64,000 nucleotides of DNA. Origin: Deltaproteobacteria bacterium. Lineage in GTDB: Bacteria; Desulfobacterota; BSN033; WVXP01. The translations under genes and the position numbers were made by a program. This document shows positions 1-64,000 of the stretch, piece by piece. Under the pieces are notes generated by a model. The model ran no database searches and was not told the DNA's origin. It worked only from the letters and a program-made list of their open reading frames with translations. The DNA is taken from positions 10,282 through 74,281 of the forward strand of contig JAFDHF010000003.1 of NCBI GenBank assembly GCA_019308905.1, in the 5' to 3' direction. Positions within the stretch are counted from its first letter, which is position 1. Each line of letters begins with the position of its first letter.

Positions 1-1021
1 TGCCGATATCCAGGGTGTCAGGTCCAATCAACTGGTGGGCTACGGCCTCGTCATCGGCCTCGACGGAACAGGGGACAACCAGGGGACGGAGTTTACCATT
101 CAGAGTCTGGTCAGCATGCTGAAACGGATGGGAATTCAGGTGGACCGCTCCAAGGTCAAGGTGGACAACGTGGCTGCCGTAATGGTGACGGCGGACCTGC
201 CGCCCTTTGCAAGGGCAGGAACCCGCATCGACGCCCTGGTTTCGTCTATCGGCGACGCCGAGAGCCTACAGGGAGGAACCCTCGTGCTGACCTCCCTGAA
301 GGGACCGGATGGGTTGGTCTACGCTGTAGCCCAGGGCCCCGTTTCCATCGGCGGAGGATTCACGGTCTCGGGTGCAGCGGCAAAGGCACAGAAGAACCAT
401 CCCACGGTCGGGCGTGTCGTGAACGGAGCATTGATCGAAAGGGAGATTCCCTTCCGGTTCGGAAACAGGAGGGAGATCAGCATCAATCTCAGGCGCCCGG
501 ATTTTACCACGGCTTTGCGCCTTGCTCGGGTCGTCAATTCCGCCTTGGATGGAGAATTCGCCACGCCCATAGACGGCGGCACGGTGAGGGTGGAGCTGCC
601 TTCCGAATATGCGGACGACGTTGTGGGACTCGTTGCCTCTATTGAGGGACTGGACGTAACCCCGGACAGGATTGCAAAGGTGGTTCTCGATGAAAGAACC
701 GGTACGGTGGTGATCGGAGAGGAGGTACGGATCTCCGCCGTGGCTATCTCCCATGGCAATCTCAGCATCGTGATCAAGGAAAGGCCCGAGGTCTCACAGC
801 CCATGCCCTTTGCGAGGAGGGGAGAGACGGTCGTTACGCCCAAGACCGAGCTCAGGGTCAAAGAGGAGAAGCAGAAGGTGATGCTCATGCCCGAGGGCGT
901 CAGTATACAGGAGGTGGTCAAAGCCCTCAACGCCATCGGTGTTTCACCTAGAGATCTCATCGCCATCTTCCAGGCCCTCAAGCAGGCCGGAGCCCTTCAG
1001 GCTGAGTTGGAGATCATGTAG
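1..1021 (+). CDS. flgI: Flagellar P-ring protein FlgI (5' end outside window)
   Basis: Translation in this frame reads ...NQLVGYGLVIGLDGTGD... with a conserved FlgI C-terminus. The frame is open from base 2, so the N-terminus is cut by the window edge. Confidence 0.9.
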   Translation, partial: ADIQGVRSNQLVGYGLVIGLDGTGDNQGTEFTIQSLVSMLKRMGIQVDRSKVKVDNVAAVMVTADLPPFARAGTRIDALVSSIGDAESLQGGTLVLTSLKGPDGLVYAVAQGPVSIGGGFTVSGAAAKAQKNHPTVGRVVNGALIEREIPFRFGNRREISINLRRPDFTTALRLARVVNSALDGEFATPIDGGTVRVELPSEYADDVVGLVASIEGLDVTPDRIAKVVLDERTGTVVIGEEVRISAVAISHGNLSIVIKERPEVSQPMPFARRGETVVTPKTELRVKEEKQKVMLMPEGVSIQEVVKALNAIGVSPRDLIAIFQALKQAGALQAELEIM

Positions 1022-1068
1022 TTCGAAGCTGTCAGAAACAAGGGAATGAACCTGTTGGTGGAGTTGGA

Positions 1069-1566
1069 GTGGAACGAGTTTTCCCCCTTAGCGGTATGGT
1101 CGAGAAGGAGTTGCCCGGCGCTTCTCCACGTTTTTTGCCCGTGAGAGGCGGTGACCGCCCGGGGATGACCGACAAACCGGGTCGTCTGCGGAGGGCCTGC
1201 CAGGATTTTGAGTCGATCTTTATCTACACCCTGCTCAAAACCATGCGAGCCGGCCTTGCACAACCCCAGGGAATGGGCCTGCACAGCGGGTTGTATACAT
1301 CGATGGGCGACCTTGAAGTTGCACGCTTCCTGGCCCGCGGCCGGGGTATAGGCCTGGCGGATCTCGTCTTCGAACAACTCAACGCCTCCTTAGACGAGCC
1401 GGGTGCCGGGGCAGGGAAGCGGGTTGCTCCCTACAAACCGGGTACGGTCTGGAATGTCCAGCGGGTGAGCGGAGGAGGGGGTGTCACCTTTGCGGGATCG
1501 CGTCCCCGCGATGGAGAATCGACCGGAGAAGACCGGAAGGGCCCGGCGGAGCGCCGGAATGGCTAA
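1069..1566 (+). CDS. Rod-binding / FlgJ N-terminal-like protein
   Basis: FESIFIYTLLKTM matches the Rod_binding (FlgJ N-terminal) motif. No muramidase domain is present. GTG start with GGTGGAG 5 nt upstream. Position between flgI and flgM fits. Confidence 0.65.
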   Translation: MERVFPLSGMVEKELPGASPRFLPVRGGDRPGMTDKPGRLRRACQDFESIFIYTLLKTMRAGLAQPQGMGLHSGLYTSMGDLEVARFLARGRGIGLADLVFEQLNASLDEPGAGAGKRVAPYKPGTVWNVQRVSGGGGVTFAGSRPRDGESTGEDRKGPAERRNG

Positions 1567-1591
1567 AGTTTTGCTTGTCGGCTGTCGATAG
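1564..1591 (+). promoter_or_regulatory. Sigma-28 (FliA) type promoter upstream of flgM
   Basis: TAAAGTTT (exact consensus -35 box) at 1564-1571, then 12 nt, then GTCGATAG (6/8 to the GCCGATAA -10 box) at 1584-1591. Lies 44 nt upstream of the flgM ATG. flgM is a classical sigma-28 target. Confidence 0.55.
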
Positions 1592-1634
1592 GTGTGGTAG
1601 ACACGGTTTAGAGTCTGTGGAAGGAGTCGCGGCT

Positions 1635-1952
1635 ATGAAGATTTCCGGGGACAAACCCTATGTGCTCGAGCCCTATATCAAAAGGGCGGGAGAGAAGGAG
1701 AAAGCCTCACAAGGGCGAGGGCCTGACAAACAGTCATCCAGGCTCGATAGGGTCGAGATTTCAAGGGCAGCGCGGGAGAGGGAGACCCAGGAAATAACAC
1801 AAAAGGTGAAAGGACTTCTGGAGAAGGTCCCTGATGTTCGAGAGGATAAAGTGGTCGGCCTCAAAAGGGCGATCGAGGCAGGGACATACTCTGTGAAGGG
1901 CGAAGATGTCGCCCGGAAGATGATAAAAGAGGGGATTGATGAGTTTGCCTAG
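1635..1952 (+). CDS. flgM: Anti-sigma-28 factor FlgM
   Basis: C-terminal ...VVGLKRAIEAGTYSVKGEDVARKMI... matches the FlgM sigma-binding helix. AAGGAG RBS at 1621-1626 ahead of the ATG at 1635. The ORF track's 1575 start is probably too early. Confidence 0.8.
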   Translation: MKISGDKPYVLEPYIKRAGEKEKASQGRGPDKQSSRLDRVEISRAARERETQEITQKVKGLLEKVPDVREDKVVGLKRAIEAGTYSVKGEDVARKMIKEGIDEFA

Positions 1953-1997
1953 ACCCTCCTCTTTTGTGTCTGAAACGCGGGCAACGGGAAAAATACC

Positions 1998-2498
1998 TTG
2001 GAATTCATCCTCACCGATTTATCGGATCTTCTGGCCAGGGAACTGGAAATCTATCGCTCCCTCCTCTCTCTTCTCCAGCAGGAGAGAAGGATCGTCGTTG
2101 ACTGTTCCATACCCGAACTGATACAGGCCACCAAGGAGAAGGAGAATCTCGTCCTCAAGATACGGATACTGGAGCAGTCTCGACAGGCCATACTCCAGGA
2201 TCTGGCCGGGAGAATGGGGCTCTCCCCCGATGAGCTGACCCTTTCGGCCCTGGAAGCGCGGCTCGAAGAGCCTCTGGCAGGGCGGCTGAGGAGCCTCCGG
2301 TCGAATCTGTCGGCGATCCTGAGGAGTATCCAGGAGGCGAACGAAGAGAACCGGGTGTTCCTCCAGCATTCTGCGGACTTTGTCAGGGGGTCTCTCGCCC
2401 TGATCCGGTATCTCGCGGTGTCGAGTCCGAAGTATGCTGCCTCCGGGGTCTTGGACGGTGACCGAGGCGGCGGCCGATTCCTTTCGGAGAAAGCTTAG
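1998..2498 (+). CDS. flgN: FlgN-family flagellar export chaperone
   Basis: Coiled-coil protein (…LARELEIYRSLLSLLQQERRIV…) with FlgN-like architecture, sitting directly upstream of flgK-flgL. TTG start is uncertain. Confidence 0.55.
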   Translation: MEFILTDLSDLLARELEIYRSLLSLLQQERRIVVDCSIPELIQATKEKENLVLKIRILEQSRQAILQDLAGRMGLSPDELTLSALEARLEEPLAGRLRSLRSNLSAILRSIQEANEENRVFLQHSADFVRGSLALIRYLAVSSPKYAASGVLDGDRGGGRFLSEKA

Positions 2499-2510
2499 GG
2501 CGGGTTTGAA

Positions 2511-4211
2511 ATGTCGACCATATATGCCATCATGAACACGGCCAAATGGGCCCTTCTGACCCATCAGAAGTCCCTCCAGGTTGCGAGCCACAACATCGCA
2601 AATGTGGGGACACCGGGCTTTTCCCGGCAGGAGGTGATCCTCGAGACGGCCACGCCCCTCTCTTCCAATCCAGGACAGATCGGAACCGGAGTCCGTGCGG
2701 AGGAGGTGCGGAGGGTCTACGACCGGTTCCTCCAGTCTCAACTCGCAAAGGAGTCCCAGATCCTGGGCAGATGGCAGGCCCGCAAGGGGGCCGTAGGCCA
2801 GGTTGCCGCGATTTTCGATGAGACCTCCGAGACAGGCCTGAGTGCACGGATGACCGAATTCTGGAATGCCTGGCAAGAGTTGGCCAATAATCCGTCAGGC
2901 CAGGCCGAGAGAACAGATCTTGTCCTGAAGGCCACCTCCATGGCGGAGATGTTCAACCGTGCTTACTCGAACCTGTCCGACCTCCGGGATCAGATGGACG
3001 ACTTGGTTTCAGATGGATTAGACACCGTCAATACCATTTCCACCCAGATTGCCAACCTGAACGAGAAAATAGCCTCCGTCGAGGTGACCGGGCAAAACGC
3101 CAACGACTACAGGGACCAGAGAGACCAACTCCTGAAAGACCTCTCCGAGATGATCGATTTCAACAGCTTCGAGAGTTCAGACGGGATGGTGACCGTTTTT
3201 GTCGCCGGGGGCAAGCCGATCGTCCAGGGTAAGATCAGTTTTTCTCTCCAAGGCGAGACGAACAGCTCGGGCTTTTACGATGTAATGTGGAACGACGGCA
3301 AGGATAACCTGACCGACATCACCTCAAAGATCGAGCAGGGGAAGCTCGGGGCATGGCTTGAGATGCGGGATGATACGATAGCGGGGTACATCGACCAGTT
3401 GAACACCCTCGCCCAATCGATGATAGGCGAGGTCAACCGGCTCCACAGCTCGGGGGTGGGGCTCAGCTACCACACTTCTCTTACGACCTCGTACGAGGCC
3501 GACCCGGCAGCCTCTCTCGCCTCGTCCGCGTCGGGCCTCCCTTTCTGGGACGAAATAGTGGAAGGCAACGGTTTTTCTCTCTGGGTGTACAATACGGCTA
3601 CACAAGGGGAGACAGAGACGTCGATAACCGTGGACCCAGGGGATACGCTCCAGGACCTCGGGCAGAAGGTCGACGCGGTGACCGGGGTTTCTGCAACGGT
3701 CTCGGGAGGCTACATGACGATCAGCGCGGATAGCGGGTATGAGTTTCATTTCTCAGATGACCAGAGTGACGTCCTCATGGCCCTGGGGTTGAACGGTTTC
3801 TTTGACGGGACCGGTGCTTCGGACATGGCGGTAAACTCCGTCATCCAGAACGATGTGAGTAAAATCGCCGCAGCCACGGACCACCGGGCCCTGCCCGGAG
3901 ACAACCGGAATGCTCTTGCCATCGCCGATCTTCAGAATGCCAACCTCCTCGCCGGCAACACGGCCACCTTCGACGGGTATTACAACAGCCTTGTTGGTTC
4001 GGTGGGTGCCTCTCTGTCGGACGCCAAGACTGCCACGGACCATCAAGAATCCATGGTCGAACATATCGAGAACCGGAGGGAGGAGGTTTCAGGCGTCTCC
4101 CTGGACGAGGAGATGACGAATCTGATGGAATTCCAGCAGGCCTACGAGGCATCGGCTCAGATGATTCGTGTGGTGGGAGAGATGCTGGATACTGTTATGA
4201 GTCTGGTGTGA
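2511..4211 (+). CDS. flgK: Flagellar hook-associated protein 1 FlgK
   Basis: N-terminus MSTIYAIMNTAKWALLTHQKSLQVASHNIANVGTPGFSRQ matches FlgK. The conserved C-terminal rod/hook domain (NLMEFQQAYEASAQMIRV) is also present. Confidence 0.92.
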   Translation: MSTIYAIMNTAKWALLTHQKSLQVASHNIANVGTPGFSRQEVILETATPLSSNPGQIGTGVRAEEVRRVYDRFLQSQLAKESQILGRWQARKGAVGQVAAIFDETSETGLSARMTEFWNAWQELANNPSGQAERTDLVLKATSMAEMFNRAYSNLSDLRDQMDDLVSDGLDTVNTISTQIANLNEKIASVEVTGQNANDYRDQRDQLLKDLSEMIDFNSFESSDGMVTVFVAGGKPIVQGKISFSLQGETNSSGFYDVMWNDGKDNLTDITSKIEQGKLGAWLEMRDDTIAGYIDQLNTLAQSMIGEVNRLHSSGVGLSYHTSLTTSYEADPAASLASSASGLPFWDEIVEGNGFSLWVYNTATQGETETSITVDPGDTLQDLGQKVDAVTGVSATVSGGYMTISADSGYEFHFSDDQSDVLMALGLNGFFDGTGASDMAVNSVIQNDVSKIAAATDHRALPGDNRNALAIADLQNANLLAGNTATFDGYYNSLVGSVGASLSDAKTATDHQESMVEHIENRREEVSGVSLDEEMTNLMEFQQAYEASAQMIRVVGEMLDTVMSLV

Positions 4212-4255
4212 AGGAAGACGAGAGAAACCCAGGCAGATCCATCAAGGAGTGATCT

Positions 4256-5140
4256 ATGCGGGTTACCAACAGAATGGCCTACAATCTGATCGGTAAGGGC
4301 CTTTCCCAGAGAGCGGAGAGGATCATGAGGGTTCACGAGTCGATCTCCTCTGGGAAGCGCGTCAACGACCTCTCTGACGATCCGCTGGCCTTGACCCGGA
4401 TCCTGGACCACCGGAGGAGTCTGGCCTCCCTGGATCAGTATACGGAGAATATCGACCAGGCCACCTCCTGGCTGAAGGCGACCGAATCGAGCCTCTACGA
4501 TGTCAATAAGCTCCTGGCGAGAACCAAGGAGCTGGTTCTCGGTCAGACAACAGGGACGGCCACGGATGAGACAAGGCAGGCCGTGGCCGAGGAGGTGGAC
4601 AGGATTTTCGAACATGCCATTCAACTGGCCGACCTCCGTCTGGGAGACAGATACGTCTTCTCGGGTTTCAAGACAGATACACTGCCATTTTCTTCGACTT
4701 CTGACTACACCTATCAAGGAGACACGGGATCGATTCAGGTGGAGATCGCCAGGGATCAGAAGGTAACGATCAACCTGAACGGGGCGGAGGTCTTTACCAG
4801 TGGTTCCATCAATGTATTCTCGGTTTTTGACAACGTGGTCACCCATCTGGGAAGCAACGACGTCTCGGGCCTCCAGGCAGACCTAGCCGATCTTGACACA
4901 GCCATGGACCAGATTCTTGGAAAACTGGCCGAAGTGGGAGCCAAGGCAAACCAACTGGAGTCGACCAAACAGAGCCTCCTGGATCTCAAACTCAACATTA
5001 CCGGAATGGTCTCGGAGTTGGAGGATACGGACCTGGCAGATGCCGTGGCCGAACTCTCACTCCAGGAGACGGCCTATCAGGCCTCCCTGGCTTCTTCCGT
5101 TAGGTTGATGGAGACAAACCTGTTGGACTTCTTGAAATAG
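4256..5140 (+). CDS. flgL: Flagellar hook-associated protein 3 FlgL
   Basis: [10 protein letters not shown]... N-terminus is flagellin-like, and the C-terminus ([25 protein letters not shown]) is FlgL-like. GGAG RBS upstream. Confidence 0.9.
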
Positions 5141-5180
5141 AACTGCTCGCGAGGCGGGTCCAATCCCTTCGCCATACACC

Positions 5181-5429
5181 ATGGAGGGTGGAGTGCTGAT
5201 CTTGACAAGGAAGTCAGGTGAGAGGATCACTATTGGCGATCGGATCCGGGTAACGGTCGTCGAGATCAAGGGGAAACAGGTTCGTCTGGGTATCGAGGCC
5301 CCACCGGATACCAAGGTTCACCGGGAAGAGATATTCCAGAAGATCCAGCACGAAAACGAGGTGGCAGCCAGCAGCGGTGTGAAGGCCCTGGAAACCCTGG
5401 CCCGCTTCTGGCAGGAGAAGTCCGAGTGA
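5181..5429 (+). CDS. csrA: Carbon storage regulator CsrA
   Basis: [47 protein letters not shown] is the canonical CsrA sequence. The true start may be the GTG at 5193. Confidence 0.92.
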
Positions 5430-5556
5430 AGACCGGCGGCAGCGGGTTTTCCCGGGCCAGGCGGGTTGAGGCAGAAGGTATGAGAGGTGGCAACTCTTCA
5501 TTGAGCCGAGAATCCCGGAGGAGCATGCATCGTGCCGGAGAGGCTTGGCGGTTGCC

Positions 5557-5594
5557 CGCCGACGGGGGAACCCCGTCGGCGAGGACTCCTCGCC
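5557..5594 (+). promoter_or_regulatory. Strong GC hairpin pair in the csrA-fliW intergenic region
   Basis: CGCCGACGGGG-gaa-CCCCGTCGGCG forms a perfect 11-bp stem at 5557-5581. It overlaps a second hairpin, GCGAGG-act-CCTCGC, at 5579-5593. No U-tract follows. Confidence 0.4.
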
Positions 5595-5635
5595 TCAGGG
5601 CAAGCAGCCGCTCTCAGGAGAGCAAGGCGCGGACC

Positions 5636-6070
5636 ATGAAGCTCATTTCCAAGAAGCTCGGCGAGGTTTGCTACAGGGAAGACGAGGTAATCACTTTCCC
5701 AGAGGGTCTGCTCGGTTTTCCAGAAAAGAAGCGCTACGTCTTTGTCGAGCACCGAGGGGGAAGCCCCCTGAAGTGGCTCCAGTGCCTCGATGATCCGTCG
5801 CTCAGCTTCGTAGTCGTCAATCCTCTGCTTTTCAAGAGGGATTACGAGGTGCGGGTTGACAAGAGGGATCTCGCCCTTGTGGGGGATTCCGATCCCGCCC
5901 ATATCACCATCTGGACCCTGATCTCCTTCACTCCCGACGCTCCCGAAGCCAGTACGGCCAATCTCCTGGGTCCCCTGGCCATCAACTGTGCAACCCGTCT
6001 CGGAAAGCAACTGGTCCTCGATCCCTCCAAGTACGATCTCCGGTATCCCATCTTCAAGAACAAGAGATGA
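5636..6070 (+). CDS. fliW: Flagellar assembly factor FliW (CsrA antagonist)
   Basis: MKLISKKLGEVCYREDEVITFPEGLLGFPEKKRYVFVEH... is typical FliW, about 145 aa. The ORF-track N-terminal extension from 5426 is low-complexity Arg/Ser-rich and probably not translated. Confidence 0.85.
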   Translation: MKLISKKLGEVCYREDEVITFPEGLLGFPEKKRYVFVEHRGGSPLKWLQCLDDPSLSFVVVNPLLFKRDYEVRVDKRDLALVGDSDPAHITIWTLISFTPDAPEASTANLLGPLAINCATRLGKQLVLDPSKYDLRYPIFKNKR

Positions 6071-6148
6071 AAGGCGCAGGATCGTTCTTGCCTGGTGAAC
6101 CCCCTCCGGTAAGCCGCCGGGCATCCGCGTGAAGGCGAGTGAAAAGGC

Positions 6149-6176
6149 TAAAGTCCTCCCTCCAATCGACCGATAA
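6149..6176 (+). promoter_or_regulatory. Sigma-28 type promoter upstream of flagellin
   Basis: TAAAGTCC (6149-6156), then 12 nt, then ACCGATAA (6169-6176; 7/8 to GCCGATAA). The N12 spacer matches the flgM promoter in this window. About 185-nt leader to the fliC ATG. Confidence 0.55.
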
Positions 6177-6286
6177 CTCAACTGAATACGAGAGGGTCTC
6201 TCAAGGACCCGGAAAAAGACCGGAGAGAAAGGGGGGATGAAAGCGCGATGTCAGGTTCTCACAAGGCAACAAATGTGAGGACCCAG

Positions 6287-6304
6287 CAGGGTAAGGATAC
6301 CCTG
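6287..6304 (+). promoter_or_regulatory. CsrA-type binding hairpin in the fliC leader (GGA in loop)
   Basis: CAGGGT-AAGGAT-ACCCTG: a 6-bp stem with AAGGAU in the loop. A second GGA overlaps the Shine-Dalgarno sequence ACAAGGAGG at 6342-6350. This two-site arrangement is what CsrA needs to repress hag in Bacillus subtilis. Confidence 0.5.
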
Positions 6305-6361
6305 ACTATTAAGACACGGACGGCCCAAGGCCGGCCGCAACAGGACAAGGAGGTTTGAATC

Positions 6362-7204
6362 ATGGCACTTCGTATCAACCACAACGTAATGGCTCTCAAT
6401 TCCTACCGGCACCTGAGCATCACCCAGGGCAAGCTGTCCAAGTCGATCGAGAAGCTCTCGTCTGGTCTCAGGATCGTCCGGGCAGCCGATGACGCCGCAG
6501 GCCTCGCGATTTCCGAGAAGATGCGGGCCGACATCCGCGGTTTCAATCAAGCGGTTCGGAATGCCAACGACGGTGTGAGCATGCTCCAGACCGCTGAAGG
6601 GGCTCTGAACGAGATCAGTGGCATGCTGACCCGAATGAGGGAGCTTGCCGAGCAGGCGGCAACGGGTACCGTGGGGACGAGCCAGAAGGGAACCCTGGAT
6701 CAGGAATTCCAGGCCCTGGTGAGCGAGATCAACCGGATCGCCGACGCTACGGAGTTCAACGGCACCAAGCTGATCAACGGTGCTCTCTCTTCCGGGTCCG
6801 CCACCGCGGCGACCTTCCAGATCGGTATCGGCAACAACTCGAGCACAGACAGGTTGAGCATCGGCATCAGCGGCATGCACGCGGCATCCATCGGCCTCAG
6901 CGGCATCTCCATAAGCGCCACCGCCAATGCTCTGACCGCTCTGGCGGCCGTCGACACGGCTATTGCCAATGTGGCCAGCCAGCGAGGCGATATCGGTGCG
7001 GTTCAGAACAGGCTCGAGAGCACCATAGCCAACCTCAATATCTCGGCAGAGAACCTGACGGCGGCCGAGTCTCAGATCCGTGATGTGGACATGGCGCTCG
7101 AGATGGCCAATTTCACCAAGAATCAGATCATGACCCAGGCTGGAACAGCCATGTTGGCCCAGGCGAACCTGGCCAACCAGTCGGTTCTGACGCTTCTTGG
7201 TTAA
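6362..7204 (+). CDS. fliC: Flagellin (short, 280 aa)
   Basis: MALRINHNVMALNSYRHLSITQGKLSKSIEKLSSGLRIVRAADDAAGLAISEKM... N-terminus and LLG C-terminus are flagellin D0/D1. AGGAGG RBS upstream. There is no hypervariable domain. The central segment is Ser/Thr/Ala-rich. Confidence 0.95.
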   Translation: MALRINHNVMALNSYRHLSITQGKLSKSIEKLSSGLRIVRAADDAAGLAISEKMRADIRGFNQAVRNANDGVSMLQTAEGALNEISGMLTRMRELAEQAATGTVGTSQKGTLDQEFQALVSEINRIADATEFNGTKLINGALSSGSATAATFQIGIGNNSSTDRLSIGISGMHAASIGLSGISISATANALTALAAVDTAIANVASQRGDIGAVQNRLESTIANLNISAENLTAAESQIRDVDMALEMANFTKNQIMTQAGTAMLAQANLANQSVLTLLG

Positions 7205-7215
7205 TCGGTATCGAG

Positions 7216-7245
7216 ATGCCTGGAGGGGAGTTCTCCTCCAGGCAT
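7216..7245 (+). terminator. Stem-loop immediately downstream of fliC
   Basis: ATGCCTGGAGG-ggagttct-CCTCCAGGCAT: a perfect 11-bp stem starting 12 nt after the fliC stop. There is no obvious U-tract. Confidence 0.5.
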
Positions 7246-7264
7246 TACCGCCGAGAGGTGAACC

Positions 7265-7642
7265 ATGAAGCCCTTTGATGGTATTGGATCCATAGAAGCT
7301 TCCTCAGTTCAGTCCGTGGAGGGCTACCCCTCTCAGGAACGGGGAAAGACCCCCCAGGTGGCCGGGCCTGAAAGGGCGACCCGGGACGCAGAGGCGTTGA
7401 ATGAGAGGAGACAGGCCGAGAGGGAGCAGGCAAGGAGGATCGCCGACCATCTGAACCGCACGAGCCGCGTCTTTGACAGGAGAATCCACTTCGAGGTACC
7501 GTCTGACAGCAGGGAAGTGATCGTGAAAATCGTCGACCGTGAGACAGGGCATGTCATCCGTCAGATTCCGCCGGCCGAACTCGTGAAACTGGCAAAACAG
7601 ATGGACGAGATCTGTGAGACCATCTTCAGTTCCAAGCTGTAG
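7265..7642 (+). CDS. flaG: Flagellar protein FlaG
   Basis: C-terminal ...REVIVKIVDRETGHVIRQIPPAELVKLAKQMDEI matches the FlaG family. Position between fliC and fliD is conserved. Confidence 0.75.
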   Translation: MKPFDGIGSIEASSVQSVEGYPSQERGKTPQVAGPERATRDAEALNERRQAEREQARRIADHLNRTSRVFDRRIHFEVPSDSREVIVKIVDRETGHVIRQIPPAELVKLAKQMDEICETIFSSKL

Positions 7643-7664
7643 TCAAAAGGGAGAATGATCGATC

Positions 7665-9575
7665 ATGGCAACATCTACTGTGAGCGGCTTGGCTTCGGGG
7701 ATCAACTGGACGGACATAATAAGCCAGTTGATGGAAATCGAACGCCGCCCCATCACACTTCTTGAGAGCAGGAAGTCCGACTACCAGGAGAAGCTCTCCG
7801 CGTGGCAGACGATCAATACGCGTCTTTTGTCTCTCAAGAGCGAAGCCGACTCCCTGAAAACCGCCTCCGATTTTCTAGCAAAGACCGCCTCGTCCAGCGA
7901 CGAGGACATCCTTACGGTCTCCGCCACCAGCTCCGCTGTGGCAGGCAGTTACTCGGTAACGGTCAACCGGCTTGCCCAGTCCCACAAGATCGGCTCTCAA
8001 GGTTGGGAGGACGAGGACAGTACGGCTGTGGCCAGCAGCTCCGGGACCTTCACATTCTCGGTGGGGTCCGGTGACAGCGTGGAGATATCGGTGGATTCCA
8101 CCACCACCCTGCTCGATCTCAGGGATGCCATCAACGGAGCCGACGGCGGCCTCACCGCTACGATCCTCAATGACGGTTCGGCAACCAATCCTTACCGTCT
8201 GGTACTGACGGCCGACGAATCCGGAGAGGAAAATGCCATCACGATCTCAAATAACGACACTTCTCTCAACTTCAGCACAAAGAGTATCGAGACGGCCGCG
8301 GCCGACAGCGACAACACCTTTGACGGTACCGTAACCTCTTCCGGCACGTACACCGGTACGGAAAACAAGACCTATCTGATCGAGATCACCACTGGAGGGG
8401 CTCTAGGGGCAGCCAAATTCAAAGTTTCCGAGGACGGTGGAGTAACCTGGGGTGCTGCCGATGCGTACACGACCAGTGCGACCGCCACGTCGATTTTCGA
8501 CGAGCTCCACAGCACAGATCAGGGGGTGGATGTGGCCTTCGGAGCCGGAACCCAGGATTTCGCCGTGGGAGACCGCTTTACCATTGACGTATTCAACCCC
8601 ACCCTTCAGGCTGCACAGGACGCGAGCCTCGAGGTGGACAACATCAGCATGACCAAGAGCTCCAATACAATCACCGATGTGATCGAGGGAATGACCCTCA
8701 ACCTTCTCTCCGCAGATTCCAGCAGTCCGGTTTCCGTCACTGTCTCGAACGACACGTCGACGGTCATGTCCAATATCAGCGATTTTGTGGAGGCTTACAA
8801 CAGCGCCCTTTCCCTTATCGATGAGCAGTTTCAGTACGATAGCGACAACGATACTTCGGGTCCCCTCAACGGGGACGCAACTCTGCGCAATATCCAACAG
8901 CAGCTCAGGAGCATTATCAGCACATCCATCGATGGGCTCACCGGCGACTATGTGGTTCTCTCCCAGATCGGAATCAAGACCGGAAGCGACGGGCAACTCG
9001 CGATCGACGAATCTGATCTCTCTGACGCCCTTTCTGACGATTTTGTGGGGGTCAGCCGGATTTTCGTTGGTCACGGCAGCACGAGCCACGGTTCCGTCTC
9101 CTACCTCTCCCACACCGATGACACCGAGGCCGGCACTTACGATATCCGTATTTCCGGCAACACCTTGCAGTTCAGAGTGTCCGGCGGGGATACATGGTAC
9201 GATGCCCCAGAGGCGGTGGACAGTTCGGATGTTTTTACCGGGCCAGAAGACAGTCCCATGGAGGGCTTGAGAATCCAGACAGCGGCGTCGACTCCCGGCG
9301 ACTATGGGACAGTGACCATTACCCGTGGGGTGGCCGCCCAGCTGAGCAGGCAACTGGATTATCTCACCGACTCGTACACGGGTACGATTCACTACCAGGA
9401 AAAGGGCATCGAGGACCACATGGACTATCTGGACGACCGGATCGCCGATCTCGAAGTCCGGATGGACCAGATTGAGGCGAGGTACACCAGGCAGTTTTCT
9501 GTTCTGGAAGCCCTGCTCGGTCGGATGCAGAGCCAGAGTGACTGGTTGACCAACCAGGTGGTGAGATTGCGTTAG
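7665..9575 (+). CDS. fliD: Flagellar filament cap protein FliD
   Basis: MATSTVSGLASGINWTDIISQLMEIERRPITLLESRKSDYQEKLSAWQ... is a FliD N-terminus. The conserved C-terminal coiled coil is present. 636 aa. Confidence 0.9.
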   Translation: MATSTVSGLASGINWTDIISQLMEIERRPITLLESRKSDYQEKLSAWQTINTRLLSLKSEADSLKTASDFLAKTASSSDEDILTVSATSSAVAGSYSVTVNRLAQSHKIGSQGWEDEDSTAVASSSGTFTFSVGSGDSVEISVDSTTTLLDLRDAINGADGGLTATILNDGSATNPYRLVLTADESGEENAITISNNDTSLNFSTKSIETAAADSDNTFDGTVTSSGTYTGTENKTYLIEITTGGALGAAKFKVSEDGGVTWGAADAYTTSATATSIFDELHSTDQGVDVAFGAGTQDFAVGDRFTIDVFNPTLQAAQDASLEVDNISMTKSSNTITDVIEGMTLNLLSADSSSPVSVTVSNDTSTVMSNISDFVEAYNSALSLIDEQFQYDSDNDTSGPLNGDATLRNIQQQLRSIISTSIDGLTGDYVVLSQIGIKTGSDGQLAIDESDLSDALSDDFVGVSRIFVGHGSTSHGSVSYLSHTDDTEAGTYDIRISGNTLQFRVSGGDTWYDAPEAVDSSDVFTGPEDSPMEGLRIQTAASTPGDYGTVTITRGVAAQLSRQLDYLTDSYTGTIHYQEKGIEDHMDYLDDRIADLEVRMDQIEARYTRQFSVLEALLGRMQSQSDWLTNQVVRLR

Positions 9576-9586
9576 AATACCGGACA

Positions 9587-10039
9587 ATGAAGGGAGTATG
9601 TCACATGGATCTGAACTATTCCTTTACCCAGTACCAGAAGACCCGCTTTGTCACGGCGGACCAGGGCAGGCTGATTCTCATGATGTATGACGGGGCTATC
9701 CGGTTCATTGAACAGGCAAAGACGAAGATGGAAAGGGGAGACATCCCGGGCAAGGGGATTGCCATTGCAAGGGCCCAGGGTATAATTTCCGAATTGAACG
9801 GCAGCCTGAACCGAGAAAAGGGAGGCCAGTTGGCCCTTTCTCTGGAAACCCTTTATCTGTACATCAACAATCAGCTCTCCATGGCCAACCTCAAGAACAG
9901 CCAAGAACACCTGGACGACGCACTCAAGGTTATTCGGGAACTGTTGACCGGGTGGAAGGCGATTATCCAACGGCCCAACTCCCAGAGGCTCCACAGGGCA
10001 GCAAGAGATTTCAGGCCTGAGACCGCATCGGCTCTGTAG
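9587..10039 (+). CDS. fliS: Flagellin-specific chaperone FliS
   Basis: FTQYQKTRFVTADQGRLILMMYDGAIRFIEQAK...LYLYINNQL is the FliS four-helix-bundle signature. Start may be 9587 or the ATG at 9605. Confidence 0.85.
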   Translation: MKGVCHMDLNYSFTQYQKTRFVTADQGRLILMMYDGAIRFIEQAKTKMERGDIPGKGIAIARAQGIISELNGSLNREKGGQLALSLETLYLYINNQLSMANLKNSQEHLDDALKVIRELLTGWKAIIQRPNSQRLHRAARDFRPETASAL

Positions 10040-10126
10040 GGAAGGTTGCAGGAAACCCCAAGGTTGTTCCTTTCTGAAAGGGGCGAGGCAGATCTTTCCT
10101 CTCCTGCCGGAGTTGCCCGCACCCGG

Positions 10127-10141
10127 GGTTGATACCTTGCA
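10127..10141 (+). promoter_or_regulatory. Possible sigma-54 -24/-12 element upstream of the island
   Basis: GGTTGATACCTTGCA: GG and TTGC at the correct 12-nt register. The -24 box is a weak match to TGGCAC. Confidence 0.25.
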
Positions 10142-10147
10142 GGGTCC

Positions 10148-13100
10148 GTGGTCCGGGGATACGCCTCCCCGCCTTTGCTCCCGAATAACAACAAAAGACA
10201 TCCATGGGTACCTTGCCTCACCGGCCCGGTCTCCGTCTCAGGCATGGGTTGGTACGGCCTTTGCTTCCAAGGCGGTGGATATTTCCCTGACCGGAAAAGC
10301 AAACTGGAGGACGGGGTGGCTACCGGGTCGTGTCTCAATATCCTCACCTTCAACTGGCATGAGGCTTATCTGACGATGCTCGCCCGAACAGGGCATCTTT
10401 TCCACGCGGTGGAGGTCGCCAAGGGGGGACACTTCGGGTGGCAATACAACATGCGACCTCTCCCTGAAAACATCACCCTCCTGCAGGAGGCGGAGGCCCT
10501 CGCAAGGCTCCGGGCAGGGGATTTCGACCTCGTGGTATGCCATAACATGAGGGACCTTCTGGCAGTCGAAGGGGTCGATATCCCCAAGATCCTCGTGTTT
10601 CACAACAAGATCTCCACCGAAATCGCCCTGGGAGGCCACAGGGCCACAGCCGAACAGTACCGTACCGGGATCCGTGACCTTGCGGCAAGAAACCGTCTGA
10701 CCCTTGTCTTTATCTCCGAGTCTAAGCGGGAGAACTGCGCACTGGAAGGACCCGTGATCCTCCCAGGGATCGACCTGAATCACTACGGCGGGTATAAGGG
10801 GGAGGTGGAGCGGGTTCTCAGGGTGGGCAACCTCATGAAAGAACGGGACATCATGCTCGGGTTCTCATGGCAGGAGGAGATCCTGAGGGGTATCCCCTCC
10901 ACCCTTGTAGGAATCAATCCTACGGTTGCCGAGTCGAGAGTGTCGGAAAGCTGGCAGGATCTGAAGAACCACTATCAGAGCCACCGCCTTTTTCTCAACT
11001 CCACCCTCCATCCGTGGGAAGACGGGTACAACCTGGCCATGCTGGAGGCCATGGCCACGGGGATGCCTGTTGTCTCCATTGCGAACCCGACATCCCCGAT
11101 CGTGGACGGCATAAATGGTTACATTTCTCAGGACACGGCTTATCTGAGGCATAGGATCGAAGAACTTCTCTCGGACAGGGAAAAGGCCTCCGAACTCGGG
11201 AGGCAAGCCCGGAAGACTGTGGAGAAGCGGTTTCCCATGGCCCGGTTCGTCCGAGGCTGGAACCGTCTTTTCGAAAAGGTCATGGAGAGATCGACGAATC
11301 CCGCGATCCCCCGCTGGCGGAGAAATCCCGAGTGGTGTCGAGGCGGTCGCTCTCGGTCCACGAGGGAAAACACTGTTGGGATGAAAAACGTCCTTCTCTG
11401 CTATACCTCCAACCCGACTACGACGGGATGCTACCTGGAGAGAAGCTTCAGAAGGCATCACAACGTTATCACCTGTGGTCCTGCTATCAGCCGGGAAATG
11501 ATCCGCGCCTGGAACCTTGAAAACATGAAGGAGAAGCCCAGGACTCATGATTTTTCCTCGGCTTCAGTGGATCTGAGGGTTGTCATGGGATCCGTGGGCA
11601 AGGTTTGGCGCCCCGACTTCTTGCTCTGGGTCGAGACGGGGATCTGGTTTCCCCTGGAGGGGCTCGATTCACTCGACTGCCCCAGGGCCTGTTACCTCAT
11701 CGACACCCATCTGCACAGGGATCTCCATCTCAGGTGGGCCAGAAACTTCGATGTGGTCTTTCTGGCCCAGCGGGCCTATATCCCGATTTTCCAGGAGGCA
11801 GGGATAGAAAGGGTCTACTGGCTTCCTCTGGCCTGTGATCGTGATATCCACGGCAGGAAGAGGGTAAAGAAGCGCTATGATATTGGGTTCGTAGGGAGCA
11901 TCACCGCTGGAAACCAGAGGAGAATCGTTCTTCTCGATCGGCTTTCAAAGCGTTTTGATCTTCATGTTGAGAGATGTTTTCTCAAGGACATGGCCCGTGT
12001 TTTCAGTGCTTCGAGAATCGTCTTCAACAACGCCATCAAAGATGATCTCAACATGCGTATTTTCGAGGTCCTTGCCAGTGGAAGCCTTCTCCTTACCGAC
12101 AGGGCCAGGGGGAGCGGGCTCGAGGACCTCTTCCAGGACAGGGTCCACCTGGTGATCTACGAGGACGAGAGTCTGGAAGATATCGCCGGATACTATCTCG
12201 ACCATGAGGAAGAGCGGGAGGCCATAGCGGCCAGGGGAAGAAGAGAGGTCCTGATGAGGCATACCTACGACCACAGGGTTCGGGAGATCATCAACAGGCT
12301 CGGGGACGTGAGCCAACAGGGCAGTCGGAGGGCTTCCTGGAGGGCAATGAGAGGATTCAGGCGGAGGCCTCAGCAGGGGCCGAGCCCCGCGAGTTCGATT
12401 CCAGGTGAGAAACTCGAAGAGAAGGGCTGCCTGACCGAAGCGAGAGAGCGATATTGGGAGCGGTTGAAGAGAGACCCATCAGACAGAAGGGCGCTCATGG
12501 GGCTCGGCAGGATCTCCATCCGGTTTCAGAAGTGGCAGGCCGCAGAGTCATACCTCCAGAGGGCGGTTGATGTGGAGGAGGATTGGGAGTCGCTCTTTCT
12601 CCTGGCGAGGTGCAAGATGAATTCTGGAAAGCAGTCAGAGGCACTGGCCTATCTCGACAGAGCCAGGGATCAGGACGGCCGGGATCCCCGTCGTCGGACG
12701 GCGGTGCTCAGCGCCATGGGGGAGTGCCTGGGACAATTGGGTGATTACGAAAGAGCAGAGGCGAGCTTTGTCGAGGCCGCCGGTGTGGACCCCTCTTCCG
12801 ATGAGGCCTGGACCGGCTTGGGAGAGGTCGAAAGTATGAGAGGGAATCACGAAAAAGCAGAAGGGGCCTTTCGAAAGGCCGTCGGTATCAACTCGAAGAA
12901 CGATCGTGCCCGGTGCGGCCTGGGACTCGCCGTGTGGGAGCGGGGCAAAAGGGACGAGGCCATCGAAATACTCCAAAGGGCTCTCGACATAAACCCCGAA
13001 AACCTGGTCTGCCTGAACCGTCTTCTCGGATGCTGCCGCGAGGAGGGGATGTTCAATGTGGCGGAGAGGTATCTCAAGGAGTACCTGAGGGTCCATCCCT

Positions 13101-13333
13101 TGAATTGCGAGGTTCTTTACGGCTTGGGCTCGCTCTACTACGAGTGGGGGCGGTACGAGGAAGCCAGGAGAGCGGCGGAGACGATCCTCATGTTCGAGCC
13201 GAACCACAAAGGAGCAAATGAGATGACAGCCCTCCTCGCGGGCAAGGAGGAAAAGGGAAGTGAGGGGCGGCCCCCTCTGCCCGATCCGGGGGGTCCCGGG
13301 TCCTGGAAAAAGCAAGACCGGCCTATGCCTTGA
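10148..13333 (+). CDS. Multidomain glycosyltransferase: GT4-like + CgeB-like (Glyco_trans_1_2/DUF3880) + C-terminal TPR
   Basis: N-terminal part has EDGYNLAMLEAMATGMPVV (GT4 E-x7-E). The middle part has FEVLASGSLLLTD...HTYDHRVREI, CgeB-like. C-terminal about 300 aa are TPR repeats. Start uncertain (10148 or ATG 10244). Confidence 0.7.
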   Translation: MVRGYASPPLLPNNNKRHPWVPCLTGPVSVSGMGWYGLCFQGGGYFPDRKSKLEDGVATGSCLNILTFNWHEAYLTMLARTGHLFHAVEVAKGGHFGWQYNMRPLPENITLLQEAEALARLRAGDFDLVVCHNMRDLLAVEGVDIPKILVFHNKISTEIALGGHRATAEQYRTGIRDLAARNRLTLVFISESKRENCALEGPVILPGIDLNHYGGYKGEVERVLRVGNLMKERDIMLGFSWQEEILRGIPSTLVGINPTVAESRVSESWQDLKNHYQSHRLFLNSTLHPWEDGYNLAMLEAMATGMPVVSIANPTSPIVDGINGYISQDTAYLRHRIEELLSDREKASELGRQARKTVEKRFPMARFVRGWNRLFEKVMERSTNPAIPRWRRNPEWCRGGRSRSTRENTVGMKNVLLCYTSNPTTTGCYLERSFRRHHNVITCGPAISREMIRAWNLENMKEKPRTHDFSSASVDLRVVMGSVGKVWRPDFLLWVETGIWFPLEGLDSLDCPRACYLIDTHLHRDLHLRWARNFDVVFLAQRAYIPIFQEAGIERVYWLPLACDRDIHGRKRVKKRYDIGFVGSITAGNQRRIVLLDRLSKRFDLHVERCFLKDMARVFSASRIVFNNAIKDDLNMRIFEVLASGSLLLTDRARGSGLEDLFQDRVHLVIYEDESLEDIAGYYLDHEEEREAIAARGRREVLMRHTYDHRVREIINRLGDVSQQGSRRASWRAMRGFRRRPQQGPSPASSIPGEKLEEKGCLTEARERYWERLKRDPSDRRALMGLGRISIRFQKWQAAESYLQRAVDVEEDWESLFLLARCKMNSGKQSEALAYLDRARDQDGRDPRRRTAVLSAMGECLGQLGDYERAEASFVEAAGVDPSSDEAWTGLGEVESMRGNHEKAEGAFRKAVGINSKNDRARCGLGLAVWERGKRDEAIEILQRALDINPENLVCLNRLLGCCREEGMFNVAERYLKEYLRVHPLNCEVLYGLGSLYYEWGRYEEARRAAETILMFEPNHKGANEMTALLAGKEEKGSEGRPPLPDPGGPGSWKKQDRPMP

Positions 13334-14558
13334 TCCTCAGGGGAGAGCGGTGTCAACCCATACTGGCAAGGTCAGCCTTTACATACCCTGCCGAAACGCA
13401 GAGAAGCATCTGGAAAAGACTCTGAGGAGTGTCTTCTCCCAAACCCACCCGCTTCTCGAGGTCATCGCGGTGGACGACGGGTCCGAAGATCGTACGGGGG
13501 AGATTCTCGAGTCTTACGGGGTCAGAGTCGTCAGGCATCAAGAGCCCATGGGGATCACCCGGGCGCGCAATACCGCCCTCCACCATGCCAGAGGGGAATT
13601 CCTCGCCTCTGTCGATGCGGATGTCGTGCTCGAACCGGACTGGTTGGAGAAAATCATGACCAACTTCTCCGAAGGGTTTGTGGGGGGTGTTGGAGGGAGA
13701 ATCGTCGAAAGGAACGTCGATTCTCTGGTGGGGAGGTGGATCCTCGCCCACCGGAATCCAGACAAGGGAGAGACAAAACTGGTACCCCCGGCCCTTCCGA
13801 CCACGGCCGTGGTCTACAGGAGAAAGACCCTCCTGGAGATCGGCGGGTTCAACGACGATAAGCGTTACGACCACTCCGACCTCGACGCCTCAATGCGGGC
13901 GGTCATGATCGGATACAGGCTCGTCTATGAACCCGAAGCCACGTGCTATCACTACTTTCAGGGAGACATACGAAGGCTCTTTGACGGGATGTGGCGGTTC
14001 AAGAAAGACGCCTATGTGAACTGCGGGCTTTTTGTCAACCCCTTTGGTTTGAGAAGAAAGGTCGAAATAAACCTTGGCGAGTTTTACCAGATGCTGATGG
14101 ACGATTTCGGCGCTGGAAGGCGCACCATCATGCCTCTGGATATTATCGGGGCATTGCGTCATTCCCTCATGGACATCCGGCTTTATTGCAGACTCCACCC
14201 AGACCACATCAGAGGTCTTGAAGGGGACACCTTTGGAGCCCTGAAACTCGGGCTCCGATACATTCTGGAGCAAAAGGAGGCTGTCTCCGGCCCGCTGGCA
14301 GCGGATATTCTGAGAGAGATCTGGGACATTTCCGTGGACTCCGCAAGAGAGGGGGCGTTGTCCGAGTCCGCAGGGGGAAATGGGAATGTCGGCCTCTCCG
14401 GTTTTCTCAGGGCCCGGTTTCCAAGGGCCGATCTGGAGAGGGTCTCGGAGTGGCTGACCATGTTCCTGGGCTTCCTGAACAGTTTTCCCGACGAGATATG
14501 GGAAAGCATGAATAGACCGGCCGAGCAAGCAGGCCGGAGTATGACGGATCAGGGTTGA
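13260..14558 (+). CDS. GT2-family glycosyltransferase
   Basis: SLYIPCRNAEKHLEKTLRSVFSQTHPLLEVIAVDDGSEDRT...SVDADVVLEPDW is a GT-A DxD fold. Start uncertain (ATG 13260 overlapping the upstream gene, or GTG 13350). Confidence 0.8.
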   Translation: MRGGPLCPIRGVPGPGKSKTGLCLDPQGRAVSTHTGKVSLYIPCRNAEKHLEKTLRSVFSQTHPLLEVIAVDDGSEDRTGEILESYGVRVVRHQEPMGITRARNTALHHARGEFLASVDADVVLEPDWLEKIMTNFSEGFVGGVGGRIVERNVDSLVGRWILAHRNPDKGETKLVPPALPTTAVVYRRKTLLEIGGFNDDKRYDHSDLDASMRAVMIGYRLVYEPEATCYHYFQGDIRRLFDGMWRFKKDAYVNCGLFVNPFGLRRKVEINLGEFYQMLMDDFGAGRRTIMPLDIIGALRHSLMDIRLYCRLHPDHIRGLEGDTFGALKLGLRYILEQKEAVSGPLAADILREIWDISVDSAREGALSESAGGNGNVGLSGFLRARFPRADLERVSEWLTMFLGFLNSFPDEIWESMNRPAEQAGRSMTDQG

Positions 14559-16084
14559 GGGCAGAGCATATGGAAAAGACGATGGCTGAAACCGCAAGCT
14601 GGAAGGCAGGGGAAGGCGACGTCAGGGTCTTCGACACCCACCCGGAAGCCGTTGCCCTTCAGCCTTTTTGTGTGGGAAAGGGTGTGGACGTGGGGTGCGG
14701 CTTCAGGAAGACACACCCCGACGCGATCGGTATCGATTTGCTGGGAAAAGGTGAGATAGGGCAGTACGGTTGCATGGAGGGAATGCCCTCTGTTGCAGAC
14801 ATAAAGGCATCAGGGGACGATCTCTACATGTTCAAAGACGGGGAACTCGACTACGTGGTGAACAGGCATAATCTCGAGCACTATGTGGACGTCGTCAAGA
14901 CTCTTTGGGAATGGAAGCGGGTGCTTAAGATCGGAGGAGTGCTGGGCATGGTCCTTCCCGATGAGACCAGACTCGATACCATAGCTCTCGATCCCACCCA
15001 TAAGCATGTTTTCACGCCCGAAAGCATAACGAACCTACTTGTATTGATCGGTGGGTTTCGGGTGGAGAAGGTCGAGGTCGTAATTCCCGACTGGTCATTC
15101 CTCGTGGTCGCAAGGAGGGTCGAGGAGAAGGGGGCGCTGGGTAAAACGTTACCGAGTGGGCTGTTCGGAGAACTTCGGTCTTGCCTTCCGGAGCGGCGCG
15201 GATCCTTGCAGCAGGAAGACTCGGATTCGGCTTGTGAAGGATCTGCCGTGGCGACAAGTACGTACAGCCATATACCCACAATTATCCGTTTCCTGAAAAA
15301 GACAAGGCCTTCGTCGATTCTCGACGTGGGCGTTGGAAACGGGAAGATCGGCTTTGTTGCGAGGGACTACCTCGATGTGATGCTGGGCCAGAGAAACAGG
15401 AGAAAAGACTGGAGAGTGAGGATAGACGGAATCGAGATATTCTCTGACTATATCCAGGAACATCAGAAGGCCGTTTACGACAGTATCTTCATCGGTGACG
15501 CCTTGGATGTCATCCAGAAGCTGGAAAGATACGATGTTGTCATCCTCGGCGACGTGGTCGAGCATCTCGAGAAAGAAAGGGCAATGGATCTGCTGGACGC
15601 ATGTGCTTCTCGGTGCGGTTACATGATTCTGGCCATGCCACTGGGAAGGAACTGGAAACAACCCGCCGTGTACGGCTACCCCTCCGAGGAGTGCTGCTCC
15701 TTTTGGCAATACGAGGAGTTCAAGCCTTTTGTCTGTGATGAGGAGCTCTTCTCGTTTTCCGGTACCGGTGACTACGGGTGCTTTCTCGTGCAAACCGAGG
15801 ATTATCTTCACCATCGTACAAGGGAGAAGGCGGACGCCCTCTTCTCGGAAGGAAAGAGGGATCAGGCCGTGGCGTACATGGAGAATTCGATCCGTCAACT
15901 TCCCCCAAACGTGGAGAGTGAGTATATCCTGGTGGACCTGCTTCTCAAGAGCGGCAGGATCCGGGAGGCGGTGGATCGCCTCAAAGGGATTCTGAATGTA
16001 TTCCCCGAGAACAGGGCGGCCAAGCGGTATCTTGGCATGCTTGCCGAAAAGACTACGGTAGCTTCCCAACCGGGGAACCAGTGA
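14555..16084 (+). CDS. Tandem class I SAM-dependent methyltransferase domains + C-terminal TPR
   Basis: Two motif-I glycine loops (VDVGCGFRK... and ILDVGVGNGKIG...), each followed by acidic motifs. TPR-like C-terminus. ATGA overlap with the upstream gene. Confidence 0.75.
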   Translation: MRAEHMEKTMAETASWKAGEGDVRVFDTHPEAVALQPFCVGKGVDVGCGFRKTHPDAIGIDLLGKGEIGQYGCMEGMPSVADIKASGDDLYMFKDGELDYVVNRHNLEHYVDVVKTLWEWKRVLKIGGVLGMVLPDETRLDTIALDPTHKHVFTPESITNLLVLIGGFRVEKVEVVIPDWSFLVVARRVEEKGALGKTLPSGLFGELRSCLPERRGSLQQEDSDSACEGSAVATSTYSHIPTIIRFLKKTRPSSILDVGVGNGKIGFVARDYLDVMLGQRNRRKDWRVRIDGIEIFSDYIQEHQKAVYDSIFIGDALDVIQKLERYDVVILGDVVEHLEKERAMDLLDACASRCGYMILAMPLGRNWKQPAVYGYPSEECCSFWQYEEFKPFVCDEELFSFSGTGDYGCFLVQTEDYLHHRTREKADALFSEGKRDQAVAYMENSIRQLPPNVESEYILVDLLLKSGRIREAVDRLKGILNVFPENRAAKRYLGMLAEKTTVASQPGNQ

Positions 16085-16123
16085 GGTGGAAGCCCGGTCG
16101 CTCGATCCCATGGAGAGATACCA

Positions 16124-17821
16124 TTGGCGAAGTTGGTCTGGGCCAGCCTGGATGACTACCTGCCCCCTGGCAAGGGTTTTGGGTGTGTGGGCAGAAGCGT
16201 GGCAAACCACGCCTTCTTCCAGGCTCTCATGAGATACGGCCGTTTCGACGAATACCACTTTTTCCTCGCAAACGGGAGTCACAGGAGGGCCTTCGAGACG
16301 GGCCACGGAGGCTTTCTGGAATCCGTGGGTGCGAGCAAGAAGGTGAGACTATTCGACCGCTTGGACCTACCGGAGCAGGTGAGCAAGTACGACTATACGG
16401 TCTTTCATCAGGGCGATCACATAACCTACTTCAACTCTCTCTGCCACTTTCGTAACCGATCGGCTTCCTTCCCTGTCACGGCTTTCATCCACTCGTTGAG
16501 CTATCAGAGCTTTATGAGCACCTACCTCCAGATGACCCTCGGGGGGGTGACATGCTCTGATGCGTTGATTTGTTCGTCCGTGAGTGGGAAAAAGGTACTC
16601 GAAAACTGTTTTGGACACATTGCCCGTCAGTTGAAAAGAGAGCCCCCCTCCGTTCAGATGGAGGTCATTCCGCTCGGGGTGGACGGCGGGGGCATGTACA
16701 AACTCAGCCGGCGTGCTGCCAGGAAGCGGCTCGGGCTTGATGAGAAGGAAGTGATCGGGCTCTGTTTCGGCAGATTCTCAGACTACGACAAGATGGATCT
16801 CTTCCCACTGTTGCAGGCCTTCCAGATGATTCTGAGAGCGGGCCGGCCGTGGAGACTGATCCTGGCCGGGGCCGTTCACGTGGAGGCCTATCTTGAAATC
16901 TTGAAGCTATGGGCCAGGGTTTTGGGAGTTTCCAATAGGGTGACTTTTCTCACCAACCTCTCAGAGGAGGAGAAGGCAGCTGTCTACGGGGCTGCCGACT
17001 TCTTTACTTCCGTCAGCGACAACCCCCAGGAGACCTTCGGGATTACCCTTCTGGAGGCCATGGGATGGGGGCTCCCCCTCCTTGTCTCCGACTTTGACGG
17101 ATACAGGGAGATCGTCACCGAGGATGTGGGAAGGAGAATCGCGACCACATGGGGCGACTTTGAACCCTTCTGGAAGCTGAGCCCTCTGATGGACGAGGTC
17201 ACCCTCCATCGATATCTCGGCCAGTCGGTCTGTGTGGACGTGGAGGGACTGGCCGACGGCCTGGAGTTCTTCTTCTCGGACCCGGATCGCTGCCGGGAAA
17301 TGGGAATGGCAGCCAGAGAACGATTCTTGAGGCTCTACGACTCACGCGTGATCATTCCACGGTTGGAAGCCCTCTGGACGAGGCTGAAAGAGGGTTTTCG
17401 TCCCGGCCCCGGAGCTTCCTGCGAAGACCCTCTGGCCATGAAGGCCTTTCCCTGCTTCTCGCACTATGTGACCCAGACTCTGAGTCACGAGATGAGGATA
17501 AGAACCACCCGGTTTGGGCGGAGCCTGCTGGCTTCAGAAGTGCGGTATCCCCTGCTCTCGGGGATGGGCCGTCTGGTAGATCCTGAAGAAACAGGTCTTG
17601 TTATGGCCCAGGCAATGGACCCCTGTTCGGTCGGCCAGATTTTGAGGAGCGCCGAGCACCAAGAGTGGAAGAGGCGCTATCTGATACTGTGGATGCTCAA
17701 ACACGGCCTCTTGCAGTTTGTTCCGCATACTGATCGAGAAGGGAACAGACATGCCCCGGAACAGGATGAAACGAGTCCGCTGCTCTTTGCAGGAGACACA
17801 GGGCGTACGGTCCATCGGTAG
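16124..17821 (+). CDS. GT4-family glycosyltransferase
   Basis: C-terminal half ...ETFGITLLEAMGWGLPLLVSDFDGYREIV is a Glycos_transf_1 signature. TTG start. Confidence 0.75.
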   Translation: MAKLVWASLDDYLPPGKGFGCVGRSVANHAFFQALMRYGRFDEYHFFLANGSHRRAFETGHGGFLESVGASKKVRLFDRLDLPEQVSKYDYTVFHQGDHITYFNSLCHFRNRSASFPVTAFIHSLSYQSFMSTYLQMTLGGVTCSDALICSSVSGKKVLENCFGHIARQLKREPPSVQMEVIPLGVDGGGMYKLSRRAARKRLGLDEKEVIGLCFGRFSDYDKMDLFPLLQAFQMILRAGRPWRLILAGAVHVEAYLEILKLWARVLGVSNRVTFLTNLSEEEKAAVYGAADFFTSVSDNPQETFGITLLEAMGWGLPLLVSDFDGYREIVTEDVGRRIATTWGDFEPFWKLSPLMDEVTLHRYLGQSVCVDVEGLADGLEFFFSDPDRCREMGMAARERFLRLYDSRVIIPRLEALWTRLKEGFRPGPGASCEDPLAMKAFPCFSHYVTQTLSHEMRIRTTRFGRSLLASEVRYPLLSGMGRLVDPEETGLVMAQAMDPCSVGQILRSAEHQEWKRRYLILWMLKHGLLQFVPHTDREGNRHAPEQDETSPLLFAGDTGRTVHR

Positions 17822-17858
17822 ATGATGGAGATCGGGCGAGTCACGGGCGGTTTGTATT

Positions 17859-18842
17859 ATGCAAGGGCCGAAGATATTCTACTTCTGCTATGACCACCAG
17901 AACCCCACAGGGGGGCAGAAACAGGTATACAGACATGTGGACATCCTCAACGGCCACGGCCGTCAGGCCTTTGTGCTCCATCTGGAGAGAGGATTTAGGC
18001 TCACCTGGTTCGACAACACGACCCGGGCGATCAGCCTGGACGAATTCAAGGGGACCTACCAGGCCGACAGGGACGTACTGGTTATTCCAGAGGATCTGGG
18101 TGAGAGGATCCTCGCATTCCCGGGCCGAAAGGTCATTTTCAACCAGAACTGCTACTACGGGTTCTCCTGTTTCGGTCTCCGGGAGCCCGAGATCTACCCG
18201 TACCTACACCCTGACATAATAGGCGTGTTCGTGGTATCGGATCATAACCGGGAATATCTGAGTTTTGCCTATCCTCGGTTGAAGATTCACCGGGTCTACT
18301 ATGGAATAGATCCGGAGAGATTCGCCTATCGGCCTCTGAAGGAAAAGAAGAAAATGATAGCCTGCCTCCCGGCCAAGAACTCTATGGAGGTTGCACAGGT
18401 TTATCACCAACTGATTTCCAGATCGAAACAGGCTCTGAACGTACTGGAGGACTATGAATGGGTTTTTATCCAAAATCGATCCGAGACAGAGGTGACCAGA
18501 ATACTCGGAGACGCCTTGCTGTTTATCTTTTTGAGCACGAATGAGGGCTTCGGGCTCATGCCCCTCGAGGCTATGGCCTCCGGGAGTCTGGTTGTTGCTT
18601 ACGATTCTGGCGCTTCGTCGGAATTCCTTGGCCCCTCGAACTCGTTTCTTTCTGCACCGGGCGATGTGTTGGGTATCGTAAGGACTGTGGAGCGAATCAC
18701 TTCTCTCTTCCCCGGCGATACGCGGGAACTGCAAGCGGTGAGCGAGGCAGCCCTGAGAGGGGCACGTGAATACTCGCTCCAGAGAGAGATCGAAAGCGTG
18801 GTCGCAGCGTGGCAAGAGATCACAGGAGAAATCCGCCCTTGA
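17859..18842 (+). CDS. GT4-like glycosyltransferase
   Basis: FLSTNEGFGLMPLEAMASGSLVVAYDSGASSEF is the E-x7-E retaining GT-B motif. Confidence 0.7.
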   Translation: MQGPKIFYFCYDHQNPTGGQKQVYRHVDILNGHGRQAFVLHLERGFRLTWFDNTTRAISLDEFKGTYQADRDVLVIPEDLGERILAFPGRKVIFNQNCYYGFSCFGLREPEIYPYLHPDIIGVFVVSDHNREYLSFAYPRLKIHRVYYGIDPERFAYRPLKEKKKMIACLPAKNSMEVAQVYHQLISRSKQALNVLEDYEWVFIQNRSETEVTRILGDALLFIFLSTNEGFGLMPLEAMASGSLVVAYDSGASSEFLGPSNSFLSAPGDVLGIVRTVERITSLFPGDTRELQAVSEAALRGAREYSLQREIESVVAAWQEITGEIRP

Positions 18843-19095
18843 GACGGGGACGACATGATCGGATCTGCACCCGGCTCGGCAAGGCGTTCCGTCTTTCCGA
18901 TGTGAATGGCCATCGCTTTCCTGGAGCGAGGATTTCTCGCCTCGCGGGAGGGAGGAACGATCTTCCCAGGGGTTGTCAAGGGGCCGGCCTCGGATGTCAA
19001 TAACCCGTACGGGTGACTCTCTGCTTTTCTGATCAATTTCCTCCTCGGCCAGACTTCTTTGGCCTTCCGGTCTTCCGTGGTGAACAGCCCCCAGT

Positions 19096-19111
19096 GGCAC
19101 ACTAATTGCTT
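19096..19111 (+). promoter_or_regulatory. Sigma-54 (RpoN) -24/-12 promoter
   Basis: TGGCAC-actaa-TTGCT is an exact match to consensus TGGCAC-N5-TTGCW. It lies 42 nt upstream of the NusG-paralog start. Confidence 0.6.
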
Positions 19112-19120
19112 TTCCACTCA

Positions 19121-19135
19121 CTGAATGGACAGTTG
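19121..19135 (+). promoter_or_regulatory. Leader motif ACTGAATGGACAGTT (first of three TGAATGGA copies)
   Basis: TGAATGGA(C/T)(A/G)GT recurs at 19896-19909 and 20057-20070. GGGACGA(A/C)(G/A)TG recurs at 18847-18858, 19777-19789 and 19977-19989. Together these define three degenerate tandem units in untranslated leaders. Confidence 0.35.
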
Positions 19136-19152
19136 GGTTTCAGTCGGGCGTA

Positions 19153-19713
19153 TTGGCTATGCCGCGAAGTGTCGAGGAATATCCACGGATCAGCTTTCCT
19201 GAGGATGTGCTGGAGCACCGGGTTGACGGCGAGCTATGGTGGGTGGCTCACACCAAGAGCAGGAGGGAAAAGGCGCTTGCCGTTTTGCTGGAGAGGCAGA
19301 GAATCGGGTACTTCCTGCCCCTGATGAAAAAGCGTTACCGGAGCAGTGGCCGGGCCAGAATATCCATAGTTCCCATGTTTTCGGGATATGCCTTTTTCAA
19401 AGGTTCGAGATTGGACCGCTATCATGCTTTGAAGACCGGTCATGTTGCCAACGTTCTCGAGGTCTCTGACCAGCAGCAACTGGTCAGGGAGCTGAAGCAG
19501 ATTCAAAAGGCAATCTGTCTGGATGCCCCGGTTGAACCCTTCCCTTTTGTGAAGCAGGGAAACAGGGTGAGGGTGGTTGATGGACCCTTCATGGGGCTCG
19601 AAGGGGTCATTGAGAGGCGCAAGAGGTCGGACCGGCTGATCCTGTCTGTCGATACCATCAGACGGTCAGTCGCCCTCGAAATCGACGCGGATAGTGTCGA
19701 ACCGGTTTCCTGA
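19153..19713 (+). CDS. NusG-paralog transcription antiterminator (UpxY/LoaP/TaA-like; NGN + KOW)
   Basis: NGN-type N-terminus (WWVAHTKSRREKALAVLLERQRIGYFLPL...). KOW-like C-terminus (VRVVDGPFMGLEGVIER). 186 aa is too short for housekeeping NusG, and the gene sits at the head of a polysaccharide-type locus. Confidence 0.7.
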   Translation: MAMPRSVEEYPRISFPEDVLEHRVDGELWWVAHTKSRREKALAVLLERQRIGYFLPLMKKRYRSSGRARISIVPMFSGYAFFKGSRLDRYHALKTGHVANVLEVSDQQQLVRELKQIQKAICLDAPVEPFPFVKQGNRVRVVDGPFMGLEGVIERRKRSDRLILSVDTIRRSVALEIDADSVEPVS

Positions 19714-20086
19714 GAACCACCTTCCACGATCCATCGATGCCTACAACGCAAGGGTTTTGACAAACTCTGACATCGAAGGGGACGAAGTGCAGCCAGGCAG
19801 TGCGTGGTGGTATCGAAAGATGGGCCGCAGGGCACCTTTCTTCTCAGCCAAAGGGGCTCAAGTGGGACCTGATTCCTGCCGATAATGACCATATAGTGAA
19901 TGGACGGTCGGCTGTCCATCTCCAGTACGATCTCAGAATTTCTCCCGCGGACTGCAACACCCAAAGGTACAGCGAAAGGGACGAAGTGTGTTCCCCCGGC
20001 GCCGTTAGGAACGGTATTGTCGACCGAGACATCTCTCTTTCCAGGGTAACCATGTAGTGAATGGATAGTCTCTTCAAGGAAGCGAA

Positions 20087-20707
20087 ATGATAAACGGAGA
20101 ATCGAGATTTTTCGTACCCAGCAAGCTCCTGAGGACTCTGCATGTTTTGACCGAGATAGGGCGGCAACCCGACATCAGCCAGCACCAGCTTGCGTTGCGG
20201 GCCAGACTGAGCAGCTCGCAAATCAACAACTACGTCAAAGAACTGAAGGCCAAGGGCCTGGTCAATACCAAGGGCAATACGAACCGGACGATGCGCTATC
20301 TCCTGACTCCTGAAGGGCATCGGACGAGATCTTCGCTGCTGGTGGCATACTCGGTGGATGTGATTCAGCTTTACTCCCGGGTGAAGAGGGAATTCGCGGC
20401 AAAATTGCAGCAGATCTTCGACGAGGGATTGGCCAGGGTCATTCTCTTTGGGGCTGCAGAAACCGGGGAGTTGGCTTTGACCGCCTCGAGGGAAACTGAT
20501 CTGGACGTCATCGGTATTTCCGACAACGACCCGCTGAAACACGGTAAACCCTTCGGAGATCTGAGGATCATCCCTCCTTCGGAAATAGAGGGTTTGAACC
20601 CGGATGGAATCGTCATTACTTCCTTTGGACGGTTGGGAGAAATCCTCGAGAGCCTGCGGTTCTTGGAGAAAAAGGGGATAGCCATGAGGAGCCTCACTGA
20701 TGAATAG
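20087..20707 (+). CDS. Winged-helix regulator with C-terminal Rossmann-like (PglD/NeuD-N-like, Rex-like architecture) domain
   Basis: N-terminus is MarR/wHTH-like (ISQHQLALRARLSSSQINNYVKELKAKGLV). C-terminus RVILFGAAETGELAL...DVIGISDNDPLKHGKPFGDLRIIP...DGIVITS resembles the NeuD/PglD N-terminal nucleotide-binding fold. Confidence 0.55.
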   Translation: MINGESRFFVPSKLLRTLHVLTEIGRQPDISQHQLALRARLSSSQINNYVKELKAKGLVNTKGNTNRTMRYLLTPEGHRTRSSLLVAYSVDVIQLYSRVKREFAAKLQQIFDEGLARVILFGAAETGELALTASRETDLDVIGISDNDPLKHGKPFGDLRIIPPSEIEGLNPDGIVITSFGRLGEILESLRFLEKKGIAMRSLTDE

Positions 20708-20749
20708 ACACTGCCCGGAAGAGCACCCCGGGGTGACAGGAAAGAGGCC

Positions 20750-22276
20750 ATGAAGGGAATGGACAAGATTAGAGTTTTTGTAATGGATTGCGACGGCGTC
20801 CTTACGGACGGGACGATTTATTACGGCAAAGACGGGGAGAGCCTGAGGAAGTTCAACACGAGGGACGGCATGGCGATCGAATTACTCCGGCGACACAATG
20901 TCCGGACTGCCCTCGTTTCCGGCGAGGACTCTGCCGCCATCTCGCAGAGGGCTGAAAAGCTTCGGATCGACAGGATATGGCTGGGGGTGAAGGACAAGAA
21001 AGGGGTATTGCGAGAGCTGGAGAGAACCTTCGATGTTTGTGCAGAAGAGATTGCCTACATCGGTGACGACATCAATGACATAGAGCTCATGAAATCAGTC
21101 GGCTTCCCCATTGCCGTAGCCGATGCCAGCCCCAAAGTCAAGAATGTGGCGACCTATGTCACCAGGGCGGCCGGGGGCCGTGGCGCGGTTCGGGAGGCGA
21201 TCGAACTCCTCCTGGATGAGAGGGCGAAGAAGGCCATCGATGTGGCGGGTCGTCTGATCGGTGAATCGCAACCGTGCTTTCTGATAGCCGAAATCGGAAA
21301 CAACCACCAAGGAGAGGTCGAACTGGCCAGGACATTGATCGACATATCCGGCGAGGCGGGAGTGGACGCGGTCAAATTCCAAAAGAGAGACAATCGAACC
21401 CTCTTGACCCGGGAGGGGTTTCACAAATCCTACGGGGGAACCCATAGCTTCGGCAGGACCTACGGCCAACACCGGGAATATCTGGAACTGAGCAAGGATG
21501 ATTTCGCCTCTCTGAAGGAATACGCCGAATCCAAAGGTCTCATATTCTTCTCGTCGGTCTGGGACGAAAAGAGTGTGGATGTCCTGGAATCGATCGGTGT
21601 TGCCCTCTATAAGATTCCCTCTGCCGATCTCACCAATATCAGGCTCGTGGAGAAGGTCGCCGAGATCGGGAAGCCTACCATACTCTCCACGGGCATGAGC
21701 TTCCTCCATGAGATCGACTCCGCTGTGCACCTCTTTCTCAAGAGGAACGAAAACCTCATCCTGATGCACTGTGTAAGCGTCTATCCTCATCCACCGGCCC
21801 TGGCGAACATGAGAGTCATCGAGACCCTGAGACAGCGGTATCATCTCCCGGTTGGGTATTCTTCGCACGAGGAGGGTATTCTCGTGACCAGCGCCGCTCC
21901 GCTCCTCGGTGCTGTTGCGATAGAGAAGCACGTTACCCTGGACCGGAATATGAGAGGGAGTGACCACAGGGCCTCGATCGAAAAGGAGGAACTGGTCAGG
22001 ATGGTGAGCCTGATCCGCCTCTACGACAAGGCTCGGGGGGATGGAATCAAGACTCTCCTGCCCGATGAGATTGAATCGAGAAAAAAGCTCGGCAAAAGCA
22101 TCGTTGCCAAAAGGGACATCGAGAAGGGTGAGGTACTCAACTGGAGGAACATCACCTACAGATGCGCCAACAACGGGATGTACACCCTGGATTTGAAGGA
22201 CGTCCTTGGCAAGGTCAGCTCTTGCAACATCAAGCGTGACGAGTTGATAAGCGAAAGGGTGATCGCCAATCCATGA
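20750..22276 (+). CDS. Bifunctional KdsC-type HAD phosphatase :: NeuB-family nonulosonate synthase (with SAF domain)
   Basis: Residues 1-165 match KDO-8-P phosphatase (VMDCDGVLTDG...GDDINDIELMK...TRAAGGRGAVREAIELLL). The remainder matches NeuB/PseI (CFLIAEIGNNHQG...VDAVKFQK..., C-terminal SAF). Confidence 0.85.
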   Translation: MKGMDKIRVFVMDCDGVLTDGTIYYGKDGESLRKFNTRDGMAIELLRRHNVRTALVSGEDSAAISQRAEKLRIDRIWLGVKDKKGVLRELERTFDVCAEEIAYIGDDINDIELMKSVGFPIAVADASPKVKNVATYVTRAAGGRGAVREAIELLLDERAKKAIDVAGRLIGESQPCFLIAEIGNNHQGEVELARTLIDISGEAGVDAVKFQKRDNRTLLTREGFHKSYGGTHSFGRTYGQHREYLELSKDDFASLKEYAESKGLIFFSSVWDEKSVDVLESIGVALYKIPSADLTNIRLVEKVAEIGKPTILSTGMSFLHEIDSAVHLFLKRNENLILMHCVSVYPHPPALANMRVIETLRQRYHLPVGYSSHEEGILVTSAAPLLGAVAIEKHVTLDRNMRGSDHRASIEKEELVRMVSLIRLYDKARGDGIKTLLPDEIESRKKLGKSIVAKRDIEKGEVLNWRNITYRCANNGMYTLDLKDVLGKVSSCNIKRDELISERVIANP

Positions 22277-23229
22277 AGATCATTCACTTTGCCATCAACG
22301 ATCCAGCAGGAGCCGCCATCGCTTTCGTGAAGGCCATCAACCGGTACACTCCCCACCGGGCAAGGCTCGTCACCTGGGAGATTCGGTACAACTTCATGTT
22401 CGAAAAGGATTTTCACATTCCCTGGATGGACAAACAGGCCCTCGAGTTTCTCTATGAAGAGATGTGGGAGGCGGACATCTTCCACTTCCACATGCTTATC
22501 GACGAAACCCATCCTGTGGGCGGGTTCAGAATCTCCGATTTTGCCAATTGTAAGAAAATCCTCCACCACCACCACGGCCATCCGGATTTCAGAGCGAATC
22601 CCGACAAGTACAGGAAGAAGTACCGAAATCCGAAAAGAAGGGTCTTAGCCAGTACTCCCGACCTACTGCACCTTATCCCTGAGGCGCTGTGGCAACCCAA
22701 TCTGGTTCCGATCAACGACCATTCCTACCTGCCTGCGTGCGATTCCAACAACGGCGTCGTGAAGGTAGGCCAGGCACCGACGCGGAAGGATCTGAAGAAC
22801 ACGGCGGAGTTGGTTCGGGTCGCGAGCAGGCTCCGATCGGCCGTAGGCCAGTCAAGGCTGGAACTGGAGATCATCGAGAATTGCCTCCACAGGGATTGCC
22901 TGGAGAGAAAGAAGCGGTGCGACATCATCTTTGATCACATGCAGGGTTACTACGGGGTCTCATCCTTGGAATCCCTGAGCCAGGGCAAACCTGTGATAGC
23001 GGGCTTGGACGATTGGAACGCGGGATGGATCAAAAAGTTCGCGGAGTCAAGTGATCTGCCCTGGGTTTTGGCCCGGAATCAGGACGAACTCGAGGGACAG
23101 CTCTTGAGGCTTGTAGAAGACCCGGACCTGCGCGTTGAAATCGGCTGCAAAAGCAGGAGGTTCATGGAGGAACACTGGACCGAAAAGCAGGTGCTCAAAC
23201 CCCTTTTGGAGGTCTATGCATCTCTTTGA
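22273..23229 (+). CDS. Hypothetical protein, GT-B-like glycosyltransferase fold (possible HP-motif transferase)
   Basis: No strong family signature. Rossmann-like halves; His-rich HHHHGHP segment. ATGA overlap with the upstream synthase gene. Confidence 0.4.
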   Translation: MKIIHFAINDPAGAAIAFVKAINRYTPHRARLVTWEIRYNFMFEKDFHIPWMDKQALEFLYEEMWEADIFHFHMLIDETHPVGGFRISDFANCKKILHHHHGHPDFRANPDKYRKKYRNPKRRVLASTPDLLHLIPEALWQPNLVPINDHSYLPACDSNNGVVKVGQAPTRKDLKNTAELVRVASRLRSAVGQSRLELEIIENCLHRDCLERKKRCDIIFDHMQGYYGVSSLESLSQGKPVIAGLDDWNAGWIKKFAESSDLPWVLARNQDELEGQLLRLVEDPDLRVEIGCKSRRFMEEHWTEKQVLKPLLEVYASL

Positions 23230-23348
23230 GAGGGCGTTATCAAGAGGTTGAAGGCCTTGGTCCAGCACGGAGATTTCACCGCTTATCGGAATCCACCTCT
23301 TCTGGCAGTGAATTCCTCACCTCACCACTTTGCATAGGAGTCGATGCG

Positions 23349-24032
23349 ATGGCAACGCCCCGCCGAGTCACAGAGAGCGAGGAATACACCTTTACCGATC
23401 TCGAGAAACACTTTACAGAAACACTCTGTGTAAGAGACTATGGAGCCCGGTACCTTTCCTATCTGGCCGACCTGATGGTACGTGTTGATCTGCAAGCGGT
23501 AGAAAACATCACGGATGTTCTCGTCGAGGCCGGAGAGCGGGGCAACACGATTTATTCCATTGGAAACGGCGGCAGTGCTGCCACGGCCTCCCACTTTGTC
23601 AATGACATCACCATCGGCACAAGAACCAGGGGATCGAAACCCATCAGAGCTTACAGCTTGGCCGACAACCTGCCGGCTCTGACCGCCCTTGCCAACGATG
23701 AGGGATACCCCAGTGTTTTTGTCAGGCAGTTAGAAGGTCTGTTGCAACCCGGAGATGTGGTCATCGCTTTTTCGGTGAGTGGGAATTCGAGAAATATCCT
23801 GGAAGCCTTGAGATATGCCAAGCAGCACCTAGCCATCACAATCGGTTTGACAGGGTTTGACGGTGGCCGGATGCTCGAAATCGCGGATATGACTCTGCAT
23901 ATTCCGACTCGCCCCGGCGAGTATGGACCGGCAGAGGATCTGTTCACGGTTCTGACCCATCTCATTTGCAGCTACATAAGGCTCGACCGGGAGGCTGCTC
24001 TGCGGCCTTTACAGAGTGAGCAGAGGCATTGA
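23349..24032 (+). CDS. SIS-domain sugar-phosphate isomerase, GmhA (sedoheptulose-7-P isomerase)-like
   Basis: IYSIGNGGSAATASHFVNDI and VIAFSVSGNSRNILEAL are GmhA-type SIS motifs. ATG 23349 with AGGAG 8 nt upstream. The ORF-track start at 23226 is less likely. Confidence 0.75.
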   Translation: MATPRRVTESEEYTFTDLEKHFTETLCVRDYGARYLSYLADLMVRVDLQAVENITDVLVEAGERGNTIYSIGNGGSAATASHFVNDITIGTRTRGSKPIRAYSLADNLPALTALANDEGYPSVFVRQLEGLLQPGDVVIAFSVSGNSRNILEALRYAKQHLAITIGLTGFDGGRMLEIADMTLHIPTRPGEYGPAEDLFTVLTHLICSYIRLDREAALRPLQSEQRH

Positions 24033-24126
24033 GCACATCCGGGTTTTCCGAGCTTGTCCCTTGCCCTGATCAAGGTCCGCGAGTGGTCGATAGCCATGTA
24101 CTGGCCTGGATAAGAGGAATCCTCCC

Positions 24127-24774
24127 GTGAATATTGTTTCGTTCATTCCCGCCAGAGGCGCCTCCAAGGGGGTCCCGGGAAAGAACAAGAAGATTCTCGG
24201 CAACAAGCCTCTTGTCGCCTGGACGGTGGAGGATGCCTTGGAGAGTGAACTCATCGATAGGGTCGTCGTGTCGACCGAGGACGAGGAGATTTCGAGAATC
24301 GCAAGAAAGTGGGGGGCAGAAGTCATCCCCAGGCCCAAAGAACTTGCCACCGACACGGCGGACCTCCAGGATGCCGTCGAGTTCACCCTGAACAGGTTGC
24401 GGGAGAACGGTTATGACCCGGACTACATGGTTGCGATGTTTCCGACTTCGCCTTTCAGGAGAAGAGGGCTTGTCGACTCGGCCATCAGGATGGCCTTGGA
24501 CAATCCCGACATCTGCTATGTCCATTCCCTGAAGCGTGTCGATTTCGATTTGGAGGATCTCGTCGATTCCGATGGGACTCCTTACATGTCCCATGAGGTC
24601 GCAAGGGATCTCAGGGGTTGCGTCTTTTCCACGAAGATGAACTTTGGGGTCGAGAGGATGCGTGAGGGGCCGGCGGGGAGGCGTGGGATCATCCTGCTCC
24701 CGGACGAATCGATAGACATCGATCTGCCCCGAGACTGGGAAGCCGCCGAAAGGGCATGTGCGAGATGGCTGTGA
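24127..24774 (+). CDS. NeuA-like acylneuraminate (nonulosonate) cytidylyltransferase (CMP-sugar synthetase)
   Basis: IVSFIPARGASKGVPGKNKKILGNKPLVAWTVEDA is the CTP_transf_3 signature. GTG start. Confidence 0.8.
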   Translation: MNIVSFIPARGASKGVPGKNKKILGNKPLVAWTVEDALESELIDRVVVSTEDEEISRIARKWGAEVIPRPKELATDTADLQDAVEFTLNRLRENGYDPDYMVAMFPTSPFRRRGLVDSAIRMALDNPDICYVHSLKRVDFDLEDLVDSDGTPYMSHEVARDLRGCVFSTKMNFGVERMREGPAGRRGIILLPDESIDIDLPRDWEAAERACARWL

Positions 24775-25214
24775 AGCGGATTGAGATCGATTTCGGGAAA
24801 ATAGGGAAACCCCTCAGGCTCCGCGTCAGGCAATGGGTCAGGCAGCAAGGGATCACCCCCCCTTGTCTACTCGTCGGCAGGGGTGTCGCCATCCCGGAAG
24901 AGACGCTGAACGATTGGGAGTCATGGGGATACAATCTCATGTCAGCCGTCCCGGCTCCTGATCACCCCTTTCTTTTTGCCAAGCAGGACCTCGAGACAGG
25001 AGAGATCTCATTCCCCTTCAGAAAAGACATCGGGAAGGGAAAGAGACGACAGGATCTGGAGCCTGTCTACCTCTTCGTAGAGGGCTTTGCCTTCATTCAC
25101 GAGATAGAAGCGCCTTTCAGACCTCTTGTTGTGTCCGGCGAGGTGCCGGCACCTGAAGATTACGGTTGCCAGGAGATTCACCTCCCCGCGCTCCTAGAAA
25201 TGGAAGCGGTGTAA
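24756..25214 (+). CDS. Hypothetical protein (152 aa)
   Basis: Fills the NeuA-AsnB gap. No recognisable motif; coding status uncertain. Confidence 0.35.
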   Translation: MCEMAVKRIEIDFGKIGKPLRLRVRQWVRQQGITPPCLLVGRGVAIPEETLNDWESWGYNLMSAVPAPDHPFLFAKQDLETGEISFPFRKDIGKGKRRQDLEPVYLFVEGFAFIHEIEAPFRPLVVSGEVPAPEDYGCQEIHLPALLEMEAV

Positions 25215-25217
25215 TAC

Positions 25218-27098
25218 ATGTGTGGAATTTGCGGCTATACGAGATCCCACAGGGATATTCCCGAGGGAATCATAGACGATATGAAGGATGCCCTTGTTCA
25301 CCGGGGACCGGACGAGGAGGGTACCTATGCGGATGACCAAATCGTTCTCGGCCATAGGAGGCTTTCCATCATAGACCTCGAAGGGGGGCGCCAGCCCATG
25401 GCCAGCGAGGACGGAAGGATCATCGTGGTATGCAATGGAGAGATATACAACTATGTGGAACTGAGAAAGTTCCTTGAACAGCGGGGACATCGGTTTTCCA
25501 GTCGATGCGATACGGAAATCCTCGTCCATCTTTTCGAAGAATACGGGATTGACATGGTCAGGCGGCTCACCGGGATGTTCGCAATGGCCGTCTGGGACTC
25601 CGGGGACCGGGCCCTCGTGCTCGTCCGGGACCGCTTCGGTCAGAAACCCCTGTACTATGCGGAAAGGGACGGGCAACTGATCTTCGCCTCGGAACTCGGA
25701 TCCCTTGTCAAACATCCCGGGATCGAGAAGAAGATCGACAAGACCGCGTTGAGCCGGTACCTCGCATACCAGTATGTTCCGGCCCCGTTCTCCATATACG
25801 AGGGGGTCTACAAGTTGGACGCCGGATCGTGTCTGGAATGGAAGCGTGGGAAAGTACGGACTTTCCGTTACTGGGATTTCCCGGTGGGTCGTTCCAACTT
25901 CGACGGGACGATCGACGAGTGCTGCTCGGAACTGTCGAGGCTGCTCGGTGATTCTGTCCGCCGGAGATTGATAAGCGATGTGCCGATCGGCGTCTTCCTC
26001 AGCGGCGGGGTCGATTCTACCGCGATCGTGGCCCTTATGGCTCGGCACATGCCTCCGCAGGCGATCAAGACCTTTTCGATCGGTTTTACCGAAAAGAGGT
26101 TTGATGAGTCGGCCTATGCCCGGTCCGTGGCCCGGTACTTCGGCACCGCCCACGAAGAGGAGATCCTGGAAGGCACGGATCTGATAGACATGCTCCCGAA
26201 GGTGGCCGAAGCCTATGACGAGCCCTTTGCAGATCCTTCTGCCATACCGACCTATCTGCTTTCGCGGTTTGCACGCCGTCACGTTATCGTGGCCCTGGGC
26301 GGCGACGGGGGAGACGAGCTCTTTGCGGGGTACGAGGCTTTTATCGGTCACCGGATTGCCAGGCTTTTCGAGTACCTACCGGACTCTCTCAGGAGAGGGG
26401 TTTTCCCCAGGTTGGCCGGCTTGTTCCCACCCTCTGACGGAAACATGAGTTTTCCCTTTGCGGCCAGACGGTTCTTCAGCCACCTCGAAGCCGACTCCGT
26501 GAGGAGGAACCAGCTTTGGCTGGGTGCGTTCGACTATGATTCGCAGAAAGAGCTGCTGGCGGGGGAGTTTTCGTCCGGTCTGGCCGATCCTTTCGACGAC
26601 GAGCGCAGGGACAACGAACGACTTCATTACCTCGATGCAGTGGCTTACTCCTACATCAGGACCTACCTCCAGGAAGACATACTCACCAAGGTCGACAGAG
26701 CGAGCATGGCCCACGGCCTCGAGGTGAGGGCCCCTTTCCTCGACCACGAATTCGGTGAGTTTGCCGGGTCGATACCCATGAGATGGAAGCTAAAGGGCTT
26801 GACGCCCAAGTACCTTCTCAAACGTGCAATGAGCGGTCTAATCCCGGGGGAGGTCCTGAAACGAAGGAAGAGGGGCTTTGCAATTCCAAGGTCCAAGTGG
26901 CTCAGGGAAGATCTGGGCCAGTGTCTCAGGGACTTGTTCACCGAGGAGAGGGTCAAGGAACAGGGCACATTCTCTTATACCTATGTTAGAAGACTCATGG
27001 AAGAGCATTTTGACCGGAAAAGCGATCATCAGAAGGAACTATGGACGCTTCTGATGTTCGAAATGTGGCGCGGCAAGCACGGCGGGAGCATGTCTTGA
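25218..27098 (+). CDS. Asparagine synthetase family glutamine amidotransferase (AsnB-like; likely sugar amidotransferase)
   Basis: MCGICGY... Ntn Cys2, then the full AsnB glutaminase domain and the synthetase domain (SGGVDSTAI). Confidence 0.9.
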   Translation: MCGICGYTRSHRDIPEGIIDDMKDALVHRGPDEEGTYADDQIVLGHRRLSIIDLEGGRQPMASEDGRIIVVCNGEIYNYVELRKFLEQRGHRFSSRCDTEILVHLFEEYGIDMVRRLTGMFAMAVWDSGDRALVLVRDRFGQKPLYYAERDGQLIFASELGSLVKHPGIEKKIDKTALSRYLAYQYVPAPFSIYEGVYKLDAGSCLEWKRGKVRTFRYWDFPVGRSNFDGTIDECCSELSRLLGDSVRRRLISDVPIGVFLSGGVDSTAIVALMARHMPPQAIKTFSIGFTEKRFDESAYARSVARYFGTAHEEEILEGTDLIDMLPKVAEAYDEPFADPSAIPTYLLSRFARRHVIVALGGDGGDELFAGYEAFIGHRIARLFEYLPDSLRRGVFPRLAGLFPPSDGNMSFPFAARRFFSHLEADSVRRNQLWLGAFDYDSQKELLAGEFSSGLADPFDDERRDNERLHYLDAVAYSYIRTYLQEDILTKVDRASMAHGLEVRAPFLDHEFGEFAGSIPMRWKLKGLTPKYLLKRAMSGLIPGEVLKRRKRGFAIPRSKWLREDLGQCLRDLFTEERVKEQGTFSYTYVRRLMEEHFDRKSDHQKELWTLLMFEMWRGKHGGSMS

Positions 27099-28270
27099 AG
27101 AGGACGACAGGACTCTTCGTCTGCAATTGTTACTATCCTCTATCCGCAGGAGTGGGAAACGCCACCGCCAATCTGTGCCGTGCCCTGAAGGAGTATGGGG
27201 GCATCGATCCAGTGGTTATTACCCCGAAACGGTCGCAGAGCCCCGATCGGGAGGTGCACCAGGGGGTCACCGTTATACGTGTTCCAGGCGGAGTCTGGGC
27301 CGGAAATCCTGTGCTTTCCTTTCTTTACTATCCCTGGTTCGCAATCCATCTCCTACGGGAGGTGGTCAGGTACAAGCCCCTTTTTGTGCTTTTTCAGACA
27401 GCATGGGAAGGCGGCCCGCTCATTCCCCTTGTCCGCATGGTCAGCAAAACGCTCGTTGTCGTTCATACCCACGCGGATGTCCACTATGCCAGTCGATTTG
27501 AATCTTGGGCCCGGTTAGCCTATGGCAGGGCAGACATAGTCATGGGCACCACCACGCAGTACCTGCGAGACGTGGAATCCCGTTACATGCGCGCCGACGC
27601 GGTTCTTCTGCCGAACGCTTACTATGCCCCGCGACTTCCCGAAAGCCGAGAGGAACTGCGCAGCCGCTATGGATACTCCCCCGGGTTTGTTCATGTGACC
27701 GCCGTCGGCAGAATGGTTTATGAACTCGATTTGGAGACAAAAGGATTCAGCCATCTGATCGAAGCAGCAGCCAAGGTACCGGGGGTTTGGCTTCACATGT
27801 TCGGCACAGGTCCGGCCAGGCAGAGATATGAGCGGATGGCCGAGAACCTGGGGGTTGCCCTCAGATGCACTTTCTATGGCCACCAGCCCGGGGATGTCCT
27901 CTTGCGGCACCTGAAGGCCGGGGATGTGCTGGTTATTTCTTCCCTCAACGAAGGCCTAAGTATGGCCCTCATCGAGGCCTTGTGCCTTGGGGTTCCGATA
28001 ATCGCCACCAGAACCGCCGGAGCCTTGGACTATATCCGCAATGGTTATAACGGGCTCCTCATCCCTCCGGGAGACACCGCCTCGCTGGTAGAAGCCCTTG
28101 AGTATGCCACGAGAGAACCGGACAGACTCGCCCGGATGGGCAGAGAGGGTAGGCTCACCTTTGAGCGGAGTTTTGCCCCACCCGTCATTGCATCGGAATT
28201 CGTGCAGGTGATCTCGCGTGTATTGGAGTCCCGACGGATGAGAACAAGAACCCCTGTAGAAACCACATGA
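27041..28270 (+). CDS. GT4-family glycosyltransferase
   Basis: ISSLNEGLSMALIEALCLGVPIIATRTAGALDYIRNGYNGLL is the E-x7-E motif. Start uncertain (overlaps the AsnB 3' end). Confidence 0.8.
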   Translation: MDASDVRNVARQARREHVLKRTTGLFVCNCYYPLSAGVGNATANLCRALKEYGGIDPVVITPKRSQSPDREVHQGVTVIRVPGGVWAGNPVLSFLYYPWFAIHLLREVVRYKPLFVLFQTAWEGGPLIPLVRMVSKTLVVVHTHADVHYASRFESWARLAYGRADIVMGTTTQYLRDVESRYMRADAVLLPNAYYAPRLPESREELRSRYGYSPGFVHVTAVGRMVYELDLETKGFSHLIEAAAKVPGVWLHMFGTGPARQRYERMAENLGVALRCTFYGHQPGDVLLRHLKAGDVLVISSLNEGLSMALIEALCLGVPIIATRTAGALDYIRNGYNGLLIPPGDTASLVEALEYATREPDRLARMGREGRLTFERSFAPPVIASEFVQVISRVLESRRMRTRTPVETT

Positions 28271-29703
28271 AAGCGGTTGTCTATCGGCCCAACGACGGCT
28301 TTCTCTGCGAAGAGAACGGGACCAGTGCACCGACCACGTACAGGGTCTTCCCATACTCCCTTGCCGTTTGCGCGGCTTCCCTGGAGGAATCCGGCGTGGA
28401 GGTGGGGGTGGTGGATGCCGCGGCAGGACGGCTGGGGTGGCAGAAGGCGATCGGCCTGGTCGAGAAGGAGAGGCCCGAGGTGGTGATAGTGGCCGTGAAC
28501 AACATTGCAGCAGGCCTCGATATGCAGGGGATAGAGCAGATGAAGTCCCGCCTGGCCATACCTGTGGTGGCCCTCATGACACACCCCATGGAAGAGGAGA
28601 CGATCCGTTCCTACCCCTTCCTGGACGTGGCGATTCGGAGGGAATGGAGTTCGACTGCGGTCGACGTCCTAAAGGCCTTGGCGGGAAGAAAAGACCTTGC
28701 CCTTGTTCCCGGTGTGACCCTGGTCCGTGACGGCGAAGTGGTCAGGACGGAAGGGCGTCCCCATCAGGGATTGGACGAAAGGCCTGTTCCCGCCTTACAC
28801 CTCTTCCCCATGAAACAGTATGACTCTTATCAGATAGCCATGTCAGAGGGGTGCAATTACCACTGCTCCTTTTGTTGGTTTTGCGGCTATCCACCATCAG
28901 GTTGGTCGGGCAGGAATATCGACCGCGTCCTGGAGGAACTCCGGAGGTTGAAGAGCTACGGGAGTAAGCCGGTTTTCACCATAGACGACGAGTTGACCTT
29001 CGACCCGGAGTACGCGAAACGGGTGTGCCAAGGCATCGTCAAGGCCAAGATCAACATGATGTTCTCGGCAAACACCCGGGCAGACAGAGCAGAGGACGAA
29101 CTACTTGAAATGATGTCTCGCGCCGGATTCTTCAATCTGCAGTTCGGCGTGGAATCAGGATGCCAGGAGATCCTGGACAGGAACGGGACCAGAAAGACCC
29201 TGGAGCAAGCAAAGGCGGCCTTCGCCTTGCTGGAGAAACACCGGATCGCTTCGAAGGTATTTTTCTTGATCGGCTTGCTCCACGAGACCAGGGAGACCGT
29301 ACAGCAGACCTTTCGTTTTGTCAGGGAGGAGCTCAACCACTACGATGCCTCCTTTGATATCGCCATCCCGTACCCGGGTACGAGCATGCACAGATTCCTC
29401 AAACGGAAGGGGTGGATTCGAACCCTCGACCCGGAGAACCTCTCGTGGATCTATTTCCATGTATACGGCTGCAGGCAGCTCGCAGGGACACCCATGAGGA
29501 AACCTTTCTGGCGGATTGGAAAGATGACCTTTGACGACTTGTACGAGATGGAGAGGAAGTTCTACCGTTATGTCCCTCGGGGCGGTCTGGTGCCGCAGCT
29601 CAAGCGTCTGATGTTCAATCGTGCTTTTCGAAGGACGACCAGGGATCTGCTCTGGCACGAACCGGGCGAGCTCCTCGGGCTGGCCGCCCGCCTCCTCAGT
29701 TAG
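28267..29703 (+). CDS. B12-binding (class B) radical SAM enzyme
   Basis: N-terminal cobalamin-binding Rossmann domain, then CNYHCSFC (CxxxCxxC) and the radical SAM core. Confidence 0.8.
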   Translation: MKAVVYRPNDGFLCEENGTSAPTTYRVFPYSLAVCAASLEESGVEVGVVDAAAGRLGWQKAIGLVEKERPEVVIVAVNNIAAGLDMQGIEQMKSRLAIPVVALMTHPMEEETIRSYPFLDVAIRREWSSTAVDVLKALAGRKDLALVPGVTLVRDGEVVRTEGRPHQGLDERPVPALHLFPMKQYDSYQIAMSEGCNYHCSFCWFCGYPPSGWSGRNIDRVLEELRRLKSYGSKPVFTIDDELTFDPEYAKRVCQGIVKAKINMMFSANTRADRAEDELLEMMSRAGFFNLQFGVESGCQEILDRNGTRKTLEQAKAAFALLEKHRIASKVFFLIGLLHETRETVQQTFRFVREELNHYDASFDIAIPYPGTSMHRFLKRKGWIRTLDPENLSWIYFHVYGCRQLAGTPMRKPFWRIGKMTFDDLYEMERKFYRYVPRGGLVPQLKRLMFNRAFRRTTRDLLWHEPGELLGLAARLLS

Positions 29704-29748
29704 ACCTAGCAACCCGCTCTTTATTTCAAGGTTTTTCCGCGAGGACAT

Positions 29749-31095
29749 ATGAAGATCCTTATGGCAGGAGCAGGACTGGCGAATCTGAGTGCCGCCTATC
29801 ACCTGAAACTCGGGCAGGCCGGGCAGTTGGAATGCAGAATCTTCGAACAAGGGAATCGAGTGGGCGGACTATGCAGGACCGTTCTCAAGGACGGTTTTGC
29901 CTTCGACCTCACGGGGCACCTGCTCCATTTTCGAACGGACTACTGCCGGGAATTGGTGACGGCCCTGCTCGGCGACAACCTCCGCAGACTCGAAAGAAAG
30001 GCGTGGGTCTACTCGCACGGCCGATATATCCGGTATCCCTTCCAGGCAAATCTGCACGGTTTGCCGCCGGAGATAGTGCGGGAGTGTGTGAAGGGTTTTA
30101 TGGAGGCCGACCGTCGGCATGGAGGGGTGACACCCGGTGAGCTCTTGGAAATGAGTTTCAAGGAATGGGTCACCGGCAGGTTCGGTCGGGGTATCGCCCG
30201 GCATTTCATGATCCCCTATAACCGAAAGCTCTGGACCGTTGACCCCGGCGAGCTGACCTGCGACTGGATGGGTAGGTACGTCCCGTGCCCGACCGTGGAA
30301 GAGGTGATCGCGGGTGCTGCCGGCGAGAACGTCAGGCAGTACGGCTACAACGCCCACTTCTGGTATCCCCTGAAAGGTGGCATCCAATCCCTTTCGGACG
30401 CTTTGGCTCAAGGTGCGGGCGATATTCGGCTGAACAAGGAGGTGGTCTGTGTCGACCTCTCCTCGAAGACGATCGAGTTCCAGGACGGGGATGGGGCCGA
30501 CTATGAGATCCTGGTATCGGCGATTCCCCTCAAGAAGATGATCGGCTTGTGCCGCGGAGTGCCCGAGGGACTGAAGAAAGCCGCCTCCGGCCTGAGATAC
30601 GCCTCTGTTCTCGATATCAATCTGGGCATTGATAGGGCGAAGATCTCCGAAAAGCACTGGATCTATTTCCCAGAGGGGAGATTTGTCTTCTATCGGGTCG
30701 GATTCCCCATGAATTTCTCCCCTTACGTCTGCCCGCCGGGCTCGAGCTCCGTTTACGTGGAGGTCGCCCTCACTCCGGGGAACTCTGTAGATGAAGAGGA
30801 TACGGCAAGAGTCGCCGTGGACCAGCTCGTCGAAACCGGCCTGCTTCGAAATCGGAAAGAGGTGGTGGTCACTCATATCCAACGCATTCCTTTCGCGTAT
30901 GCAATCTATGACCAACATCGCCGCCGGGCAGTGCCGGCCTTGCTCTCCTTTCTGAGGGAGTACTCAGTGTATTCGATAGGGCGGTATGGTGCCTGGGAGT
31001 ATTCGGCGATGGAGGACGCCCTCCTTGCCGGAAGAAATGTAGCCAGAGAGATCGTCGCGTCCCGGTTGGTCAGCCGGGGCTCCAGGGCCGCGTGA
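29749..31095 (+). CDS. FAD/NAD(P)-binding oxidoreductase (amine-oxidase / UDP-galactopyranose-mutase-like)
   Basis: MKILMAGAGLANLSAAYHL...GNRVGGL dinucleotide-binding motif. FWYPLKGGIQSL is the mutase/oxidase family motif. Confidence 0.7.
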   Translation: MKILMAGAGLANLSAAYHLKLGQAGQLECRIFEQGNRVGGLCRTVLKDGFAFDLTGHLLHFRTDYCRELVTALLGDNLRRLERKAWVYSHGRYIRYPFQANLHGLPPEIVRECVKGFMEADRRHGGVTPGELLEMSFKEWVTGRFGRGIARHFMIPYNRKLWTVDPGELTCDWMGRYVPCPTVEEVIAGAAGENVRQYGYNAHFWYPLKGGIQSLSDALAQGAGDIRLNKEVVCVDLSSKTIEFQDGDGADYEILVSAIPLKKMIGLCRGVPEGLKKAASGLRYASVLDINLGIDRAKISEKHWIYFPEGRFVFYRVGFPMNFSPYVCPPGSSSVYVEVALTPGNSVDEEDTARVAVDQLVETGLLRNRKEVVVTHIQRIPFAYAIYDQHRRRAVPALLSFLREYSVYSIGRYGAWEYSAMEDALLAGRNVAREIVASRLVSRGSRAA

Positions 31096-31132
31096 AGAGC
31101 ATGGAGCCGCGAGACGGTACCGAAGGTCACCC

Positions 31133-32062
31133 ATGGAGATAGTCCGGATAGACGACATGCAGGCCTGGGAAACCATAAGGGCAGCCACATCGGATCTTCG
31201 TGGTTATTCCTTCAGTTACAGATGGCTCAGCTTCCAGGCCGCCTGGACCGGGGGGAAAAGGATAACGGTTGCACTGTACGGTGATGACGGGAGGCTCCTG
31301 GATGTCTTTGCAGGTGTGGAAAGGGGAGGAGTCGTACTGGCCGGGCCGGAAAAGGCGCCCGGGGGATGCATCGACCCGTGTCATCTGACCGCCTTCTCCG
31401 AGTACTTCTCGAAGAAGAAGATGTACCTTACCTCCCTGCGCCGATTTCCCTTCAGGCACGACGAAAACTACGAACTGGTAATCGATCTGAAGGGCATTGA
31501 ATCCCTGGATCAGTTCGTGAGAGAGAGGGTTTCCAGAGATGCAAGGCAGCGTTACGGGAAGGCGAGGAGGAAGGGGTACGAGGTGAGGCCCGGCCTTGTC
31601 GACGACTTCATGGAGTGCTACTTGGAGTTGAGCCGAAGAAAACGGGTCACCTCTCCATTTCCGAAAGACTATTTCGAAAGGATGATGAACCACCTAGGCG
31701 ACGAAGCGATCTTGAAGTCCTTCTGGCTGGGAGAGGAGCTCATGGGTTCGTCGCTCCTTTTCGTAACCCCGGCACAGATCCATTCCTATTTCCTCCTGTC
31801 GAAGCAGAAGGCCTTCAAGGACGGCCTCTCAGCGCTTATCTATCTCGACATGGTGGCAGAAGCCCTCAGGCGGGGCAAGGGCACGGCCAATTGCGGTCCC
31901 TCTTCGCCATGGGACGGCACCTTCGCGTTCAAGAGACGGTTCGGTGCAAGGCCGCGCAGGGTTTTTTCTTACATCGTAAACGGCGGTTTCCTGGAAAGAA
32001 TGCTCTTCCTGGCAAAGACCAAAGTGAAGCAACACGGCAATGGTTCACCGTTCACTGCTTAG
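31133..32062 (+). CDS. FemAB-family / GNAT-fold acyl(aminoacyl)transferase
   Basis: C-terminal ...FAFKRRFGARP is characteristic of FemAB/Acetyltransf_6. Size about 300 aa. Confidence 0.55.
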   Translation: MEIVRIDDMQAWETIRAATSDLRGYSFSYRWLSFQAAWTGGKRITVALYGDDGRLLDVFAGVERGGVVLAGPEKAPGGCIDPCHLTAFSEYFSKKKMYLTSLRRFPFRHDENYELVIDLKGIESLDQFVRERVSRDARQRYGKARRKGYEVRPGLVDDFMECYLELSRRKRVTSPFPKDYFERMMNHLGDEAILKSFWLGEELMGSSLLFVTPAQIHSYFLLSKQKAFKDGLSALIYLDMVAEALRRGKGTANCGPSSPWDGTFAFKRRFGARPRRVFSYIVNGGFLERMLFLAKTKVKQHGNGSPFTA

Positions 32063-33032
32063 GAGACTCAAGGTCGGAACGAAACATCTCCTGGATCACA
32101 TCCGGCCGTATTTTCTCTTGACCGGGATTTCGCCCATACCCGGATACACGGCGCGGCAGTTCGGGAGCCTTATTCACAGAGAAGCCTCGGTCCGAGGCCG
32201 GCTGGGTCTCTGTGAGCCTGCGTGGTTTCAGATGAACCGGGGCGCCTTCTGCAGAAACATCAGGGTGCCGGGCAAACACTTTTGCTATGTAGGTGAGGAC
32301 TCTTCCCTTCTGGACAGAACCGTCCGATCCCATACGATGGTCTTTGACGGAGCAATACTGGAAGGCAGGGAATGCCCCGCAAGGGGGATCACCGTCTCGG
32401 TGGATCTGGAGGGGAATACCGCCTCGAGTTGTGATGGCTCGGCCGGAGAACGGGAAGTTCAAAGGGAGGCTGCCGAACGGGCCAGGATCATCCATTCGAT
32501 ATTCCAAGATCTGGGGCTGAGAACCGTCTGGTATGTCGTGGGGTCTCTGTTTGAGGATCGAGAAATGAAATCGCTCTGTGAGGAGATCATGGACGACCCA
32601 AACATCGAGATCGGTTGGCATACCCAGAACCACATAAACTACTTCGATGCGGACGAGGACGCGGTGAAGAGAGACATGGAATGCGCCGACACGATACGCC
32701 ACAGATACTCTCTCGACATGACCGCGATGGCCTTTCCGTACAACGCGGTCGGCTACGTGGAAGAGGTGATCGCAAACGGGTTCACGAAACTGAGAGGATA
32801 CGTGGGACAGTACAGCCTTCCCTTCACCGTCGATTTCGGCATGTTCCTGTTCTGCGGGACGACTCTGTACCTGGGCCCACACACGGTGGCCGCATCTCGT
32901 CGCGCCTTGAGCGCGATCAAGGGAGGCTCGAACATATTCCTGCATCCGGTAGACTGGATCGGGTGTGACCTCGACCCTCTCAGACACGCCCTGGAGAGCC
33001 TCCGGGCCACATTCAATCAGGCCGAATCCTGA
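32040..33032 (+). CDS. Polysaccharide deacetylase (CE4/NodB)-like protein
   Basis: ITVSVDLEG (Asp motif) and GWHTQNH (H-T-x-x-H) are consistent with CE4. Start uncertain. Confidence 0.5.
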   Translation: MVHRSLLRRLKVGTKHLLDHIRPYFLLTGISPIPGYTARQFGSLIHREASVRGRLGLCEPAWFQMNRGAFCRNIRVPGKHFCYVGEDSSLLDRTVRSHTMVFDGAILEGRECPARGITVSVDLEGNTASSCDGSAGEREVQREAAERARIIHSIFQDLGLRTVWYVVGSLFEDREMKSLCEEIMDDPNIEIGWHTQNHINYFDADEDAVKRDMECADTIRHRYSLDMTAMAFPYNAVGYVEEVIANGFTKLRGYVGQYSLPFTVDFGMFLFCGTTLYLGPHTVAASRRALSAIKGGSNIFLHPVDWIGCDLDPLRHALESLRATFNQAES

Positions 33033-33041
33033 CGTTCTTCA

Positions 33042-34598
33042 ATGAGACTCATGACTGACCCATTGGTCCTCATTTCAGGCCTGGCCTTGGCCTGCATCGG
33101 CTACAACTCCCTCTGGTATGCCCGCTTCAGGGATTCCCTTGAGGACACTGATTTTGGGTATGCCAGCTACCACGGGTGCAAGGCCGGGAAGGAGGGGAAT
33201 CGCAGAGTCCTCTCAGAGGCCGGAGACTTTCCGTCTTTCAAGACGATCCTGTACTACTTCTTCTATTGGTCATATGGGCTTTCCAGGTCACCGGTTCGGG
33301 CTCCGCGGATTCTCTTCTGCATCGTCGATACCTTCGGCGTGATCTTCTTCTCCCTGGCTCTCTATCTGCTCTCCCGTTCACCATCTCAGACGATCATGGG
33401 CACATTGGTTTTCTGTGTCCTCTCTTCGGCCCCGCAACTCGGAGGGTTGTATCTCCAATCCGAGTTCTGGGCCCTCACGTTTACCTCCGCCGCCCTTGCC
33501 CTCATTTTGTCGAACAATCCCTTCTCCGCCTTTGCCGGGGGAATGTGTCTCGCCGTAAATCCTCTCTCTGTGAAGCCCGTCTATCTCGTGGAATCCATGG
33601 TTCTTATCTCCTTGGCGCCGGGAGATCTCAAAGCACCTGTGGGAACTGGTTTTGTTGCTTGTGCCTGTCTCATCCTATTGCTATACGGGAAGGACGGTTT
33701 CCTGGGATGGATTCCCTTCCATCTCAAGGACCGGGGGATGCTCAAGTATTTCTTGAAGTTCAACAGAAGGGGCTCAGGCAGGAGGAGGATCCGGAACCTG
33801 ATCGTATTTTTCCCTGTCTTTTTCACGGTCTTTCCACCACTGATCGCCCCTGCGTTGTCGAACCCGCAGGCCTTACCGACAAGGCTCTGGGCTTTGGCTG
33901 TTGCAGAAGGGCTTATCGTGGTGGTGCAGTTTCGGTTTTTCAGGTATCACTTCGTCACGCTTCTCCCCGGTTGGGTCTTGCTGTTTGCATGCGCCCCCTT
34001 TTCGGTTCTTCACCTCCCCGGGTTCATCCCCGTGGCGTACACCCTATCTTTCCTTTTCTTCAAGAGCAGGGAAGGCCTCGACCGGCGCCTGAACGGTGTG
34101 ATAGTCCACTACCACACGAGGAACTGTGCCGCGCGGCCTATTGCCGAATGGATCAGGGAGAACACGAGCCCCCGGGATCGCATACTGGTTGTTGGGAGTA
34201 CTTTTCAGATATACGTGCATAGCGAGAGGCTCTCTATGTATCCACGGCTGTTTTTCACACCTGAAGTTACTTACAGCAACCCACAGTCAATACGGCTCAT
34301 GGAGAAGACGTTGGCCGGAGCGCCTCCAAAGGCGATCGTCCTCGATCAGAACTGTCTGAACTGGAAGATGGTCGAGTATCTTACAGGGTCGCGCTACAGA
34401 TTCGCAAAGGGTTTCCGATGGAACTCTGAATTTTTCCCCATATACATGAAGGCAGAAAGCGTCGATCGAAAGGCCCCGGAAAACAGAGAACTCTTCATAG
34501 AGTGCCTCCATGTAACCGAGAAACGCCTTTTGTGGAATCCGATGCCGCGACCCGGAGGTATCGATCCCAACCCCACGGCTTTCTGTGAGAGCACGTGA
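33042..34598 (+). CDS. Polytopic membrane protein, GT-C-like (ArnT/PMT-type) glycosyltransferase candidate
   Basis: Many hydrophobic helices in the N-terminal 350 aa, soluble C-terminal domain. No stronger signature. Confidence 0.5.
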   Translation: MRLMTDPLVLISGLALACIGYNSLWYARFRDSLEDTDFGYASYHGCKAGKEGNRRVLSEAGDFPSFKTILYYFFYWSYGLSRSPVRAPRILFCIVDTFGVIFFSLALYLLSRSPSQTIMGTLVFCVLSSAPQLGGLYLQSEFWALTFTSAALALILSNNPFSAFAGGMCLAVNPLSVKPVYLVESMVLISLAPGDLKAPVGTGFVACACLILLLYGKDGFLGWIPFHLKDRGMLKYFLKFNRRGSGRRRIRNLIVFFPVFFTVFPPLIAPALSNPQALPTRLWALAVAEGLIVVVQFRFFRYHFVTLLPGWVLLFACAPFSVLHLPGFIPVAYTLSFLFFKSREGLDRRLNGVIVHYHTRNCAARPIAEWIRENTSPRDRILVVGSTFQIYVHSERLSMYPRLFFTPEVTYSNPQSIRLMEKTLAGAPPKAIVLDQNCLNWKMVEYLTGSRYRFAKGFRWNSEFFPIYMKAESVDRKAPENRELFIECLHVTEKRLLWNPMPRPGGIDPNPTAFCEST

Positions 34599-36901
34599 TG
34601 TCATCGGTATCCATACTCATCGGTATCGTAACAGTACAATCCCTGGTGCGGATCGTGTATTCTCTCAGGCTCTTCTTCGAGGCTGACTACTGTATGAATT
34701 CCCAATACGACGTGGTCCTTCAAAGTGGGGGCAAGCCAGGGCGGGATTTCGAAATCTGCTGGGGGGCAAAAATCGTATCGTACTTTGGATGCCGGTTGGC
34801 GAGGCGCCTGCTCCCCTTCGGTATATATGCACCACGCATCGCCCTCGTGTTTGTTCAGGTCTTGACAACCGTCGTCGTGTTTATCCTCACCCTTCACGTT
34901 TCAAATTCCCATGTCGGTGCGGTGAGTGCAGCAGCCATATACGCTGTGGTTTCGTCTCTGATCCACACCGGGACATACGTCTGTAGTCCCGAGAACTTCG
35001 ATGTAATGGCCTTGGCGGTTCTCGCCTCGTGCCTTGTCTTTCCATCGGTCGCGACGGCGGCACTGGCAGGTCTGGTGCTTGCCCTCATGATTTCGTGGTC
35101 AAAGATGGTCGACGCCTTCCATGCGGGTCCTGTGTTCTTTTTATACTGGATCAACGGTCGCAGGGGCCTGTCCTTCGTTTTTCTGGGATCGCTGGCTGTC
35201 TTCCTTGCAGCCTCGGTCGTCCATTACAGGATGAGTCCTTACTATCAGCCCCTCTCAGGGATCCTTAGGAAGGCGTATCGCTATGCTACCCGGACACAGG
35301 ACAGATCGAAGAAGAAGCTGTTCCACATCAGTCTGACAGGAGCCGAAAGGCTTCTCTGGAGGGGGCTGCTCAGGGAGATCCCGGTCGTTCTGTTCGCCCT
35401 TGCGCTCGGCCCCTTGTTCCTCTACCAGTCAGCTTCGGGCAGGGCTGTGGCGTTGCTCGCCTGGAGCGCGGTTTTTGTGATGGTCCTTCAAAACAAGCTC
35501 TGGCCGGTCCACTTCTATCCCGTGCTCTCCCTGGCCTCCGTGCTGGGCGGCTTCCTTGTGGGGGTTCCACCCCTTTGGTATGCCGTTGTCTTTCTTTTCG
35601 GAGTTTCGGTGTATCACTTCCTGAAGCCGCTATCCATACCCGGACACTTGCTTTCAAAGTATTTCTGGCGTGAAGGGACCGGCGCCCTCCATTACCTCGA
35701 TGAGGAAGCCAGCATAGAGGCGGCGGAGTGGATAAGAAGAGACTCTCCCGAGGTGAAGCGGGTTCTCTGCTGGGGGATGCAGACACAACTATATACGCTC
35801 TTGGAGATTATGGGACCAAGACCGATCCAGCATTTCAATCGAGAAACATTGACCATTCCTTCAAGGAGGGAAGAGCTCCTGAGGTGGTTCACCGAATCTC
35901 CACCGGAGTATGTATTCTTCTCCGACCCGTATTTCAGGTACTTTCCGATCCCGATTCTGGAAGGGCTCGCCGGAAAGGAATACCAGAGAGTGGCGATTCT
36001 GGGAGAAGGCTGTTTTCCCCTTTACCGGCTGACCGAAAAACCGGTCGAACAATGGAAGAGACAGGTTGCGGAGTCTGTTGGATTCGACCCGGAAAAGGTC
36101 GACTTCGTTGATCCCTTCTGCAGCAGACAGGCGATCAAAGCCGGGTTCCTCGAAGAAACCCTCGGCAGAATGAAGGGAGCCGGGATACGTTCGGTATATC
36201 TCTACGGTCGGTGTGATCAGGAGAGGATCGCGGAGGAGGCGGCCAAGAGGGGTATCGATATCATCGGCGTCGTTGAAACGGAGCCTTCAAGGGGATCCGG
36301 GGTGTTCTCTCCAAGAGAGGTTGCCTGGCCGGTGGGTGAAGAAACAGGATTTCTGATCACGGCAAGGAGTTACAATTCCATATCCCAGATCAGAGAGCTG
36401 GTAACCGAAAGGCAGCCCGGCGCGAAAATCTTCACGGTTGTGGACGAGTCTCCACTGGTAGACTGGCTCTCCGAGGAATCCAGGGAGAAACCCCTGACGG
36501 TCTACGCCCTGGGGGACAGGGGCCGGTATGTCCTGAATCTCTGCCTTTGCCGGGGTATCCGGACCGTTGGGTTCTTCGACGAAGCGGAGAAGGTCTTTCA
36601 CGGAAGGGGCAACGGTCAGGCCCGGTTCGAAGAATTGAGAGCTCTTCCACTGGATCAGGTCATTCACGGGGAGGGTACCATACTCCTTGGAGGAGCTCCA
36701 TCCACAAACGTCGCGATCTACTTTTCTCTTATCGCAAAAGGGGTGGTGGAATCGAGACTCAAGGATTTTGGAGCGATCTTCGGGCGGTGCTGTCTTCCGG
36801 GGAATTCGAGCGAGGTGAGGGTAGGGCGTTTAGATCCGGAGCGGCGGTCAAAAGATCTCTTGCCCGGGGCCGGTGAGTTCGCATCCCCCCTCTGCCCCTG
36901 A
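34595..36901 (+). CDS. Membrane protein (GT-C-like N-terminus) with two C-terminal Rossmann-like PglD/NeuD-N-like modules
   Basis: About 330-aa hydrophobic N-terminus. C-terminal IRSVYLYGRCDQ...GIDIIGVVE and VYALGDRGRYVL...GIRTVGFFDE segments repeat the module seen in three other island genes. Confidence 0.5.
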   Translation: MMSSVSILIGIVTVQSLVRIVYSLRLFFEADYCMNSQYDVVLQSGGKPGRDFEICWGAKIVSYFGCRLARRLLPFGIYAPRIALVFVQVLTTVVVFILTLHVSNSHVGAVSAAAIYAVVSSLIHTGTYVCSPENFDVMALAVLASCLVFPSVATAALAGLVLALMISWSKMVDAFHAGPVFFLYWINGRRGLSFVFLGSLAVFLAASVVHYRMSPYYQPLSGILRKAYRYATRTQDRSKKKLFHISLTGAERLLWRGLLREIPVVLFALALGPLFLYQSASGRAVALLAWSAVFVMVLQNKLWPVHFYPVLSLASVLGGFLVGVPPLWYAVVFLFGVSVYHFLKPLSIPGHLLSKYFWREGTGALHYLDEEASIEAAEWIRRDSPEVKRVLCWGMQTQLYTLLEIMGPRPIQHFNRETLTIPSRREELLRWFTESPPEYVFFSDPYFRYFPIPILEGLAGKEYQRVAILGEGCFPLYRLTEKPVEQWKRQVAESVGFDPEKVDFVDPFCSRQAIKAGFLEETLGRMKGAGIRSVYLYGRCDQERIAEEAAKRGIDIIGVVETEPSRGSGVFSPREVAWPVGEETGFLITARSYNSISQIRELVTERQPGAKIFTVVDESPLVDWLSEESREKPLTVYALGDRGRYVLNLCLCRGIRTVGFFDEAEKVFHGRGNGQARFEELRALPLDQVIHGEGTILLGGAPSTNVAIYFSLIAKGVVESRLKDFGAIFGRCCLPGNSSEVRVGRLDPERRSKDLLPGAGEFASPLCP

Positions 36902-37766
36902 GAGACCATTGCTCAGGCGCACCGTGTTGTTTTCGAACATCCATTACATAGTTCTGCGGGTGCTGAGAAGATTCGTCTTCCGCGGACGTCTTCTGTCCGT
37001 TTTCGAGAGGAACCTGCCGTACTACAGGACGAATTTCAACGAGATTTCACCCTCTACAGTAGCTGAGAAGTATTCGAAGTACTGTTCCGTTGTGGACATG
37101 AGCCCCAGAGGTAAGAACGTCCTTGAGATTGGAATCGGTGTTACAAACAGTTGTGGTTACGAAATAGTAGCGCAAGGGGCGCGCCGGTGTTGGGGTTATG
37201 AACCGTTTGAGAAGTTCAACGCGGAGCGGGACAGGGCTAGGCTCGACGACGCGGTGCAAAGACACGTGCGAGATTACGACTTCTTTCGTCACAGGTTCAC
37301 CAGAATCGACACTCTGGCCGACCTCGAGGAAGGCTCGATAGAGCTGGTTCTTTCACACAATGTCCTGGAACACGTTACTGCACTTTCAGAGCTGGTGGAC
37401 GAACTGGAGAGGCTGCTGACGAGGGACGGGTGCATGATTCATATAGTCGACTACCGTGACCATTTCTTTGAGTACCCTTATCATTTCCTGCAGTTTTCAG
37501 ACAAGACGTGGAACAGGTTCTTGAACCCCGGCCACTTGCCCAGGTACCGGCTGGACGATCACGTCGAGGCTTTCAGGAGCAAGGGGTTCACGGTTGAGAT
37601 CCTGGAGACGTCGACCGACAATGGGGAGTTTGCGAAGGTTCGCGAAAGAATCAGCCAGAAGTTCAAGGAATACAGCGAGAGGTCGTTGGCAGTGACAACG
37701 GCCGTATTGGCAGTCAGTCGCTCGAAGAACCGGCGGATCCCGGAATATCCGGGATGTGACTTTTGA
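36873..37766 (+). CDS. Class I SAM-dependent methyltransferase
   Basis: VLEIGIGVTNSCGYEIV is motif I. Downstream ELVLSHNVLEHV is motif II/III. Confidence 0.65.
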   Translation: MSSHPPSAPERPLLRRTVLFSNIHYIVLRVLRRFVFRGRLLSVFERNLPYYRTNFNEISPSTVAEKYSKYCSVVDMSPRGKNVLEIGIGVTNSCGYEIVAQGARRCWGYEPFEKFNAERDRARLDDAVQRHVRDYDFFRHRFTRIDTLADLEEGSIELVLSHNVLEHVTALSELVDELERLLTRDGCMIHIVDYRDHFFEYPYHFLQFSDKTWNRFLNPGHLPRYRLDDHVEAFRSKGFTVEILETSTDNGEFAKVRERISQKFKEYSERSLAVTTAVLAVSRSKNRRIPEYPGCDF

Positions 37767-38964
37767 CTCTGGTGGTACGGGATGTCCGGTTGGAGTGTCG
37801 AGCAAGTCGTTTCGGGATGAATGCGTAATGGTCCAGGAAGTCGTTCTCAGGAGCCTTATGCGAAAGGCAATCATGCCTTTCGGGAAATACGACGGGAAAA
37901 AGGTCTTCAACTTCACCCTCAATGTTTTGGAACGCTTCATGCGGAGGAGAAGGCTCGTGTCTTTTCCGATAGGGATCGATCTGATCAGCACGACCAGGTG
38001 TAATCTCAAATGTTTCTATTGCAAGAAGTACGACTGGGGAGGGAAACAGGATTTCACGAGGGACGACTTCGAGTTTGTTGCAAAGACGTTTTTTCCGAGA
38101 CTGTTGTATGTGAAGTTTGGATCTGCAGGTGAAGCGCTGGTCAACAGGGATCTGGGTTTTATGCTCGAGAAATGTCGTGAGTATGGCGTCTCCGTGGTAA
38201 TGAATTCGAACGGCTCCCTCCTCGATGAGGAAAAAATCGAGATGCTCTTCGAGCAGGACGTGAAGATCTTCGGGATATCACTCGACGGGGCCACAAGGGA
38301 GACGGCAGAGGGGATTCGAAGGGGCCTCGATTTTGAGCTATTGATCGAAAAGATCAGAATGATCAGAGACTTGAAGGAACGGTACGGGCGGAAGTACCCG
38401 ATCTTGACGGTCAACTTCGCCGTGATGAGACGGAATATCACGGAACTCCCGTCGTTTGTCGGCCTCATGTCGGACCTGGGAGTATCTGCCGTCCGTGTGA
38501 TGTTCCTCTACGTCCACGAGTTCATGGATCCTGGGGAATCCCTGTTCCTGCATCGGGAGCTGGTGGAGAAGTATTTTGCCTTGGCCGGGAAAAGTGCGAG
38601 GGCCTCCGGCATCAGGCTGCTCTTGCCCCCTGGGTTGGAGGGAAGAAACGGGGACAGGATGTGCTTTTTCCCCTATCACGAGATAGGACTGAGTCCTGAC
38701 GGGTCGGTCGCCTTTTGCTGTAATGCATGGGGTGAAGAGAAGATGGGGAATGTTTTCAAGCAGGATTTCATGAGTGAAATCTGGAACTCCGGGAGATACC
38801 AGGAGTTGAGGCGGCGGGTGAACAGTTCCAGGCCGATGCATACCCTCTGCCGAGAGTGCTCGGCCCTGGACAGAGGGGTCGGTGGGATCTCGAGGCATTT
38901 TGCCCGAGAGCACCACACCCGTGTAAGGGAGATGATTTTATCCCAATACGGGCGGCCTGTTTGA
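37756..38964 (+). CDS. Radical SAM / SPASM-domain protein
   Basis: CNLKCFYC (CxxxCxxC) and a C-terminal Cys cluster (CCNAWGE...CRECSALD) fit a SPASM/twitch auxiliary cluster. Probable start is ATG 37828. Confidence 0.75.
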   Translation: MTFDSGGTGCPVGVSSKSFRDECVMVQEVVLRSLMRKAIMPFGKYDGKKVFNFTLNVLERFMRRRRLVSFPIGIDLISTTRCNLKCFYCKKYDWGGKQDFTRDDFEFVAKTFFPRLLYVKFGSAGEALVNRDLGFMLEKCREYGVSVVMNSNGSLLDEEKIEMLFEQDVKIFGISLDGATRETAEGIRRGLDFELLIEKIRMIRDLKERYGRKYPILTVNFAVMRRNITELPSFVGLMSDLGVSAVRVMFLYVHEFMDPGESLFLHRELVEKYFALAGKSARASGIRLLLPPGLEGRNGDRMCFFPYHEIGLSPDGSVAFCCNAWGEEKMGNVFKQDFMSEIWNSGRYQELRRRVNSSRPMHTLCRECSALDRGVGGISRHFAREHHTRVREMILSQYGRPV

Positions 38965-39010
38965 TACAGGACATGCGCCCTTTTGGGGCCGGTGGAGGCG
39001 GTCCCTGGCC

Positions 39011-40510
39011 ATGAAAGTCGTACTCATCAATCCTCCCCAGGTATTTTCGAAGTCACAGGTTGCAGCCGGTGTCATCCCCCCCTTGGGTCTGCTCTACCTA
39101 GCCGCTGCTTTGAGGCAGTCAGGGCATGTGCCCCTGATAATCGATTCTGTTGTCGAGGCCGCAACAAATATCTACAGGATCAGCGGCAGTATTGCCTGCA
39201 GGGGGCTTGAGATCGACGAGATCGTCGCCCGTATACCGAAAGATACGGGTTTGGTGGGGGTAAGCAATCTCTTTTCTTTCGCCTTCCCGGTCGTGAAGAG
39301 GCTTACAGAGCAGATCAAGAGGGTCCGCCCGGATGTGGGAATCGCCGTGGGCGGCGCCCACCCATCGGCCTTGCCCTTGGAGACCGTGTCCGAGAAGTCG
39401 ATCGACTTTGTGGTCATAAGCGAAGGCGAGGAAACACTCACCAAACTCCTAAACAATCTGGGAGACCATGAAGCTTACAGGGGGATAGATGGGTTGGCCT
39501 ACAAGGGCAGGGAGGGAATTCCCTGCGTCAATCAGAAGGCCGAGTTTATCGAGGATCTAGATGGTCTTCCCTTCCCTGCGAGGGACCTGGTTCCCCTAGA
39601 GAAGTACTATGAGATAGGCGAGGCCCATGGTCCGACCCAGGGCAGGAGGTGGACGCCGATTCTCTCGTCAAGGGGCTGCCCGTACCAGTGTACCTTCTGT
39701 ACCCCGAGGCTGTGGGGAAGAAGATACCGCGTTAGATCGGCCGAGAACGTGCTGGCCGAGATAGAGGAGTGCCAGAGGGAGTACGGAATAAGGGAGTTTC
39801 ATTTCGAGGACGAGAACCTGACGATAGACAAGAGAAGACTCATGGAGATTTGCAATGGGATCATCGAACGAGGCCTGGAGATAAGATGGCAGACTCCCAA
39901 CGGAATAAGAGCATCTGTTACCGATGTGGAAATGCTCGATCTGATGAAGGAGTCGGGGTGCTGTCACGTCACCGTGGCTCCTGAATCAGGCTCCGAAAGG
40001 GTTCTCAACGAAATAATAAGAAAGCGGCAGGACCTCGCAAAGGTGACGCGCCTTGTCAGGCATGCCCACCGGAGGGGCCTAAAGACCGCAGCCTATTTTA
40101 TCATGGGCCTACCCGGTGAGACCAGGAAGGACGTGGAGATGTCGATCGATTATGCCTGCCGCCTGGCAAAGGCAGGACTGGACGAGGTCGTTTTCTCGAA
40201 TTTTGTTGCTCTTCCGGGTTCGGAACTTTTCGACAGGCTTCTAAAGGAGGGAAGATTCCACGGGGATTGGTCGAGACTCGTGGCCATGGGTGATATTTCG
40301 ACTGCAGAATCCTGGTCCGAGGGAATCACCTCCAGAGAGCTCAAGGCGCTGAGAAGGAAGGCCTATCTGAAGTTCCACTTGGTCAAAGCCTTTTGGTACC
40401 CACTGAAGGCCATGAGATCGGTTCTGAACGTTCTGAGAAAAAGGGAAGAGCTCAAGACAGAGAGGGTGTTGATAACCTTTATCAAGAGGATCGGCTTGAG
40501 AACGGGTTGA
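39011..40510 (+). CDS. B12-binding (class B) radical SAM enzyme
   Basis: N-terminal B12-binding fold (VVLINPP...GHVPLIID), then CPYQCTFC and the radical SAM core. Confidence 0.8.
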   Translation: MKVVLINPPQVFSKSQVAAGVIPPLGLLYLAAALRQSGHVPLIIDSVVEAATNIYRISGSIACRGLEIDEIVARIPKDTGLVGVSNLFSFAFPVVKRLTEQIKRVRPDVGIAVGGAHPSALPLETVSEKSIDFVVISEGEETLTKLLNNLGDHEAYRGIDGLAYKGREGIPCVNQKAEFIEDLDGLPFPARDLVPLEKYYEIGEAHGPTQGRRWTPILSSRGCPYQCTFCTPRLWGRRYRVRSAENVLAEIEECQREYGIREFHFEDENLTIDKRRLMEICNGIIERGLEIRWQTPNGIRASVTDVEMLDLMKESGCCHVTVAPESGSERVLNEIIRKRQDLAKVTRLVRHAHRRGLKTAAYFIMGLPGETRKDVEMSIDYACRLAKAGLDEVVFSNFVALPGSELFDRLLKEGRFHGDWSRLVAMGDISTAESWSEGITSRELKALRRKAYLKFHLVKAFWYPLKAMRSVLNVLRKREELKTERVLITFIKRIGLRTG

Positions 40511-40634
40511 ATTAGGTGGTCGAATCCCGATTCTGAGGGTTTGCGGGTTCAGCGTGTTGCCGGCTCGACAGAGGGTCGGCCGGTTTGACAACCAATCTGC
40601 CGCCGGCACTCGGTTCAGAAGGAGGACATAGCTG

Positions 40635-42065
40635 ATGAACGAAATCAAGGACGGCAACCCGAGCTTTCTTCTGATCGGGCACTACCGGTGCGGCACCTCT
40701 CTGCTGAGGCACGTGATCAACCGCCACTCCAGACTGCTACTGACGACGGAGGCTCATTGGCTCCCCCAGGTGTTTCAGGCCGGGGCGGTCTTCCAGAAAT
40801 TCTTCGAGGTTAACCCCGTTGAGTTTGAACTGAACGAGTTGCCCCTGCAGAGAACTTCCCGCTGGTATCATGGGATTCGTGCATTGCACTCGGCTCTTTT
40901 CGAAGAACATCGGGACAAGATATGGGGCATGACAGTAATCGGCCACGGAAACGCCGCATACGCCGATTATCTGTTTACCCTGTATGGGGAAGCCAAGTAC
41001 GTCCTGGCGATTCGTGATCCGAGGGATATTTACCTTTCATATCTTCGAACCAATATCGGGGGGGAATACGGTGCGTATACGTTGAAGACCTTCTTGAACC
41101 ATCTCAATATGAACGGCTTGCCGTACCTTGTAGTTCGATATGAGGACATGGTCATTGACCCGAGGAGACAGATAGAGAGGCTGTGCTGTTTTCTCGGGGT
41201 GGACTATGAACCGGGTATGCTGGAGCCACTGACTCGCAGACTGTCCGGGAACTTGACGCCGGCCCTCCAAAGGGCCGCTTTGAACGAGGAGTATCCGGTG
41301 GGAAATCGGGCACTGGTCGAAAGGTGGAAGTCCCAATTGACCGACGAGGCACTCCTGAGACTGAACGATCAGGTGGATGCCATCGATCAGTTGGGATACC
41401 CGGTCGTCAGGGCCGAGGGTGCCGGGTTGCGCCACAGCATCAGAGACGAGGTCTCGGGGACCTTGATCGGCATGAAGGACTCCCTTACCAAAAGGGATTG
41501 TTTCTCGGGTGCCCTTCCTGAAAGGGTCGACATTCTTTCGGCAGGGGCGTTCGGGATCCGATTTCAGAACCGGCCTGGCAACGGCACGGCAAGAATCAGA
41601 ATCGATGGTTTCGGAGAACTCGCTGAGAGCATGGAGTCGCCCCTGCTTTACTACCATGCCGTCTACGGATCTCCTTTACCCTTCCATCCTGTCTATGGGG
41701 AGTCTTTTCCCACTGAGAGGAAGTGGAAGTATCTGTTGAAACAGAACAAGAGGAGGCTCCTGCTCTTTTCCGCCGGAGGTGCGACCAGGGCGTTTTTATC
41801 AGGGCAAACGATCCCGACCTCGGAATTCGAGATCGTAGGCGTGATCGACAATCACAAAAGGGGATTCATGGACCATGGGGGCAAGCGGTACAGGATCTAC
41901 CCGCTCAAGAAGGCACTGGAAGTCGACCACGATGCGATTCTCATCACCTCTCCCACCTTCCGTCATGAGATAAAGGAGTGTTTGGTCAAATGCGGGCTCA
42001 GGGAGAACAGGGATTTCTACTGCTTTTTCCCAAGCCGGTGTGCGGGGAGTGGAAAGTTCGAATGA
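40635..42065 (+). CDS. Sulfotransferase (P-loop 5'-PSB type) fused to Rossmann-like PglD/NeuD-N-like module
   Basis: FLLIGHYRCGTSLLRHVINRH is the PAPS 5'-phosphosulfate-binding loop. C-terminal RLLLFSAGGATRAFL...FEIVGVIDNHKRGFMDHGGKRYRIYP...DAILITS is the repeated module. Confidence 0.7.
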   Translation: MNEIKDGNPSFLLIGHYRCGTSLLRHVINRHSRLLLTTEAHWLPQVFQAGAVFQKFFEVNPVEFELNELPLQRTSRWYHGIRALHSALFEEHRDKIWGMTVIGHGNAAYADYLFTLYGEAKYVLAIRDPRDIYLSYLRTNIGGEYGAYTLKTFLNHLNMNGLPYLVVRYEDMVIDPRRQIERLCCFLGVDYEPGMLEPLTRRLSGNLTPALQRAALNEEYPVGNRALVERWKSQLTDEALLRLNDQVDAIDQLGYPVVRAEGAGLRHSIRDEVSGTLIGMKDSLTKRDCFSGALPERVDILSAGAFGIRFQNRPGNGTARIRIDGFGELAESMESPLLYYHAVYGSPLPFHPVYGESFPTERKWKYLLKQNKRRLLLFSAGGATRAFLSGQTIPTSEFEIVGVIDNHKRGFMDHGGKRYRIYPLKKALEVDHDAILITSPTFRHEIKECLVKCGLRENRDFYCFFPSRCAGSGKFE

Positions 42066-42128
42066 AGACGTGTTTCCCTGTTCCCGTCGGAATGCACCAC
42101 GAAAATCGAACACTATAGAGGTGGAATC

Positions 42129-43211
42129 ATGATCAGCGTAGTCATACCTGTTTACAATGAAGAGAAGAACATCGATCTACTGTACGATCGGCTCTCCTCT
42201 GTTCTGTCTCAGCTAAAGTATGACTGGGAGATCATCTTTGTGAACGACGGGAGTGAAGATAATTCTCTCGAGATACTGAAAAGGTACGCAAGCCAGGACA
42301 GAAGAGTAAAAATCATAAGTCTCAGCAGGAATTTCGGCCATCAGGTCGCACTGAGCGCAGGAATGCGGGAGGCAAGGGGTGTCGTGTGTGTCACCATGGA
42401 TTGTGATCTCCAGGATCCTCCTGAGCTGATTCCAGCCATGATAAGAAAATACGAAGAAGGGAACAATATTGTCTATGCGAGGAGAACGAACAGATCCGAC
42501 GGTTTCCTGAAGAAGCTGACCGCAAGGGTCTATTACAAGATATTGGATTTGATCTCCGAGGTCCGCGTCCCCCAAAACGTCGGGGACTTCAGGTTGGTCG
42601 ACAGGAAGGTTTTGACGGTCCTGAACAACCTGCCGGAGAAATGCAGGTACCTTAGAGGTATGGTCAGTTGGGTCGGATTCAAGCAGGCCTTTGTGGAATT
42701 CGACAGGCCCAACAGATGCAATGGGAAGACCAGTTACACCTGGATAAGGATGCTTGAACTCGCTGCAGCCGGTATTCTGAGCTCCTCGCTCCTGCCACTA
42801 AAGTTGGGGATGTACATTGGAATGCTCTCGATGATTGTGGGTTTTGGGTTTCTCATATACATGATCGGAGACACTCTTGTATTCAACACCGTGTACCCTC
42901 TGTACAGGTGGCTCATGGTAGTCGTCTTTGTCTTCTTCGGGCTCAGTTTTATTCTCATTTGGATAATGGCGGAATATATAGGAAGGATCTACAAGGAAGA
43001 AACTGGAAGGCCGCTTTACATCATCGACGAGAAGACAAATCTTGAAACTCAAGTCAGTGAAGATAATCAATTGTACAGTCCCGTATGTGATTGCTCCTGG
43101 GTGGAGATGGGTGAACGGACGTTGAACGGCGACCGTGTCGATTACGGATCTGACCCTCTTGCGGCCGGGCCTGATGGAGAGAGTCTCGAAGTCGCTCACT
43201 CATTGCAGTAA
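42129..43211 (+). CDS. GT2 polyprenyl-phosphate sugar transferase (ArnC/GtrB/DPM1-like)
   Basis: MISVVIPVYNEEKNIDLLYDRL...EIIFVNDGSEDNS...DCDLQDPP, plus two C-terminal TM helices, as in ArnC/GtrB. Confidence 0.8.
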   Translation: MISVVIPVYNEEKNIDLLYDRLSSVLSQLKYDWEIIFVNDGSEDNSLEILKRYASQDRRVKIISLSRNFGHQVALSAGMREARGVVCVTMDCDLQDPPELIPAMIRKYEEGNNIVYARRTNRSDGFLKKLTARVYYKILDLISEVRVPQNVGDFRLVDRKVLTVLNNLPEKCRYLRGMVSWVGFKQAFVEFDRPNRCNGKTSYTWIRMLELAAAGILSSSLLPLKLGMYIGMLSMIVGFGFLIYMIGDTLVFNTVYPLYRWLMVVVFVFFGLSFILIWIMAEYIGRIYKEETGRPLYIIDEKTNLETQVSEDNQLYSPVCDCSWVEMGERTLNGDRVDYGSDPLAAGPDGESLEVAHSLQ

Positions 43212-43230
43212 ATATGCCGAAGCGACGGAT

Positions 43231-44379
43231 ATGGAGAAGAACATACTGATCATCAACAACGAATTTCCGCCGATCGGAGGGGGTGCCGGAAATGCCTCTT
43301 TCTACCTTGCCAAAAATCTCTCGAAACTCGGGCATAGAGTCAGGGTTGTAACTGCGGGGTTCCGTGACCTCCCTCCCAGGGAGGAGGAGGGCGGAGTCAC
43401 AATCAACCGTGTGAAATGCAGCAGAAGGAAACGGTTTGAGTCGGGGCTTTGGGAACTTCTGTCATATGCTGGAAGCGCCGTGAGATTCATATCCCGGGAA
43501 TTGAAGGCCGGCGGAGAAAGGTATGATATCTCGATATGCTTCCACACCCTTCCAGCAGGGATGGTGAGTTATGCCTTGCTAAGAAACTCGAATGTACCGT
43601 ACATAGTCATGCTGCGAGGGGGGGACGTGCCGGGTTTTCTTCCCGAGAGGTTCAGATACTACCACATGGTTTCCATGCCGGTGATCAAGGCTGTGTGGAA
43701 GAACGCACGGCACGTGGTGGCGAACTCGAAAGGACTGGGGGAGCTGGCTGGAAGAACGGCATGCAGGATCGGCCGGGAGGTCCTGGTCATAGAGAACGGC
43801 GTCGATCTTTCCTCATTTCAAGCCCGAAGCAGACACCGGTTCGATGGAACCCTGAGAATGCTCTTTGTGGGCCGGTTGGAGAAACAGAAGGGCATTCCCT
43901 ATCTGATAGAGGCCGTGTCTCTGCTCGCAGTGGAAGACCGCGAAAGGGTCAGAGTCGATCTGATCGGAGAAGGACCCGAAAGGGCGGTTTTGGAAGAGAT
44001 GATAGAGGAGAGAGGGCTCCGCAATTTCAGGTTCCTGGGGTATTTCCCTCATGACAGAATCAGCACGCGATTCGGGGAGGCGGATCTGTTCGTCCTCCCA
44101 TCCCTTTACGAAGGAATGCCGAATGCCCTTCTCGAGGCGATGGCAGGAGGGCTTCCTGCATTGGTAACGGATATCATGGGCAACAATGAATTGGTTGAGA
44201 ATGAAATAAACGGTTTTCTGGTCCCCCCTGCTGATCCGTGGGCGCTGAGGGCTGCCATAATGAGATTCCTGGAACGCCCCGAGTTGCTCTCAGAATTCCG
44301 AGAAAACACCCTGTGCAGGGTACGGAAATTCGATTGGATGAAGGCGACACAAGAGTTGAACAACCTGATAATGAGCTAG
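43231..44379 (+). CDS. GT4-family glycosyltransferase
   Basis: ILIINNEFPPIGGGAGNASFYLAKNL N-terminus and PSLYEGMPNALLEAMAGGLPALVTD (E-x7-E). ATG 43231. Confidence 0.85.
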   Translation: MEKNILIINNEFPPIGGGAGNASFYLAKNLSKLGHRVRVVTAGFRDLPPREEEGGVTINRVKCSRRKRFESGLWELLSYAGSAVRFISRELKAGGERYDISICFHTLPAGMVSYALLRNSNVPYIVMLRGGDVPGFLPERFRYYHMVSMPVIKAVWKNARHVVANSKGLGELAGRTACRIGREVLVIENGVDLSSFQARSRHRFDGTLRMLFVGRLEKQKGIPYLIEAVSLLAVEDRERVRVDLIGEGPERAVLEEMIEERGLRNFRFLGYFPHDRISTRFGEADLFVLPSLYEGMPNALLEAMAGGLPALVTDIMGNNELVENEINGFLVPPADPWALRAAIMRFLERPELLSEFRENTLCRVRKFDWMKATQELNNLIMS

Positions 44380-45437
44380 TGCCCGTCCGGAAAGCCCCTG
44401 TTCACGTCCGATCAGTTCAGAAAAAAGACTCGAGTCTCTGGGATTTCCTCGAACCACCCGACAGTCAAGAATCAAACCCGAACGGCCGCCTGTCAGATAG
44501 ACCTTATGACCGTAACACGGCTCACGTCCCCCTTTTTCGATGATGCCGGTATGATCTTCAAAAAACGAAACCACCTTCTCAGAGGCTGCAACCTTCTCCC
44601 CCCGAATCACCCGACGCTCGGTCTGATCGATCACTCGCCCGAAGATCATCAGCTCCCGCTCCAGCTTCTCCATCAATACCCGAGCCCGGCAAAACTCTCC
44701 TACATCATCGCTCTGAAAATGATCCAATGCCGATATGGCCTCTGTAGTATAACCCACAACCCGACGAGCCACCCCGAGAAGCTCTCGGTAAGCCTTCTGG
44801 CGAACTTTGCTGCTCCTGCTGTTGACAATGGCCATGACTCGCCTGTTTGCCACCCGTCGGTGGTCCGAAAACCGATACCCAGGCACAGGCCGAAGCCGTT
44901 TTCCCTCAATCAAAAGCCGAGTGATAAGCCGGATGCCATCCTCCAGAAGCCTGGAGTCCGTAGGATAATGGATATTGCTCTCAATGGCCGTGGAGTCGAG
45001 CCGAACCGTACGACCCTTCTTGAACCCTTAAACCACAGCGTATCGGATGAGCAGCCTGTTGACCGCCTCCCGGGTACCGGGCCTAAGTTGCTTGATGTTT
45101 TATTGAAGGGTCGATACCCCAGCCGCTGCCCCATCCCAAGCCGACAAGAGGCCCGAAAGGACTGAGAATCCTCCAGATGAAAGGCCAGCTCCTCATAGCT
45201 CAAATTGCGATACTGCTTCAATATGGTACATCGAAGGACCTGCTCGGCCGTCATCCCCTCACGCCCCGTGTCAGGACGCTTGGCCCGAACCATATCCCGA
45301 TAAACAAGATCATAGATGCCTGGATTGTCATCGAGAACTCTCGAAATGGCCTCCAGTTCTCGGGCGACCTGGTTGCGCGGCATGGTGTGGAAAATACTCA
45401 GTTGAGAAATCCGTTTTTCACGCATCTTTATCCCCAC
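44290..45437 (-). pseudogene. IS5/ISNCY-type transposase, frameshifted and 3'-degenerate
   Basis: N-terminal fragment (44910-45437) has a DUF772/InsH-N-like segment (...GREGMTAEQVLRCTILKQYRNLSYEELAFHL...). It continues in another frame (44290-44913) into a DDE-region remnant. The tail overlaps the upstream GT4 gene, so the reading frame is not intact. Confidence 0.65.
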
Positions 45438-45580
45438 AGAATAGAGATTTGTCTAACTATTTCAAGACCTTATTGTGAGGATGATACACCGAATAACATG
45501 AAAATACAACACAAAAATGACCACATATTCAATTAAATCAATCAATTAGAGTTTCCGGATGGAGTCTATCTACCTGCAAT
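44380..45580 (-). mobile_element. Degenerate insertion-sequence remnant with AT-rich junction
   Basis: The only minus-strand coding signal in the window. Base composition drops sharply at 45440-45580 (runs of A/T such as ATTCAATTAAATCAATCAATTAG). No intact terminal inverted repeats were identified by eye. Confidence 0.5.
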
Positions 45581-45581
45581 C

Positions 45582-46850
45582 ATGATCTTTCCAAAGGACA
45601 AGACGGCCGCTCCCGGGATACACCCGACCGATTCCGGGGATTTTGTCTCCCGTGCCTGTGGAGATCCCGCAGATGTATACGTGGCCGAAGACTCTGATGG
45701 CCTGTTCATGGGGGACCTGATGACCAAAACCGGAGATCCTTTCTATGAAGGATCGAGCATCTTGAAGGTTTCATACTGGTACAAGAAGTCTTTGGTGGTT
45801 CCCCGCTTCAACCTCGTCCTCTTGGAGAAGAAGATCCGGTTCCACTTGGTGGACATCTCTTCCGCGTGGAAGAAGGTAGAAGAGCAATCGGATAGGGTGG
45901 TAACGTCGATTCTTTCTACGTTTGACTTCTTTGAGAGGTCTCCCGATGCAATGGAGGATTTTGGCCGGCTCCTTGGCGACTACTACAGCAGAAAGGGTGT
46001 CGAGCTGGATAAGATGGGTCGCTCCGAAGAGGCAAAGGCGGCGATGCTTACCTCGATCTCCTGTTTCCTGAATCAGGCCGACGTGCATCGGAATCTCGCG
46101 GTGATTCTCGCCCGGCAGGGCGAGCTGGAAAGAGCCGTCCGCTACATCCGTGGTGCTTTACAAATCGATCCACGAAAAGAGGAGTACTGGTCTCTTCTGA
46201 TCGCACTGTTGAACAGATGCGGGCTCGACTCGGAAGGGATCGACTGGATGAGGAAGATGGAGGGGGTGATCCCGCCTGATCCGGGATTGCTCAGAGCCCT
46301 TGGGGCATTGGGGTTGACCTATCACCAGGAAGATATGATCGCCATTGTGCTCGGCTTGATCGAGAAGATTGAGCCAGAGGATGCCATGATAGGTCCCTTG
46401 AAATCAGCCCTGGAAGGCGATCTGAGTGAGGCGGTCAGGCAATATGAGGCACTGCCCACGAAACCGGGCAGCAGGAGCATCCCCCGGGATCTCTCAACGG
46501 CAGGGTGTGAAAGGCCCTTTTCCAACCAAGAGATGCTGAAAACGTTGAGATGTCTCCTTCCGGAGGGGAGACGGCGAATCGCGCTCTACACGGCAGGAGG
46601 AGCTACCAGATCTCTCTTGGAAAGGACCTCCTTTGCCGGCTTCGAGATTGTTTGCATCATCGACAGGGACCGTTCCGGAGGCACACTTAACGGCTATCCG
46701 ATTGTGACACTCAGCACGGCGCTGGAACAAGGAGTGGACTATATCATCGTCTCCAGCCCTGCTTTCTATAGCGAAATCAAGCCGAAACTACAGGCAAGGG
46801 GCCTTAGAGAATTCAACGATTTCAGCCCCCTCCCGCCCCACTCTTCTTGA
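45582..46850 (+). CDS. TPR-like protein fused to Rossmann-like PglD/NeuD-N-like module
   Basis: Central helical/TPR-like repeats. C-terminal RIALYTAGGATRSLL...FEIVCIIDRDRSGGTLNGYPIV...DYIIVSS is the repeated module. Start uncertain. Confidence 0.5.
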   Translation: MIFPKDKTAAPGIHPTDSGDFVSRACGDPADVYVAEDSDGLFMGDLMTKTGDPFYEGSSILKVSYWYKKSLVVPRFNLVLLEKKIRFHLVDISSAWKKVEEQSDRVVTSILSTFDFFERSPDAMEDFGRLLGDYYSRKGVELDKMGRSEEAKAAMLTSISCFLNQADVHRNLAVILARQGELERAVRYIRGALQIDPRKEEYWSLLIALLNRCGLDSEGIDWMRKMEGVIPPDPGLLRALGALGLTYHQEDMIAIVLGLIEKIEPEDAMIGPLKSALEGDLSEAVRQYEALPTKPGSRSIPRDLSTAGCERPFSNQEMLKTLRCLLPEGRRRIALYTAGGATRSLLERTSFAGFEIVCIIDRDRSGGTLNGYPIVTLSTALEQGVDYIIVSSPAFYSEIKPKLQARGLREFNDFSPLPPHSS

Positions 46851-46896
46851 AGGCGGGCATAGGTCTCGAGAAGCCGGATCAGAGGAGAATCGAATC

Positions 46897-47859
46897 ATGC
46901 CTTCGTTTATTTGCGATTTCTTGAAGGAGATCGTCGTCTTGTCCGACGGTGGTGTGACAACCTGCTGCATGGATCCCCTGGGAATGAACCGTTTCGGCAG
47001 CATTTACAGGGACAGCTTTGAAGATATCCAGGCAAGATATATGAGCGTCCGCCGGAGAATAACGAAAGATGTTCTCCTTATGCCCCGATGTTCCAGGTGC
47101 TTCAATAAGATCAAGGAACAAGGCTTTCCCGAGACGGGGACTTACAAGGTCGATCCGGATTCAGCAGAAATCAGGAGGTTTATCGACAGAGGAAGGGACG
47201 ATGTATTTCAGCTCGTGATCGAGCTTTCTTCCAAATGCAACCTCAAGTGTAATGGCTGCATGCAGAGCCGGGTGAATTTTGAAGAATACAGGGCCGATCC
47301 TTTCCTCGACGTCGACTATCTGCAGTCATGGGTGGGCCGATACTGGGGCGAAGTCAAGAAGATACGCCTCTACAATTACGGTGAGACTTTCATGCACCCG
47401 GGGGCACTGGGATTCTGCTCTTTTGTCAAGAAACACGGTCCTGACACCGTGGTTGAGATTGCGACCAACGGAATGCTGCTGGATACGCACGAAAAGAGAA
47501 GGGAAATCGTCTTGTCCGGGGTCGACGATATCGTCTTTTCGATTCACGGAAGCAGCCAAGAGATCATACAGAAGTATATGACCAGGAAGTTCTCTTTTGA
47601 AAAGGTTCTGGATACCTTGAAGGACCTTGCAGCGATCAAGCATGAGCTCGGCTTCTCGAAGCCGAGATTGTTCTGGAAGTATCTCCTCTTTGAATGGAAC
47701 GACTCGGACGAGGAGATAACGAGGGCTAGAACCTTATCCAGGGAAATCGGGCTTGAGGGCGTGATCTTCGGCCTGGTGGGATTTCCGGCCCCTTCAAGAC
47801 GTTTTACACGACACAGCGAAGAGTGGAAACGCCTCGTGAGGGAATCCCAGGCTCTTTGA
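46897..47859 (+). CDS. Radical SAM domain protein
   Basis: SSKCNLKCNGC (CxxxCxxC). An additional N-terminal Cys pair/cluster (TTCCMDP...CSRC). Confidence 0.65.
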   Translation: MPSFICDFLKEIVVLSDGGVTTCCMDPLGMNRFGSIYRDSFEDIQARYMSVRRRITKDVLLMPRCSRCFNKIKEQGFPETGTYKVDPDSAEIRRFIDRGRDDVFQLVIELSSKCNLKCNGCMQSRVNFEEYRADPFLDVDYLQSWVGRYWGEVKKIRLYNYGETFMHPGALGFCSFVKKHGPDTVVEIATNGMLLDTHEKRREIVLSGVDDIVFSIHGSSQEIIQKYMTRKFSFEKVLDTLKDLAAIKHELGFSKPRLFWKYLLFEWNDSDEEITRARTLSREIGLEGVIFGLVGFPAPSRRFTRHSEEWKRLVRESQAL

Positions 47860-47902
47860 GACTAGGTGGCGATTCTCTCAGTTCTTTGTGAAAGGGTAGG
47901 TC

Positions 47903-49057
47903 ATGGAGGAATGGTCTCCGCCGAAGAGATGGAATCCTTTCAACAGCAACAAACTCCTAGCCCAGGTATACCGGTGGCGCCTGATAAAGAGGGGAGCCTC
48001 TCTGCCTCAACCGGTTCTCGTCACGGTCGACCCGATAAACGCATGTAACCTGAGATGCACGTGGTGCAATTCCCGGTTCGTGTTGAGAAATCGGAACGGA
48101 ATGATAGATCGAGAAGCGCTGATGGAAATCGCAGAGGGTCTGGCCCGCTGGCAGGGCAGTCCTGACTGGCCGGCCGGGGTTGAGGCGGTCTGCATCGCGG
48201 GTGGAGGGGAACCTCTCCTGCATCCTGATGTTGGCGCTTTTATCGAATCCTGCATCGACAATGGGATCGAGGTGGGGGTGGTTACCAACGGAGTCAATAT
48301 CGACAGGTTCATCCCCCAGCTCGCCCTCTGCACTTGGGTAGGGGTTTCGGTGGATGCCGGTTCTCGCAAGACGTTCGAATCACTCAAAGGGAGGGACCTT
48401 TTCAACGAGGTCTGCAGGAACATGAGGAGTCTGTCGGACTATCTGTCGCGGAATGCCTGTACCTTAGGCCGCGAAGGCTCGGGCCGGGGGGTGAGCTACA
48501 AGTATCTACTGTACGACGGGAATATCGACGAGGTTTTCGAGGCAGCGAGGATAGCAAAGGAGGTGGGGGCCAAGAACTTTCATCTCCGTCCCGCAGGAAC
48601 CCCGTGGCATCTTCTCCCTGGGAGAAGTGGGTCGGTTTTTCACGGAGATGCCAAGATGAGACTCGGTGAGCAGATTGACAAGGCCCGTGAGCTCGAAGAT
48701 GAAACCTTCGGTGTCTATGCGATTACGCATAAGTTCGGTCCCGAGTTGGAGATCGCGAACAACTTCGACACATGCCATGCTATCTTCATGACAGCGGTTT
48801 TCATGCCGCCGAGGGATGAGAGAAGAGAGAGGTTTTGCGTGAGCTGCTGCTGTGACAGGCGCGGCGACCCCAGGCTGGAGTTTGGAGAATCTCTCAGGGA
48901 ATTCAAACAGGTGGAAGAGTTGTGGGGATCCGAGAAACACTGGCAGATATTCGACCGGATCGATCTGAAAGATTGCCCGCGGTGTACTTACGCACCCCAT
49001 AATCAGATGTTCACCCAGGTCATAGAGAGAGATGACATGACCTATAAGTTCATCTAG
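47903..49057 (+). CDS. Radical SAM / SPASM-domain protein
   Basis: NACNLRCTWC, and a C-terminal CVSCCCDRRG...DCPRCTY Cys cluster. Confidence 0.75.
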   Translation: MEEWSPPKRWNPFNSNKLLAQVYRWRLIKRGASLPQPVLVTVDPINACNLRCTWCNSRFVLRNRNGMIDREALMEIAEGLARWQGSPDWPAGVEAVCIAGGGEPLLHPDVGAFIESCIDNGIEVGVVTNGVNIDRFIPQLALCTWVGVSVDAGSRKTFESLKGRDLFNEVCRNMRSLSDYLSRNACTLGREGSGRGVSYKYLLYDGNIDEVFEAARIAKEVGAKNFHLRPAGTPWHLLPGRSGSVFHGDAKMRLGEQIDKARELEDETFGVYAITHKFGPELEIANNFDTCHAIFMTAVFMPPRDERRERFCVSCCCDRRGDPRLEFGESLREFKQVEELWGSEKHWQIFDRIDLKDCPRCTYAPHNQMFTQVIERDDMTYKFI

Positions 49058-49104
49058 CGGTCACCGAAGAATGCGCCTTTCAAACCCTATCTGGATATGA
49101 GGCT

Positions 49105-49923
49105 ATGGAGAAGGTAAGCATTGTCATTCCGAATTATAACCAGGTGAAATACCTCCCCGCATGTATCGACAGTTGCTATTTTCAAACCTATCCGAATATC
49201 GAGCTGATCATTGTCGACGGGGGGTCGACCGACGGAACAAAAGAATATCTGGCAGGCCTTGAGCAGAGGATCGAAAGCGAGAAGGTCGCTCCTGTACTCT
49301 ATATGGACGGGAACGGAGAGATAGTCTACAAGGAGTGCCTGGCCTACCATGAAGACACCCATGCCGAACATCCGAAACGTGAAATAAAGATATTTTCTTT
49401 TCGTGAAAACCTGGGCAGGACGCGCTCTTATAATGTGGGTTTCAAAGAAGTCACGGGTAGATACTGCACATATGTCGTCGGGGATGACATTGCGCATCCC
49501 CATATGATAGAAGAACTCGTTTCGGCGATAGAGGCAAGTAACGCGGATGTGGTCTATTCCGATTTCAATATAGTCGATGATACAGGGCACATCCTCCGTC
49601 TCGTGCGCAAACCGGACTACGATTTTGAGGAATGTCTTGCCAAGTGGTTCCATCTAGGCGTTTCCCGCCTTCACCGGTCGTCATGGTTCAAAAAAGTGGG
49701 ATTCATGGATGAGGACTTCCGGGTGGCCAACGATTACAGCTTCTTCCTCAAGATGGCCAAAGCCGGGGCGACCTTTCATCACGTCGCGAGGGTCCTGTAT
49801 TCGGTCCGCTTCCACGGTGCCGAAACGGACCTGGAGGAATCTAAGAAGCTCGCTTTAGAGGCAAGGCGATTCATCTGTTCAGGCGGGAGGAAAGAGGAGC
49901 AACTCCACCTTAACGGTGTATAG
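49105..49923 (+). CDS. GT2-family glycosyltransferase
   Basis: VSIVIPNYNQVKYLPACIDSCYFQTYPNIELIIVDGGSTDGT is the GT-A signature. Confidence 0.85.
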   Translation: MEKVSIVIPNYNQVKYLPACIDSCYFQTYPNIELIIVDGGSTDGTKEYLAGLEQRIESEKVAPVLYMDGNGEIVYKECLAYHEDTHAEHPKREIKIFSFRENLGRTRSYNVGFKEVTGRYCTYVVGDDIAHPHMIEELVSAIEASNADVVYSDFNIVDDTGHILRLVRKPDYDFEECLAKWFHLGVSRLHRSSWFKKVGFMDEDFRVANDYSFFLKMAKAGATFHHVARVLYSVRFHGAETDLEESKKLALEARRFICSGGRKEEQLHLNGV

Positions 49924-50998
49924 AGACACGGCAATGACAAGACTGAGAAGACTCGTGATCGAAGTTAGCAATCGATGCAATCTGAGATGCAGGACTTGTA
50001 CGGATAGGCCCCTGAACGGTCCCATTATTCAGCCTGAGGCCTTTGAGGGGATCCTGAAGAAAGTCTCCAGTCCGGATGACATCGAACTTGTCAGGTTTGT
50101 AGGGGCTGGTGAGACATTACTGGTACCCTATTTTGACGAAATGGTCGCCAGGGCGACCAAGGCGTTTCAAGACACGGAGGTGAACTTCTTCACCAACGGG
50201 ATGCTACTGGAACACAGGCTGGTAGAATCCCTTCTAAGACGGAACGTGAGGGCATACATCACCCTATCGATGGATGCCGCTACACCTCATGTGTTCGAGT
50301 ACATCAGGCGAGGGGCTTCTTTCGACAGGATTCTAAAGAACATAGAGAATATCGGCAAACTGAAAGAGGACTATGGCTCCAGATATCCTGTATTGAAAAT
50401 CAACTTCACCATGTTGAAGCACAACGTCAAAGAGATTCCCAAGATGGTCAAATTAGCCAGTGATCTCAACATCGCGGAGATCGTATTCTCGCAGATGGGA
50501 GTCAATGAATCGATTGAATTCGCGAGGATCGACCAGCATCCATTCTATGGAGACAACAGGAAAGCAACCAAACAGGCCCTGCTGGAGGCGCGGGAGTTGG
50601 CACAAGCCTGTGGAGTCGTAGTCACCGCCACGTGGCCACAGGTTTTCGGTTGGACGGAACAGTACTCGGACCGGCACGAACTCGCAGAAGGACTGGGTGT
50701 GGAGTTGAGATATGAACCGTGTGTGTGGGCATTGTCGGCTTTACTGGTGAACATCAGGGGGGACGTATATCCCTGTTGCCGGCACAGTACCGCGTTTGGA
50801 AACATCAAGGATCGCGATGACCTGATCGCTCTGTTCGATTCGGATGAGGCGGAGAGCCTGAGACACAGGTTGTTGAACGGACAGGCCGTAAGGGAATGTG
50901 ACAACTGCATCTGGTACAACCGCTATTCGTTCAGGCATGATAATGAGTACTATTGGATATCGGAAAGCATGTTCGGCAACACAGTCAACATACGATGA
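49916..50998 (+). CDS. Radical SAM / SPASM-domain protein (paralog of 37756-38964)
   Basis: VSNRCNLRCRTC, and a C-terminal Cys cluster (CVWAL...YPCCRHS...CDNCIWY). Collinear similarity to the 37756 gene product. Confidence 0.75.
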   Translation: MYRDTAMTRLRRLVIEVSNRCNLRCRTCTDRPLNGPIIQPEAFEGILKKVSSPDDIELVRFVGAGETLLVPYFDEMVARATKAFQDTEVNFFTNGMLLEHRLVESLLRRNVRAYITLSMDAATPHVFEYIRRGASFDRILKNIENIGKLKEDYGSRYPVLKINFTMLKHNVKEIPKMVKLASDLNIAEIVFSQMGVNESIEFARIDQHPFYGDNRKATKQALLEARELAQACGVVVTATWPQVFGWTEQYSDRHELAEGLGVELRYEPCVWALSALLVNIRGDVYPCCRHSTAFGNIKDRDDLIALFDSDEAESLRHRLLNGQAVRECDNCIWYNRYSFRHDNEYYWISESMFGNTVNIR

Positions 50999-51073
50999 AT
51001 GGAGTTTTGTCCCGCCCCGTGGTGCCGGACCTGTGTGATCAGGCGGGAATAGGATTTGCTTCGCTTCGGAATC

Positions 51074-52627
51074 ATGGAGACCGTGGAGACGGATGTGCTC
51101 GTTATCGGGGCGGGTGCTGCCGGAATTCGCGCGGCCCTGGCCGCTTCAGAGCGTGGGAGTAAAGTGGTCGTCGTTGCCAAGGGCGGCCTGACGCACTGCG
51201 GCTCCACGTTTTCCCCGCTTTCCGAGGGGTGGGGATTCCAGGCTCTGATCGGTGCGGAGAGGACGGAAGCGAATCTCGAGGCCTTCTTCGACGATATTGT
51301 TCGAGTGGGCCTGGGGCGGTGTAACGAGGGGCTGGCCCGCCTTCTCGTTGAGGAATCGGGCCCGCGTTTTGAGGATCTGGTCGCCCACGGACTGGAATTC
51401 AGAAAGGATTCCCAGGGGCGCTACCTGCGGGTGAGAGGCTGTTTCAGCGACCACGAACGTGCTTTCGTAACGGATCCTTCCAGGAGCATGAAAGGGGTGT
51501 TCGGGCGGATTCTGGAGCGTTCCCGTGCCCTGCTCATCACGGGCTGCGCGGCAGAGTTGATCGTGGAGGACGGGAATTGTTGGGGAGCCTGGATTCTCAC
51601 ACAAGGGGAAGAACTGCTAAGGATGCGTGCGAGAGCGACGATTCTGGCCACAGGTGGCGGAGCCGGTATCTTCCGGGACAACCTGGTCAGCGACGGCCAG
51701 ATCGGTGACGGGTATGCTCTGGCCCACAGAGCAGGAGCGGAGTTGAGAAACCTCGAGTTTGTCCAGTTCATGCTGGGCCTGACCGAGAACGGGGGGCGCC
51801 GTTTCCTCCCCCTTTCGGACTTGGACAGGGCGGGTGTCTTGACCGATTATGAGGGCAATGACCTCCTCGAGCTGACTATGCCGAACCCCCGGGCAAGGGC
51901 TGAGGCGGTCCGCCAGCGGCAGAAGCACGCCCCCTTCAGTTCTCGCGACGAATCGTACCTGATCGATGTTGCCGTGGCTCGGAGCCTCAAAGGGAGGAAG
52001 GAGATCTTCTGGCGTGGAGACCCCGGGAGGAGGGGCCAGGAGATGTGCAGGGTCCGGCATTTCGCCCATGCCTTCAACGGCGGCATCGAGATCGACGAGA
52101 GGGCGGAGTCGACGATCCCCGGCCTCTTTGCCGCGGGTGAAGTGGCGGCCGGCCCTCATGGAGCGGATCGTATCGGCGGGTGCATGATGACTGCTACACA
52201 GGTCTTCGGTGAGAGAGCCGGACGTGAAGCGGCCCGAAGGGCAATGTCACTGAAAGACGTGAGCTTTCCGGATTCTGTGGCAGGAGGCGATATCGAGTGG
52301 GCGAAACGGACGGCCGGGATGGGTACTGCCAAGCCTCCTCGCGCTATCGGATCCGGGATCAGGGAGGCGGTGAATAGATACTCCATGGTTCTGAGGTCGA
52401 AAAAAGGGCTGGAAAGGTGCGGAGAGATTCTCCATGATTCCCAACAGGAGCTTACGAGAATGAGGAGGGCAGGACAGATCTCGCCGGGAAGATTCTTTGA
52501 GATGCGAAATATGATTCTCACGGCCATGCTGGTCACAGAAGCCGCGCTTGACAGGGATAGAAGCCTCGGTCCCCACTTCAGGGAAGATACCGCCATGATT
52601 CGAGAAAAGGAGCGGGCCGGGCTCTAA
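51074..52627 (+). CDS. FAD-binding oxidoreductase (succinate DH/fumarate reductase/L-aspartate oxidase flavoprotein-like)
   Basis: METVETDVLVIGAGAAGIRAALAA is the FAD_binding_2 N-terminus. ...ADRIGGCMMTATQVFGERAG is the active-site region. A TTG at 51056 is an alternative start. Confidence 0.75.
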   Translation: METVETDVLVIGAGAAGIRAALAASERGSKVVVVAKGGLTHCGSTFSPLSEGWGFQALIGAERTEANLEAFFDDIVRVGLGRCNEGLARLLVEESGPRFEDLVAHGLEFRKDSQGRYLRVRGCFSDHERAFVTDPSRSMKGVFGRILERSRALLITGCAAELIVEDGNCWGAWILTQGEELLRMRARATILATGGGAGIFRDNLVSDGQIGDGYALAHRAGAELRNLEFVQFMLGLTENGGRRFLPLSDLDRAGVLTDYEGNDLLELTMPNPRARAEAVRQRQKHAPFSSRDESYLIDVAVARSLKGRKEIFWRGDPGRRGQEMCRVRHFAHAFNGGIEIDERAESTIPGLFAAGEVAAGPHGADRIGGCMMTATQVFGERAGREAARRAMSLKDVSFPDSVAGGDIEWAKRTAGMGTAKPPRAIGSGIREAVNRYSMVLRSKKGLERCGEILHDSQQELTRMRRAGQISPGRFFEMRNMILTAMLVTEAALDRDRSLGPHFREDTAMIREKERAGL

Positions 52628-52634
52628 CGAGAGG

Positions 52635-55049
52635 GTGATGAATCTGGAACTGCTGGCCATAGAGTATTCCTCCCGTATGGCGAAGAGGTGGTATCTCCAT
52701 CCTGATTTCGCCTCTATCGGGTTGTACGAGGGCGTCCATCTCGGAGAGTGCAGCGAGTACACGGTATTCCGTGAGTTGATGCGGATTGTCAAGTTCAAGC
52801 TCCTGACCTGCCGGCCCGGTGGCCCAGGAGCCCTGCCGCCGGAAAGCATGGAAGGGCCGTCACTGAGAAAGGCAAGGCAATCCCGCCTGCTCTCTTTCGA
52901 ACAATTGGCCGCCTCTGCTCGCATCACAGACCAGGATTCGCCAAGGCCCGCCATCCTCCTCAGCGTTCGAGCCCAGAATCTGGCCCTCGCCCGTGCCCTG
53001 GACAGCAGCGGTGTTTTCGACCTCGTTGTCGAGGGCAACAGAGAAGCCATATCCCGGCCCCTGATCCGGAACGGGATCGACTACGAGAGATTCGAAGACT
53101 TCCTCACCCCTGAGATAAGGCTCGCGTGTGAGGCAAGGTTTGCGGCTCTCATGCCCCTTTGGATGGAGGCCGTTGAAGGTAAGTCCTTCCAGGCCCAGTT
53201 TTCATTGGGAGAGACGAGCCTTTTCCCTGAAATCGGGGACAGCCTCCGGAACCTCTTTCAAGGGGAGTTCCTGCAAGAGGCGCTGTACATCGAAACCCTC
53301 AAGCATCTTGTCCGGCAGCGGCGGCTCGTGATGGTTCTGGTCTGGAATGACAGCCTGCCCCTTCACAGGGCACTGGTGCTCTTTGCACAGGAAGCCGGGG
53401 TCCCGGTGCTCCACGTTGCTCACGCGATTTACGGAATGGAACCTACAAACGAAGTCGTCTATGCCGACAGAATCGCCGTTTACGGGGACCACAGCAAGGA
53501 GCTCTATGTGGGGAGGGGAAATCCACCCGAAAAGGTGGTCGTTACCGGGAACCCGGACTGGGACAAGTACAAGTACCTGCACACGGTACTGAGTAGAGCC
53601 GAAGTCTGCCGATCCCTCGGGCTTGACCGGAGAAAACGGATCGTCCTGTTTGCTACGTTCTTTGTTGCCGGTCCCATGGCGGCGGCAGACTCTTCGCTGC
53701 CGAAGAGGTTCTTCCAGACTCTCCTCAGGTCGATAAAGCGGCTAGGGTCTCGGTATCAGATGCAGCTCGCAGTCAAACTCCACCCGGCCGAACGGGACAG
53801 GGGATCCTGGTACCGGAGGATTGCAGCCCAAGAGGATATGGGAGACGTGGTGGTCGAAGCAGGCCATTTGGAAGAACTCCTCTTTGTCAGTGATCTTCTC
53901 ATATGTCGGGGATCGAACATCGGTTTCGAGGCCCTCTTGCTGGGCAAGCCCGTCATTTCCTATGGTTTGCCTGTGCGAGGCGAGGAAGAGGCGGTGACGA
54001 TCGTCAAAGACTCTTCCGAACTCACCCGTGCGATCGAAAAGAGCCTTTTTGACTATACCTACCGGGAAGCACTGGAGAAGAAAAGAGAAAAAGCAATATA
54101 CAGATTTAATTACCTGTGGGATGGCAGGGCAACCCATCGGGTGCTGGGTCTGATCGAGGAGATGACCGGTATCGATATAAGGATTCCGGATGACTTTGTT
54201 CCATTCACCCTCTCCGGATCTGGAGGAGTGGGGGATGACGGCAAACCGAAAGAAGAGTTCGGAGCGCCCTTGCTGGAGGAGGGTGACTACGCCGATGCCA
54301 GAGGAGAGTTTGAAAAAGCATTGGACATCTATCGGACGGCTCAGAAGATGTATCCATCCTCGCCGGAGCTTCTCAAACGGCTCGGCAGGACCCTGCTCAA
54401 GACCGGGCGCCTTGATGAAGGGATGGAAAGTCTGAGTGCCCTTATCCGGATAGACCCTGAAAACATGGAAGGCCATCTGCTGATGGCCCTGGCTTTGTAT
54501 TCCCAGGGAAGGCACTCCTCGGCGTTGAATCACCTGAGGTCGGTCCTCGGTTCGAAGCGGTCCACAGAGGAAGAGCGGAGATTGGCTTACCTTCACACCG
54601 GACGGTGCAAGAGGGCGATGGGGGACCTCGAAGGTGCAGAGGACGGCTACCGGGAGTGCCTTCTGCTTGACCCTGATTCAAGAGAGATCCTAAAGGAACT
54701 AGGCAGTCTCTATTTTGAAACGGCAAGATTCGACCTGGCACACAGTGCTCTTCGTAGAGTTGTCGCAGAGGATCCGGGTGATACAGAGGCACTCAGTGAT
54801 TTGGGGGTCGTGCTCTTTCACATGGGGGAGGTTGAAGAGGGAAAGTCATACCTGAGAAAGGCTCTGGAGCGAGACCCGGACCGCTTCGAAACCATGGCCA
54901 ATCTGGCGGAGGTCGAAAGAGCGGAGGGACACCTCGAGAACGCTCTGGCCCTTGTAGGTAGATTCCTCGAGAGAAATCCCGATATGGAGAGGGCACGGCG
55001 GATATACGATGAGCTCCATGCAGAAAGTTCTGGTGATTCAACTGGCTAG
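52635..55049 (+). CDS. GT-B-like transferase (KLHP/HP-motif, CMP-sugar-type candidate) with C-terminal TPR repeats
   Basis: Central ...HVAHAIYG...VVVTGNPDWDKY...AVKLHPAERD... resembles the capsule-synthesis/sialyl-type HP motif. The C-terminal 250 aa are TPR repeats. Confidence 0.5.
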   Translation: MMNLELLAIEYSSRMAKRWYLHPDFASIGLYEGVHLGECSEYTVFRELMRIVKFKLLTCRPGGPGALPPESMEGPSLRKARQSRLLSFEQLAASARITDQDSPRPAILLSVRAQNLALARALDSSGVFDLVVEGNREAISRPLIRNGIDYERFEDFLTPEIRLACEARFAALMPLWMEAVEGKSFQAQFSLGETSLFPEIGDSLRNLFQGEFLQEALYIETLKHLVRQRRLVMVLVWNDSLPLHRALVLFAQEAGVPVLHVAHAIYGMEPTNEVVYADRIAVYGDHSKELYVGRGNPPEKVVVTGNPDWDKYKYLHTVLSRAEVCRSLGLDRRKRIVLFATFFVAGPMAAADSSLPKRFFQTLLRSIKRLGSRYQMQLAVKLHPAERDRGSWYRRIAAQEDMGDVVVEAGHLEELLFVSDLLICRGSNIGFEALLLGKPVISYGLPVRGEEEAVTIVKDSSELTRAIEKSLFDYTYREALEKKREKAIYRFNYLWDGRATHRVLGLIEEMTGIDIRIPDDFVPFTLSGSGGVGDDGKPKEEFGAPLLEEGDYADARGEFEKALDIYRTAQKMYPSSPELLKRLGRTLLKTGRLDEGMESLSALIRIDPENMEGHLLMALALYSQGRHSSALNHLRSVLGSKRSTEEERRLAYLHTGRCKRAMGDLEGAEDGYRECLLLDPDSREILKELGSLYFETARFDLAHSALRRVVAEDPGDTEALSDLGVVLFHMGEVEEGKSYLRKALERDPDRFETMANLAEVERAEGHLENALALVGRFLERNPDMERARRIYDELHAESSGDSTG

Positions 55050-56685
55050 AATGGGGGACGTCCTCCAATCATCGGCGCTCGTCCAGGGCATCAGGGAGAA
55101 GAACCCGGATGCCATGGTCACCTTTCTGACAAGTGAGAAGACAAGGGACGTGGCCAGCAGTATAGGTGGTGTTGACGACGTCATCAGTCTCGATTTTGGC
55201 CAGGCTTCAGGCATTGCAAGTGACCGAGAGGCCGGGCTGTCGGAAAGGTACCGTCGCCTGTCGTCCCTCTTGAATGATCTCAAAGGGAGATGTTTTGATC
55301 TTGTCTATAATCTCAACTACTCGTGTGTGAACACCGGTCTGATGAACCTGATCCGCTACAGAAGAGCCCTCTGTTACAGCCTCGACACCAGCAGGAGGCA
55401 GATCGTGAAGAGCCCGTGGCTCAGCTACCTGTTGAGCATGCTGGGAGACAGACGGCTCAACCTGTTCAATCTCGTCGATCTGTATCTTAGGGGATCTGGA
55501 CTTTCCGTTCGGAAACCCTCCCTCTCTTTCCAGTTGGACAGAAGGGCCATGGACTCAGTCGACCGGTTCCTCACCGGGCAGGGTATCCAGCACCGGGAAC
55601 GGTTGGTGGGGTTCCAACTGGGGGCAGGCGACTCGGTCAGGTGTTGGCCCGTTGATTCCTACAGGGTTCTGGCAGATCGGTTGATCCGGAGACGGGGTGT
55701 GAGGATTCTCCTTTTCGGCACCTCCTCTGAGACGCCCCAGGCAGAGGCGCTGAAGGCGTGTTTCACGGCAGAAGGGACGGACCCGACCCGCAGGGGACTG
55801 GTCATCGATCTCGTTGGGAAGACCAGCACCAGGGAGCTGGCCTGCTTCTTGAGGCGTTGCGACCTCCTCGTAACGCCGGATACGGGCACCATGCACCTTG
55901 CCTGCGCCGTCGGCACCAGGGTTCTCGCACTTTTCATGGGATCGGCATTTCCCCATGAGACCGGCCCTTATGGCACGAATCACTTCGTTCTCCGACCGGT
56001 GCTTCCTTGCTATCCCTGTTTTGAGGGGGGGCCTTCCTGCACCAGTCAGGAGTGCAAGAGACTGATCCGGCCCGAGAAGGTGGCCCTCGTGGTGGAGAGA
56101 CTCCTGGCCGGGAACAACGGGGATCTGGAAAAGGGAGTGTCTGACTTCCTCGATTCGAACCTGATCCTTCTCCGCTCGGCAATGACACCCGATTGCGTCG
56201 GGTACAGCAGGGTCTGCCAAAGCACCGCTTCTCTTGAGGACGTCTTTGCCCTCGCATACCGCGCCATGTGGCAGGGCGTGCTCGATGAGGACCGGATCTG
56301 TGACTCCTCCGGGCAGGCGAATGTCCTGGAAGCTCTCGCCGTGCCTTTGCACGGTGGAGACCTGGTCGGTGATTTGAAGGAGGCCGAAAGGGATTTTGAC
56401 AGACTTCAAAGGATGCTCGCGGCCTACGGTGCATCGATGCGGGGTGGAAATGGCCCGTCGGGCCCAGACTTGAACCTCATGGCGGCCACCCTGAGATCAG
56501 AGGAGGACAAGAGGAGTAGGTGGGCAAAGCCGATACCGCGTTTCTTCGACGTGGAGTATGCCAATATCCGACTCTCCGGGAGAGATGTCAACAGGCGGGT
56601 GGAGAGACTGGTGGGAGGGCTTGCCTGGGGGGCCGGCTTCATGAAGGCCTTTGTCAGGCGGTTAGTGAGAACTCTCTCTTCCTGA
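55009..56685 (+). CDS. GT9-like (heptosyltransferase-fold) glycosyltransferase with C-terminal extension
   Basis: KVLVIQLARMGDVLQSSALVQGIREKNPDAMVTFL and TPDTGTMHLACAVGTRVLALF match the GT9 N-terminal and nucleotide-sugar-binding motifs. Confidence 0.7.
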   Translation: MSSMQKVLVIQLARMGDVLQSSALVQGIREKNPDAMVTFLTSEKTRDVASSIGGVDDVISLDFGQASGIASDREAGLSERYRRLSSLLNDLKGRCFDLVYNLNYSCVNTGLMNLIRYRRALCYSLDTSRRQIVKSPWLSYLLSMLGDRRLNLFNLVDLYLRGSGLSVRKPSLSFQLDRRAMDSVDRFLTGQGIQHRERLVGFQLGAGDSVRCWPVDSYRVLADRLIRRRGVRILLFGTSSETPQAEALKACFTAEGTDPTRRGLVIDLVGKTSTRELACFLRRCDLLVTPDTGTMHLACAVGTRVLALFMGSAFPHETGPYGTNHFVLRPVLPCYPCFEGGPSCTSQECKRLIRPEKVALVVERLLAGNNGDLEKGVSDFLDSNLILLRSAMTPDCVGYSRVCQSTASLEDVFALAYRAMWQGVLDEDRICDSSGQANVLEALAVPLHGGDLVGDLKEAERDFDRLQRMLAAYGASMRGGNGPSGPDLNLMAATLRSEEDKRSRWAKPIPRFFDVEYANIRLSGRDVNRRVERLVGGLAWGAGFMKAFVRRLVRTLSS

Positions 56686-56701
56686 GAAGGGATAGCGAGC
56701 C

Positions 56702-58537
56702 ATGGACCTTTTTGAAAGAAATCTCAAGATTCTCAATCGGATCGACGGTAGTCTCGCCAGGAGAATGGAAAGAACCAGGGCTCTGCCCTCAGCCGAAGTC
56801 CTCGAGGCAAAAAACGGCAGCCTGACATTGAAGGTCGATGGTGCGGCCTTGCACAGCACGTACGATCCGGTGAGAGAGGCGATGGTCTCGGTGGAGAGAT
56901 TCCTGGAAAAGGAGCCCGGGCCGGGGCCGATCTTCGTTCTGGGCCTGGGGTTCGGATACCATGTGGAGAGGCTTCATAGGGCGGCTCCCTCCTCGCCTCT
57001 GATCCTTGTCGAGCCCACTCCGGGGATCTTTCGACTCGCCCTTGAAAAGATCGAGATGGAAGGAATCCTCGCGCCGTGCCGCCGTGTTTTCGTGGGAGAG
57101 GCCGTTGATGAGGTCTTTGCCAGAATCAATGAGAAATCCCTTCTCCGAGGCGGGTACCGGGTCTTCGTGCACCCCCCGTCCCTTAAGATGAGCCGGGCCT
57201 ATCTCGACCGGCTGCTTGCCGGGCTTGAGGCAAGGGAGATTCTGGCAGGACTGAGGCTCAACATACTGGTCGTGCCACCGGTCTACGGGGGATCCCTCCC
57301 TGTCGCCGACTACTGTGTCCGAGCCCTGAGGAGAATGGGCCACACGGTCACCACGGTTGATAACTCAAAATATCTCGGACTCTTCAAGGAGATCGAAGGG
57401 GTTACGACCAATCGGTTTCACCAGCGTCAGTTGCAGGGTTCTCTCACCCAGCACCTCTCGGAGATCGTGATGGCAAGATGCCTGAACCTGAAGCCGGACT
57501 TGATCCTCGCCCTGGCCCAGGCCCCACTGACTCCTGAGATTCTTGACAGGATGAAGAGGTTTGGGATGCTCACGGCATTCTGGTTCGTGGAGGATTTCAG
57601 GGAGCTTCCCTACTGGAGAGAGGTGGCGGCTGGATATGGTCATTTTTTTGCCATCCAACGTAGAGAGGCCTTTGAAGAATCGGGCGGACTCGACGGAGTG
57701 GATTTTCACTATCTGCCCCTGGCCTGTGACCCACGTGTTCACAGGCCAGTGATACTCAATGACAGGGAGAGAAAACGCTACGGTTCTGAGGTCTCCTTTG
57801 TAGGAGCCGGCTATTACAACCGGCGCGTGTTTTTTGAGGGGCTCCTTGATTTGGATTTCAAAATTTGGGGAACAGAATGGGATCTCCTATCTCCTTTGAG
57901 CCGTGCGGTCCAGGAAGGGGGCCGGAGGGTCACAGCCCGGGAAGCCGTAAAGATCTTCAACGGGTCAGCGATCAATGTCAATCTCCATTCTTCCACATAC
58001 CACAGGGGGGTCAACCCGGCAGGGGATTTTGTCAACCCCAGAACCTTTGAGATCGCATCGAGCAGGGGGTTTCAACTCGTCGACCGCCGGTCCGACCTGG
58101 GTGAGCTGTTCCAACCCGGCCGGGAGCTCGTCTGCTTCGAGACCATAGAGGATCTCCGAGACAAAATCGCCTACTATCTGTCCCACAGAGAGGAGAGGGA
58201 AGAGATTGCGGCAAATGGCCAGAGGAGGGCCCGAAGGGATCATACCTATCAGAAGAGGATGACAAGGATTCTGGAAGCGGTAGTGGAAGGGAACCTCTCC
58301 CGTTTCAGGGAACTAAAAAGGAGCATCCAGACACCGGAGCGGTTGATCGCCGAGGCAGGGCCCGAAACGGAGCTCGGGCGATTCTTGAGGCGTTTCAGGG
58401 ACAGGGACCGCCTGACCCTGGATACGATAACCTCCGAGATCCGCCGCGGCCGGGGGAGGCTCACCGAGCCTGAGGTTATCTTCCTTTTAATGGAGGAATT
58501 CTCCAAGCAGGGCAGGAAAAGTCTGGGAGAGCAATGA
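56702..58537 (+). CDS. Maf-like (DUF115) + CgeB-like (Glyco_trans_1_2) flagellin glycosyltransferase candidate
   Basis: N-terminus MDLFERNLKILNRIDGSLARRME...IFVLGLGFGYHVERL is DUF115/Maf-like. The C-terminal half (...FEIASSRGFQLVD...REEREEIAANGQRRARRDHTYQKRM) is CgeB-like. Confidence 0.65.
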   Translation: MDLFERNLKILNRIDGSLARRMERTRALPSAEVLEAKNGSLTLKVDGAALHSTYDPVREAMVSVERFLEKEPGPGPIFVLGLGFGYHVERLHRAAPSSPLILVEPTPGIFRLALEKIEMEGILAPCRRVFVGEAVDEVFARINEKSLLRGGYRVFVHPPSLKMSRAYLDRLLAGLEAREILAGLRLNILVVPPVYGGSLPVADYCVRALRRMGHTVTTVDNSKYLGLFKEIEGVTTNRFHQRQLQGSLTQHLSEIVMARCLNLKPDLILALAQAPLTPEILDRMKRFGMLTAFWFVEDFRELPYWREVAAGYGHFFAIQRREAFEESGGLDGVDFHYLPLACDPRVHRPVILNDRERKRYGSEVSFVGAGYYNRRVFFEGLLDLDFKIWGTEWDLLSPLSRAVQEGGRRVTAREAVKIFNGSAINVNLHSSTYHRGVNPAGDFVNPRTFEIASSRGFQLVDRRSDLGELFQPGRELVCFETIEDLRDKIAYYLSHREEREEIAANGQRRARRDHTYQKRMTRILEAVVEGNLSRFRELKRSIQTPERLIAEAGPETELGRFLRRFRDRDRLTLDTITSEIRRGRGRLTEPEVIFLLMEEFSKQGRKSLGEQ

Positions 58538-60279
58538 CGTTGAACCGTGGGGGAGGCAAGAAGATACTGATCATCAATCTGGCCCGCATGGGTGATCTCC
58601 TCCAGATGACGCCCTTCCTTAAAGGATTTTGCAGGGAACGGCCTGGCGTGAGAATCACCCTTCTGGTTCTCAAGGAATTCTACGACGTCTGTAAAGGTTT
58701 TCCCTGCGTCGAAAGCGTGGAGACCTTCGATGGGGACGGCTACATTTCACGTCTGGAAGACCCGGGTTGTTCTCTTGTCGAAAACTTCAAGACGATCCAA
58801 GATCTGGTGGAGGACCTGAGAAACAGAGGGTTCGACACGGTCATCAATCTGACCTTTTCGAGACTTTCCGCTCTGCTCACCTACCTGCTCATGGTCGAGG
58901 ACGTGCGAGGAATAACGATCGACGACCATGGAAACCGCCTGGTGAAAAACCCCTGGATCAACCACTTCTACAACATGGTCACCAAACGGGAGATAAACCT
59001 CTTCAACTATGTGGATTTCATCAGGAAGGCCGGCGGATCGGATTCACCCTCTTCCATGCATGTGGACATCTCAGAGGCCGATCAGAGGTTCGCGGGAGCC
59101 TTCTACGCTCGCCGGAGCGTCTCGGATGAAGATTTTGTGGTGGGCTTTCAGCCAGGAGCCAGCAAGGAGAGCAGGAGGTGGCCCACCAGGTCCTTCGGAG
59201 ATCTGGGAGGAGCCCTGATCGAGGATGGAGCCAAGATCCTTCTCTTTGGGACTGCCGCGGAAAAAGAACTCGGGGAAGGGATCGGCCGATGCCTTTGCTG
59301 TGCCCAGGACCGTAGGGAGGGGCATCTGTTCGACATGACGGGGAAGACCTCTGTGGGACAGCTCGCTGCCCTGATCAAGAGGTGCGACCTCCTGGTTACG
59401 GGTGATACCGGCACCATGCACGTAGCCACGGCCGTGGGCACTCGAGTGGTGGCCCTCTTTTTTGGGCCCGCCTTCTATCCTGAGACCGGTCCTTACGGAG
59501 AGGACCACCTTGTCATACAGACCGATCTGCCCTGTGCACCCTGCGGTCACGACGTGCGGTGCAAGAATCCCCGGTGCCGGGAATCGATCAAGGTTTCCCA
59601 TGTCTTACAGGTGATTAGAATGATACGGGAGGGTTTTCCGGAGAGAGAGGTACAGGTCAAAGACGGCCCCGAGTGGGCGGGGATCAGCCTCTACCGGGGA
59701 GTTTTCGACGAGGAGGGGATGCTCGAGTTTCGTCCGGTGATCCGGAGGCCCCTCGCACCCATGGACCTCATCCGCCAGGTCTACCGGGAGATGTGGAAGA
59801 TCGTGCTGGACGGACGGCCCGGCAAGATCGATCCCGCCAGGGTAGGCGAGAAGGTGAAGAGCCTCTTTGCCCTGGACGGAGTCCGATTGAATCTGGATAG
59901 GGAATCGGAAATCTTCGAGAGAGTCGCCGGGCTCGCCCGTGAGGGGAGCGAGATTTCCCGAAAGCTGGTCCGATGGGCCGGAGACGTGCGAGAGCACCTC
60001 GCCTCGATAAAGAAGGCGGGAGATGTGATCCACCGCATCGACGAAGAGATCGAACTCCAGGGAATGGCCCACCCCGCATGCCATCCTCTGACCTACATGT
60101 TTCGCCAGGGCAAGGAGAACCTCGAAGAAGGGGACCTGGGCCTTTTGTCGAGAAAGACACTCGGGCTCTATGCGACCCTCCTTCGCGAGGCTGTCCTGAT
60201 GAGGTCCGGTCTGCAGGAGACCCTGGCCTGTCTCAAAGGGCCTCCACTGGGGAGAGAGACAGGAGATGGCTCTTTTTGA
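58534..60279 (+). CDS. GT9-like glycosyltransferase with C-terminal extension (paralog of 55009-56685)
   Basis: KILIINLARMGDLLQMTPFLKGF and GDTGTMHVATAVGTRVVALF. Collinear with the upstream GT9-like gene. Confidence 0.7.
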   Translation: MTLNRGGGKKILIINLARMGDLLQMTPFLKGFCRERPGVRITLLVLKEFYDVCKGFPCVESVETFDGDGYISRLEDPGCSLVENFKTIQDLVEDLRNRGFDTVINLTFSRLSALLTYLLMVEDVRGITIDDHGNRLVKNPWINHFYNMVTKREINLFNYVDFIRKAGGSDSPSSMHVDISEADQRFAGAFYARRSVSDEDFVVGFQPGASKESRRWPTRSFGDLGGALIEDGAKILLFGTAAEKELGEGIGRCLCCAQDRREGHLFDMTGKTSVGQLAALIKRCDLLVTGDTGTMHVATAVGTRVVALFFGPAFYPETGPYGEDHLVIQTDLPCAPCGHDVRCKNPRCRESIKVSHVLQVIRMIREGFPEREVQVKDGPEWAGISLYRGVFDEEGMLEFRPVIRRPLAPMDLIRQVYREMWKIVLDGRPGKIDPARVGEKVKSLFALDGVRLNLDRESEIFERVAGLAREGSEISRKLVRWAGDVREHLASIKKAGDVIHRIDEEIELQGMAHPACHPLTYMFRQGKENLEEGDLGLLSRKTLGLYATLLREAVLMRSGLQETLACLKGPPLGRETGDGSF

Positions 60280-62035
60280 GAGGAACCGGGAGGCCCTGGC
60301 AAGGACCTTTCCCAAACTGGCCGAGAGGATCGACAGGGCCCCCGATAAGAGCGGGTCTATCGATGTCTTCCCCTCCCGTCGAGGGCCGATGACCTGTAAG
60401 GCCTTGGGCTCCGACGGCCGATGGTTGACCCTCCATAGCACGGTGGATCCAGACAGGGAAGCAGTGCTCACCCTCAACAGGGTCAAGGATCTGGACAGAG
60501 GGATCGTGGTCGTACTGGGGATGGGCCTGGGGTACCCGCTTCTGGCCCTGGCAAGACGGCTGGGGAAGGGCCGGAAGGTCGTTTTCGTGGTGGAGAGAGA
60601 CCCGCTGCTGTTCCGGCTCTCCATGCAGCTGTTCGACTGGACGGGGCTCCTGGCGAGGAGAGACCTCCATCTCCTGATCGGGGATGAAGTCGACGAGATC
60701 CTCGGGACGGTCACAAGAGTCCGTATGAGATCCGGGTTTCAGGATCTGGTGGTCATTCCTCACAGGCCTTCGATCCGGAGAGATCCGGGCTTCTACGGCC
60801 CCCTGTTGGACCAGTTGCGCCTTATCGAAGCCTCGCCGCTCAGGTCCAGGCTGGACTACAGGCACCTGAGACGAGATCAGCTGACGGTTCTGGTGCTGGA
60901 TTCGCATTACTTTCTCGTCAGAGAGTGCATAAAGGCGCTCAGGAAACTAGGGCACAGGGTCCTGAGGGTTCCCCTGTCCGAGACTGGACTCGTAGGGTCG
61001 ATCCTCGGCCGGGTCGTAAGGGAGAGACCGGACTTCCTCCTCTCGGTGAATCACCTGGGCTTTGACGAAGATGGAAAACTGACCGACCTTCTCGGAGCAC
61101 TCAGGCTGCCCTACGCGGTCTGGTATGTCGACAGTCCGACCTTCATAATAAAGGACTTCAGGAGAAACATCTCCTCGTACTGTGCCCTCTTTGTCTGGGA
61201 CCGGTCGTATTTGGAACGGATGAGACAGTTTGGATTCGACCACGCCTGCTACCTCCCCCTGGCCACGGATCCTTCGGTCTTCAGGCCGATAGTGCCGAGT
61301 GCCGTGCCCGCCCGCTTCCGGGGGGCGGTCAGTTTTGTGGGCAACTCGATGAAGGAAGCCGTTGATGAGTGGTCCAGGCGGTTTCCCCATAGCGAGCGGA
61401 CAGAGGCCGTTTCACGCCTGGCTGTCGCGTTCCAGATCAGCCACCCCCATGTATCAATGGAAACGATTCTCGAGACCGTCGGCAGGGAGCAGGGCCTGCG
61501 GGTTGAGTTTGAAGATCCGGTCCACTATCTGAACTTCCAGGCCTCACTGGTATGGCGGGCCACCCTGGAGTTCCGAAAGAGGCTTGTGGAGAGCCTGGAA
61601 ACCCTGGGCATTCGGATCTTCGGAGACAGAGGGTGGCGTCAGATTCTGGACGGGAAGGTGAAAATATCCCCCCCCGTGAGTTACTACAGAGATCTACCCC
61701 TGGTTTTCAACGGTACGGAGGTGAATATCAATGCCACGAGCTTTCAGATGAATTCCGCTGTAAACCAGCGGGTCTTTGACGCGGCCTCTTGCGGAGCATT
61801 TCTCGTAACCGACTATCGACCGGATATGGACATCCTGTTCGACCGGAAACGGGAAGCGGTCTGTTACGGAGATCCGGCCGAGGCCAGGGACCAGGTGGCA
61901 TACTATTTGAAGCACGAGGGGGAAAGGATGAAGATCGCCGAAAGGGCGAGACAGAGGATCCTGGAAGAACATACCTACTGTCATCGGATTCGGGAGTTGA
62001 TAGACGTCATGAGGGAGAAGTTCGGATCTTTCTGA
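60266..62035 (+). CDS. Maf-like (DUF115) + CgeB-like glycosyltransferase candidate (paralog of 56702-58537)
   Basis: MALFERNREALARTFPKLAERID...VVVLGMGLGYPLLALARRL, and C-terminal VFDAASCGAFLVTDYRPDM...EEHTYCHRIRELI. Confidence 0.65.
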   Translation: MALFERNREALARTFPKLAERIDRAPDKSGSIDVFPSRRGPMTCKALGSDGRWLTLHSTVDPDREAVLTLNRVKDLDRGIVVVLGMGLGYPLLALARRLGKGRKVVFVVERDPLLFRLSMQLFDWTGLLARRDLHLLIGDEVDEILGTVTRVRMRSGFQDLVVIPHRPSIRRDPGFYGPLLDQLRLIEASPLRSRLDYRHLRRDQLTVLVLDSHYFLVRECIKALRKLGHRVLRVPLSETGLVGSILGRVVRERPDFLLSVNHLGFDEDGKLTDLLGALRLPYAVWYVDSPTFIIKDFRRNISSYCALFVWDRSYLERMRQFGFDHACYLPLATDPSVFRPIVPSAVPARFRGAVSFVGNSMKEAVDEWSRRFPHSERTEAVSRLAVAFQISHPHVSMETILETVGREQGLRVEFEDPVHYLNFQASLVWRATLEFRKRLVESLETLGIRIFGDRGWRQILDGKVKISPPVSYYRDLPLVFNGTEVNINATSFQMNSAVNQRVFDAASCGAFLVTDYRPDMDILFDRKREAVCYGDPAEARDQVAYYLKHEGERMKIAERARQRILEEHTYCHRIRELIDVMREKFGSF

Positions 62036-62057
62036 CCAATTCACGGGAGGAGAAAGG

Positions 62058-62714
62058 ATGCGAGTCTGTGTAGACGATCTCGAAGAAAAGATGGAGTTCC
62101 CCCCCGGGTTTTCCCTCGGGGAAATAATCAATCAGCTCTGTACCGAGAAGATCTCTCAGGACAGGGTAATCACCCGGGTTCGAGTCAACGGAGAGGAACT
62201 CGCTGAGGATGAGAGCGGCCTTTTTCCGGATGTTCCGGGCGGTGAAATAGATTCGTTGGAACTCGAAACAGAACACTCCTTTGAAACAGGGTACCGGGGA
62301 ATCGTGGATGCAAAGGAGTATCTGAAGAAACTCACCTCCGGAATTCAAGAAACGGCCGAACTCTTCCGGACGGGAGAAGAGAAGAGGGCTCACAATCGGT
62401 ATGCTCTCTGCATGGAAGGAATCAACTGGTTCATCCAAATCCTGGAAGGGGCGAGGCAGGTGATGGGCCTCGACTACGGTACGATGGTCTTCAACCGGGT
62501 TTCGGTAGACTCCTATATCGAAAACCTCCAGCATATCATCGGCGAAATGTTGTCAGCCCAATCCGATGAAGACTGGGTGATGCTGTCCGACCTTCTCGAG
62601 TATGAACTGCTGCCGACTCTGGAAGGATGGAAGGGGATCGTTCCCCTCATAGAGGAAGCGGCCAGAAAGCGGTGGGAAGAGGCAAAAGGCGGTGAAGCGA
62701 CCAGAGGGGGGTAA
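62058..62714 (+). CDS. Hypothetical protein
   Basis: 218-aa ORF following the island. No recognisable motif. GGAGG RBS upstream. Confidence 0.4.
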   Translation: MRVCVDDLEEKMEFPPGFSLGEIINQLCTEKISQDRVITRVRVNGEELAEDESGLFPDVPGGEIDSLELETEHSFETGYRGIVDAKEYLKKLTSGIQETAELFRTGEEKRAHNRYALCMEGINWFIQILEGARQVMGLDYGTMVFNRVSVDSYIENLQHIIGEMLSAQSDEDWVMLSDLLEYELLPTLEGWKGIVPLIEEAARKRWEEAKGGEATRGG

Positions 62715-63132
62715 GGGCAGAGGCCCTGAAACGAGACTTCTCCAGCTTCTCGCTCTTGCCAAGGAGCTTTGCGGTCTAACAGAGCGCCAGAGGGACGCGA
62801 TCCGATCAGGAGACTGGGAGCGCCTCAATGCGATTCTTGATCAAAAGGACCGATTGATCCATGCCTTCCAGGAGATGGAGGCGTCCGTGAAAGACGGGGA
62901 GGCGCCCGAGCAAACGGATACCTCCCCTGCGAGTGCCGAAAGCCTGCTGGCAGCCATCAAATCGAAGCTGACCGACACCCAATCCATTGAGGAGGAGTGC
63001 GAGCGCTTGCTGGTGGAAGAGAAAAACCGGACTGCCGTGACCCTCGGACAGATCAGGAGGCTCCACGACGGGATCAGGAGATTTGTGTCGCGGAGGCCTG
63101 GATCCGCAAGGTTTGTCGACCTTCGAAAATAG
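62692..63132 (+). CDS. Hypothetical coiled-coil protein (possibly FlgN/FliT-like chaperone)
   Basis: Helical, Leu/Glu-rich (LLQLLALAKELCGLTERQRDAIRSGDWERLNAILDQKDRLIHAFQEME). Assignment is tentative. Confidence 0.3.
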   Translation: MKRPEGGKGRGPETRLLQLLALAKELCGLTERQRDAIRSGDWERLNAILDQKDRLIHAFQEMEASVKDGEAPEQTDTSPASAESLLAAIKSKLTDTQSIEEECERLLVEEKNRTAVTLGQIRRLHDGIRRFVSRRPGSARFVDLRK

Positions 63133-63210
63133 ACAACCCCTTAAGTTTGGCGGGCCGACTGCCGATTAGGTTGGATAGGGAAGGAAAATCGATGGAGGGG
63201 GAGACAGGGC

Positions 63211-63444
63211 ATGGCCATCGCCGGGTTTCAGATTCAGAGCATCATCCGGACCTACCACAGAAACATTCGGCGGATGGAGAGAAGGACAGGGAACCGTGCG
63301 GAACAATCCCCGGGCCGCGATCTGGTGGAAATCTCGGTTGAGGGGAGAAAGAAACAGATCTGCAAGAAGGCGGCAGATCAAGTCATTCAAAGGCTCACTC
63401 GCGCTGCAGATCCAGGAGCCTCCCTTCCGAAGGAAAGCCGGTGA
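63211..63444 (+). CDS. Hypothetical small protein (77 aa)
   Basis: ORF between the hypothetical coiled-coil gene and the response regulator. Coding status uncertain. Confidence 0.3.
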   Translation: MAIAGFQIQSIIRTYHRNIRRMERRTGNRAEQSPGRDLVEISVEGRKKQICKKAADQVIQRLTRAADPGASLPKESR

Positions 63445-64000
63445 ATTCCCACAGAGACTCCTTGAGTATCCTCCTGGTAGATGACTATATCCCTTCAAGA
63501 AACGTGCTTCAGGAATTCCTCGAAGGGGATAGTTTCTCTATCGTCACCGCCGAAAACGGGCTCGAAGCGATTCACGCCATCGGAGAGAACCGGTTCGACC
63601 TTGTCATCACCGATCTCAAGATGCCCGGGCCTAACGGCATCGAGGTGTTGAAGAGAGCCAGGCAGGCGAATCCGGATGTGCAAGTCATCATCATTACCGG
63701 ATACGCATCCCTTGAAACCGCTATTGAGGCCGTCAAGGAGGGCGCTTACGACTATATTACCAGACCTTTCAAGCTCGACGAGATGAGAGTCGTGGTGGAG
63801 AACGCCTGCGAGAAGATCCGTCTCATCAAGGAAAACCAGAGACTGATCCGGAACCTCGAGGAGGTCTACCGGAAGATGAGGGATTTTCAGAAAGGGGGAG
63901 CGAAAGTCTCCAGAGCCGAGGAGATGGCCTCACGGGAACAGATGGAGGCCCTGGCTTCGTTTCTGGATTTCAGTTCGGTTGCGGGGGCGCGTCTTCCCCT
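63441..64000 (+). CDS. Response regulator, CheY-like receiver domain (3' end outside window)
   Basis: Not in the ORF track because there is no stop before the window end. Translation ILLVDDYIPSRNVLQEFLEGDSFSIVTAENGLEAIHAIGENRFDLVITDLKMPGPNGIEVLKRARQANPDVQVIIITGYASLETAIEAVKEGAYDYITRPF is a textbook receiver domain (DD, D, T, K positions). GTG start overlaps the upstream stop. Confidence 0.75.
   Translation, partial: MNSHRDSLSILLVDDYIPSRNVLQEFLEGDSFSIVTAENGLEAIHAIGENRFDLVITDLKMPGPNGIEVLKRARQANPDVQVIIITGYASLETAIEAVKEGAYDYITRPFKLDEMRVVVENACEKIRLIKENQRLIRNLEEVYRKMRDFQKGGAKVSRAEEMASREQMEALASFLDFSSVAGARLP

Follow-up and report, generated by a model that had tools for sequence, protein, structure and literature searches.

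The flagellin-glycosylation island described here encodes, together with a polyprenyl-phosphate sugar synthase of the GtrB/ArnC type, two extremely divergent GT-C paralogues (hereafter ORF1 and ORF2), and their charge pattern suggests that the active sites of both may face the cell interior. We tentatively favour a reading in which a relay of undecaprenyl-phosphate (Und-P)-linked sugar on the cytoplasmic face would supply the glycan made by the island itself, probably that of flagellin; a conventional reading, with an envelope acceptor at the periplasmic face, is ranked just below and is almost as likely. GT-C enzymes, such as oligosaccharyltransferase, ArnT, the PMTs and the mycobacterial arabinosyltransferases, are the textbook deliverers of activated sugars outside the cytoplasm. 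If the cytoplasmic relay is true, it would be without precedent both in having a GT-C enzyme that faces the cytoplasm and in glycosylating flagellin by way of a lipid carrier. Coordinates (Table 1) refer to the window, which is the whole stretch of 64 kb that was analyzed.

Table 1. Genes of the lipid-linked sugar module and of the surrounding flagellar island, in window coordinates.
Feature	Position	Strand	Features and profile matches
Flagellin (280 aa; 6362-7204), FlaG, FliD	6362..9575	+	Pfam Flagellin_N/C, FlaG, FliD_N/C; island's upstream boundary
NusG paralogue, UpxY/RfaH-like antiterminator	19153..19713	+	PF02357 and KOW; NCBIfam UpxY 77.5 bits, RfaH 52.7 bits, below cut-offs
FemAB/GNAT-like acyl- or aminoacyl-transferase	31133..32062	+	PF13480 7e-7; TIGR03019 pepcterm_femAB 2e-10
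CE4 polysaccharide-deacetylase-like	32040..33032	+	PF01522 24.3 bits, marginally over the cut-off (23.1)
GT-C paralogue 1 (ORF1)	33042..34598	+	518 aa, ATG start; 11 predicted TM helices
GT-C paralogue 2 (ORF2)	34595..36901	+	768 aa, GTG start; membrane core and alpha/beta domain as in ORF1
Four cytoplasmic tailoring genes: methyltransferase, rSAM-SPASM, B12-rSAM, sulfotransferase	36873..42065	+	Pfam, NCBIfam
GtrB/ArnC-type polyprenyl-phosphate glycosyltransferase (synthase)	42129..43211	+	360 aa; GT2 catalytic domain, two C-terminal TM helices
GT4 glycosyltransferase	43231..44379	+	PF00534 8e-39; directly downstream of the GtrB gene
Maf-like transferases	56702-58537, 60266-62035	+	Maf_flag10_N, DUF3880, Glyco_trans_1_2
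GT9 gene	58534-60279	+	Between the two Maf-like transferases
ORF without family assignment	62058-62714	+	Between the second Maf-like gene and the FliT/FlgN-like gene
Weak FliT/FlgN-like gene	62692-63132	+	FliT 25.7 bits, FlgN 25.5 bits, both under Pfam cut-offs

By its gene content the locus is a flagellin-glycosylation island, as the original prediction had proposed, and glycosylation of this flagellin is predicted on the same grounds. The upstream flagellar genes encode FlgI, FlgM, FlgN, FlgK, FlgL, the flagellin, FlaG and FliD, while the downstream boundary (56702..63132, + strand) consists of the Maf-like pair, the GT9 gene, the unassigned ORF and the weak FliT/FlgN-like gene. A TPR-fused transferase related to the Maf-like proteins was also found at 10148, and the nonulosonic-acid pathway is represented by NeuB, a CMP-transferase and SIS genes. 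The location by fliC-flaG-fliD, the Maf-like and TPR-fused transferases, NeuB and the CMP-transferase are all features of the Maf-type islands of Campylobacter, Helicobacter, Aeromonas, Shewanella and Pseudomonas. Unlike those, this island is unusually large (~50 kb), with seven radical-SAM genes and one NusG paralogue. To our knowledge, Maf-type flagellin islands have not been described as carrying GtrB-type or GT-C genes, and a literature search pairing flagellin islands with GtrB/GT-C found no such description. Flagellin O-glycosylation is cytoplasmic, and the premise of the original prediction to this effect agrees with established knowledge. The sole paper that we found claiming a lipid carrier in flagellin glycosylation, on Aeromonas (PLoS One 2014), has been retracted.

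Judged by its sequence, the synthase is a full-length polyprenyl-phosphate sugar synthase of the GtrB/ArnC type. Enzymes of the GtrB family work at the inner leaflet, where they transfer a single sugar from its nucleotide-activated form to undecaprenyl phosphate. Pfam placed PF00535 on residues 3-162 (4.6e-37), and among the PDB sequences the closest solved structure was Synechocystis GtrB (5ekp, E 2e-83), aligned over its full length (residues 2-306 with 28-333), followed by ArnC (E 2e-40, ArnC residues 10-313) and DPMS (E 7e-18). A DxD motif, D91-C-D93, was taken straight from the translation, and hydrophobic TM segments span ~221-251 and 262-285. The top NCBIfam match was PgfS (4e-72), at 242.9 bits under an equivalog cut-off of 500, with ArnC at 164.6 under 529; orthology at the PgfS or ArnC equivalog level would indicate the sugar specificity of the synthase.

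The coordinates of ORF1, ORF2 and the synthase are exact, the ORF2 start and the ORF1 stop sharing a 4-nt overlap. Each of the three has homologues with 44-64% identity in syntenic metagenomic contigs, and therefore they are real genes and not chance ORFs. The synthase homologue of the closest syntenic locus (L001) is 64% identical and lies in the same gene run.

ORF1 and ORF2 are extremely divergent paralogues of the GT-C superfamily, within the ArnT/PMT_2 lineage, as established by remote homology, a model of ORF1 and Foldseek. Neither had a direct match in Pfam or NCBIfam, or among the PDB sequences when these were searched with single-family profiles, and the top PDB sequence match of the A4 profile, TMEM260, was non-significant (E 0.35). 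Profile-profile comparison aligned the two with each other (hhalign 97.8%, E 1.3e-12, 426 columns) and with PMT_2-bearing relatives (98.5%, E 3.5e-15 for ORF1; 93.3%, E 2.7e-7 for ORF2). PMT_2 is borne by 11 of the 33 distant relatives, and the link of ORF1 and ORF2 to the curated family is transitive. An AF2 model of ORF1, built on a 19-sequence alignment since a 4-sequence alignment gave a pLDDT of 51.6, reached pLDDT 90.6 and pTM 0.90. Foldseek with this model returned ArnT first (5f15, E 1.7e-6, TM 0.55), and the next 26 matches were all of the GT-C fold, including STT3, PglB, ALG12, DPY19, AftA, AftB, AftD, PimE and EmbB. The assignment of ORF2 comes from its profile homology to ORF1 and to the PMT_2 relatives, the structure model being that of ORF1. 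Their fold, together with the presence of a GtrB-type gene in the run, leads us to infer that both use a polyprenyl-phosphate-linked donor.

These results bear directly on the possibility that ORF1 and ORF2 are transporters, Wzx flippases, Wzy polymerases or O-antigen ligases; transporters, such as Wzx-like flippases, were the case named by the original prediction as fatal to its GT-C assignment. Their size and many TM helices would suit such proteins, and nothing else does. Pfam gave no match to a family of transporters, Wzx flippases or Wzy polymerases, transporters appeared in Foldseek only at E > 0.3 and probability < 0.15, and the profile-profile links go to PMT_2 proteins, so that we consider this explanation very improbable.

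The layout of ORF1 comprises D35-x-D37 in the first loop, a very basic loop at 219-256 and a C-terminal alpha/beta domain at 375-518; the ORF2 counterpart of the first-loop motif is E29-x-D31. D37 is aligned with the invariant Asp of 'RDEG' in the PMT_2 relatives, and ORF1 keeps E141, K178 and H303 as well. The first-loop Asp (D37 in ORF1, D31 in ORF2), E141, K178 and H-[YF]-[FY] are common to both paralogues and to the canonical relatives, and this speaks for catalysis having been kept. The same conservation weighs against the idea that the GT-C fold was kept with no transfer of the GtrB product, ORF1 and ORF2 being instead scaffolds that would hold the cytoplasmic glycosylation enzymes at the membrane near the flagellar export gate or users of another lipid-linked donor, in which case the GtrB-like gene would serve an unrelated envelope function. 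This idea can point to the loss of the Glu from the canonical 'DE' motif, where ORF1 has F38 at the aligned position, to distant members that have no nearby GtrB-like gene and a GT4 homologue as the constant partner, and to the C-terminal extension of ORF2, which has no assigned function. Considering also that the GtrB gene is kept in the gene run of L001, we regard both versions, taken together, as unlikely. The extension amounts to ~280 aa relative to ORF1; a designed Rossmann-like protein was its one match in searches of Pfam and the PDB, and it may bear a likeness to the N-terminal domains of NeuD/PglD.

We then looked at the Lys and Arg content of the loops in 19 subfamily members, based on their alignment. 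Results showed that the N-tail and the five canonically cytoplasmic loops together hold only 0-4 Lys+Arg, against 13-28 in the canonically periplasmic loops (5-9 in EL1, 6-15 in EL4 within 38-63 residues, and 2-6 directly past the last TM helix). On the contrary, PMT_2-positive relatives showed no reversal, with 7-11 on the cytoplasmic side and 4-12 in the outside loops counted without EL1. Under the positive-inside rule, this reversed distribution predicts an inverted enzyme with its active site facing the cytoplasm. A crude but independent per-protein predictor, which miscounts TM helices (3 in the GtrB control, which truly has 2), put the C-terminus inside in 15 of 17 members of the subfamily, the bias being, for example, 4 vs 28 or 0 vs 25. 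Moreover, the N-tails of the subfamily are 1-6 residues long with 0-1 positive charge, and the C-terminal soluble domains contain 2-9 Cys, including a conserved unpaired C488, compared to mostly 0-1 in the canonical relatives. Cys content is a weak indicator in anaerobes. The orientation is a sequence-based prediction, made by applying the positive-inside rule through home-made scripts, and the length of EL1 and EL4 (38-63 residues) is close to that at which the rule loses force. Since TM6 spans only ~10-14 residues in the model, helix parity depends on the homology with canonical relatives. A mixed topology of 10 TM helices, with the first loop out and the C-terminus in, also fits the charges and was judged unlikely, as the GT-C fold needs both loops on one side.

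We know of no characterised GT-C enzyme with a cytoplasmic active site, and no paper reporting one was found in the literature, which gives the inverted reading a low prior. The way in which all characterised GT-C enzymes are known to work, streptococcal PgtC2 and PgfM1 among them, supports a conventional route with three components, resembling Gtr, Arn or Pgf, in which an unlinked flippase would deliver the lipid-linked sugar to GT-C enzymes working at the periplasmic face on an acceptor other than filament flagellin. Such an acceptor might be lipid A, the LPS core or a glycolipid; it might also be a protein of the periplasm or outer membrane, or a component of the flagellum that is exported by Sec, for instance the rings or a sheath. 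The module would then be in the island only because of shared sugar precursors or regulation. Several observations agree with this route: ArnT is the best structural match of ORF1; the GT2 synthase, the CE4-like deacetylase and the ArnT-like GT-C recall the Arn and Lgm lipid A pathways; by NCBIfam, the segment 25218-33032 resembles the core of an XrtA/PEP-CTERM exopolysaccharide locus, and the antiterminator at the head of the run is UpxY-like; flippases are often encoded elsewhere; and one relative (P0019) has C-terminal TPR repeats, as in the TMTC O-mannosyltransferases.

The periplasmic route would nevertheless require the export of two basic loops (38-41 residues with 10-11 Lys/Arg; 56 residues with 7-9) and of a domain of 170-430 residues, leaving a supposed cytoplasmic side nearly without positive charge, unlike the canonical relatives. 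It also meets a lack of partners. Among all ORFs of at least 60 aa with at least two hydrophobic segments, the only polytopic proteins of the window were the synthase, ORF1 and ORF2, once two antisense ORFs over flagellin and fliD, with two segments each, had been set aside. No GtrA, ArnE/F, Wzx, Wzy, phosphoglycosyl transferase or ABC exporter was found in the 64 kb, and none of the island proteins has a Sec-type N-terminus or signal peptide. In six related loci the polytopic proteins were further GT-C paralogues alone, again with no flippase, exporter or exported protein. The original prediction, correct in recognising a GtrB/ArnC-like synthase and two GT-C-like proteins, had assumed that GT-C enzymes act at the periplasmic face, which the reversed charges and the content of the window do not support. 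Between its two options, a different periplasmic target or an unconventional route, the evidence shifts weight towards the latter.

The genetic context of the module was also considered. The GT-C and GtrB genes run in the same direction as those for cytoplasmic sugar-tailoring enzymes and are in part translationally coupled to them, a tight coupling that counts against the periplasmic route. The four tailoring genes sit between the GT-C pair and the GtrB gene in an order that is identical in L001, and the whole co-directional run is headed by the NusG paralogue. A scan of 19-44 kb found no convincing intergenic terminator, a promoter scan performed no better than on shuffled sequence, and a search around the IS remnant detected no inverted repeats. 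The FemAB/GNAT-like gene is a conserved neighbour, with homologues in L001 and L002. CE4-like homologues (44-59% identity) adjoin the GT-C pair in L001, L002 and L045, the position of the gene, directly upstream of or near the pair, being kept. The CE4-like protein had no NCBIfam or PDB match and no tie to ArnD was established; it is a possible ArnD-like enzyme acting on lipid-linked sugar.

In the cytoplasmic relay that we favour, the GtrB-like enzyme would first make the Und-P-sugar, the CE4-like and other tailoring enzymes may then edit the sugar on the lipid, as ArnD does in the Arn pathway, and both GT-C enzymes would finally pass it to an acceptor. The loops that carry the catalytic D-x-D together with E141 and K178 would lie in the cytoplasm, as would the C-terminal domain and the strongly basic loop that follows TM7. 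This would be an inverted GT-C topology, which would allow the relay to run on the inner leaflet without a flippase and into the cytoplasmic glycan pathway of the island. The most plausible acceptor would be the flagellin glycan or its lipid-linked precursor, before flagellar type III export. We counted in favour of the relay the charge bias, the short N-tails, the Cys content, the absent flippase and exporter, and the flagellar and cytoplasmic-enzyme context. Counted on the other side were that a lipid-linked donor brings no evident gain in a compartment supplied with nucleotide sugars, that a GtrB homologue accompanies the GT-C genes in L001 only, and that flagellin is no more than a candidate acceptor. 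For the subfamily as a whole, it is plausible, if short of probable, that its members are inverted, use an Und-P-linked sugar or a lipid-built glycan, and glycosylate flagellin or its glycan before export in a flippase-free manner. If so, an inverted GT-C branch would overturn the rule for these enzymes, the lipid carrier would be a workbench for sugar tailoring inside the cell, and bacterial flagellin glycosylation would gain a second, membrane-bound route.

Compared with known systems, the module resembles the Arn pathway (ArnC, ArnD, ArnT) and related lipid A amino-sugar systems in having a GT2 Und-P-sugar synthase, an adjacent CE4-like gene and an ORF1 fold nearest to ArnT. It differs in having two GT-C paralogues, a flagellar setting and a reversed charge bias; ArnA, ArnB, ArnE and ArnF are missing from the annotated ORFs of the window, where no small polytopic protein was found either, and ORF1 and ORF2 are recognised neither by the NCBIfam model of ArnT nor by PMT_2 of Pfam. 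With Gtr O-antigen glucosylation (GtrA, GtrB, GtrC) it shares a synthase nearest to GtrB and a monophosphoryl-lipid sugar donor combined with polytopic transferases, whereas the 64 kb hold no GtrA-like small membrane protein, the island has no O-antigen genes, and the GT-C branch is different and very rare. The bacterial PMT_2 (PF13231) GT-C proteins, as well as the eukaryotic O-mannosyltransferases PMT, TMTC and TMEM260, are alike in remote homology, the 'RDEG' Asp and the C-terminal alpha/beta domain; the differences from PMT_2 proteins are that ORF1 and ORF2 fall below Pfam detection, have the 'DE' Glu replaced, have lost the cytoplasmic-loop charges and carry a strongly basic loop after TM7. 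In streptococci, GtrB/PgtC2 and PgfS/PgfM1 glycosylate extracytoplasmic proteins (bioRxiv 10.1101/2024.05.05.592596). The Pgf operon (PgfS, PgfM1, PgfE, PgfM2) likewise combines a GtrB-like synthase with two GT-C proteins, and Pgf/PgtC2 acts on proteins. These hosts are, however, Gram-positive, the acceptors are extracytoplasmic Ser/Thr-rich disordered regions, and no sequence similarity was detected between their GT-C parts and ORF1 or ORF2.

The GT-C subfamily is very rare, with 46 clusters among 1.84 billion, and related-locus searches of genome contigs and metagenome contigs returned no relatives of ORF1 or ORF2. Three of its members (P0005-7) are homologues of ORF2; P0020, which combines FlbT, CHASE8 and other odd domains, was discarded as a repetitive, artefact-like sequence. 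No GT2 gene was called within 10 kb of the GT-C genes in L048 and L050, those called in L045 and L046 are not GtrB-like, and by tblastn flagellin, FliD and Maf were all absent within 10 kb of the distant family members. The constant neighbour is the GT4 homologue, which immediately follows the GT-C gene(s) in L045, L046 and L048/L049 (~31% identity, E 1e-35 to 1e-42 by tblastn). Wherever family members occur, the surrounding cluster is rich in radical-SAM, methyltransferase, AsnB and GT4 genes. Even if the enzymes are conventional, they would form a very rare unannotated GT-C family tied to radical-SAM/methyltransferase sugar-modification clusters, and would point to a glycoconjugate of the periplasm that is encoded alongside the flagellum in uncultured Thermodesulfobacteriota. 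The host of the island is itself an uncultured bacterium of the sulfate-reducer type.

The window holds a single gene array in which nearly all genes run in the same direction, as revealed by a six-frame ORF map with Pfam and NCBIfam scans. Late flagellar genes (FlgI, a rod-binding protein, FlgM, FlgN, FlgK, FlgL, flagellin, FlaG and FliD) occupy its 5' end, and the island beyond them contains TPR-fused and Maf-like transferases, GT4, GT2 and GT9 glycosyltransferases, methyltransferases, radical-SAM proteins, an AsnB-type amidotransferase, a sulfotransferase and a nonulosonic-acid set (HAD-NeuB fusion, SIS isomerase and CMP-transferase). Considering these flagellar, Maf-like, glycosyltransferase and nonulosonic-acid genes, a flagellin-glycosylation island, as the original prediction presumed, is a reasonable description of the locus. 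FlgI shares 81% identity with its counterpart in an uncultured Thermodesulfobacteriota MAG and no more than 57% with any other protein, which makes the source organism an uncultivated representative of this phylum.

Features of the flagellin-glycosylation island and its flanks (window coordinates)
Feature	Position	Strand	Remark
Flagellin	6362-7204		280 aa
FliD	7665-9575
Glycosylation island	~10 kb to 62 kb
TPR-fused and Maf-like transferases	starts 10148, 56702, 60266
NusG paralogue	19153-19713	+
HAD-NeuB fusion	20750-22276	+
PEP-CTERM-like segment	25218-33032	+	AsnB-like, stp2-like GT4, FemAB-like, CE4-like
Radical-SAM genes	28267-29703, 37756-38964, 39011-40510, 46897-47859, 47903-49057, 49916-50998	+
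FemAB-like	31133-32062
CE4 deacetylase-like	32040-33032		annotation marginal
GT-C1	33042-34598		518 aa
GT-C2	34595-36901		768 aa
Sulfotransferase	40635-42065	+
GtrB-type synthase	42129-43211		360 aa
GT4	43231-44379
IS5-type transposase remnant	44290-45437	-
ORFs, probably spurious	44506-45165, 45177-45536	+
GT9 and Maf-like genes	55009-62035	+	two of each, alternating
FliT/FlgN-like	62692-63132		weak, under Pfam cut-offs

We asked what the two membrane proteins GT-C1 and GT-C2 are. Neither matched any Pfam or NCBIfam model, nor any PDB sequence. Word-seeded searches of 5.8 billion proteins found just 4 and 3 relatives, respectively, and an exhaustive HMMER search matched 46 proteins among 1.84 billion cluster representatives, which makes the family very rare. 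GT-C1 and GT-C2 are paralogous (hhalign 97.8%, E 1.3e-12, 426 columns). Pfam PMT_2 was detected in 11 of 33 distant relatives (for example P0022, 43.5 bits), and profile-profile comparison with four PMT_2 proteins gave 98.5% (E 3.5e-15) for GT-C1 and 93.3% (E 2.7e-7) for GT-C2. Moreover, D37 of GT-C1, which shares its family-alignment column with D31 of GT-C2, aligns on the invariant Asp of the first-loop 'RDEG' motif of PMT_2 proteins, and conservation throughout also extends to E141, K178 and an H-[YF]-[FY] motif. The AlphaFold2 model of GT-C1 reached a pLDDT of 51.6 with a 4-sequence alignment and of 90.6 (pTM 0.90) with 19 sequences. ArnT was its top Foldseek match in the PDB (E 1.7e-6, TM 0.55), followed by GT-C folds only (STT3, PglB, ALG12, DPY19, AftA, AftB, AftD, PIG-U, PimE and EmbB). 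Profile homology and, for the GT-C1 model, fold matches therefore support the GT-C-like nature first proposed for the pair, and the two proteins represent a new branch within the ArnT/PMT_2 lineage of GT-C, which is very rare and carries no annotation. The alternative that they are Wzx-like flippases or other transporters was rejected, as transporters appeared in the Foldseek list only at E > 0.3 and with low probability; we regard it as scarcely credible. One further profile match, P0020 (769 aa, from the representative library), was discarded, as it matched through 13 repeated stretches and looks repetitive or artefactual; its Pfam matches (P53, CHASE8, FlbT and others) are implausible.

The synthase fully bears out its proposed identity as a GtrB/ArnC-type polyprenyl-phosphate sugar synthase. 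It matches PF00535 (4.6e-37), and its residues 2-306 can be aligned to both the solved Synechocystis GtrB (E 2e-83) and ArnC (E 2e-40). It possesses a D91-x-D93 motif and two hydrophobic C-terminal helices, while the match to Dol-P-Man synthase is confined to N-terminal residues 2-120 (E 7e-18). Within the GtrB/ArnC family, it is unremarkable. It scores under the NCBIfam equivalog cut-offs for PgfS and ArnC, so these models assign it no sugar.

The neighborhood of the pair was then compared among related loci. The order FemAB-like, CE4 deacetylase-like, GT-C1, GT-C2, methyltransferase is kept in the closest ones (L001, L002 and L045), and L001 additionally retains radical-SAM genes and a GtrB homologue (64% identity). 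For distant members (L046, L048/L049, L050/L051), the surroundings again consist of radical-SAM/SPASM, methyltransferase, AsnB, epimerase and GT4 genes; the most constant neighbor of the family is a homologue of the GT4 next to our synthase. In the distant locus L048 (7339-14550), a methyltransferase and a GT4 are interspersed among three polytopic GT-C-like paralogues of 593, 539 and 630 aa, and carbamoyltransferase, WbqC, aminotransferase and rSAM-SPASM genes surround them. It appears common for this GT-C type to be multiplied inside one cluster. Scans of public contig collections turned up no further loci of the family. Taken together, the analysis shows that the synthase and the two GT-C-fold paralogues belong to the island as integral and conserved components and are not transporters. 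No GtrB-like gene was seen within 10 kb of family members in L048 or L050; that the pair is non-catalytic, or works independently of GtrB, we consider improbable.

To our knowledge, GtrB-type or GT-C genes have not been described in a flagellin glycosylation island, and a literature search pairing these terms found none. One paper was found that claims involvement of a lipid carrier in glycosylating flagellin (Aeromonas, PLoS One 2014); it is marked retracted. In combination, the synthase and the pair recall the Arn, Gtr and Pgf systems, but the island is without their flippases and pathway partners. In a hydrophobic-segment scan, the synthase, GT-C1 and GT-C2 were the only credible multi-span proteins of the 64-kb window, the sole other matches being two antisense ORFs overlapping flagellin and fliD with two weak segments each. 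GtrA, ArnE/F, Wzx flippase, Wzy, ligase, phosphoglycosyl transferase and ABC or Wza/Wzc exporter are absent from the window, no Sec-type N-terminus occurs among the island proteins, and six related loci likewise lack such flippases, exporters and exported proteins. In addition, the GT-C genes form a compact run with genes of cytoplasmic enzymes (a gap of 10 nt, followed by overlaps of 4 and 29 nt), and a terminator scan gave no convincing intergenic terminator.

To orient the pair, Lys and Arg were counted per loop (our own counts), with loop limits transferred from the AlphaFold2 helices onto family alignments. In GT-C1, GT-C2 and 17 relatives of the subfamily, the canonical-cytoplasmic loops (N-tail, IL1-IL5) hold 0-4 in total and the canonical-periplasmic loops 13-28, compared with 7-11 and 4-12 (EL1 left out) in PMT_2-positive relatives. 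On the nominal outside of this subfamily, the first loop carries 5-9, the loop after TM7 6-15 in 38-63 residues and the segment following the last TM 2-6; the N-tails (1-6 residues) are nearly uncharged. The soluble C-terminal domains contain 2-9 cysteines, one of them conserved and unpaired, whereas canonical relatives mostly have 0-1. P0051, read by hand, shows the classical arrangement (N-in, 11 TM, C-out). For 15 of 17 subfamily members, a separate crude per-protein predictor, which miscounts helices (GtrB control), put the C-terminus inside, the biases being very large. Basic loops are expected on the cytoplasmic side (positive-inside rule); therefore, a cytoplasmic location is predicted for the basic loop after TM7 and for the C-terminal domain and, as the GT-C fold puts the first loop on their side, the whole enzyme would be inverted. 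GT-C2 carries about 280 extra C-terminal residues (~490-768) with two Rossmann-like beta-alpha stretches (e.g. 'LTVYALGDRGRYVLNLCLCRGIRTVGFFDE') and nine cysteines, in which no Pfam or PDB family was detected; their compartment would bear on the topology.

We tentatively favor sugar transfer at the cytoplasmic face, considering the reversed charge bias, the absence of a flippase or exported partner, the position of a wholly cytoplasmic island between fliD and the FliT-like gene, and the confinement of the family to clusters of this kind. With transfer at either face, the synthase and the pair would form an undecaprenyl-phosphate sugar relay, the sugar perhaps being edited while on the lipid by analogy with ArnD. 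Our literature search found no report of a GT-C enzyme with inverted orientation; if true, the finding would be considerably more than a variant of a known system type. Filament flagellin travels through the type III channel and is unreachable from the periplasm; therefore, under conventional periplasmic-face transfer, the module would serve another acceptor. We consider this conventional reading nearly as probable, in agreement with the universal precedent for GT-C enzymes, ArnT as nearest structure, the Arn/Lgm-like triad, the PEP-CTERM-EPS-like neighbor genes and the streptococcal systems combining GtrB and GT-C in protein glycosylation (bioRxiv 10.1101/2024.05.05.592596).

Other features of the island were also observed. 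The NusG paralogue heads the long co-directional run 20750-44379 and matches best UpxY antiterminator (77.5 bits) and RfaH (52.7 bits), both under cut-off. Specialized NusG paralogues occur in capsule, LPS and polyketide operons; we know of none from a flagellin glycosylation island. The IS5-type remnant (PF05598 DUF772, 26 bits) lies after the GT4 gene and before the next TPR gene, where GC content dips to 0.51 and the GC skew reverses. Locus L053 shows the same arrangement. Terminal inverted repeats were looked for but not found.

The HAD-NeuB gene fuses a KdsC/Kdn-9-phosphate-phosphatase-like domain to NeuB (NeuB_NnaB 311 bits, PseI 221 bits, both under cut-off) and is followed by the isomerase and the CMP-transferase, a set that suggests a phosphorylated-intermediate route to nonulosonic acid. 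The segment resembling a PEP-CTERM exopolysaccharide core, whose amidotransferase scores 627 bits to XrtA/PEP-CTERM TIGR03108, has no exosortase or export gene. Radical-SAM density is very high (seven in the island), one protein (39011-40510) resembling Sden_1168-family B12-dependent P-methyltransferases (249 bits, under cut-off); together with the sulfotransferase, this set hints at very unusual sugar decorations. Finally, the two GT9 (heptosyltransferase-like) genes encode 560-580 aa; GT9-type enzymes act on proteins in autotransporter heptosylation, and those of the island may be further flagellin transferases.

Follow-up and report, generated by a model that had tools for sequence, protein, structure and literature searches.

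A gene at positions 40635-42065 lies inside a ∼52-kb island bracketed by flagellar genes, within the 64,000-nucleotide stretch of DNA that was analyzed (the window). An in-frame stop lies just 5' of its ATG, the ribosome-binding site is good, and no terminator was found between the gene and those adjoining it, which it resembles in GC and GC3. The product is identical to MBW2056249.1, listed at NCBI as "MAG: sulfotransferase [Deltaproteobacteria bacterium]." The sulfotransferase label is already in NCBI and the enzyme class is ordinary; the three-part architecture of the protein, in which a sulfotransferase domain is followed by a beta domain and a Rossmann-like module, is previously undescribed.

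Genes of the flagellar island

The landmarks of the island and the neighbors of the sulfotransferase gene are as follows.

35-9575: FlgI, FlgK, FlgL, FliW, flagellin, and FliD
6362..9575, + strand: flagellin (280 aa) and FliD, which bound the island on its upstream side
34595..40510, + strand: multi-pass membrane protein, methyltransferase, rSAM-SPASM, and B12-rSAM, syntenic in locus L002 of a relative (37-65 % identity)
42129..44379, + strand: PgfS/ArnC-like GT2 with TM helices, and GT4, downstream of the sulfotransferase gene and syntenic in L002
49105..49923, + strand: GT2, whose L002 counterpart lies directly 5' of the relative's sulfotransferase gene
56702..63132, + strand: two Maf_N + DUF3880 + Glyco_trans_1_2 proteins, GT9, and a weak FlgN/FliT-like ORF, downstream border

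The array running from fliD to the Maf-like genes is co-directional and encodes a NeuB-HAD protein, a PseF-like cytidylyltransferase, glycosyltransferases of types GT1, GT2, GT4, and GT9, GNAT, a deacetylase, and methyltransferases. The Maf_flag10_N proteins are encoded at 56702 and 60266, and the FlgN/FliT-like ORF at 62692 fell below the Pfam cut-offs. With the flagellar genes at 35-9575, NeuB, the CMP-transferase, the Maf-N-type proteins, and the weak FlgN/FliT-like ORF, the locus is a flagellin glycosylation island.

The GT2 encoded at 42129-43211 has C-terminal TM helices and gave a full-length match to PgfS (E 4.4e-72) and a match to ArnC (2.7e-48), both below the curated cut-offs. Just 5' of the sulfotransferase gene are two genes for multi-pass membrane proteins, one of them syntenic with L002. 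Because neither protein has relatives in the PDB or Pfam, the label "GT-C-like" is only a guess for them. A remnant of an insertion sequence (IS) at 44290-45437 indicates that the island has been rearranged.

Neighboring SPASM radical SAM genes, which the original prediction had connected with anSME or sulfatases, are present at 37756, 46897, and 49916. The connection itself found no support. The SPASM gene at 37756-38964 was scanned against NCBIfam, and those at 46897 and 49916 against Pfam. No anSME model was among the best 25 NCBIfam hits for 37756-38964, every one of which lay far below its cut-off, the highest being to a tungsten-cofactor maturase and families of that kind. No sulfatase domain was detected among the + strand ORFs scanned in the window. 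A PKS, ACP, or thioesterase partner is likewise missing from the window, and a search by tblastn, with E. coli CysC as one of the two queries, and by the P-loop motif gave no gene there for APS kinase or PAPS synthesis. The flavoprotein encoded at 51056 was considered as a possible AprA and was instead NadB/fumarate-reductase-like.

A three-part protein

The features of the sulfotransferase gene, and the further copies of its C-terminal module, are listed below.

40621..40625, + strand: Shine-Dalgarno sequence GGAGG, 9 nt 5' of the ATG, read directly from the sequence
40635..42065, + strand: complete ORF encoding all three parts of the protein (476 aa)
40635..41390, + strand: sulfotransferase domain, aa 1-252 (Pfam Sulfotransfer_3 and Sulfotransfer_1, Foldseek)
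40677..40706, + strand: 5'-phosphosulfate-binding (5'-PSB) loop GHYRCGTSLL, aa 15-24, with R18, G20, and T21 invariant
40749..40751, + strand: Glu39, predicted catalytic base, invariant in the family
41010..41039, + strand: 3'-phosphate-binding (3'-PB) motif IRDPRDIYLS, aa 126-135, with R127 and S135 invariant
41136..41147, + strand: invariant RYED, aa 168-171
41406..41660, + strand: beta-rich middle domain, aa 258-342, family-specific (AlphaFold)
41712..42029, + strand: Rossmann-like module, aa 360-465 (profile matches, AlphaFold)
46542..46838, + strand: second copy of the module, at the C terminus of the TPR protein 45582-46850
20408..20656, + strand: distant third copy, at the C terminus of the wHTH (MarR_EPS-like) protein 20087-20707

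The 476-aa protein was modeled with AlphaFold from a 42-sequence alignment (pLDDT 89.6, pTM 0.88), a run that replaced one made from the single sequence (pLDDT 35), and the model is in three parts. Approximately 220 residues extend beyond the sulfotransferase domain in the same ORF, so the fusion is real. The original prediction was thus right in describing a fusion to a Rossmann-like module, which the AlphaFold model also has, but it overlooked the beta-rich middle domain. No TM segment was found in a hydropathy scan, and the protein is predicted to be soluble and cytoplasmic.

The N-terminal domain matched Pfam Sulfotransfer_3 (E 2.3e-15, 57.9 bits versus a cut-off of 27) and Sulfotransfer_1 (E 2.8e-11, 43.8 bits versus a cut-off of 22), and a Pfam sulfotransferase match was found in all six family members. 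When the PDB was searched with phmmer, the sulfotransferase domains of OLS (7.5e-9) and CurM (1.9e-6) were the best matches, followed by the TPSTs (E 0.0035-0.16). Foldseek matched the domain to TPST1/2 and to the OLS and CurM sulfotransferases, each with a probability of 1.0. Its top matches were human and tick TPSTs (E 1.5e-9), at 16-20 % identity and with moderate TM-scores. There were 39 PDB fold matches at E <= 0.001, sulfotransferases throughout among the matches listed, and SgdX2, an "activating sulfotransferase," was also found by Foldseek. Matches to carbohydrate sulfotransferases were marginal for NoeE (E 1.3e-4, 20.8 bits versus a cut-off of 500), and the Stf0 Pfam family was found in two of the six family members (E 0.013).

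The nucleotide-binding and catalytic motifs are all intact when read against those of known sulfotransferases. The core of the 5'-PSB loop, R18-C-G20-T21-S22, has the sulfotransferase pattern (K/R)-x-G-(S/T)-(S/T), and the full loop aligns with SSPRSGSTLL of OLS and CurM. The region around Glu39, TTEAHWLP, aligns with PPELHLLP of the OLS and CurM sulfotransferases (PDB 4gox and 4gbm). The catalytic base is His in cytosolic SULTs and Glu in TPST, heparan sulfate sulfotransferases, and the CurM sulfotransferase. The 3'-PB motif, in which R127 and S135 are eight residues apart, as is typical of sulfotransferases, lines up with VRHPYAVIES of the OLS sulfotransferase and, in a TPST, with IRDGRAVVHS; its Arg and Ser are also matched in the CurM sulfotransferase. 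Across the six family members, which share only 31-42 % identity, R18, G20, T21, E39, R127, D128, R130, D131, S135, and R168-Y-E-D171 are invariant; His41 varies. Pfam, the PDB matches, the motif alignment, and Foldseek thus agree with the original prediction of a PAPS-type sulfotransferase with a GHYRCGTSLL loop. The similarity is far beyond chance, and the protein is a bona fide sulfotransferase of the Sulfotransfer_3 type, for which PAPS-dependent sulfate transfer is predicted.

In the middle domain, G279, G304, G307, and G327 are conserved in the family. No relatives of this domain were found in the PDB by sequence or in Pfam.

The C-terminal module is modeled as alternating strands and helices (alpha/beta), and its invariant features are the loop A380-G-G-A-T384, D405, S439, and E445. 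A profile of the module matched Rex (8.3e-5), 2g6t (3.1e-4), and 3nkl (0.019) in the PDB, and no match was returned by a word-indexed search. Pfam C2185-like_N, of which we take 2g6t to be the founder, matched weakly in two of the six family members (E >= 0.006) and is also found in precomputed annotations. The closest detectable relatives of the module are thus the C-terminal domain of Rex, C2185-like_N (2g6t), and the CapD/WbpM-type N-domain (3nkl), all of which are, like the module, small and Rossmann-like, strand 1 being followed by a Gly-rich loop and strand 2 by an Asp. The loop reads S/T-A-G-G-A-T in the module and GxGxxG in Rex. Given these features and the weak PDB and Pfam matches, we place the module in the Rossmann-like Rex/CoA-binding/C2185-like_N group. 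From the Gly-rich loop, the acidic residue that closes strand 2, and the profile matches to Rex and to the N-domain of a UDP-sugar dehydrogenase, we infer only that it might be a nucleotide-binding Rossmann module. We know of no ligand for C2185-like_N, and literature searches for 2G6T, CAC2185, and HI1244 brought up no papers.

The fusion partner had been called PglD-N-like in the original prediction, a name that the sequence searches do not bear out: Pfam PglD_N was absent at E <= 10, the profile matches in the PDB up to that same threshold included no PglD, and PglD_N was absent from all six family members (Pfam, E <= 1). The C-terminal domain of sugar C-methyltransferases (Methyltransf_14) was rejected as an identity for the module, with an hhalign probability of 1.3 % against a bona fide example from locus L005.

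The module does recur in the window, as had also been claimed. The recurrence is strong in the TPR protein 45582-46850, whose C terminus shares 42 % identity with the module (BLAST E 1.7e-14) and was matched at E 4e-28 by an HMM profile built from outside sequences only. It is weak in the wHTH protein 20087-20707 (HMM E 1e-4 to 8e-4). Matches in the C-terminal part of the ORF at 34595 were not significant (hhalign E 0.038, hmmsearch E 6.5).

Relatives and comparable systems

The fused architecture is rare: in a set of 1.84 billion representatives, about six other clusters have it. When family patterns were searched in GTDB genomes and JGI metagenomes, no further full-length members were found, only generic relatives of the sulfotransferase domain; a further candidate (L115) consisted instead of two tandem, unrelated sulfotransferase genes. 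One relative, P0019 (42 % identical), lies at locus L002 alongside orthologues of seven window genes, which form a syntenic glycan-tailoring set. The P0022 locus holds NeuB, B12-rSAM, rSAM, and glycosyltransferase genes. P0024 (WP_264981614.1) is from the cultured organism Pseudodesulfovibrio portus JCM 14722T and has AsnB, glycosyltransferase, and sugar epimerase/dehydratase genes as neighbors. An APS kinase gene lies ∼10 kb from the P0024 gene in the same glycan cluster, 13 bp from the adjoining AsnB gene and on the same strand. APS kinase makes PAPS. The clusters in which family members sit are glycan-tailoring ones, rich in glycosyltransferases, methyltransferases, and enzymes of the radical SAM and B12-radical SAM types. 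No flagellar gene was found within 10 kb (<=10 kb) of P0019, P0021, P0022, or P0024, three of these relatives having useful flanks, and the locus of one relative ends at a lipid A acyltransferase gene.

TPST1/2 (PDB 3ap1-3, 5wri/j, 8w5z) share with the protein the fold, an RxGT(T/S) 5'-PSB loop, and an RD(G/P)R...S 3'-PB motif, and TPST has Glu rather than His as base. However, TPSTs are Golgi-lumenal enzymes acting on peptide Tyr, are only 16-20 % identical to the protein, and are without the beta and Rossmann-like C-terminal region, and the context of 40635-42065 is sugar metabolism. The sulfotransferase domains of CurM and OLS (PDB 4gbm, 4gox) align with the protein in the PSB loop, Glu-x-His, the 3'-PB motif, and RYEDLV. 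These domains are parts of PKS megasynthases whose substrate is beta-hydroxyacyl-ACP; they differ in their fusion partners, and PKS, ACP, and TE are found only on their side. The nearest solved relatives act on proteins (TPST) or acyl-ACP (CurM, OLS), an observation that counts against a sugar acceptor.

The PAPS-dependent NodH, NoeE, and LpsS of rhizobia and Stf0 of mycobacteria sulfate sugars of surface or secreted glycoconjugates. We favor these enzymes as functional analogues that the protein may resemble, with marginal support from sequence; to our knowledge, none of them has the C-terminal domains or is located in a flagellar island.

VNG1056C and VNG1057C of Halobacterium salinarum add sulfate to sugars in the glycan carried by archaellin and the S-layer protein (PMC11980604). 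They can be likened to 40635-42065 in function, as sulfotransferases for the glycan of a motility filament, but they are archaeal, their glycan is N-linked and assembled on a lipid carrier, and the archaellum and the bacterial flagellum are unrelated structures. The type B flagellin glycan of Clostridium difficile contains a sulfonated peptidylamido sugar, and according to the authors a glycosulfotransferase gene is absent from its locus (PMC5207246). That glycan is a sulfonate and not a sulfate ester, and no other sulfur-oxyanion decoration of bacterial flagellin was found in the literature searched.

Candidate acceptors of the sulfate

The enzyme class with its intact motifs, the domain architecture, the synteny, and the setting in the island are shown, and on these grounds we consider it fairly probable that the protein is a cytoplasmic PAPS-dependent O-sulfotransferase acting on a glycan building block of the island. 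PAPS would be held by the 5'-PSB loop and the 3'-PB motif. Glu39 would deprotonate a sugar hydroxyl of the island-made building block, and sulfate would be transferred in line, a predicted chemistry like that of TPST and the CurM sulfotransferase, with Glu39 in place of the His of cytosolic SULTs. The C-terminal module might bind the substrate by its nucleotide or carrier portion, or it might dock the enzyme to partners with the same module, and the sulfated sugar would finish on the glycan built by the island. The locus hints at a sulfated coat of flagellar or other surface sugars in the bacterium from which it comes.

The destination of the sugar could instead be a nonflagellar envelope glycoconjugate (LPS, capsule, or a periplasmic or surface glycoprotein) built on a polyprenyl-phosphate carrier, with 33042-44379 forming a separate glycan module within the flagellar island; we regard this as possible but doubtful. 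Flagellin glycosylation is cytoplasmic, and the PgfS/ArnC-like GT2 with its C-terminal TM helices, together with the two multi-pass membrane proteins just upstream, one of them syntenic with a relative's locus, implies a lipid-carrier, extracytoplasmic step. The relatives' loci, without nearby flagellar genes and in one case ending at the lipid A acyltransferase gene, point the same way, as does the rearrangement marked by the IS remnant. However, the PgfS and ArnC matches are below curated cut-offs, the membrane proteins have no family match, the composition is like that of the rest of the island, and the whole ∼52-kb array reads in one direction, between fliD on one side and the Maf-type and FlgN/FliT-like genes on the other. 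Given a carbohydrate acceptor, flagellin and another envelope glycoconjugate seem about equally probable, and because the adjoining lipid-carrier GT2 suggests another glycoconjugate, flagellin is best regarded as a putative sulfated product.

Two other alternatives concern the chemistry and the acceptor. An activating sulfotransferase would add sulfate to a sugar (e.g., nonulosonate) or acyl intermediate as a transient leaving group, which would enable elimination, decarboxylation, or rearrangement by the adjoining radical SAM/B12 tailoring enzymes and leave a sulfate-free final product. Consistent with this, no solved structures match the sequence better than OLS and CurM, in which Glu-x-His is aligned, SgdX2 is among the fold matches, and radical SAM and B12-radical SAM tailoring genes are conserved neighbors. 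It nevertheless seems improbable, as identity to CurM/OLS is only ∼20 % and reflects a general likeness to Sulfotransfer_3, the His of Glu-x-His is not invariant, PKS, ACP, and thioesterase partners are absent from the window, and TPSTs are equal as fold matches. If it were true, polyketide-type chemistry with sulfate as leaving group would enter bacterial glycan biosynthesis. A protein tyrosine sulfotransferase (TPST/RaxST-like) that sulfates flagellin or another protein directly, and not a sugar, is more improbable still. The TPSTs stand at the top of the Foldseek matches and appear in the sequence search, but the low identity and moderate TM-scores indicate a shared fold family and not a shared specificity. 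Furthermore, every relative with context is found among sugar-modifying genes, and a gene for a peptide substrate is not evident.

Sulfate that stays as a stable ester on the flagellin glycan of a bacterium is less exotic than an activating role but would still be new, and it is suggested only tentatively. Sulfate esters are rare on bacterial glycoconjugates, with Nod factors, rhizobial LPS, and mycobacterial sulfolipids among the known cases. The original prediction regarded sulfated flagellin glycans as essentially undescribed in bacteria and, in agreement with it, no flagellin sulfate ester and no report of a sulfotransferase in a flagellar glycosylation island were found in the open-access literature. 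If flagellar and glycan-tailoring islands do contain a dedicated sulfotransferase family, a further modification, new and strongly anionic, would join the repertoire that influences how the filament surface is charged, how filaments bundle, how phages attach, and how the immune system recognizes them. Because P. portus JCM 14722T is cultured and sequenced and has the APS kinase gene in the same cluster, the hypothesis is directly testable.

The sulfotransferase and its C-terminal module

The sulfotransferase gene lies exactly where the original prediction placed it, and its start is well defined because a Shine-Dalgarno sequence and an in-frame stop precede the ATG.

40621-40625, + strand, Shine-Dalgarno GGAGG before the sulfotransferase ATG (read from sequence)
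40635-42065, + strand, sulfotransferase ORF, 476 aa (ORF call)

NCBI holds an identical protein (MBW2056249.1, 'MAG: sulfotransferase [Deltaproteobacteria bacterium]', on a 156 kb contig), whose enzyme class was previously annotated there. Pfam assigned aa 11-193 to Sulfotransfer_3 (E 2.3e-15; 57.9 bits versus a cut-off of 27) and aa 118-244 to Sulfotransfer_1 (E 2.8e-11). The best match among PDB sequences (phmmer) was the sulfotransferase domain of the Synechococcus olefin synthase (OLS; 4gox, 7.5e-9), followed by that of CurM (4gbm, 1.9e-6) and then by tyrosylprotein sulfotransferases (TPSTs). The 5'-PSB loop that had been read from the sequence, GHYRCGTSLL, was located at aa 15-24, with YRCGTSLL aligned with PRSGSTLL of the OLS and CurM domains. 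TTEAHWLP aligned with PPELHLLP, whose Glu serves as catalytic base in the CurM domain; IRDPRDIYLS, which contains the 3'-PB Arg and Ser, aligned with VRHPYAVIES (OLS) and IRDGRAVVHS (a TPST); and RYEDMV aligned with IYEDLV. R18, G20, T21, E39, R127, D128, R130, D131, S135, and R168-D171 were invariant among six family members sharing 31-42 % identity. Foldseek comparison of an AlphaFold model (pLDDT 89.6, pTM 0.88; 42-sequence alignment as input) with the PDB gave 39 matches at E <= 0.001, led by TPST1/2, OLS, and CurM and continuing with Stf9, heparan sulfate 3-O-sulfotransferases, and SULTs. As far as sequence analysis can establish it, the protein is a sulfotransferase of the PAPS type whose motifs are intact and whose catalytic base is Glu.

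Domains in the AlphaFold model
aa 1-252, sulfotransferase domain
aa 258-342, beta-rich domain
aa 360-465, alternating strand/helix domain

The beta-rich domain, for which no sequence relative was found in Pfam or the PDB, is conserved across the family at G279, G304, G307, and G327 (six-member alignment). The last ~100 residues form a recurrent module, in which the A-G-G-A-T loop following strand 1, D405 following strand 2, S439, and E445 are invariant. A ten-sequence profile of the module matched, in the PDB, the Rossmann domain of Rex (5zz5, 8.3e-5), 2g6t (3.1e-4), which we regard as the founding member of Pfam C2185-like_N, and the N-domain of UDP-quinovosamine 4-dehydrogenase (3nkl, 0.019). 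The fusion partner had been described as Rossmann-like and PglD-N-like; these matches bear out the former, and the latter was not supported, as PglD was absent at E <= 10 in the same search. C2185-like_N (PF22674) appears in precomputed annotations of the sulfotransferase and two relatives and was weak in a direct Pfam scan (two of six members, best E 0.006).

The module also recurs in the window, as originally proposed. The C-terminus of a TPR protein (45582-46850) is 42 % identical to it (E 1.7e-14) and matched a profile made solely from sequences outside the window at E 4e-28. A distant copy (E 1e-4 to 8e-4) forms the C-terminus of a wHTH protein (20087-20707), which therefore has a Rex-like layout and might regulate the surrounding gene island in response to a nucleotide or to redox state. 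The wHTH domain is MarR_EPS-like, and the gene (+ strand) is directly upstream of a NeuB gene. Outside the window, the module is fused to a GT2 enzyme (P0025).

A complete HMMER search with aa 256-476, covering 1.84 billion representative proteins, returned only seven relatives: five with the same sulfotransferase-beta-Rossmann layout (442-482 aa), one with an extra N-terminal region, and one GT2 fusion. Scanning the species genomes of GTDB and the metagenomes of JGI added no full-length member. The architecture is new for this well-known enzyme class, and the gene context is unusual and suggestive. In the relative P0022 (746 aa; 10001-12241 of its locus, L005), the additional N-terminal sequence resembles a further sulfotransferase P-loop (GKVGSVS), and the 5'-PSB of its family domain appears degenerate (PRGDGALV).

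Gene context in the window and in relatives

By position and content, the region is a flagellar glycosylation island, because genes for FlgI, FlgK, FlgL, FliW, flagellin (280 aa), and FliD (35-9575) are followed by ~52 kb of co-directional glycan genes with Maf-type and FlgN/FliT-like genes at the end, and because the sulfotransferase gene equals its neighbors in GC and GC3, with no terminator between them.

20750-22276, + strand, NeuB-type nonulosonate synthase with N-terminal HAD fusion (KdsC/KDN-9-phosphate-phosphatase-like)
28267-29703, + strand, radical SAM; best match a B12-dependent family (NCBIfam)
37756-38964, + strand, radical SAM-SPASM
39011-40510, + strand, radical SAM with Pfam B12-binding domain; best match a B12-dependent family (NCBIfam)
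46897-47859, + strand, radical SAM
47903-49057, + strand, radical SAM
49916-50998, + strand, radical SAM
56702 and 60266, two Maf_flag10_N + DUF3880 + Glyco_trans_1_2 proteins, array end
62692-63132, weak FlgN/FliT-like ORF, array end

The island also encodes TPR-glycosyltransferases, GT1, GT2, GT4, and GT9 enzymes, methyltransferases, a GmhA-like isomerase, a PseF-like cytidylyltransferase, AsnB, a GNAT, and a deacetylase. The HAD domain fused to NeuB suggests that nonulosonic acid is made via the 9-phosphate route. For a flagellin glycan, tailoring by such a set of six radical SAM enzymes would be unusual; the top NCBIfam match of 39011 was the Sden_1168 P-methyltransferase family (249 bits versus a cut-off of 575). 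A proposed anSME or sulfatase connection was not supported: 37756 best matched NCBIfam models of tungsten-cofactor and other maturases, each far under its cut-off; the 25 best hits included no anSME model, and no sulfatase domain was found among the scanned + strand ORFs of the window.

In 46897-47859, the order of domains is reversed from the usual one, with SPASM (aa 10-68) preceding the radical SAM core (aa 109-246); either the protein is permuted or the gene is mis-joined or truncated. The FAD flavoprotein at 51056-52627 (+ strand) is L-aspartate-oxidase/fumarate-reductase-like and under every equivalog cut-off; AprA/APS reductase was considered and rejected in favor of the NadB/fumarate-reductase-like assignment.

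The relative P0019 (locus L002) is surrounded by orthologues of seven window genes.

Identity of window genes to L002 orthologues
34595, membrane protein, 37 %
36873, methyltransferase, 43 %
37756, radical SAM-SPASM, 55 %
39011, B12-radical SAM, 65 %
42129, GT2, 66 %
43135, GT4, 55 %
49105, GT2, 52 %

The sulfotransferase occupies a different slot in L002, as expected of a functionally linked but mobile gene. P0022 neighbors NeuB, B12-radical SAM, radical SAM, and glycosyltransferase genes. P0021 differs in context, with a methyltransferase and then ExbBD/TonB genes. P0024 (WP_264981614.1), from Pseudodesulfovibrio portus JCM 14722T, borders a cluster of AsnB-type amidotransferases, glycosyltransferases, sugar epimerase/dehydratases, and a methyltransferase. 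An APS kinase gene is located ~10 kb from P0024 and 13 bp from an adjoining AsnB gene on the same strand.

L004 (P0024 locus) 21116-21362, P. portus AP026708.1, - strand, APS kinase; C-terminal RDPKGLYKKA motif confirmed by translation

No APS kinase was found within the 64-kb window, and the strongest indirect indication of PAPS use by the family comes from the P. portus gene. A methyltransferase gene is next in line after the APS kinase and AsnB genes, all within the P0024 glycan cluster.

Potential acceptors of the sulfate

The sulfotransferase is soluble, with no transmembrane segment, and has intact PAPS-binding loops and the Glu base. With PAPS as donor, it would sulfate a hydroxyl group on a sugar intermediate that the island produces. 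More tentatively, the module might bind the acceptor by its nucleotide or carrier portion or, alternatively, mediate association with the module-bearing TPR (45582) and wHTH (20087) proteins. Activating sulfation, as in CurM and OLS, would fit the leading phmmer matches and is improbable. Sulfation of protein Tyr residues directly, in the manner of TPST or RaxST, would fit the leading Foldseek matches and is the least probable alternative.

A non-flagellar glycoconjugate is a more serious candidate, if still a doubtful one, and the closest genetic linkages of the sulfotransferase point to a polyprenyl-phosphate-sugar route outside the cytoplasm. The GT2 at 42129-43211 (+ strand), which has C-terminal transmembrane helices, matched PgfS over its full length (4.4e-72) and ArnC (2.7e-48). 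Both are polyprenyl-phosphate sugar synthases, which implies a lipid-carrier step inside the 'flagellar' island. Two membrane proteins had no relatives in Pfam, NCBIfam, or the PDB, and the second is kept in synteny in L002.

33042-34598, + strand, multi-pass membrane protein, ~7 hydrophobic segments, soluble C-terminal part
34595-36901, + strand, multi-pass membrane protein, ~10 hydrophobic segments, soluble C-terminal part

Flagellin is unproven as the target because its glycosylation is cytoplasmic, because no flagellar gene lies within 10 kb of the relatives with flanks (P0019, P0021, P0022, and P0024), and because the island is a mosaic, as indicated by a transposase remnant. Given a carbohydrate acceptor, flagellin and another envelope glycoconjugate are about equally likely. 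Overall, the original observation was confirmed and its interpretation borne out in part. A sulfated flagellin is plausible and could be tested in P. portus.

The transposase remnant, apparently split and of the IS5/DUF772 type, consists of two adjacent ORFs (44290-45437, - strand) 2.2 kb downstream of the sulfotransferase gene. The 3' end of the GT2 gene extends 77 nt into the next GT4 gene as called from a GTG, so the GT4 start is probably a later ATG. Possible degenerate module copies in the C-terminal part of 34595-36901 were not significant.

Searches of the open-access literature found neither a sulfate ester on a bacterial flagellin nor a flagellar glycosylation island of a bacterium that includes a sulfotransferase, in agreement with the original view that such glycans are essentially undescribed in bacteria; an older report in a subscription journal is possible. 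Clostridioides difficile type B flagellin differs in that its peptidylamido sugar is sulfonated and its locus is without a glycosulfotransferase gene (PMC5207246). The +80 Da increments in Aeromonas hydrophila were assigned to phosphate, and the locus has phosphotransferase genes. The archaeon Halobacterium salinarum has two sulfotransferases that act on the N-glycan carried by its archaellins and S-layer protein (PMC11980604).

Follow-up and report, generated by a model that had tools for sequence, protein, structure and literature searches.

A four-gene cassette carrying Maf-like accessory domains on two kinds of glycosyltransferase, a candidate heteromeric flagellin O-glycosyltransferase

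Filament assembly in many bacteria requires flagellin glycosylation, and detailed dissection has so far covered only two classes of flagellin-recognising enzymes, Maf and FlmG. In a 64,000-nucleotide stretch of DNA from a Deltaproteobacteria bacterium (hereafter the window), an island of flagellar sugar-decoration genes ends in glycosyltransferase genes of two kinds, A and B, which alternate in the order A1-B1-A2-B2. The original prediction read them as an (A,B) unit duplicated locally in tandem, with B as a Maf-type nonulosonic-acid transferase. Does this locus encode a variant of a known flagellin-modifying enzyme or a system built on another plan? The cassette, apparently never studied (literature on CgeB or DUF3880 with flagellin or flagellar yielded nothing relevant), most likely encodes a heteromeric O-glycosyltransferase for flagellin that has yet to be characterised and would add a third architecture to those of Maf and FlmG.

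Genes, pairing and age of the cassette

The four open reading frames are intact and all lie on the forward strand. A1 (55009-56685, 558 aa) and A2 (58534-60279, 581 aa) encode long GT9-family glycosyltransferases, and B1 (56702-58537, 611 aa) and B2 (60266-62035, 589 aa) encode a Maf N domain followed by a GT-B domain of CgeB/YkvP type, GT4-like in B1. Neighbouring genes had been described as overlapping by 4-14 nt; read directly from the sequence, this is so for B1/A2 (4 nt, ATGA) and A2/B2 (14 nt), whereas A1 and B1 are separated by a 16-nt spacer with a Shine-Dalgarno-like motif, GAAGGGA. No frameshift or internal stop was seen in the four genes and all four proteins keep the residues invariant in their families; therefore none is a pseudogene.

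A1 and A2 are 34% identical across 424 aa (E 6e-72), and B1 and B2 are collinear end to end at 26% identity (E 5e-34), likenesses that, judged from sequence, are far above chance. The predicted paralogy thus holds for both pairs, with exact coordinates, but its dating does not. These low identities, together with the finding that A1, A2, B1 and B2 each form a separate cross-phylum orthologue group (B1 orthologues are 42-48% identical across phyla), rule out a recent tandem duplication: the copies arose long ago and are not redundant. An A2-type gene directly follows B1 in 75 of 80 species-level genomes, usually with the ATGA overlap, so that the universal core is the translationally coupled pair B1->A2, which straddles the boundary of the modules first proposed. 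The pairing of a Maf-like protein with a GT9 enzyme, initially called unusual, is therefore the rule within the family, which was found in at least 572 species-level genomes of environmental bacteria, including Nitrospinota and Nitrospirota, carriers that matter to the nitrogen cycle. Six genomes have A and B fused into one polypeptide, the B member being of B2 type and its partner an A-type GT9. A1-type genes are nearly confined to loci with B2 (13 of 14), and A1 falls in a neighbour-joining (NJ) clade of 10 GT9 genes, every one upstream of B1. Since the alternating order, A-B-A-B or B-A-B-A, is conserved, it is still plausible that an A/B pair was duplicated in a distant ancestor. The B1+B2 split appears in 8 of 20 bootstraps of the NJ tree, which weakly supports a single origin of the fusion of Maf N domain and CgeB-type enzyme.

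Domain architecture of the B and A proteins

B1 and B2 share one Pfam architecture: Maf_flag10_N (PF20157; E-values 4e-8 and 2e-9, respectively), DUF3880 (PF12996; 28 and 53 bits) and Glyco_trans_1_2 (PF13524; 125 and 118 bits). The catalytic region thereby has the combination of PF12996/YkvP_N with PF13524 by which the CgeB/YkvP type is recognised. In B1, the Maf N domain (aa 1-185; 56702-57256) precedes the GT-B domain (aa 186-528; 57257-58285) and a B1-specific helical tail (aa 529-611); in B2, which lacks such a tail, the N domain spans aa 1-195 (60266-60850) and the GT-B domain aa ~200-589. The predicted relatedness of these N domains to Maf is borne out by a Maf-family HMM, which scores 127 bits in B1 over Maf positions 1-182 and 180 bits in B2 over 1-183. 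The whole Maf N domain is present, including its LHSxYDPxxEA, GxGLGYH, E and HxPS motifs. Used alone as a query, the B2 N domain retrieved 1102 cluster representatives, and 70 of the 79 full-length matches scanned were genuine MptE-like Maf proteins. The AF2 model of B1 (pLDDT 93.3, pTM 0.90) matched GT-B enzymes of the TreT/BshA/MshA/PglA type in Foldseek, as well as the Maf structure 5MU5 (E 4e-8), which was also the sole PDB match of the B family profile (E 7e-6); phmmer of B2 against PDB gave nothing useful.

The name Maf/DUF115 given to this N-terminus was correct in its first half only. The DUF115/MptE-like domain (PF01973) has no Pfam match in B1 or B2, the Maf HMM alignment ends at about position 183, and a six-frame HMM scan rules out a DUF115 hidden in B as well as a canonical Maf in the rest of the window. 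The catalytic domain by which Maf transfers a CMP-nonulosonic acid to flagellin Ser/Thr is replaced by a GT4-like GT-B, and B1 and B2, without the central PF01973 domain, thus fall outside the Maf family. It follows that nonulosonic-acid transfer, the function first proposed for B, cannot be assigned by homology, nor can the donor sugar be inferred from Maf. The Maf C domain is likewise not found on B (the B1 tail scores 2% against it in hhalign); a bundle like it is located on the adjacent A proteins. Seven columns are invariant in the B family (W294, N445, R447, F449, D461, H514 and R519).

Databases label the B proteins 'spore maturation protein CgeB' because their catalytic region belongs to the same Pfam families as the Bacillus enzymes. 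The label is misleading: B1 and B2 add the Maf N domain, lie in a flagellar context and occur in phyla that are not known to form spores (Nitrospirota, Nitrospinota and Thermodesulfobacteriota). The A proteins are in turn mis-annotated as 'ADP-heptose:LPS heptosyltransferase'. As predicted, the DUF3880/Glyco_trans_1_2 pair is also found in the gene at 10148-13333.

A1 and A2 match Glyco_transf_9 (PF01075) with 82.8 and 113 bits against a cut-off of 22, have a predicted GT-B fold superposing on WaaC/WaaF, and carry the N-terminal Asp and C-terminal DTGxxH motif of GT9 catalysis. Both continue in a C-terminal extension of ~220 aa without any Pfam match. In A1, the GT9 core (~aa 1-345) is followed by a Cys4 motif and a helical extension (~aa 348-558) that scores 92 bits with the A-family C-domain HMM. 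In A2, the core (aa 1-365; 58534-59628) includes Cys334/337/343/348 and is followed by a small beta element (aa 384-401) and a bundle of helices (aa 409-568; 59758-60237) with likeness to the Maf C domain, flagellin and FliS. D21 is kept in 107 of 109 A-family members and D291, G293 and H296 in all 109; A1 retains the equivalents of these four residues and all four Cys. From motif resemblance, we take the Asp residues to correspond to WaaC D13 and D261. Both proteins score below every cut-off of the NCBIfam LPS heptosyltransferase equivalogs I/II/III (WaaC/WaaF/WaaQ), the best scores being 88 and 90 bits against cut-offs of 134.6-569, which rules out ordinary LPS heptosyltransferases. Other GT9 relatives include V. 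parvula 3TOV and the BAHT enzymes TibC/Aah, protein O-heptosyltransferases whose hallmarks are a GT9-like fold, a Cys-ligated iron finger and dodecameric assembly; A differs from these and from WaaC and WaaF in its extra 220-aa domain and its obligate position next to B.

Flagellar setting and presumed acceptor

The window runs from flgI through flgK-flgL-flagellin-flaG-fliD and ~50 kb of sugar genes to the cassette and a FliT/FlgN-like gene, confirming the flagellar-glycosylation setting first described, a genomic context that Maf has too. The presumed acceptor is the flagellin (6362-7204, forward strand; 280 aa, Flagellin_N/C, D0/D1 only), whose central loop (aa 141-195) contains 29% Ser+Thr against 14% in its flanks. 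Immediately upstream of the cassette, a gene (52635-55049, forward strand) whose stop overlaps the A1 start encodes an 804-aa glycosyltransferase with a Glyphos_transf/Capsule_synth/BFO_1060-type domain and a C-terminal TPR array (Pfam/NCBIfam); its homologues lie just upstream of a B2-B1-A cassette at four loci (L006, L026, L066 and L069). Downstream, a conserved 218-aa protein (62058-62714, forward strand) matches no family in the Pfam/NCBIfam copies searched; its homologue at locus L001 carries DUF8042, and its gene lies 3' of the cassette at L001, L003-L005 and 18 of 80 genome loci. Both proteins are probable associated components.

Two alternatives were weighed. In the first, which we regard as unlikely, B1 and B2 transfer nonulosonic acids to flagellin as Maf-type enzymes, each with a GT9 partner, in two recently duplicated modules for two sugars or site classes. 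The Maf N domain is genuine, and the island has genes for a NeuB-type synthase and a PseF-like cytidylyltransferase but none for a canonical Maf, which leaves transfer of the CMP-sugar to a different enzyme; that Pse or Leg can be transferred by a GT-B domain is known from FlmG. Against this stand the missing DUF115/MptE-like domain, a B catalytic domain structurally closest to GT4-type NDP-sugar enzymes, and an ancient duplication in which the conserved pair is B1->A2, not A1+B1 or A2+B2; moreover, the role of nonulosonic-acid transferase would suit the 804-aa protein at least as well.

In the second, somewhat more doubtful still, the cassette is not specific for flagellin but modifies another protein or a surface polysaccharide, and sits in flagellar islands of some lineages through clustering of sugar genes. 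CgeB/YkvP-type and GT9 enzymes act classically on spore-coat glycans and LPS, respectively, 64 of 80 loci have no filament gene within 10 kb, and at a Nitrospinaceae locus (L084) the flanking genes are those for PGK, RNase E/G and MTHFR. However, the other 16 genomes do have a flagellar context, and the informative neighbours belong to the filament (flagellin, fliD, flgK/L) and are not a random set. Flagellin glycosyltransferases are the only known source of the Maf N domain, which retrieves them specifically, the helical bundle of A looks like flagellin and FliS, a FliT/FlgN-like gene lies 3' of the cassette, and A1 and A2 fall under all LPS heptosyltransferase cut-offs. As for Nitrospinaceae, flagella are encoded in Nitrospinae core genomes (PMC5029188).

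A proposed 'split Maf' plan and its relation to known systems

From the observed domain architectures, predicted folds, catalytic-type residues, synteny, fusions and flagellar context, we somewhat favour a 'split Maf' plan, with a heteromeric system in the cytoplasm that O-glycosylates flagellin. Canonical Maf joins three parts in a single polypeptide: an N domain, the catalytic DUF115 domain and a helical C domain resembling flagellin/FliS. Here, the N domain is carried by a GT4-like GT-B (B) and the Maf-C-like bundle by a GT9 GT-B (A). A and B would associate while being translated in a coupled manner, or through a covalent link where they are fused, and the bundle, with the Maf N domain, would recognise flagellin or a flagellin-chaperone complex. 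The two unlike catalytic domains would add two different sugars, successively or at different sites. B1 and A2 would form the core and A1 and B2, as ancient paralogues, would add further steps or specificities, which would let the window's strain build a more complex glycan. The donor of A is probably an ADP/NDP-heptose-like sugar; that of B may be an NDP-hexose or possibly, by analogy with FlmG, a CMP-nonulosonic acid.

The cassette can thus be viewed as a natural dissection of Maf, with the accessory domains on separate proteins and unrelated catalytic domains, re-fused in some lineages, which makes directly testable the idea that the N and C domains form an acceptor-recognition unit. More tentatively, A and B could form an obligate complex, a third flagellin glycosyltransferase class beside Maf and FlmG, with Maf N/C as a portable, separable recognition device on unrelated folds (DUF115, GT4-like and GT9). 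If so, two or four enzymes working as one machine could build an oligosaccharide directly on flagellin, and the Maf N domain would gain a function as docking partner of the helical C domain. Such modular acceptor-recognition domains are of practical interest for glyco-engineering.

It is quite improbable that one partner has no catalytic role and serves for specificity or as a chaperone, like GtfB, the catalytically dead GT-B partner in the GtfA/GtfB O-GlcNAc transferase that modifies serine-rich adhesins, and that each A/B pair adds one sugar only: two adjacent, apparently cooperating GT-B proteins, accessory domains on both and this precedent speak for it, whereas catalytic-type motifs vary little or not at all in A (D21 and DTGxxH) and B (the W294 to R519 columns), and B1 is conserved at 42-48% across phyla.

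The 'split Maf' plan has partial counterparts in two known systems. FlmG of Caulobacter/Brevundimonas likewise keeps acceptor recognition, by a TPR flagellin-binding domain, apart from a GT-B catalytic module (PMC7591256; bioRxiv 10.1101/2022.03.25.485807). TPR families have no Pfam match in A1, B1, A2 or B2, where recognition would use the Maf-N and Maf-C-like domains and two catalytic proteins stand in place of one; the FlmG plan is followed in the window by the TPR-glycosyltransferase fusions of 1061 and 804 aa, both outside the cassette. In Shewanella, Maf-2 needs a helical-bundle partner to engage flagellin, the FliS/FliT-like stand-alone adaptor GlfM (89 aa, encoded in cis downstream), and interconversion of split and fused forms has been discussed for this pair (bioRxiv 10.1101/2023.12.03.569772), which is matched by the A~B fusions described above. 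Here, the bundle instead forms the C-terminus of another glycosyltransferase that appears to be active. Two small genes lie 3' of the cassette, that for the 218-aa protein and one for a 146-aa FliT/FlgN-like helical protein (62692-63132, forward strand; weak PF05130/PF05400 matches). The latter gene occupies the same position at L001, L004 and L005, and its product may, speculatively, be a chaperone or a GlfM-like adaptor.

The A1-B1-A2-B2 cassette and its domains

The four genes called in the original prediction are all present as open reading frames on the + strand, with exactly matching ends: A1 (55009-56685, 558 aa) and A2 (58534-60279, 581 aa), two long GT9-family glycosyltransferases, and B1 (56702-58537, 611 aa) and B2 (60266-62035, 589 aa), in which a Maf N domain precedes a CgeB-type GT-B region. 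The proposed collinear paralogy also holds, A1 and A2 being 34% identical across 424 residues (E 6e-72) and B1 and B2 26% identical and collinear end to end (E 5e-34). All junctions had been described as overlapping; read directly, B1/A2 is indeed an ATGA overlap and A2/B2 a 14-nt overlap, but between A1 and B1 lies a spacer of 16 nt, in which GAAGGGA resembles a Shine-Dalgarno motif. The start of A1 is overlapped by the upstream 804-aa gene. The N-terminus of the B proteins had been announced as Maf/DUF115: the family match to the Maf N-terminal domain stands, but a scan with the Maf HMM found DUF115 nowhere in the window, B included. With these two small corrections the observation is confirmed, and its interpretation is partly supported.

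Pfam assigns Maf_flag10_N, DUF3880 and Glyco_trans_1_2 to both B1 and B2. With residues 1-195 of B2 as query against 1.84 billion cluster representatives, we obtained 1102 matches aligned across the whole domain. Among 79 full-length matches scanned with Pfam, 70 carry the MptE-like (DUF115) domain, and are therefore real Maf proteins, and nine carry Glyco_trans_1_2. The B-family profile has a sole match in the PDB, Maf (5MU5, E 7e-6), and hhalign relates the B and Maf families with 100% probability (E 4e-39), the Maf HMM aligning to B only through position ~183. The AF2 model of B1 (pLDDT 93, pTM 0.90) also matches 5MU5 (E 4e-8), and contains a GT-B catalytic region whose nearest solved relatives are the GT4-type TreT, BshA, MshA and PglA. 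The first ~190 residues of B are a genuine Maf N domain. Because this domain is present and a GT4-like GT-B region stands in place of DUF115, the domain that defines Maf, B is not a Maf but a domain-swap relative of it. Residues 529-611 of B1 (window 58286-58534) form a conserved helical tail of ~80 aa that B2-type proteins do not have; its consensus in B1-type proteins, LIxEAGxxTELGxYLxRF...GEGxL...IFLLMNE, gives a weak sub-threshold match to HTH_31, and hhalign finds the tail unrelated to the Maf C domain.

In A1 and A2, Glyco_transf_9 covers the first ~340 residues and leaves ~220 C-terminal residues without Pfam assignment; both proteins fall below every LPS heptosyltransferase equivalog cut-off of NCBIfam, which sets them apart from these enzymes. 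The A2 model (pLDDT 94, pTM 0.93) displays a GT9 core, then a Cys4 cluster with a small β element, then a long helical bundle (aa 409-568). The catalytic-type residues D21 and D291-T-G-x-x-H296 are (nearly) invariant across the A family, A1 included. The Cys4 cluster, kept in 93 of 109 family members, may bind a metal and is reminiscent of TibC, a protein heptosyltransferase with an iron finger. In A2 it spans Cys334-Cys348 (window 59533-59577), with an equivalent in A1. As judged from profile alignments, the helical bundle resembles the Maf C-terminal domain (hhalign 93.4%, E 2.4e-7, 129 columns; 1-2% with reversed columns and <1% with unrelated parts). Reciprocal HMM searches between A and Maf gave matches confined to the corresponding C-terminal regions, in register and up to 26 bits, with reversed decoys at ≤6 bits.

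Gene order and fusions among relatives

A ‘Deltaproteobacteria bacterium’ MAG is the source of deposited proteins that match A2, and part of B1, identically, and the closest genome locus among the matches listed, from a Thermodesulfobacteriota MAG, is 63% identical. B1 relatives are encoded in at least 572 species-level genomes. B1 is the best-conserved type, with 42-48% identity across Nitrospirota, Nitrospinota, Latescibacterota and Thermodesulfobacteriota; B2-type and long GT9 proteins are likewise widespread. Database labels for these proteins read ‘spore maturation protein CgeB’ and ‘ADP-heptose:LPS heptosyltransferase’.

We counted gene orders in the best 80 loci of these at least 572 genomes. 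An A-type gene or an A~B fusion lies directly 3' of B1 on the same strand in 75 of the 80, with a gap of ≤20 nt or an overlap in 68 of the 75 (commonest value -4, i.e. ATGA). The universally coupled pair is B1→A2, which runs across the boundary of the modules originally drawn, A1 with B1 and A2 with B2. B2-type genes are found within 10 kb in 28-33/80 loci, depending on whether fusions are left out or counted, and A1-type genes upstream in 14/80, 13 of which also have B2. In an NJ tree, the A1 clade (10 members) contains exclusively genes upstream of B1 and the A2 clade (62 members) exclusively genes downstream of it. The order A1-B1-A2-B2 is shared by the window and the loci L001, L004 and L045, B2-A1like-B1-A2 by L063, L080 and L081, and B2...B1-A2 by many Nitrospirota. 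Since these orders and clades recur across loci, the A/B alternation is ancient and conserved. In six genomes, A-type and B2-type genes are fused as a single ORF of 950-1190 aa, with domain content confirmed by Pfam in four, such as P0364 (1190 aa; GT9 + Maf_N + DUF3880 + Glyco_trans_1_2). Such fusions are classic Rosetta-stone evidence of physical or functional partnership. The cassette architecture, its fusions and the breadth of its distribution would be new to specialists; most carriers are uncultured, Nitrospina sp. 32_T5 (L057) being a cultured one.

Flagellar context and proposed working

The window carries late flagellar genes (flgI, rod-binding protein, flgM, flgN, flgK, flgL, a 280-aa flagellin, flaG and fliD), followed after fliD by ~50 kb of co-oriented glycan genes, an island that the cassette closes. 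The flagellin is of the short D0/D1 type with 29% Ser/Thr in its central loop, the same kind of loop that a C. botulinum Maf modifies (PMC11339370). Beyond the window itself, 16 of the 80 loci have filament genes (flagellin, fliD, flgK/L) at a distance of ≤10 kb, and L002 has them too. In Nitrospinota, whose core genome encodes flagella (PMC5029188), the cassette and a large TPR-GT-methyltransferase gene sit among housekeeping genes. One Thermodesulfobacteriota MAG has a gene for a genuine Maf of 494 aa (Maf_N + MptE-like; L044:8380-9864) between an A1-like GT9 gene and B1, which shows that a single operon can house both a canonical Maf and the split cassette.

The flagellin glycosyltransferases already known have a modular build, with a C-terminal TPR employed by Maf-1. 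FlmG binds flagellin by a TPR domain and selects Pse/Leg by a GT-B domain (PMC7591256; bioRxiv 10.1101/2022.03.25.485807), and Maf-2 requires GlfM, a FliS/FliT-like helical adaptor encoded in cis (bioRxiv 10.1101/2023.12.03.569772). Unlike FlmG, neither A nor B has TPR repeats. By analogy, the cassette would work like these modular enzymes while probably lying outside all described classes; our literature searches found no paper tying CgeB/DUF3880-type or GT9 enzymes to flagellin. We observed the architectures and folds of the cassette proteins, their conserved residues, their synteny and their fusions, and infer the function throughout: the cassette would be a cytoplasmic flagellin O-glycosylation system, with acceptor, donors and order of action proposed on the same analogy. 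A and B would associate as a complex, in which the helical bundle of A and the Maf N domain of B would jointly rebuild the machinery by which Maf recognises its acceptor. Two different sugars would be added by the GT9 domain and the GT4-like domain, either to Ser/Thr of flagellin or to a glycan under construction, with B1 and A2 as the core and A1 and B2 contributing further steps or specificities. The cassette would make the role of the Maf accessory domains testable.

Immediately 3' of B2 lie a gene for a 218-aa protein (62058-62714), without local Pfam or NCBIfam match but with an L001 homologue carrying DUF8042/TP0873_N, and, overlapping it, one for a 146-aa FliT/FlgN-like protein (62692-63132), then a response regulator. 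Both genes follow the cassette in L001, L004 and L005, and the 218-aa gene in 18/80 genomes. Either protein may serve the system as chaperone or as an adaptor of GlfM type.

Sugar supply and other genes of the island

Two glycosyltransferases of the window share the FlmG layout: a 1061-aa protein (10148-13333; GT4 + DUF3880/Glyco_trans_1_2 + TPR) and the 804-aa protein (52635-55049; Glyphos_transf/Capsule_synth/BFO_1060-type + TPR). In many genomes, TPR-GT homologues immediately precede B1, the Nitrospinota forms being additionally methyltransferase-fused (L036, L084). Both window proteins, and B itself, are candidate transferases for the CMP-nonulosonic acid of the island. A NeuB-type synthase N-terminally fused to a KdsC/Kdn-9-phosphate-phosphatase-like HAD domain (20750-22276), a GmhA-like SIS isomerase (23226-24032) and a PseF-like cytidylyltransferase (24127-24774) are also encoded. 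None of them reaches its own equivalog cut-off, which suggests that the nonulosonic or ulosonic acid pathway is not a standard one.

Methyltransferases and several enzymes of the GT2 and GT4 families also belong to the island. So does a tailoring set unusually heavy for a flagellar glycan: seven radical-SAM enzymes, of which several have SPASM domains and one is B12-binding, plus a sulfotransferase and an AsnB-type amidotransferase (genes at 28267-29703, 37756-40510, 46897-50998, 40635-42065 and 25218-27098). Neither Pfam nor NCBIfam matches two adjacent large ORFs of 518 and 768 aa inside the island (33042-34598 and 34595-36901). On the minus strand, ORFs of 209-232 aa (5498-6181, 9572-10201 and 19844-20542) have no family matches, occupy the few gaps of the otherwise all-plus window and may be spurious, the DNA being 56% GC. 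A NusG/KOW paralogue inside the island (19153-19713) may act as a specialised antiterminator of RfaH/UpxY type for the ~50-kb co-oriented array.
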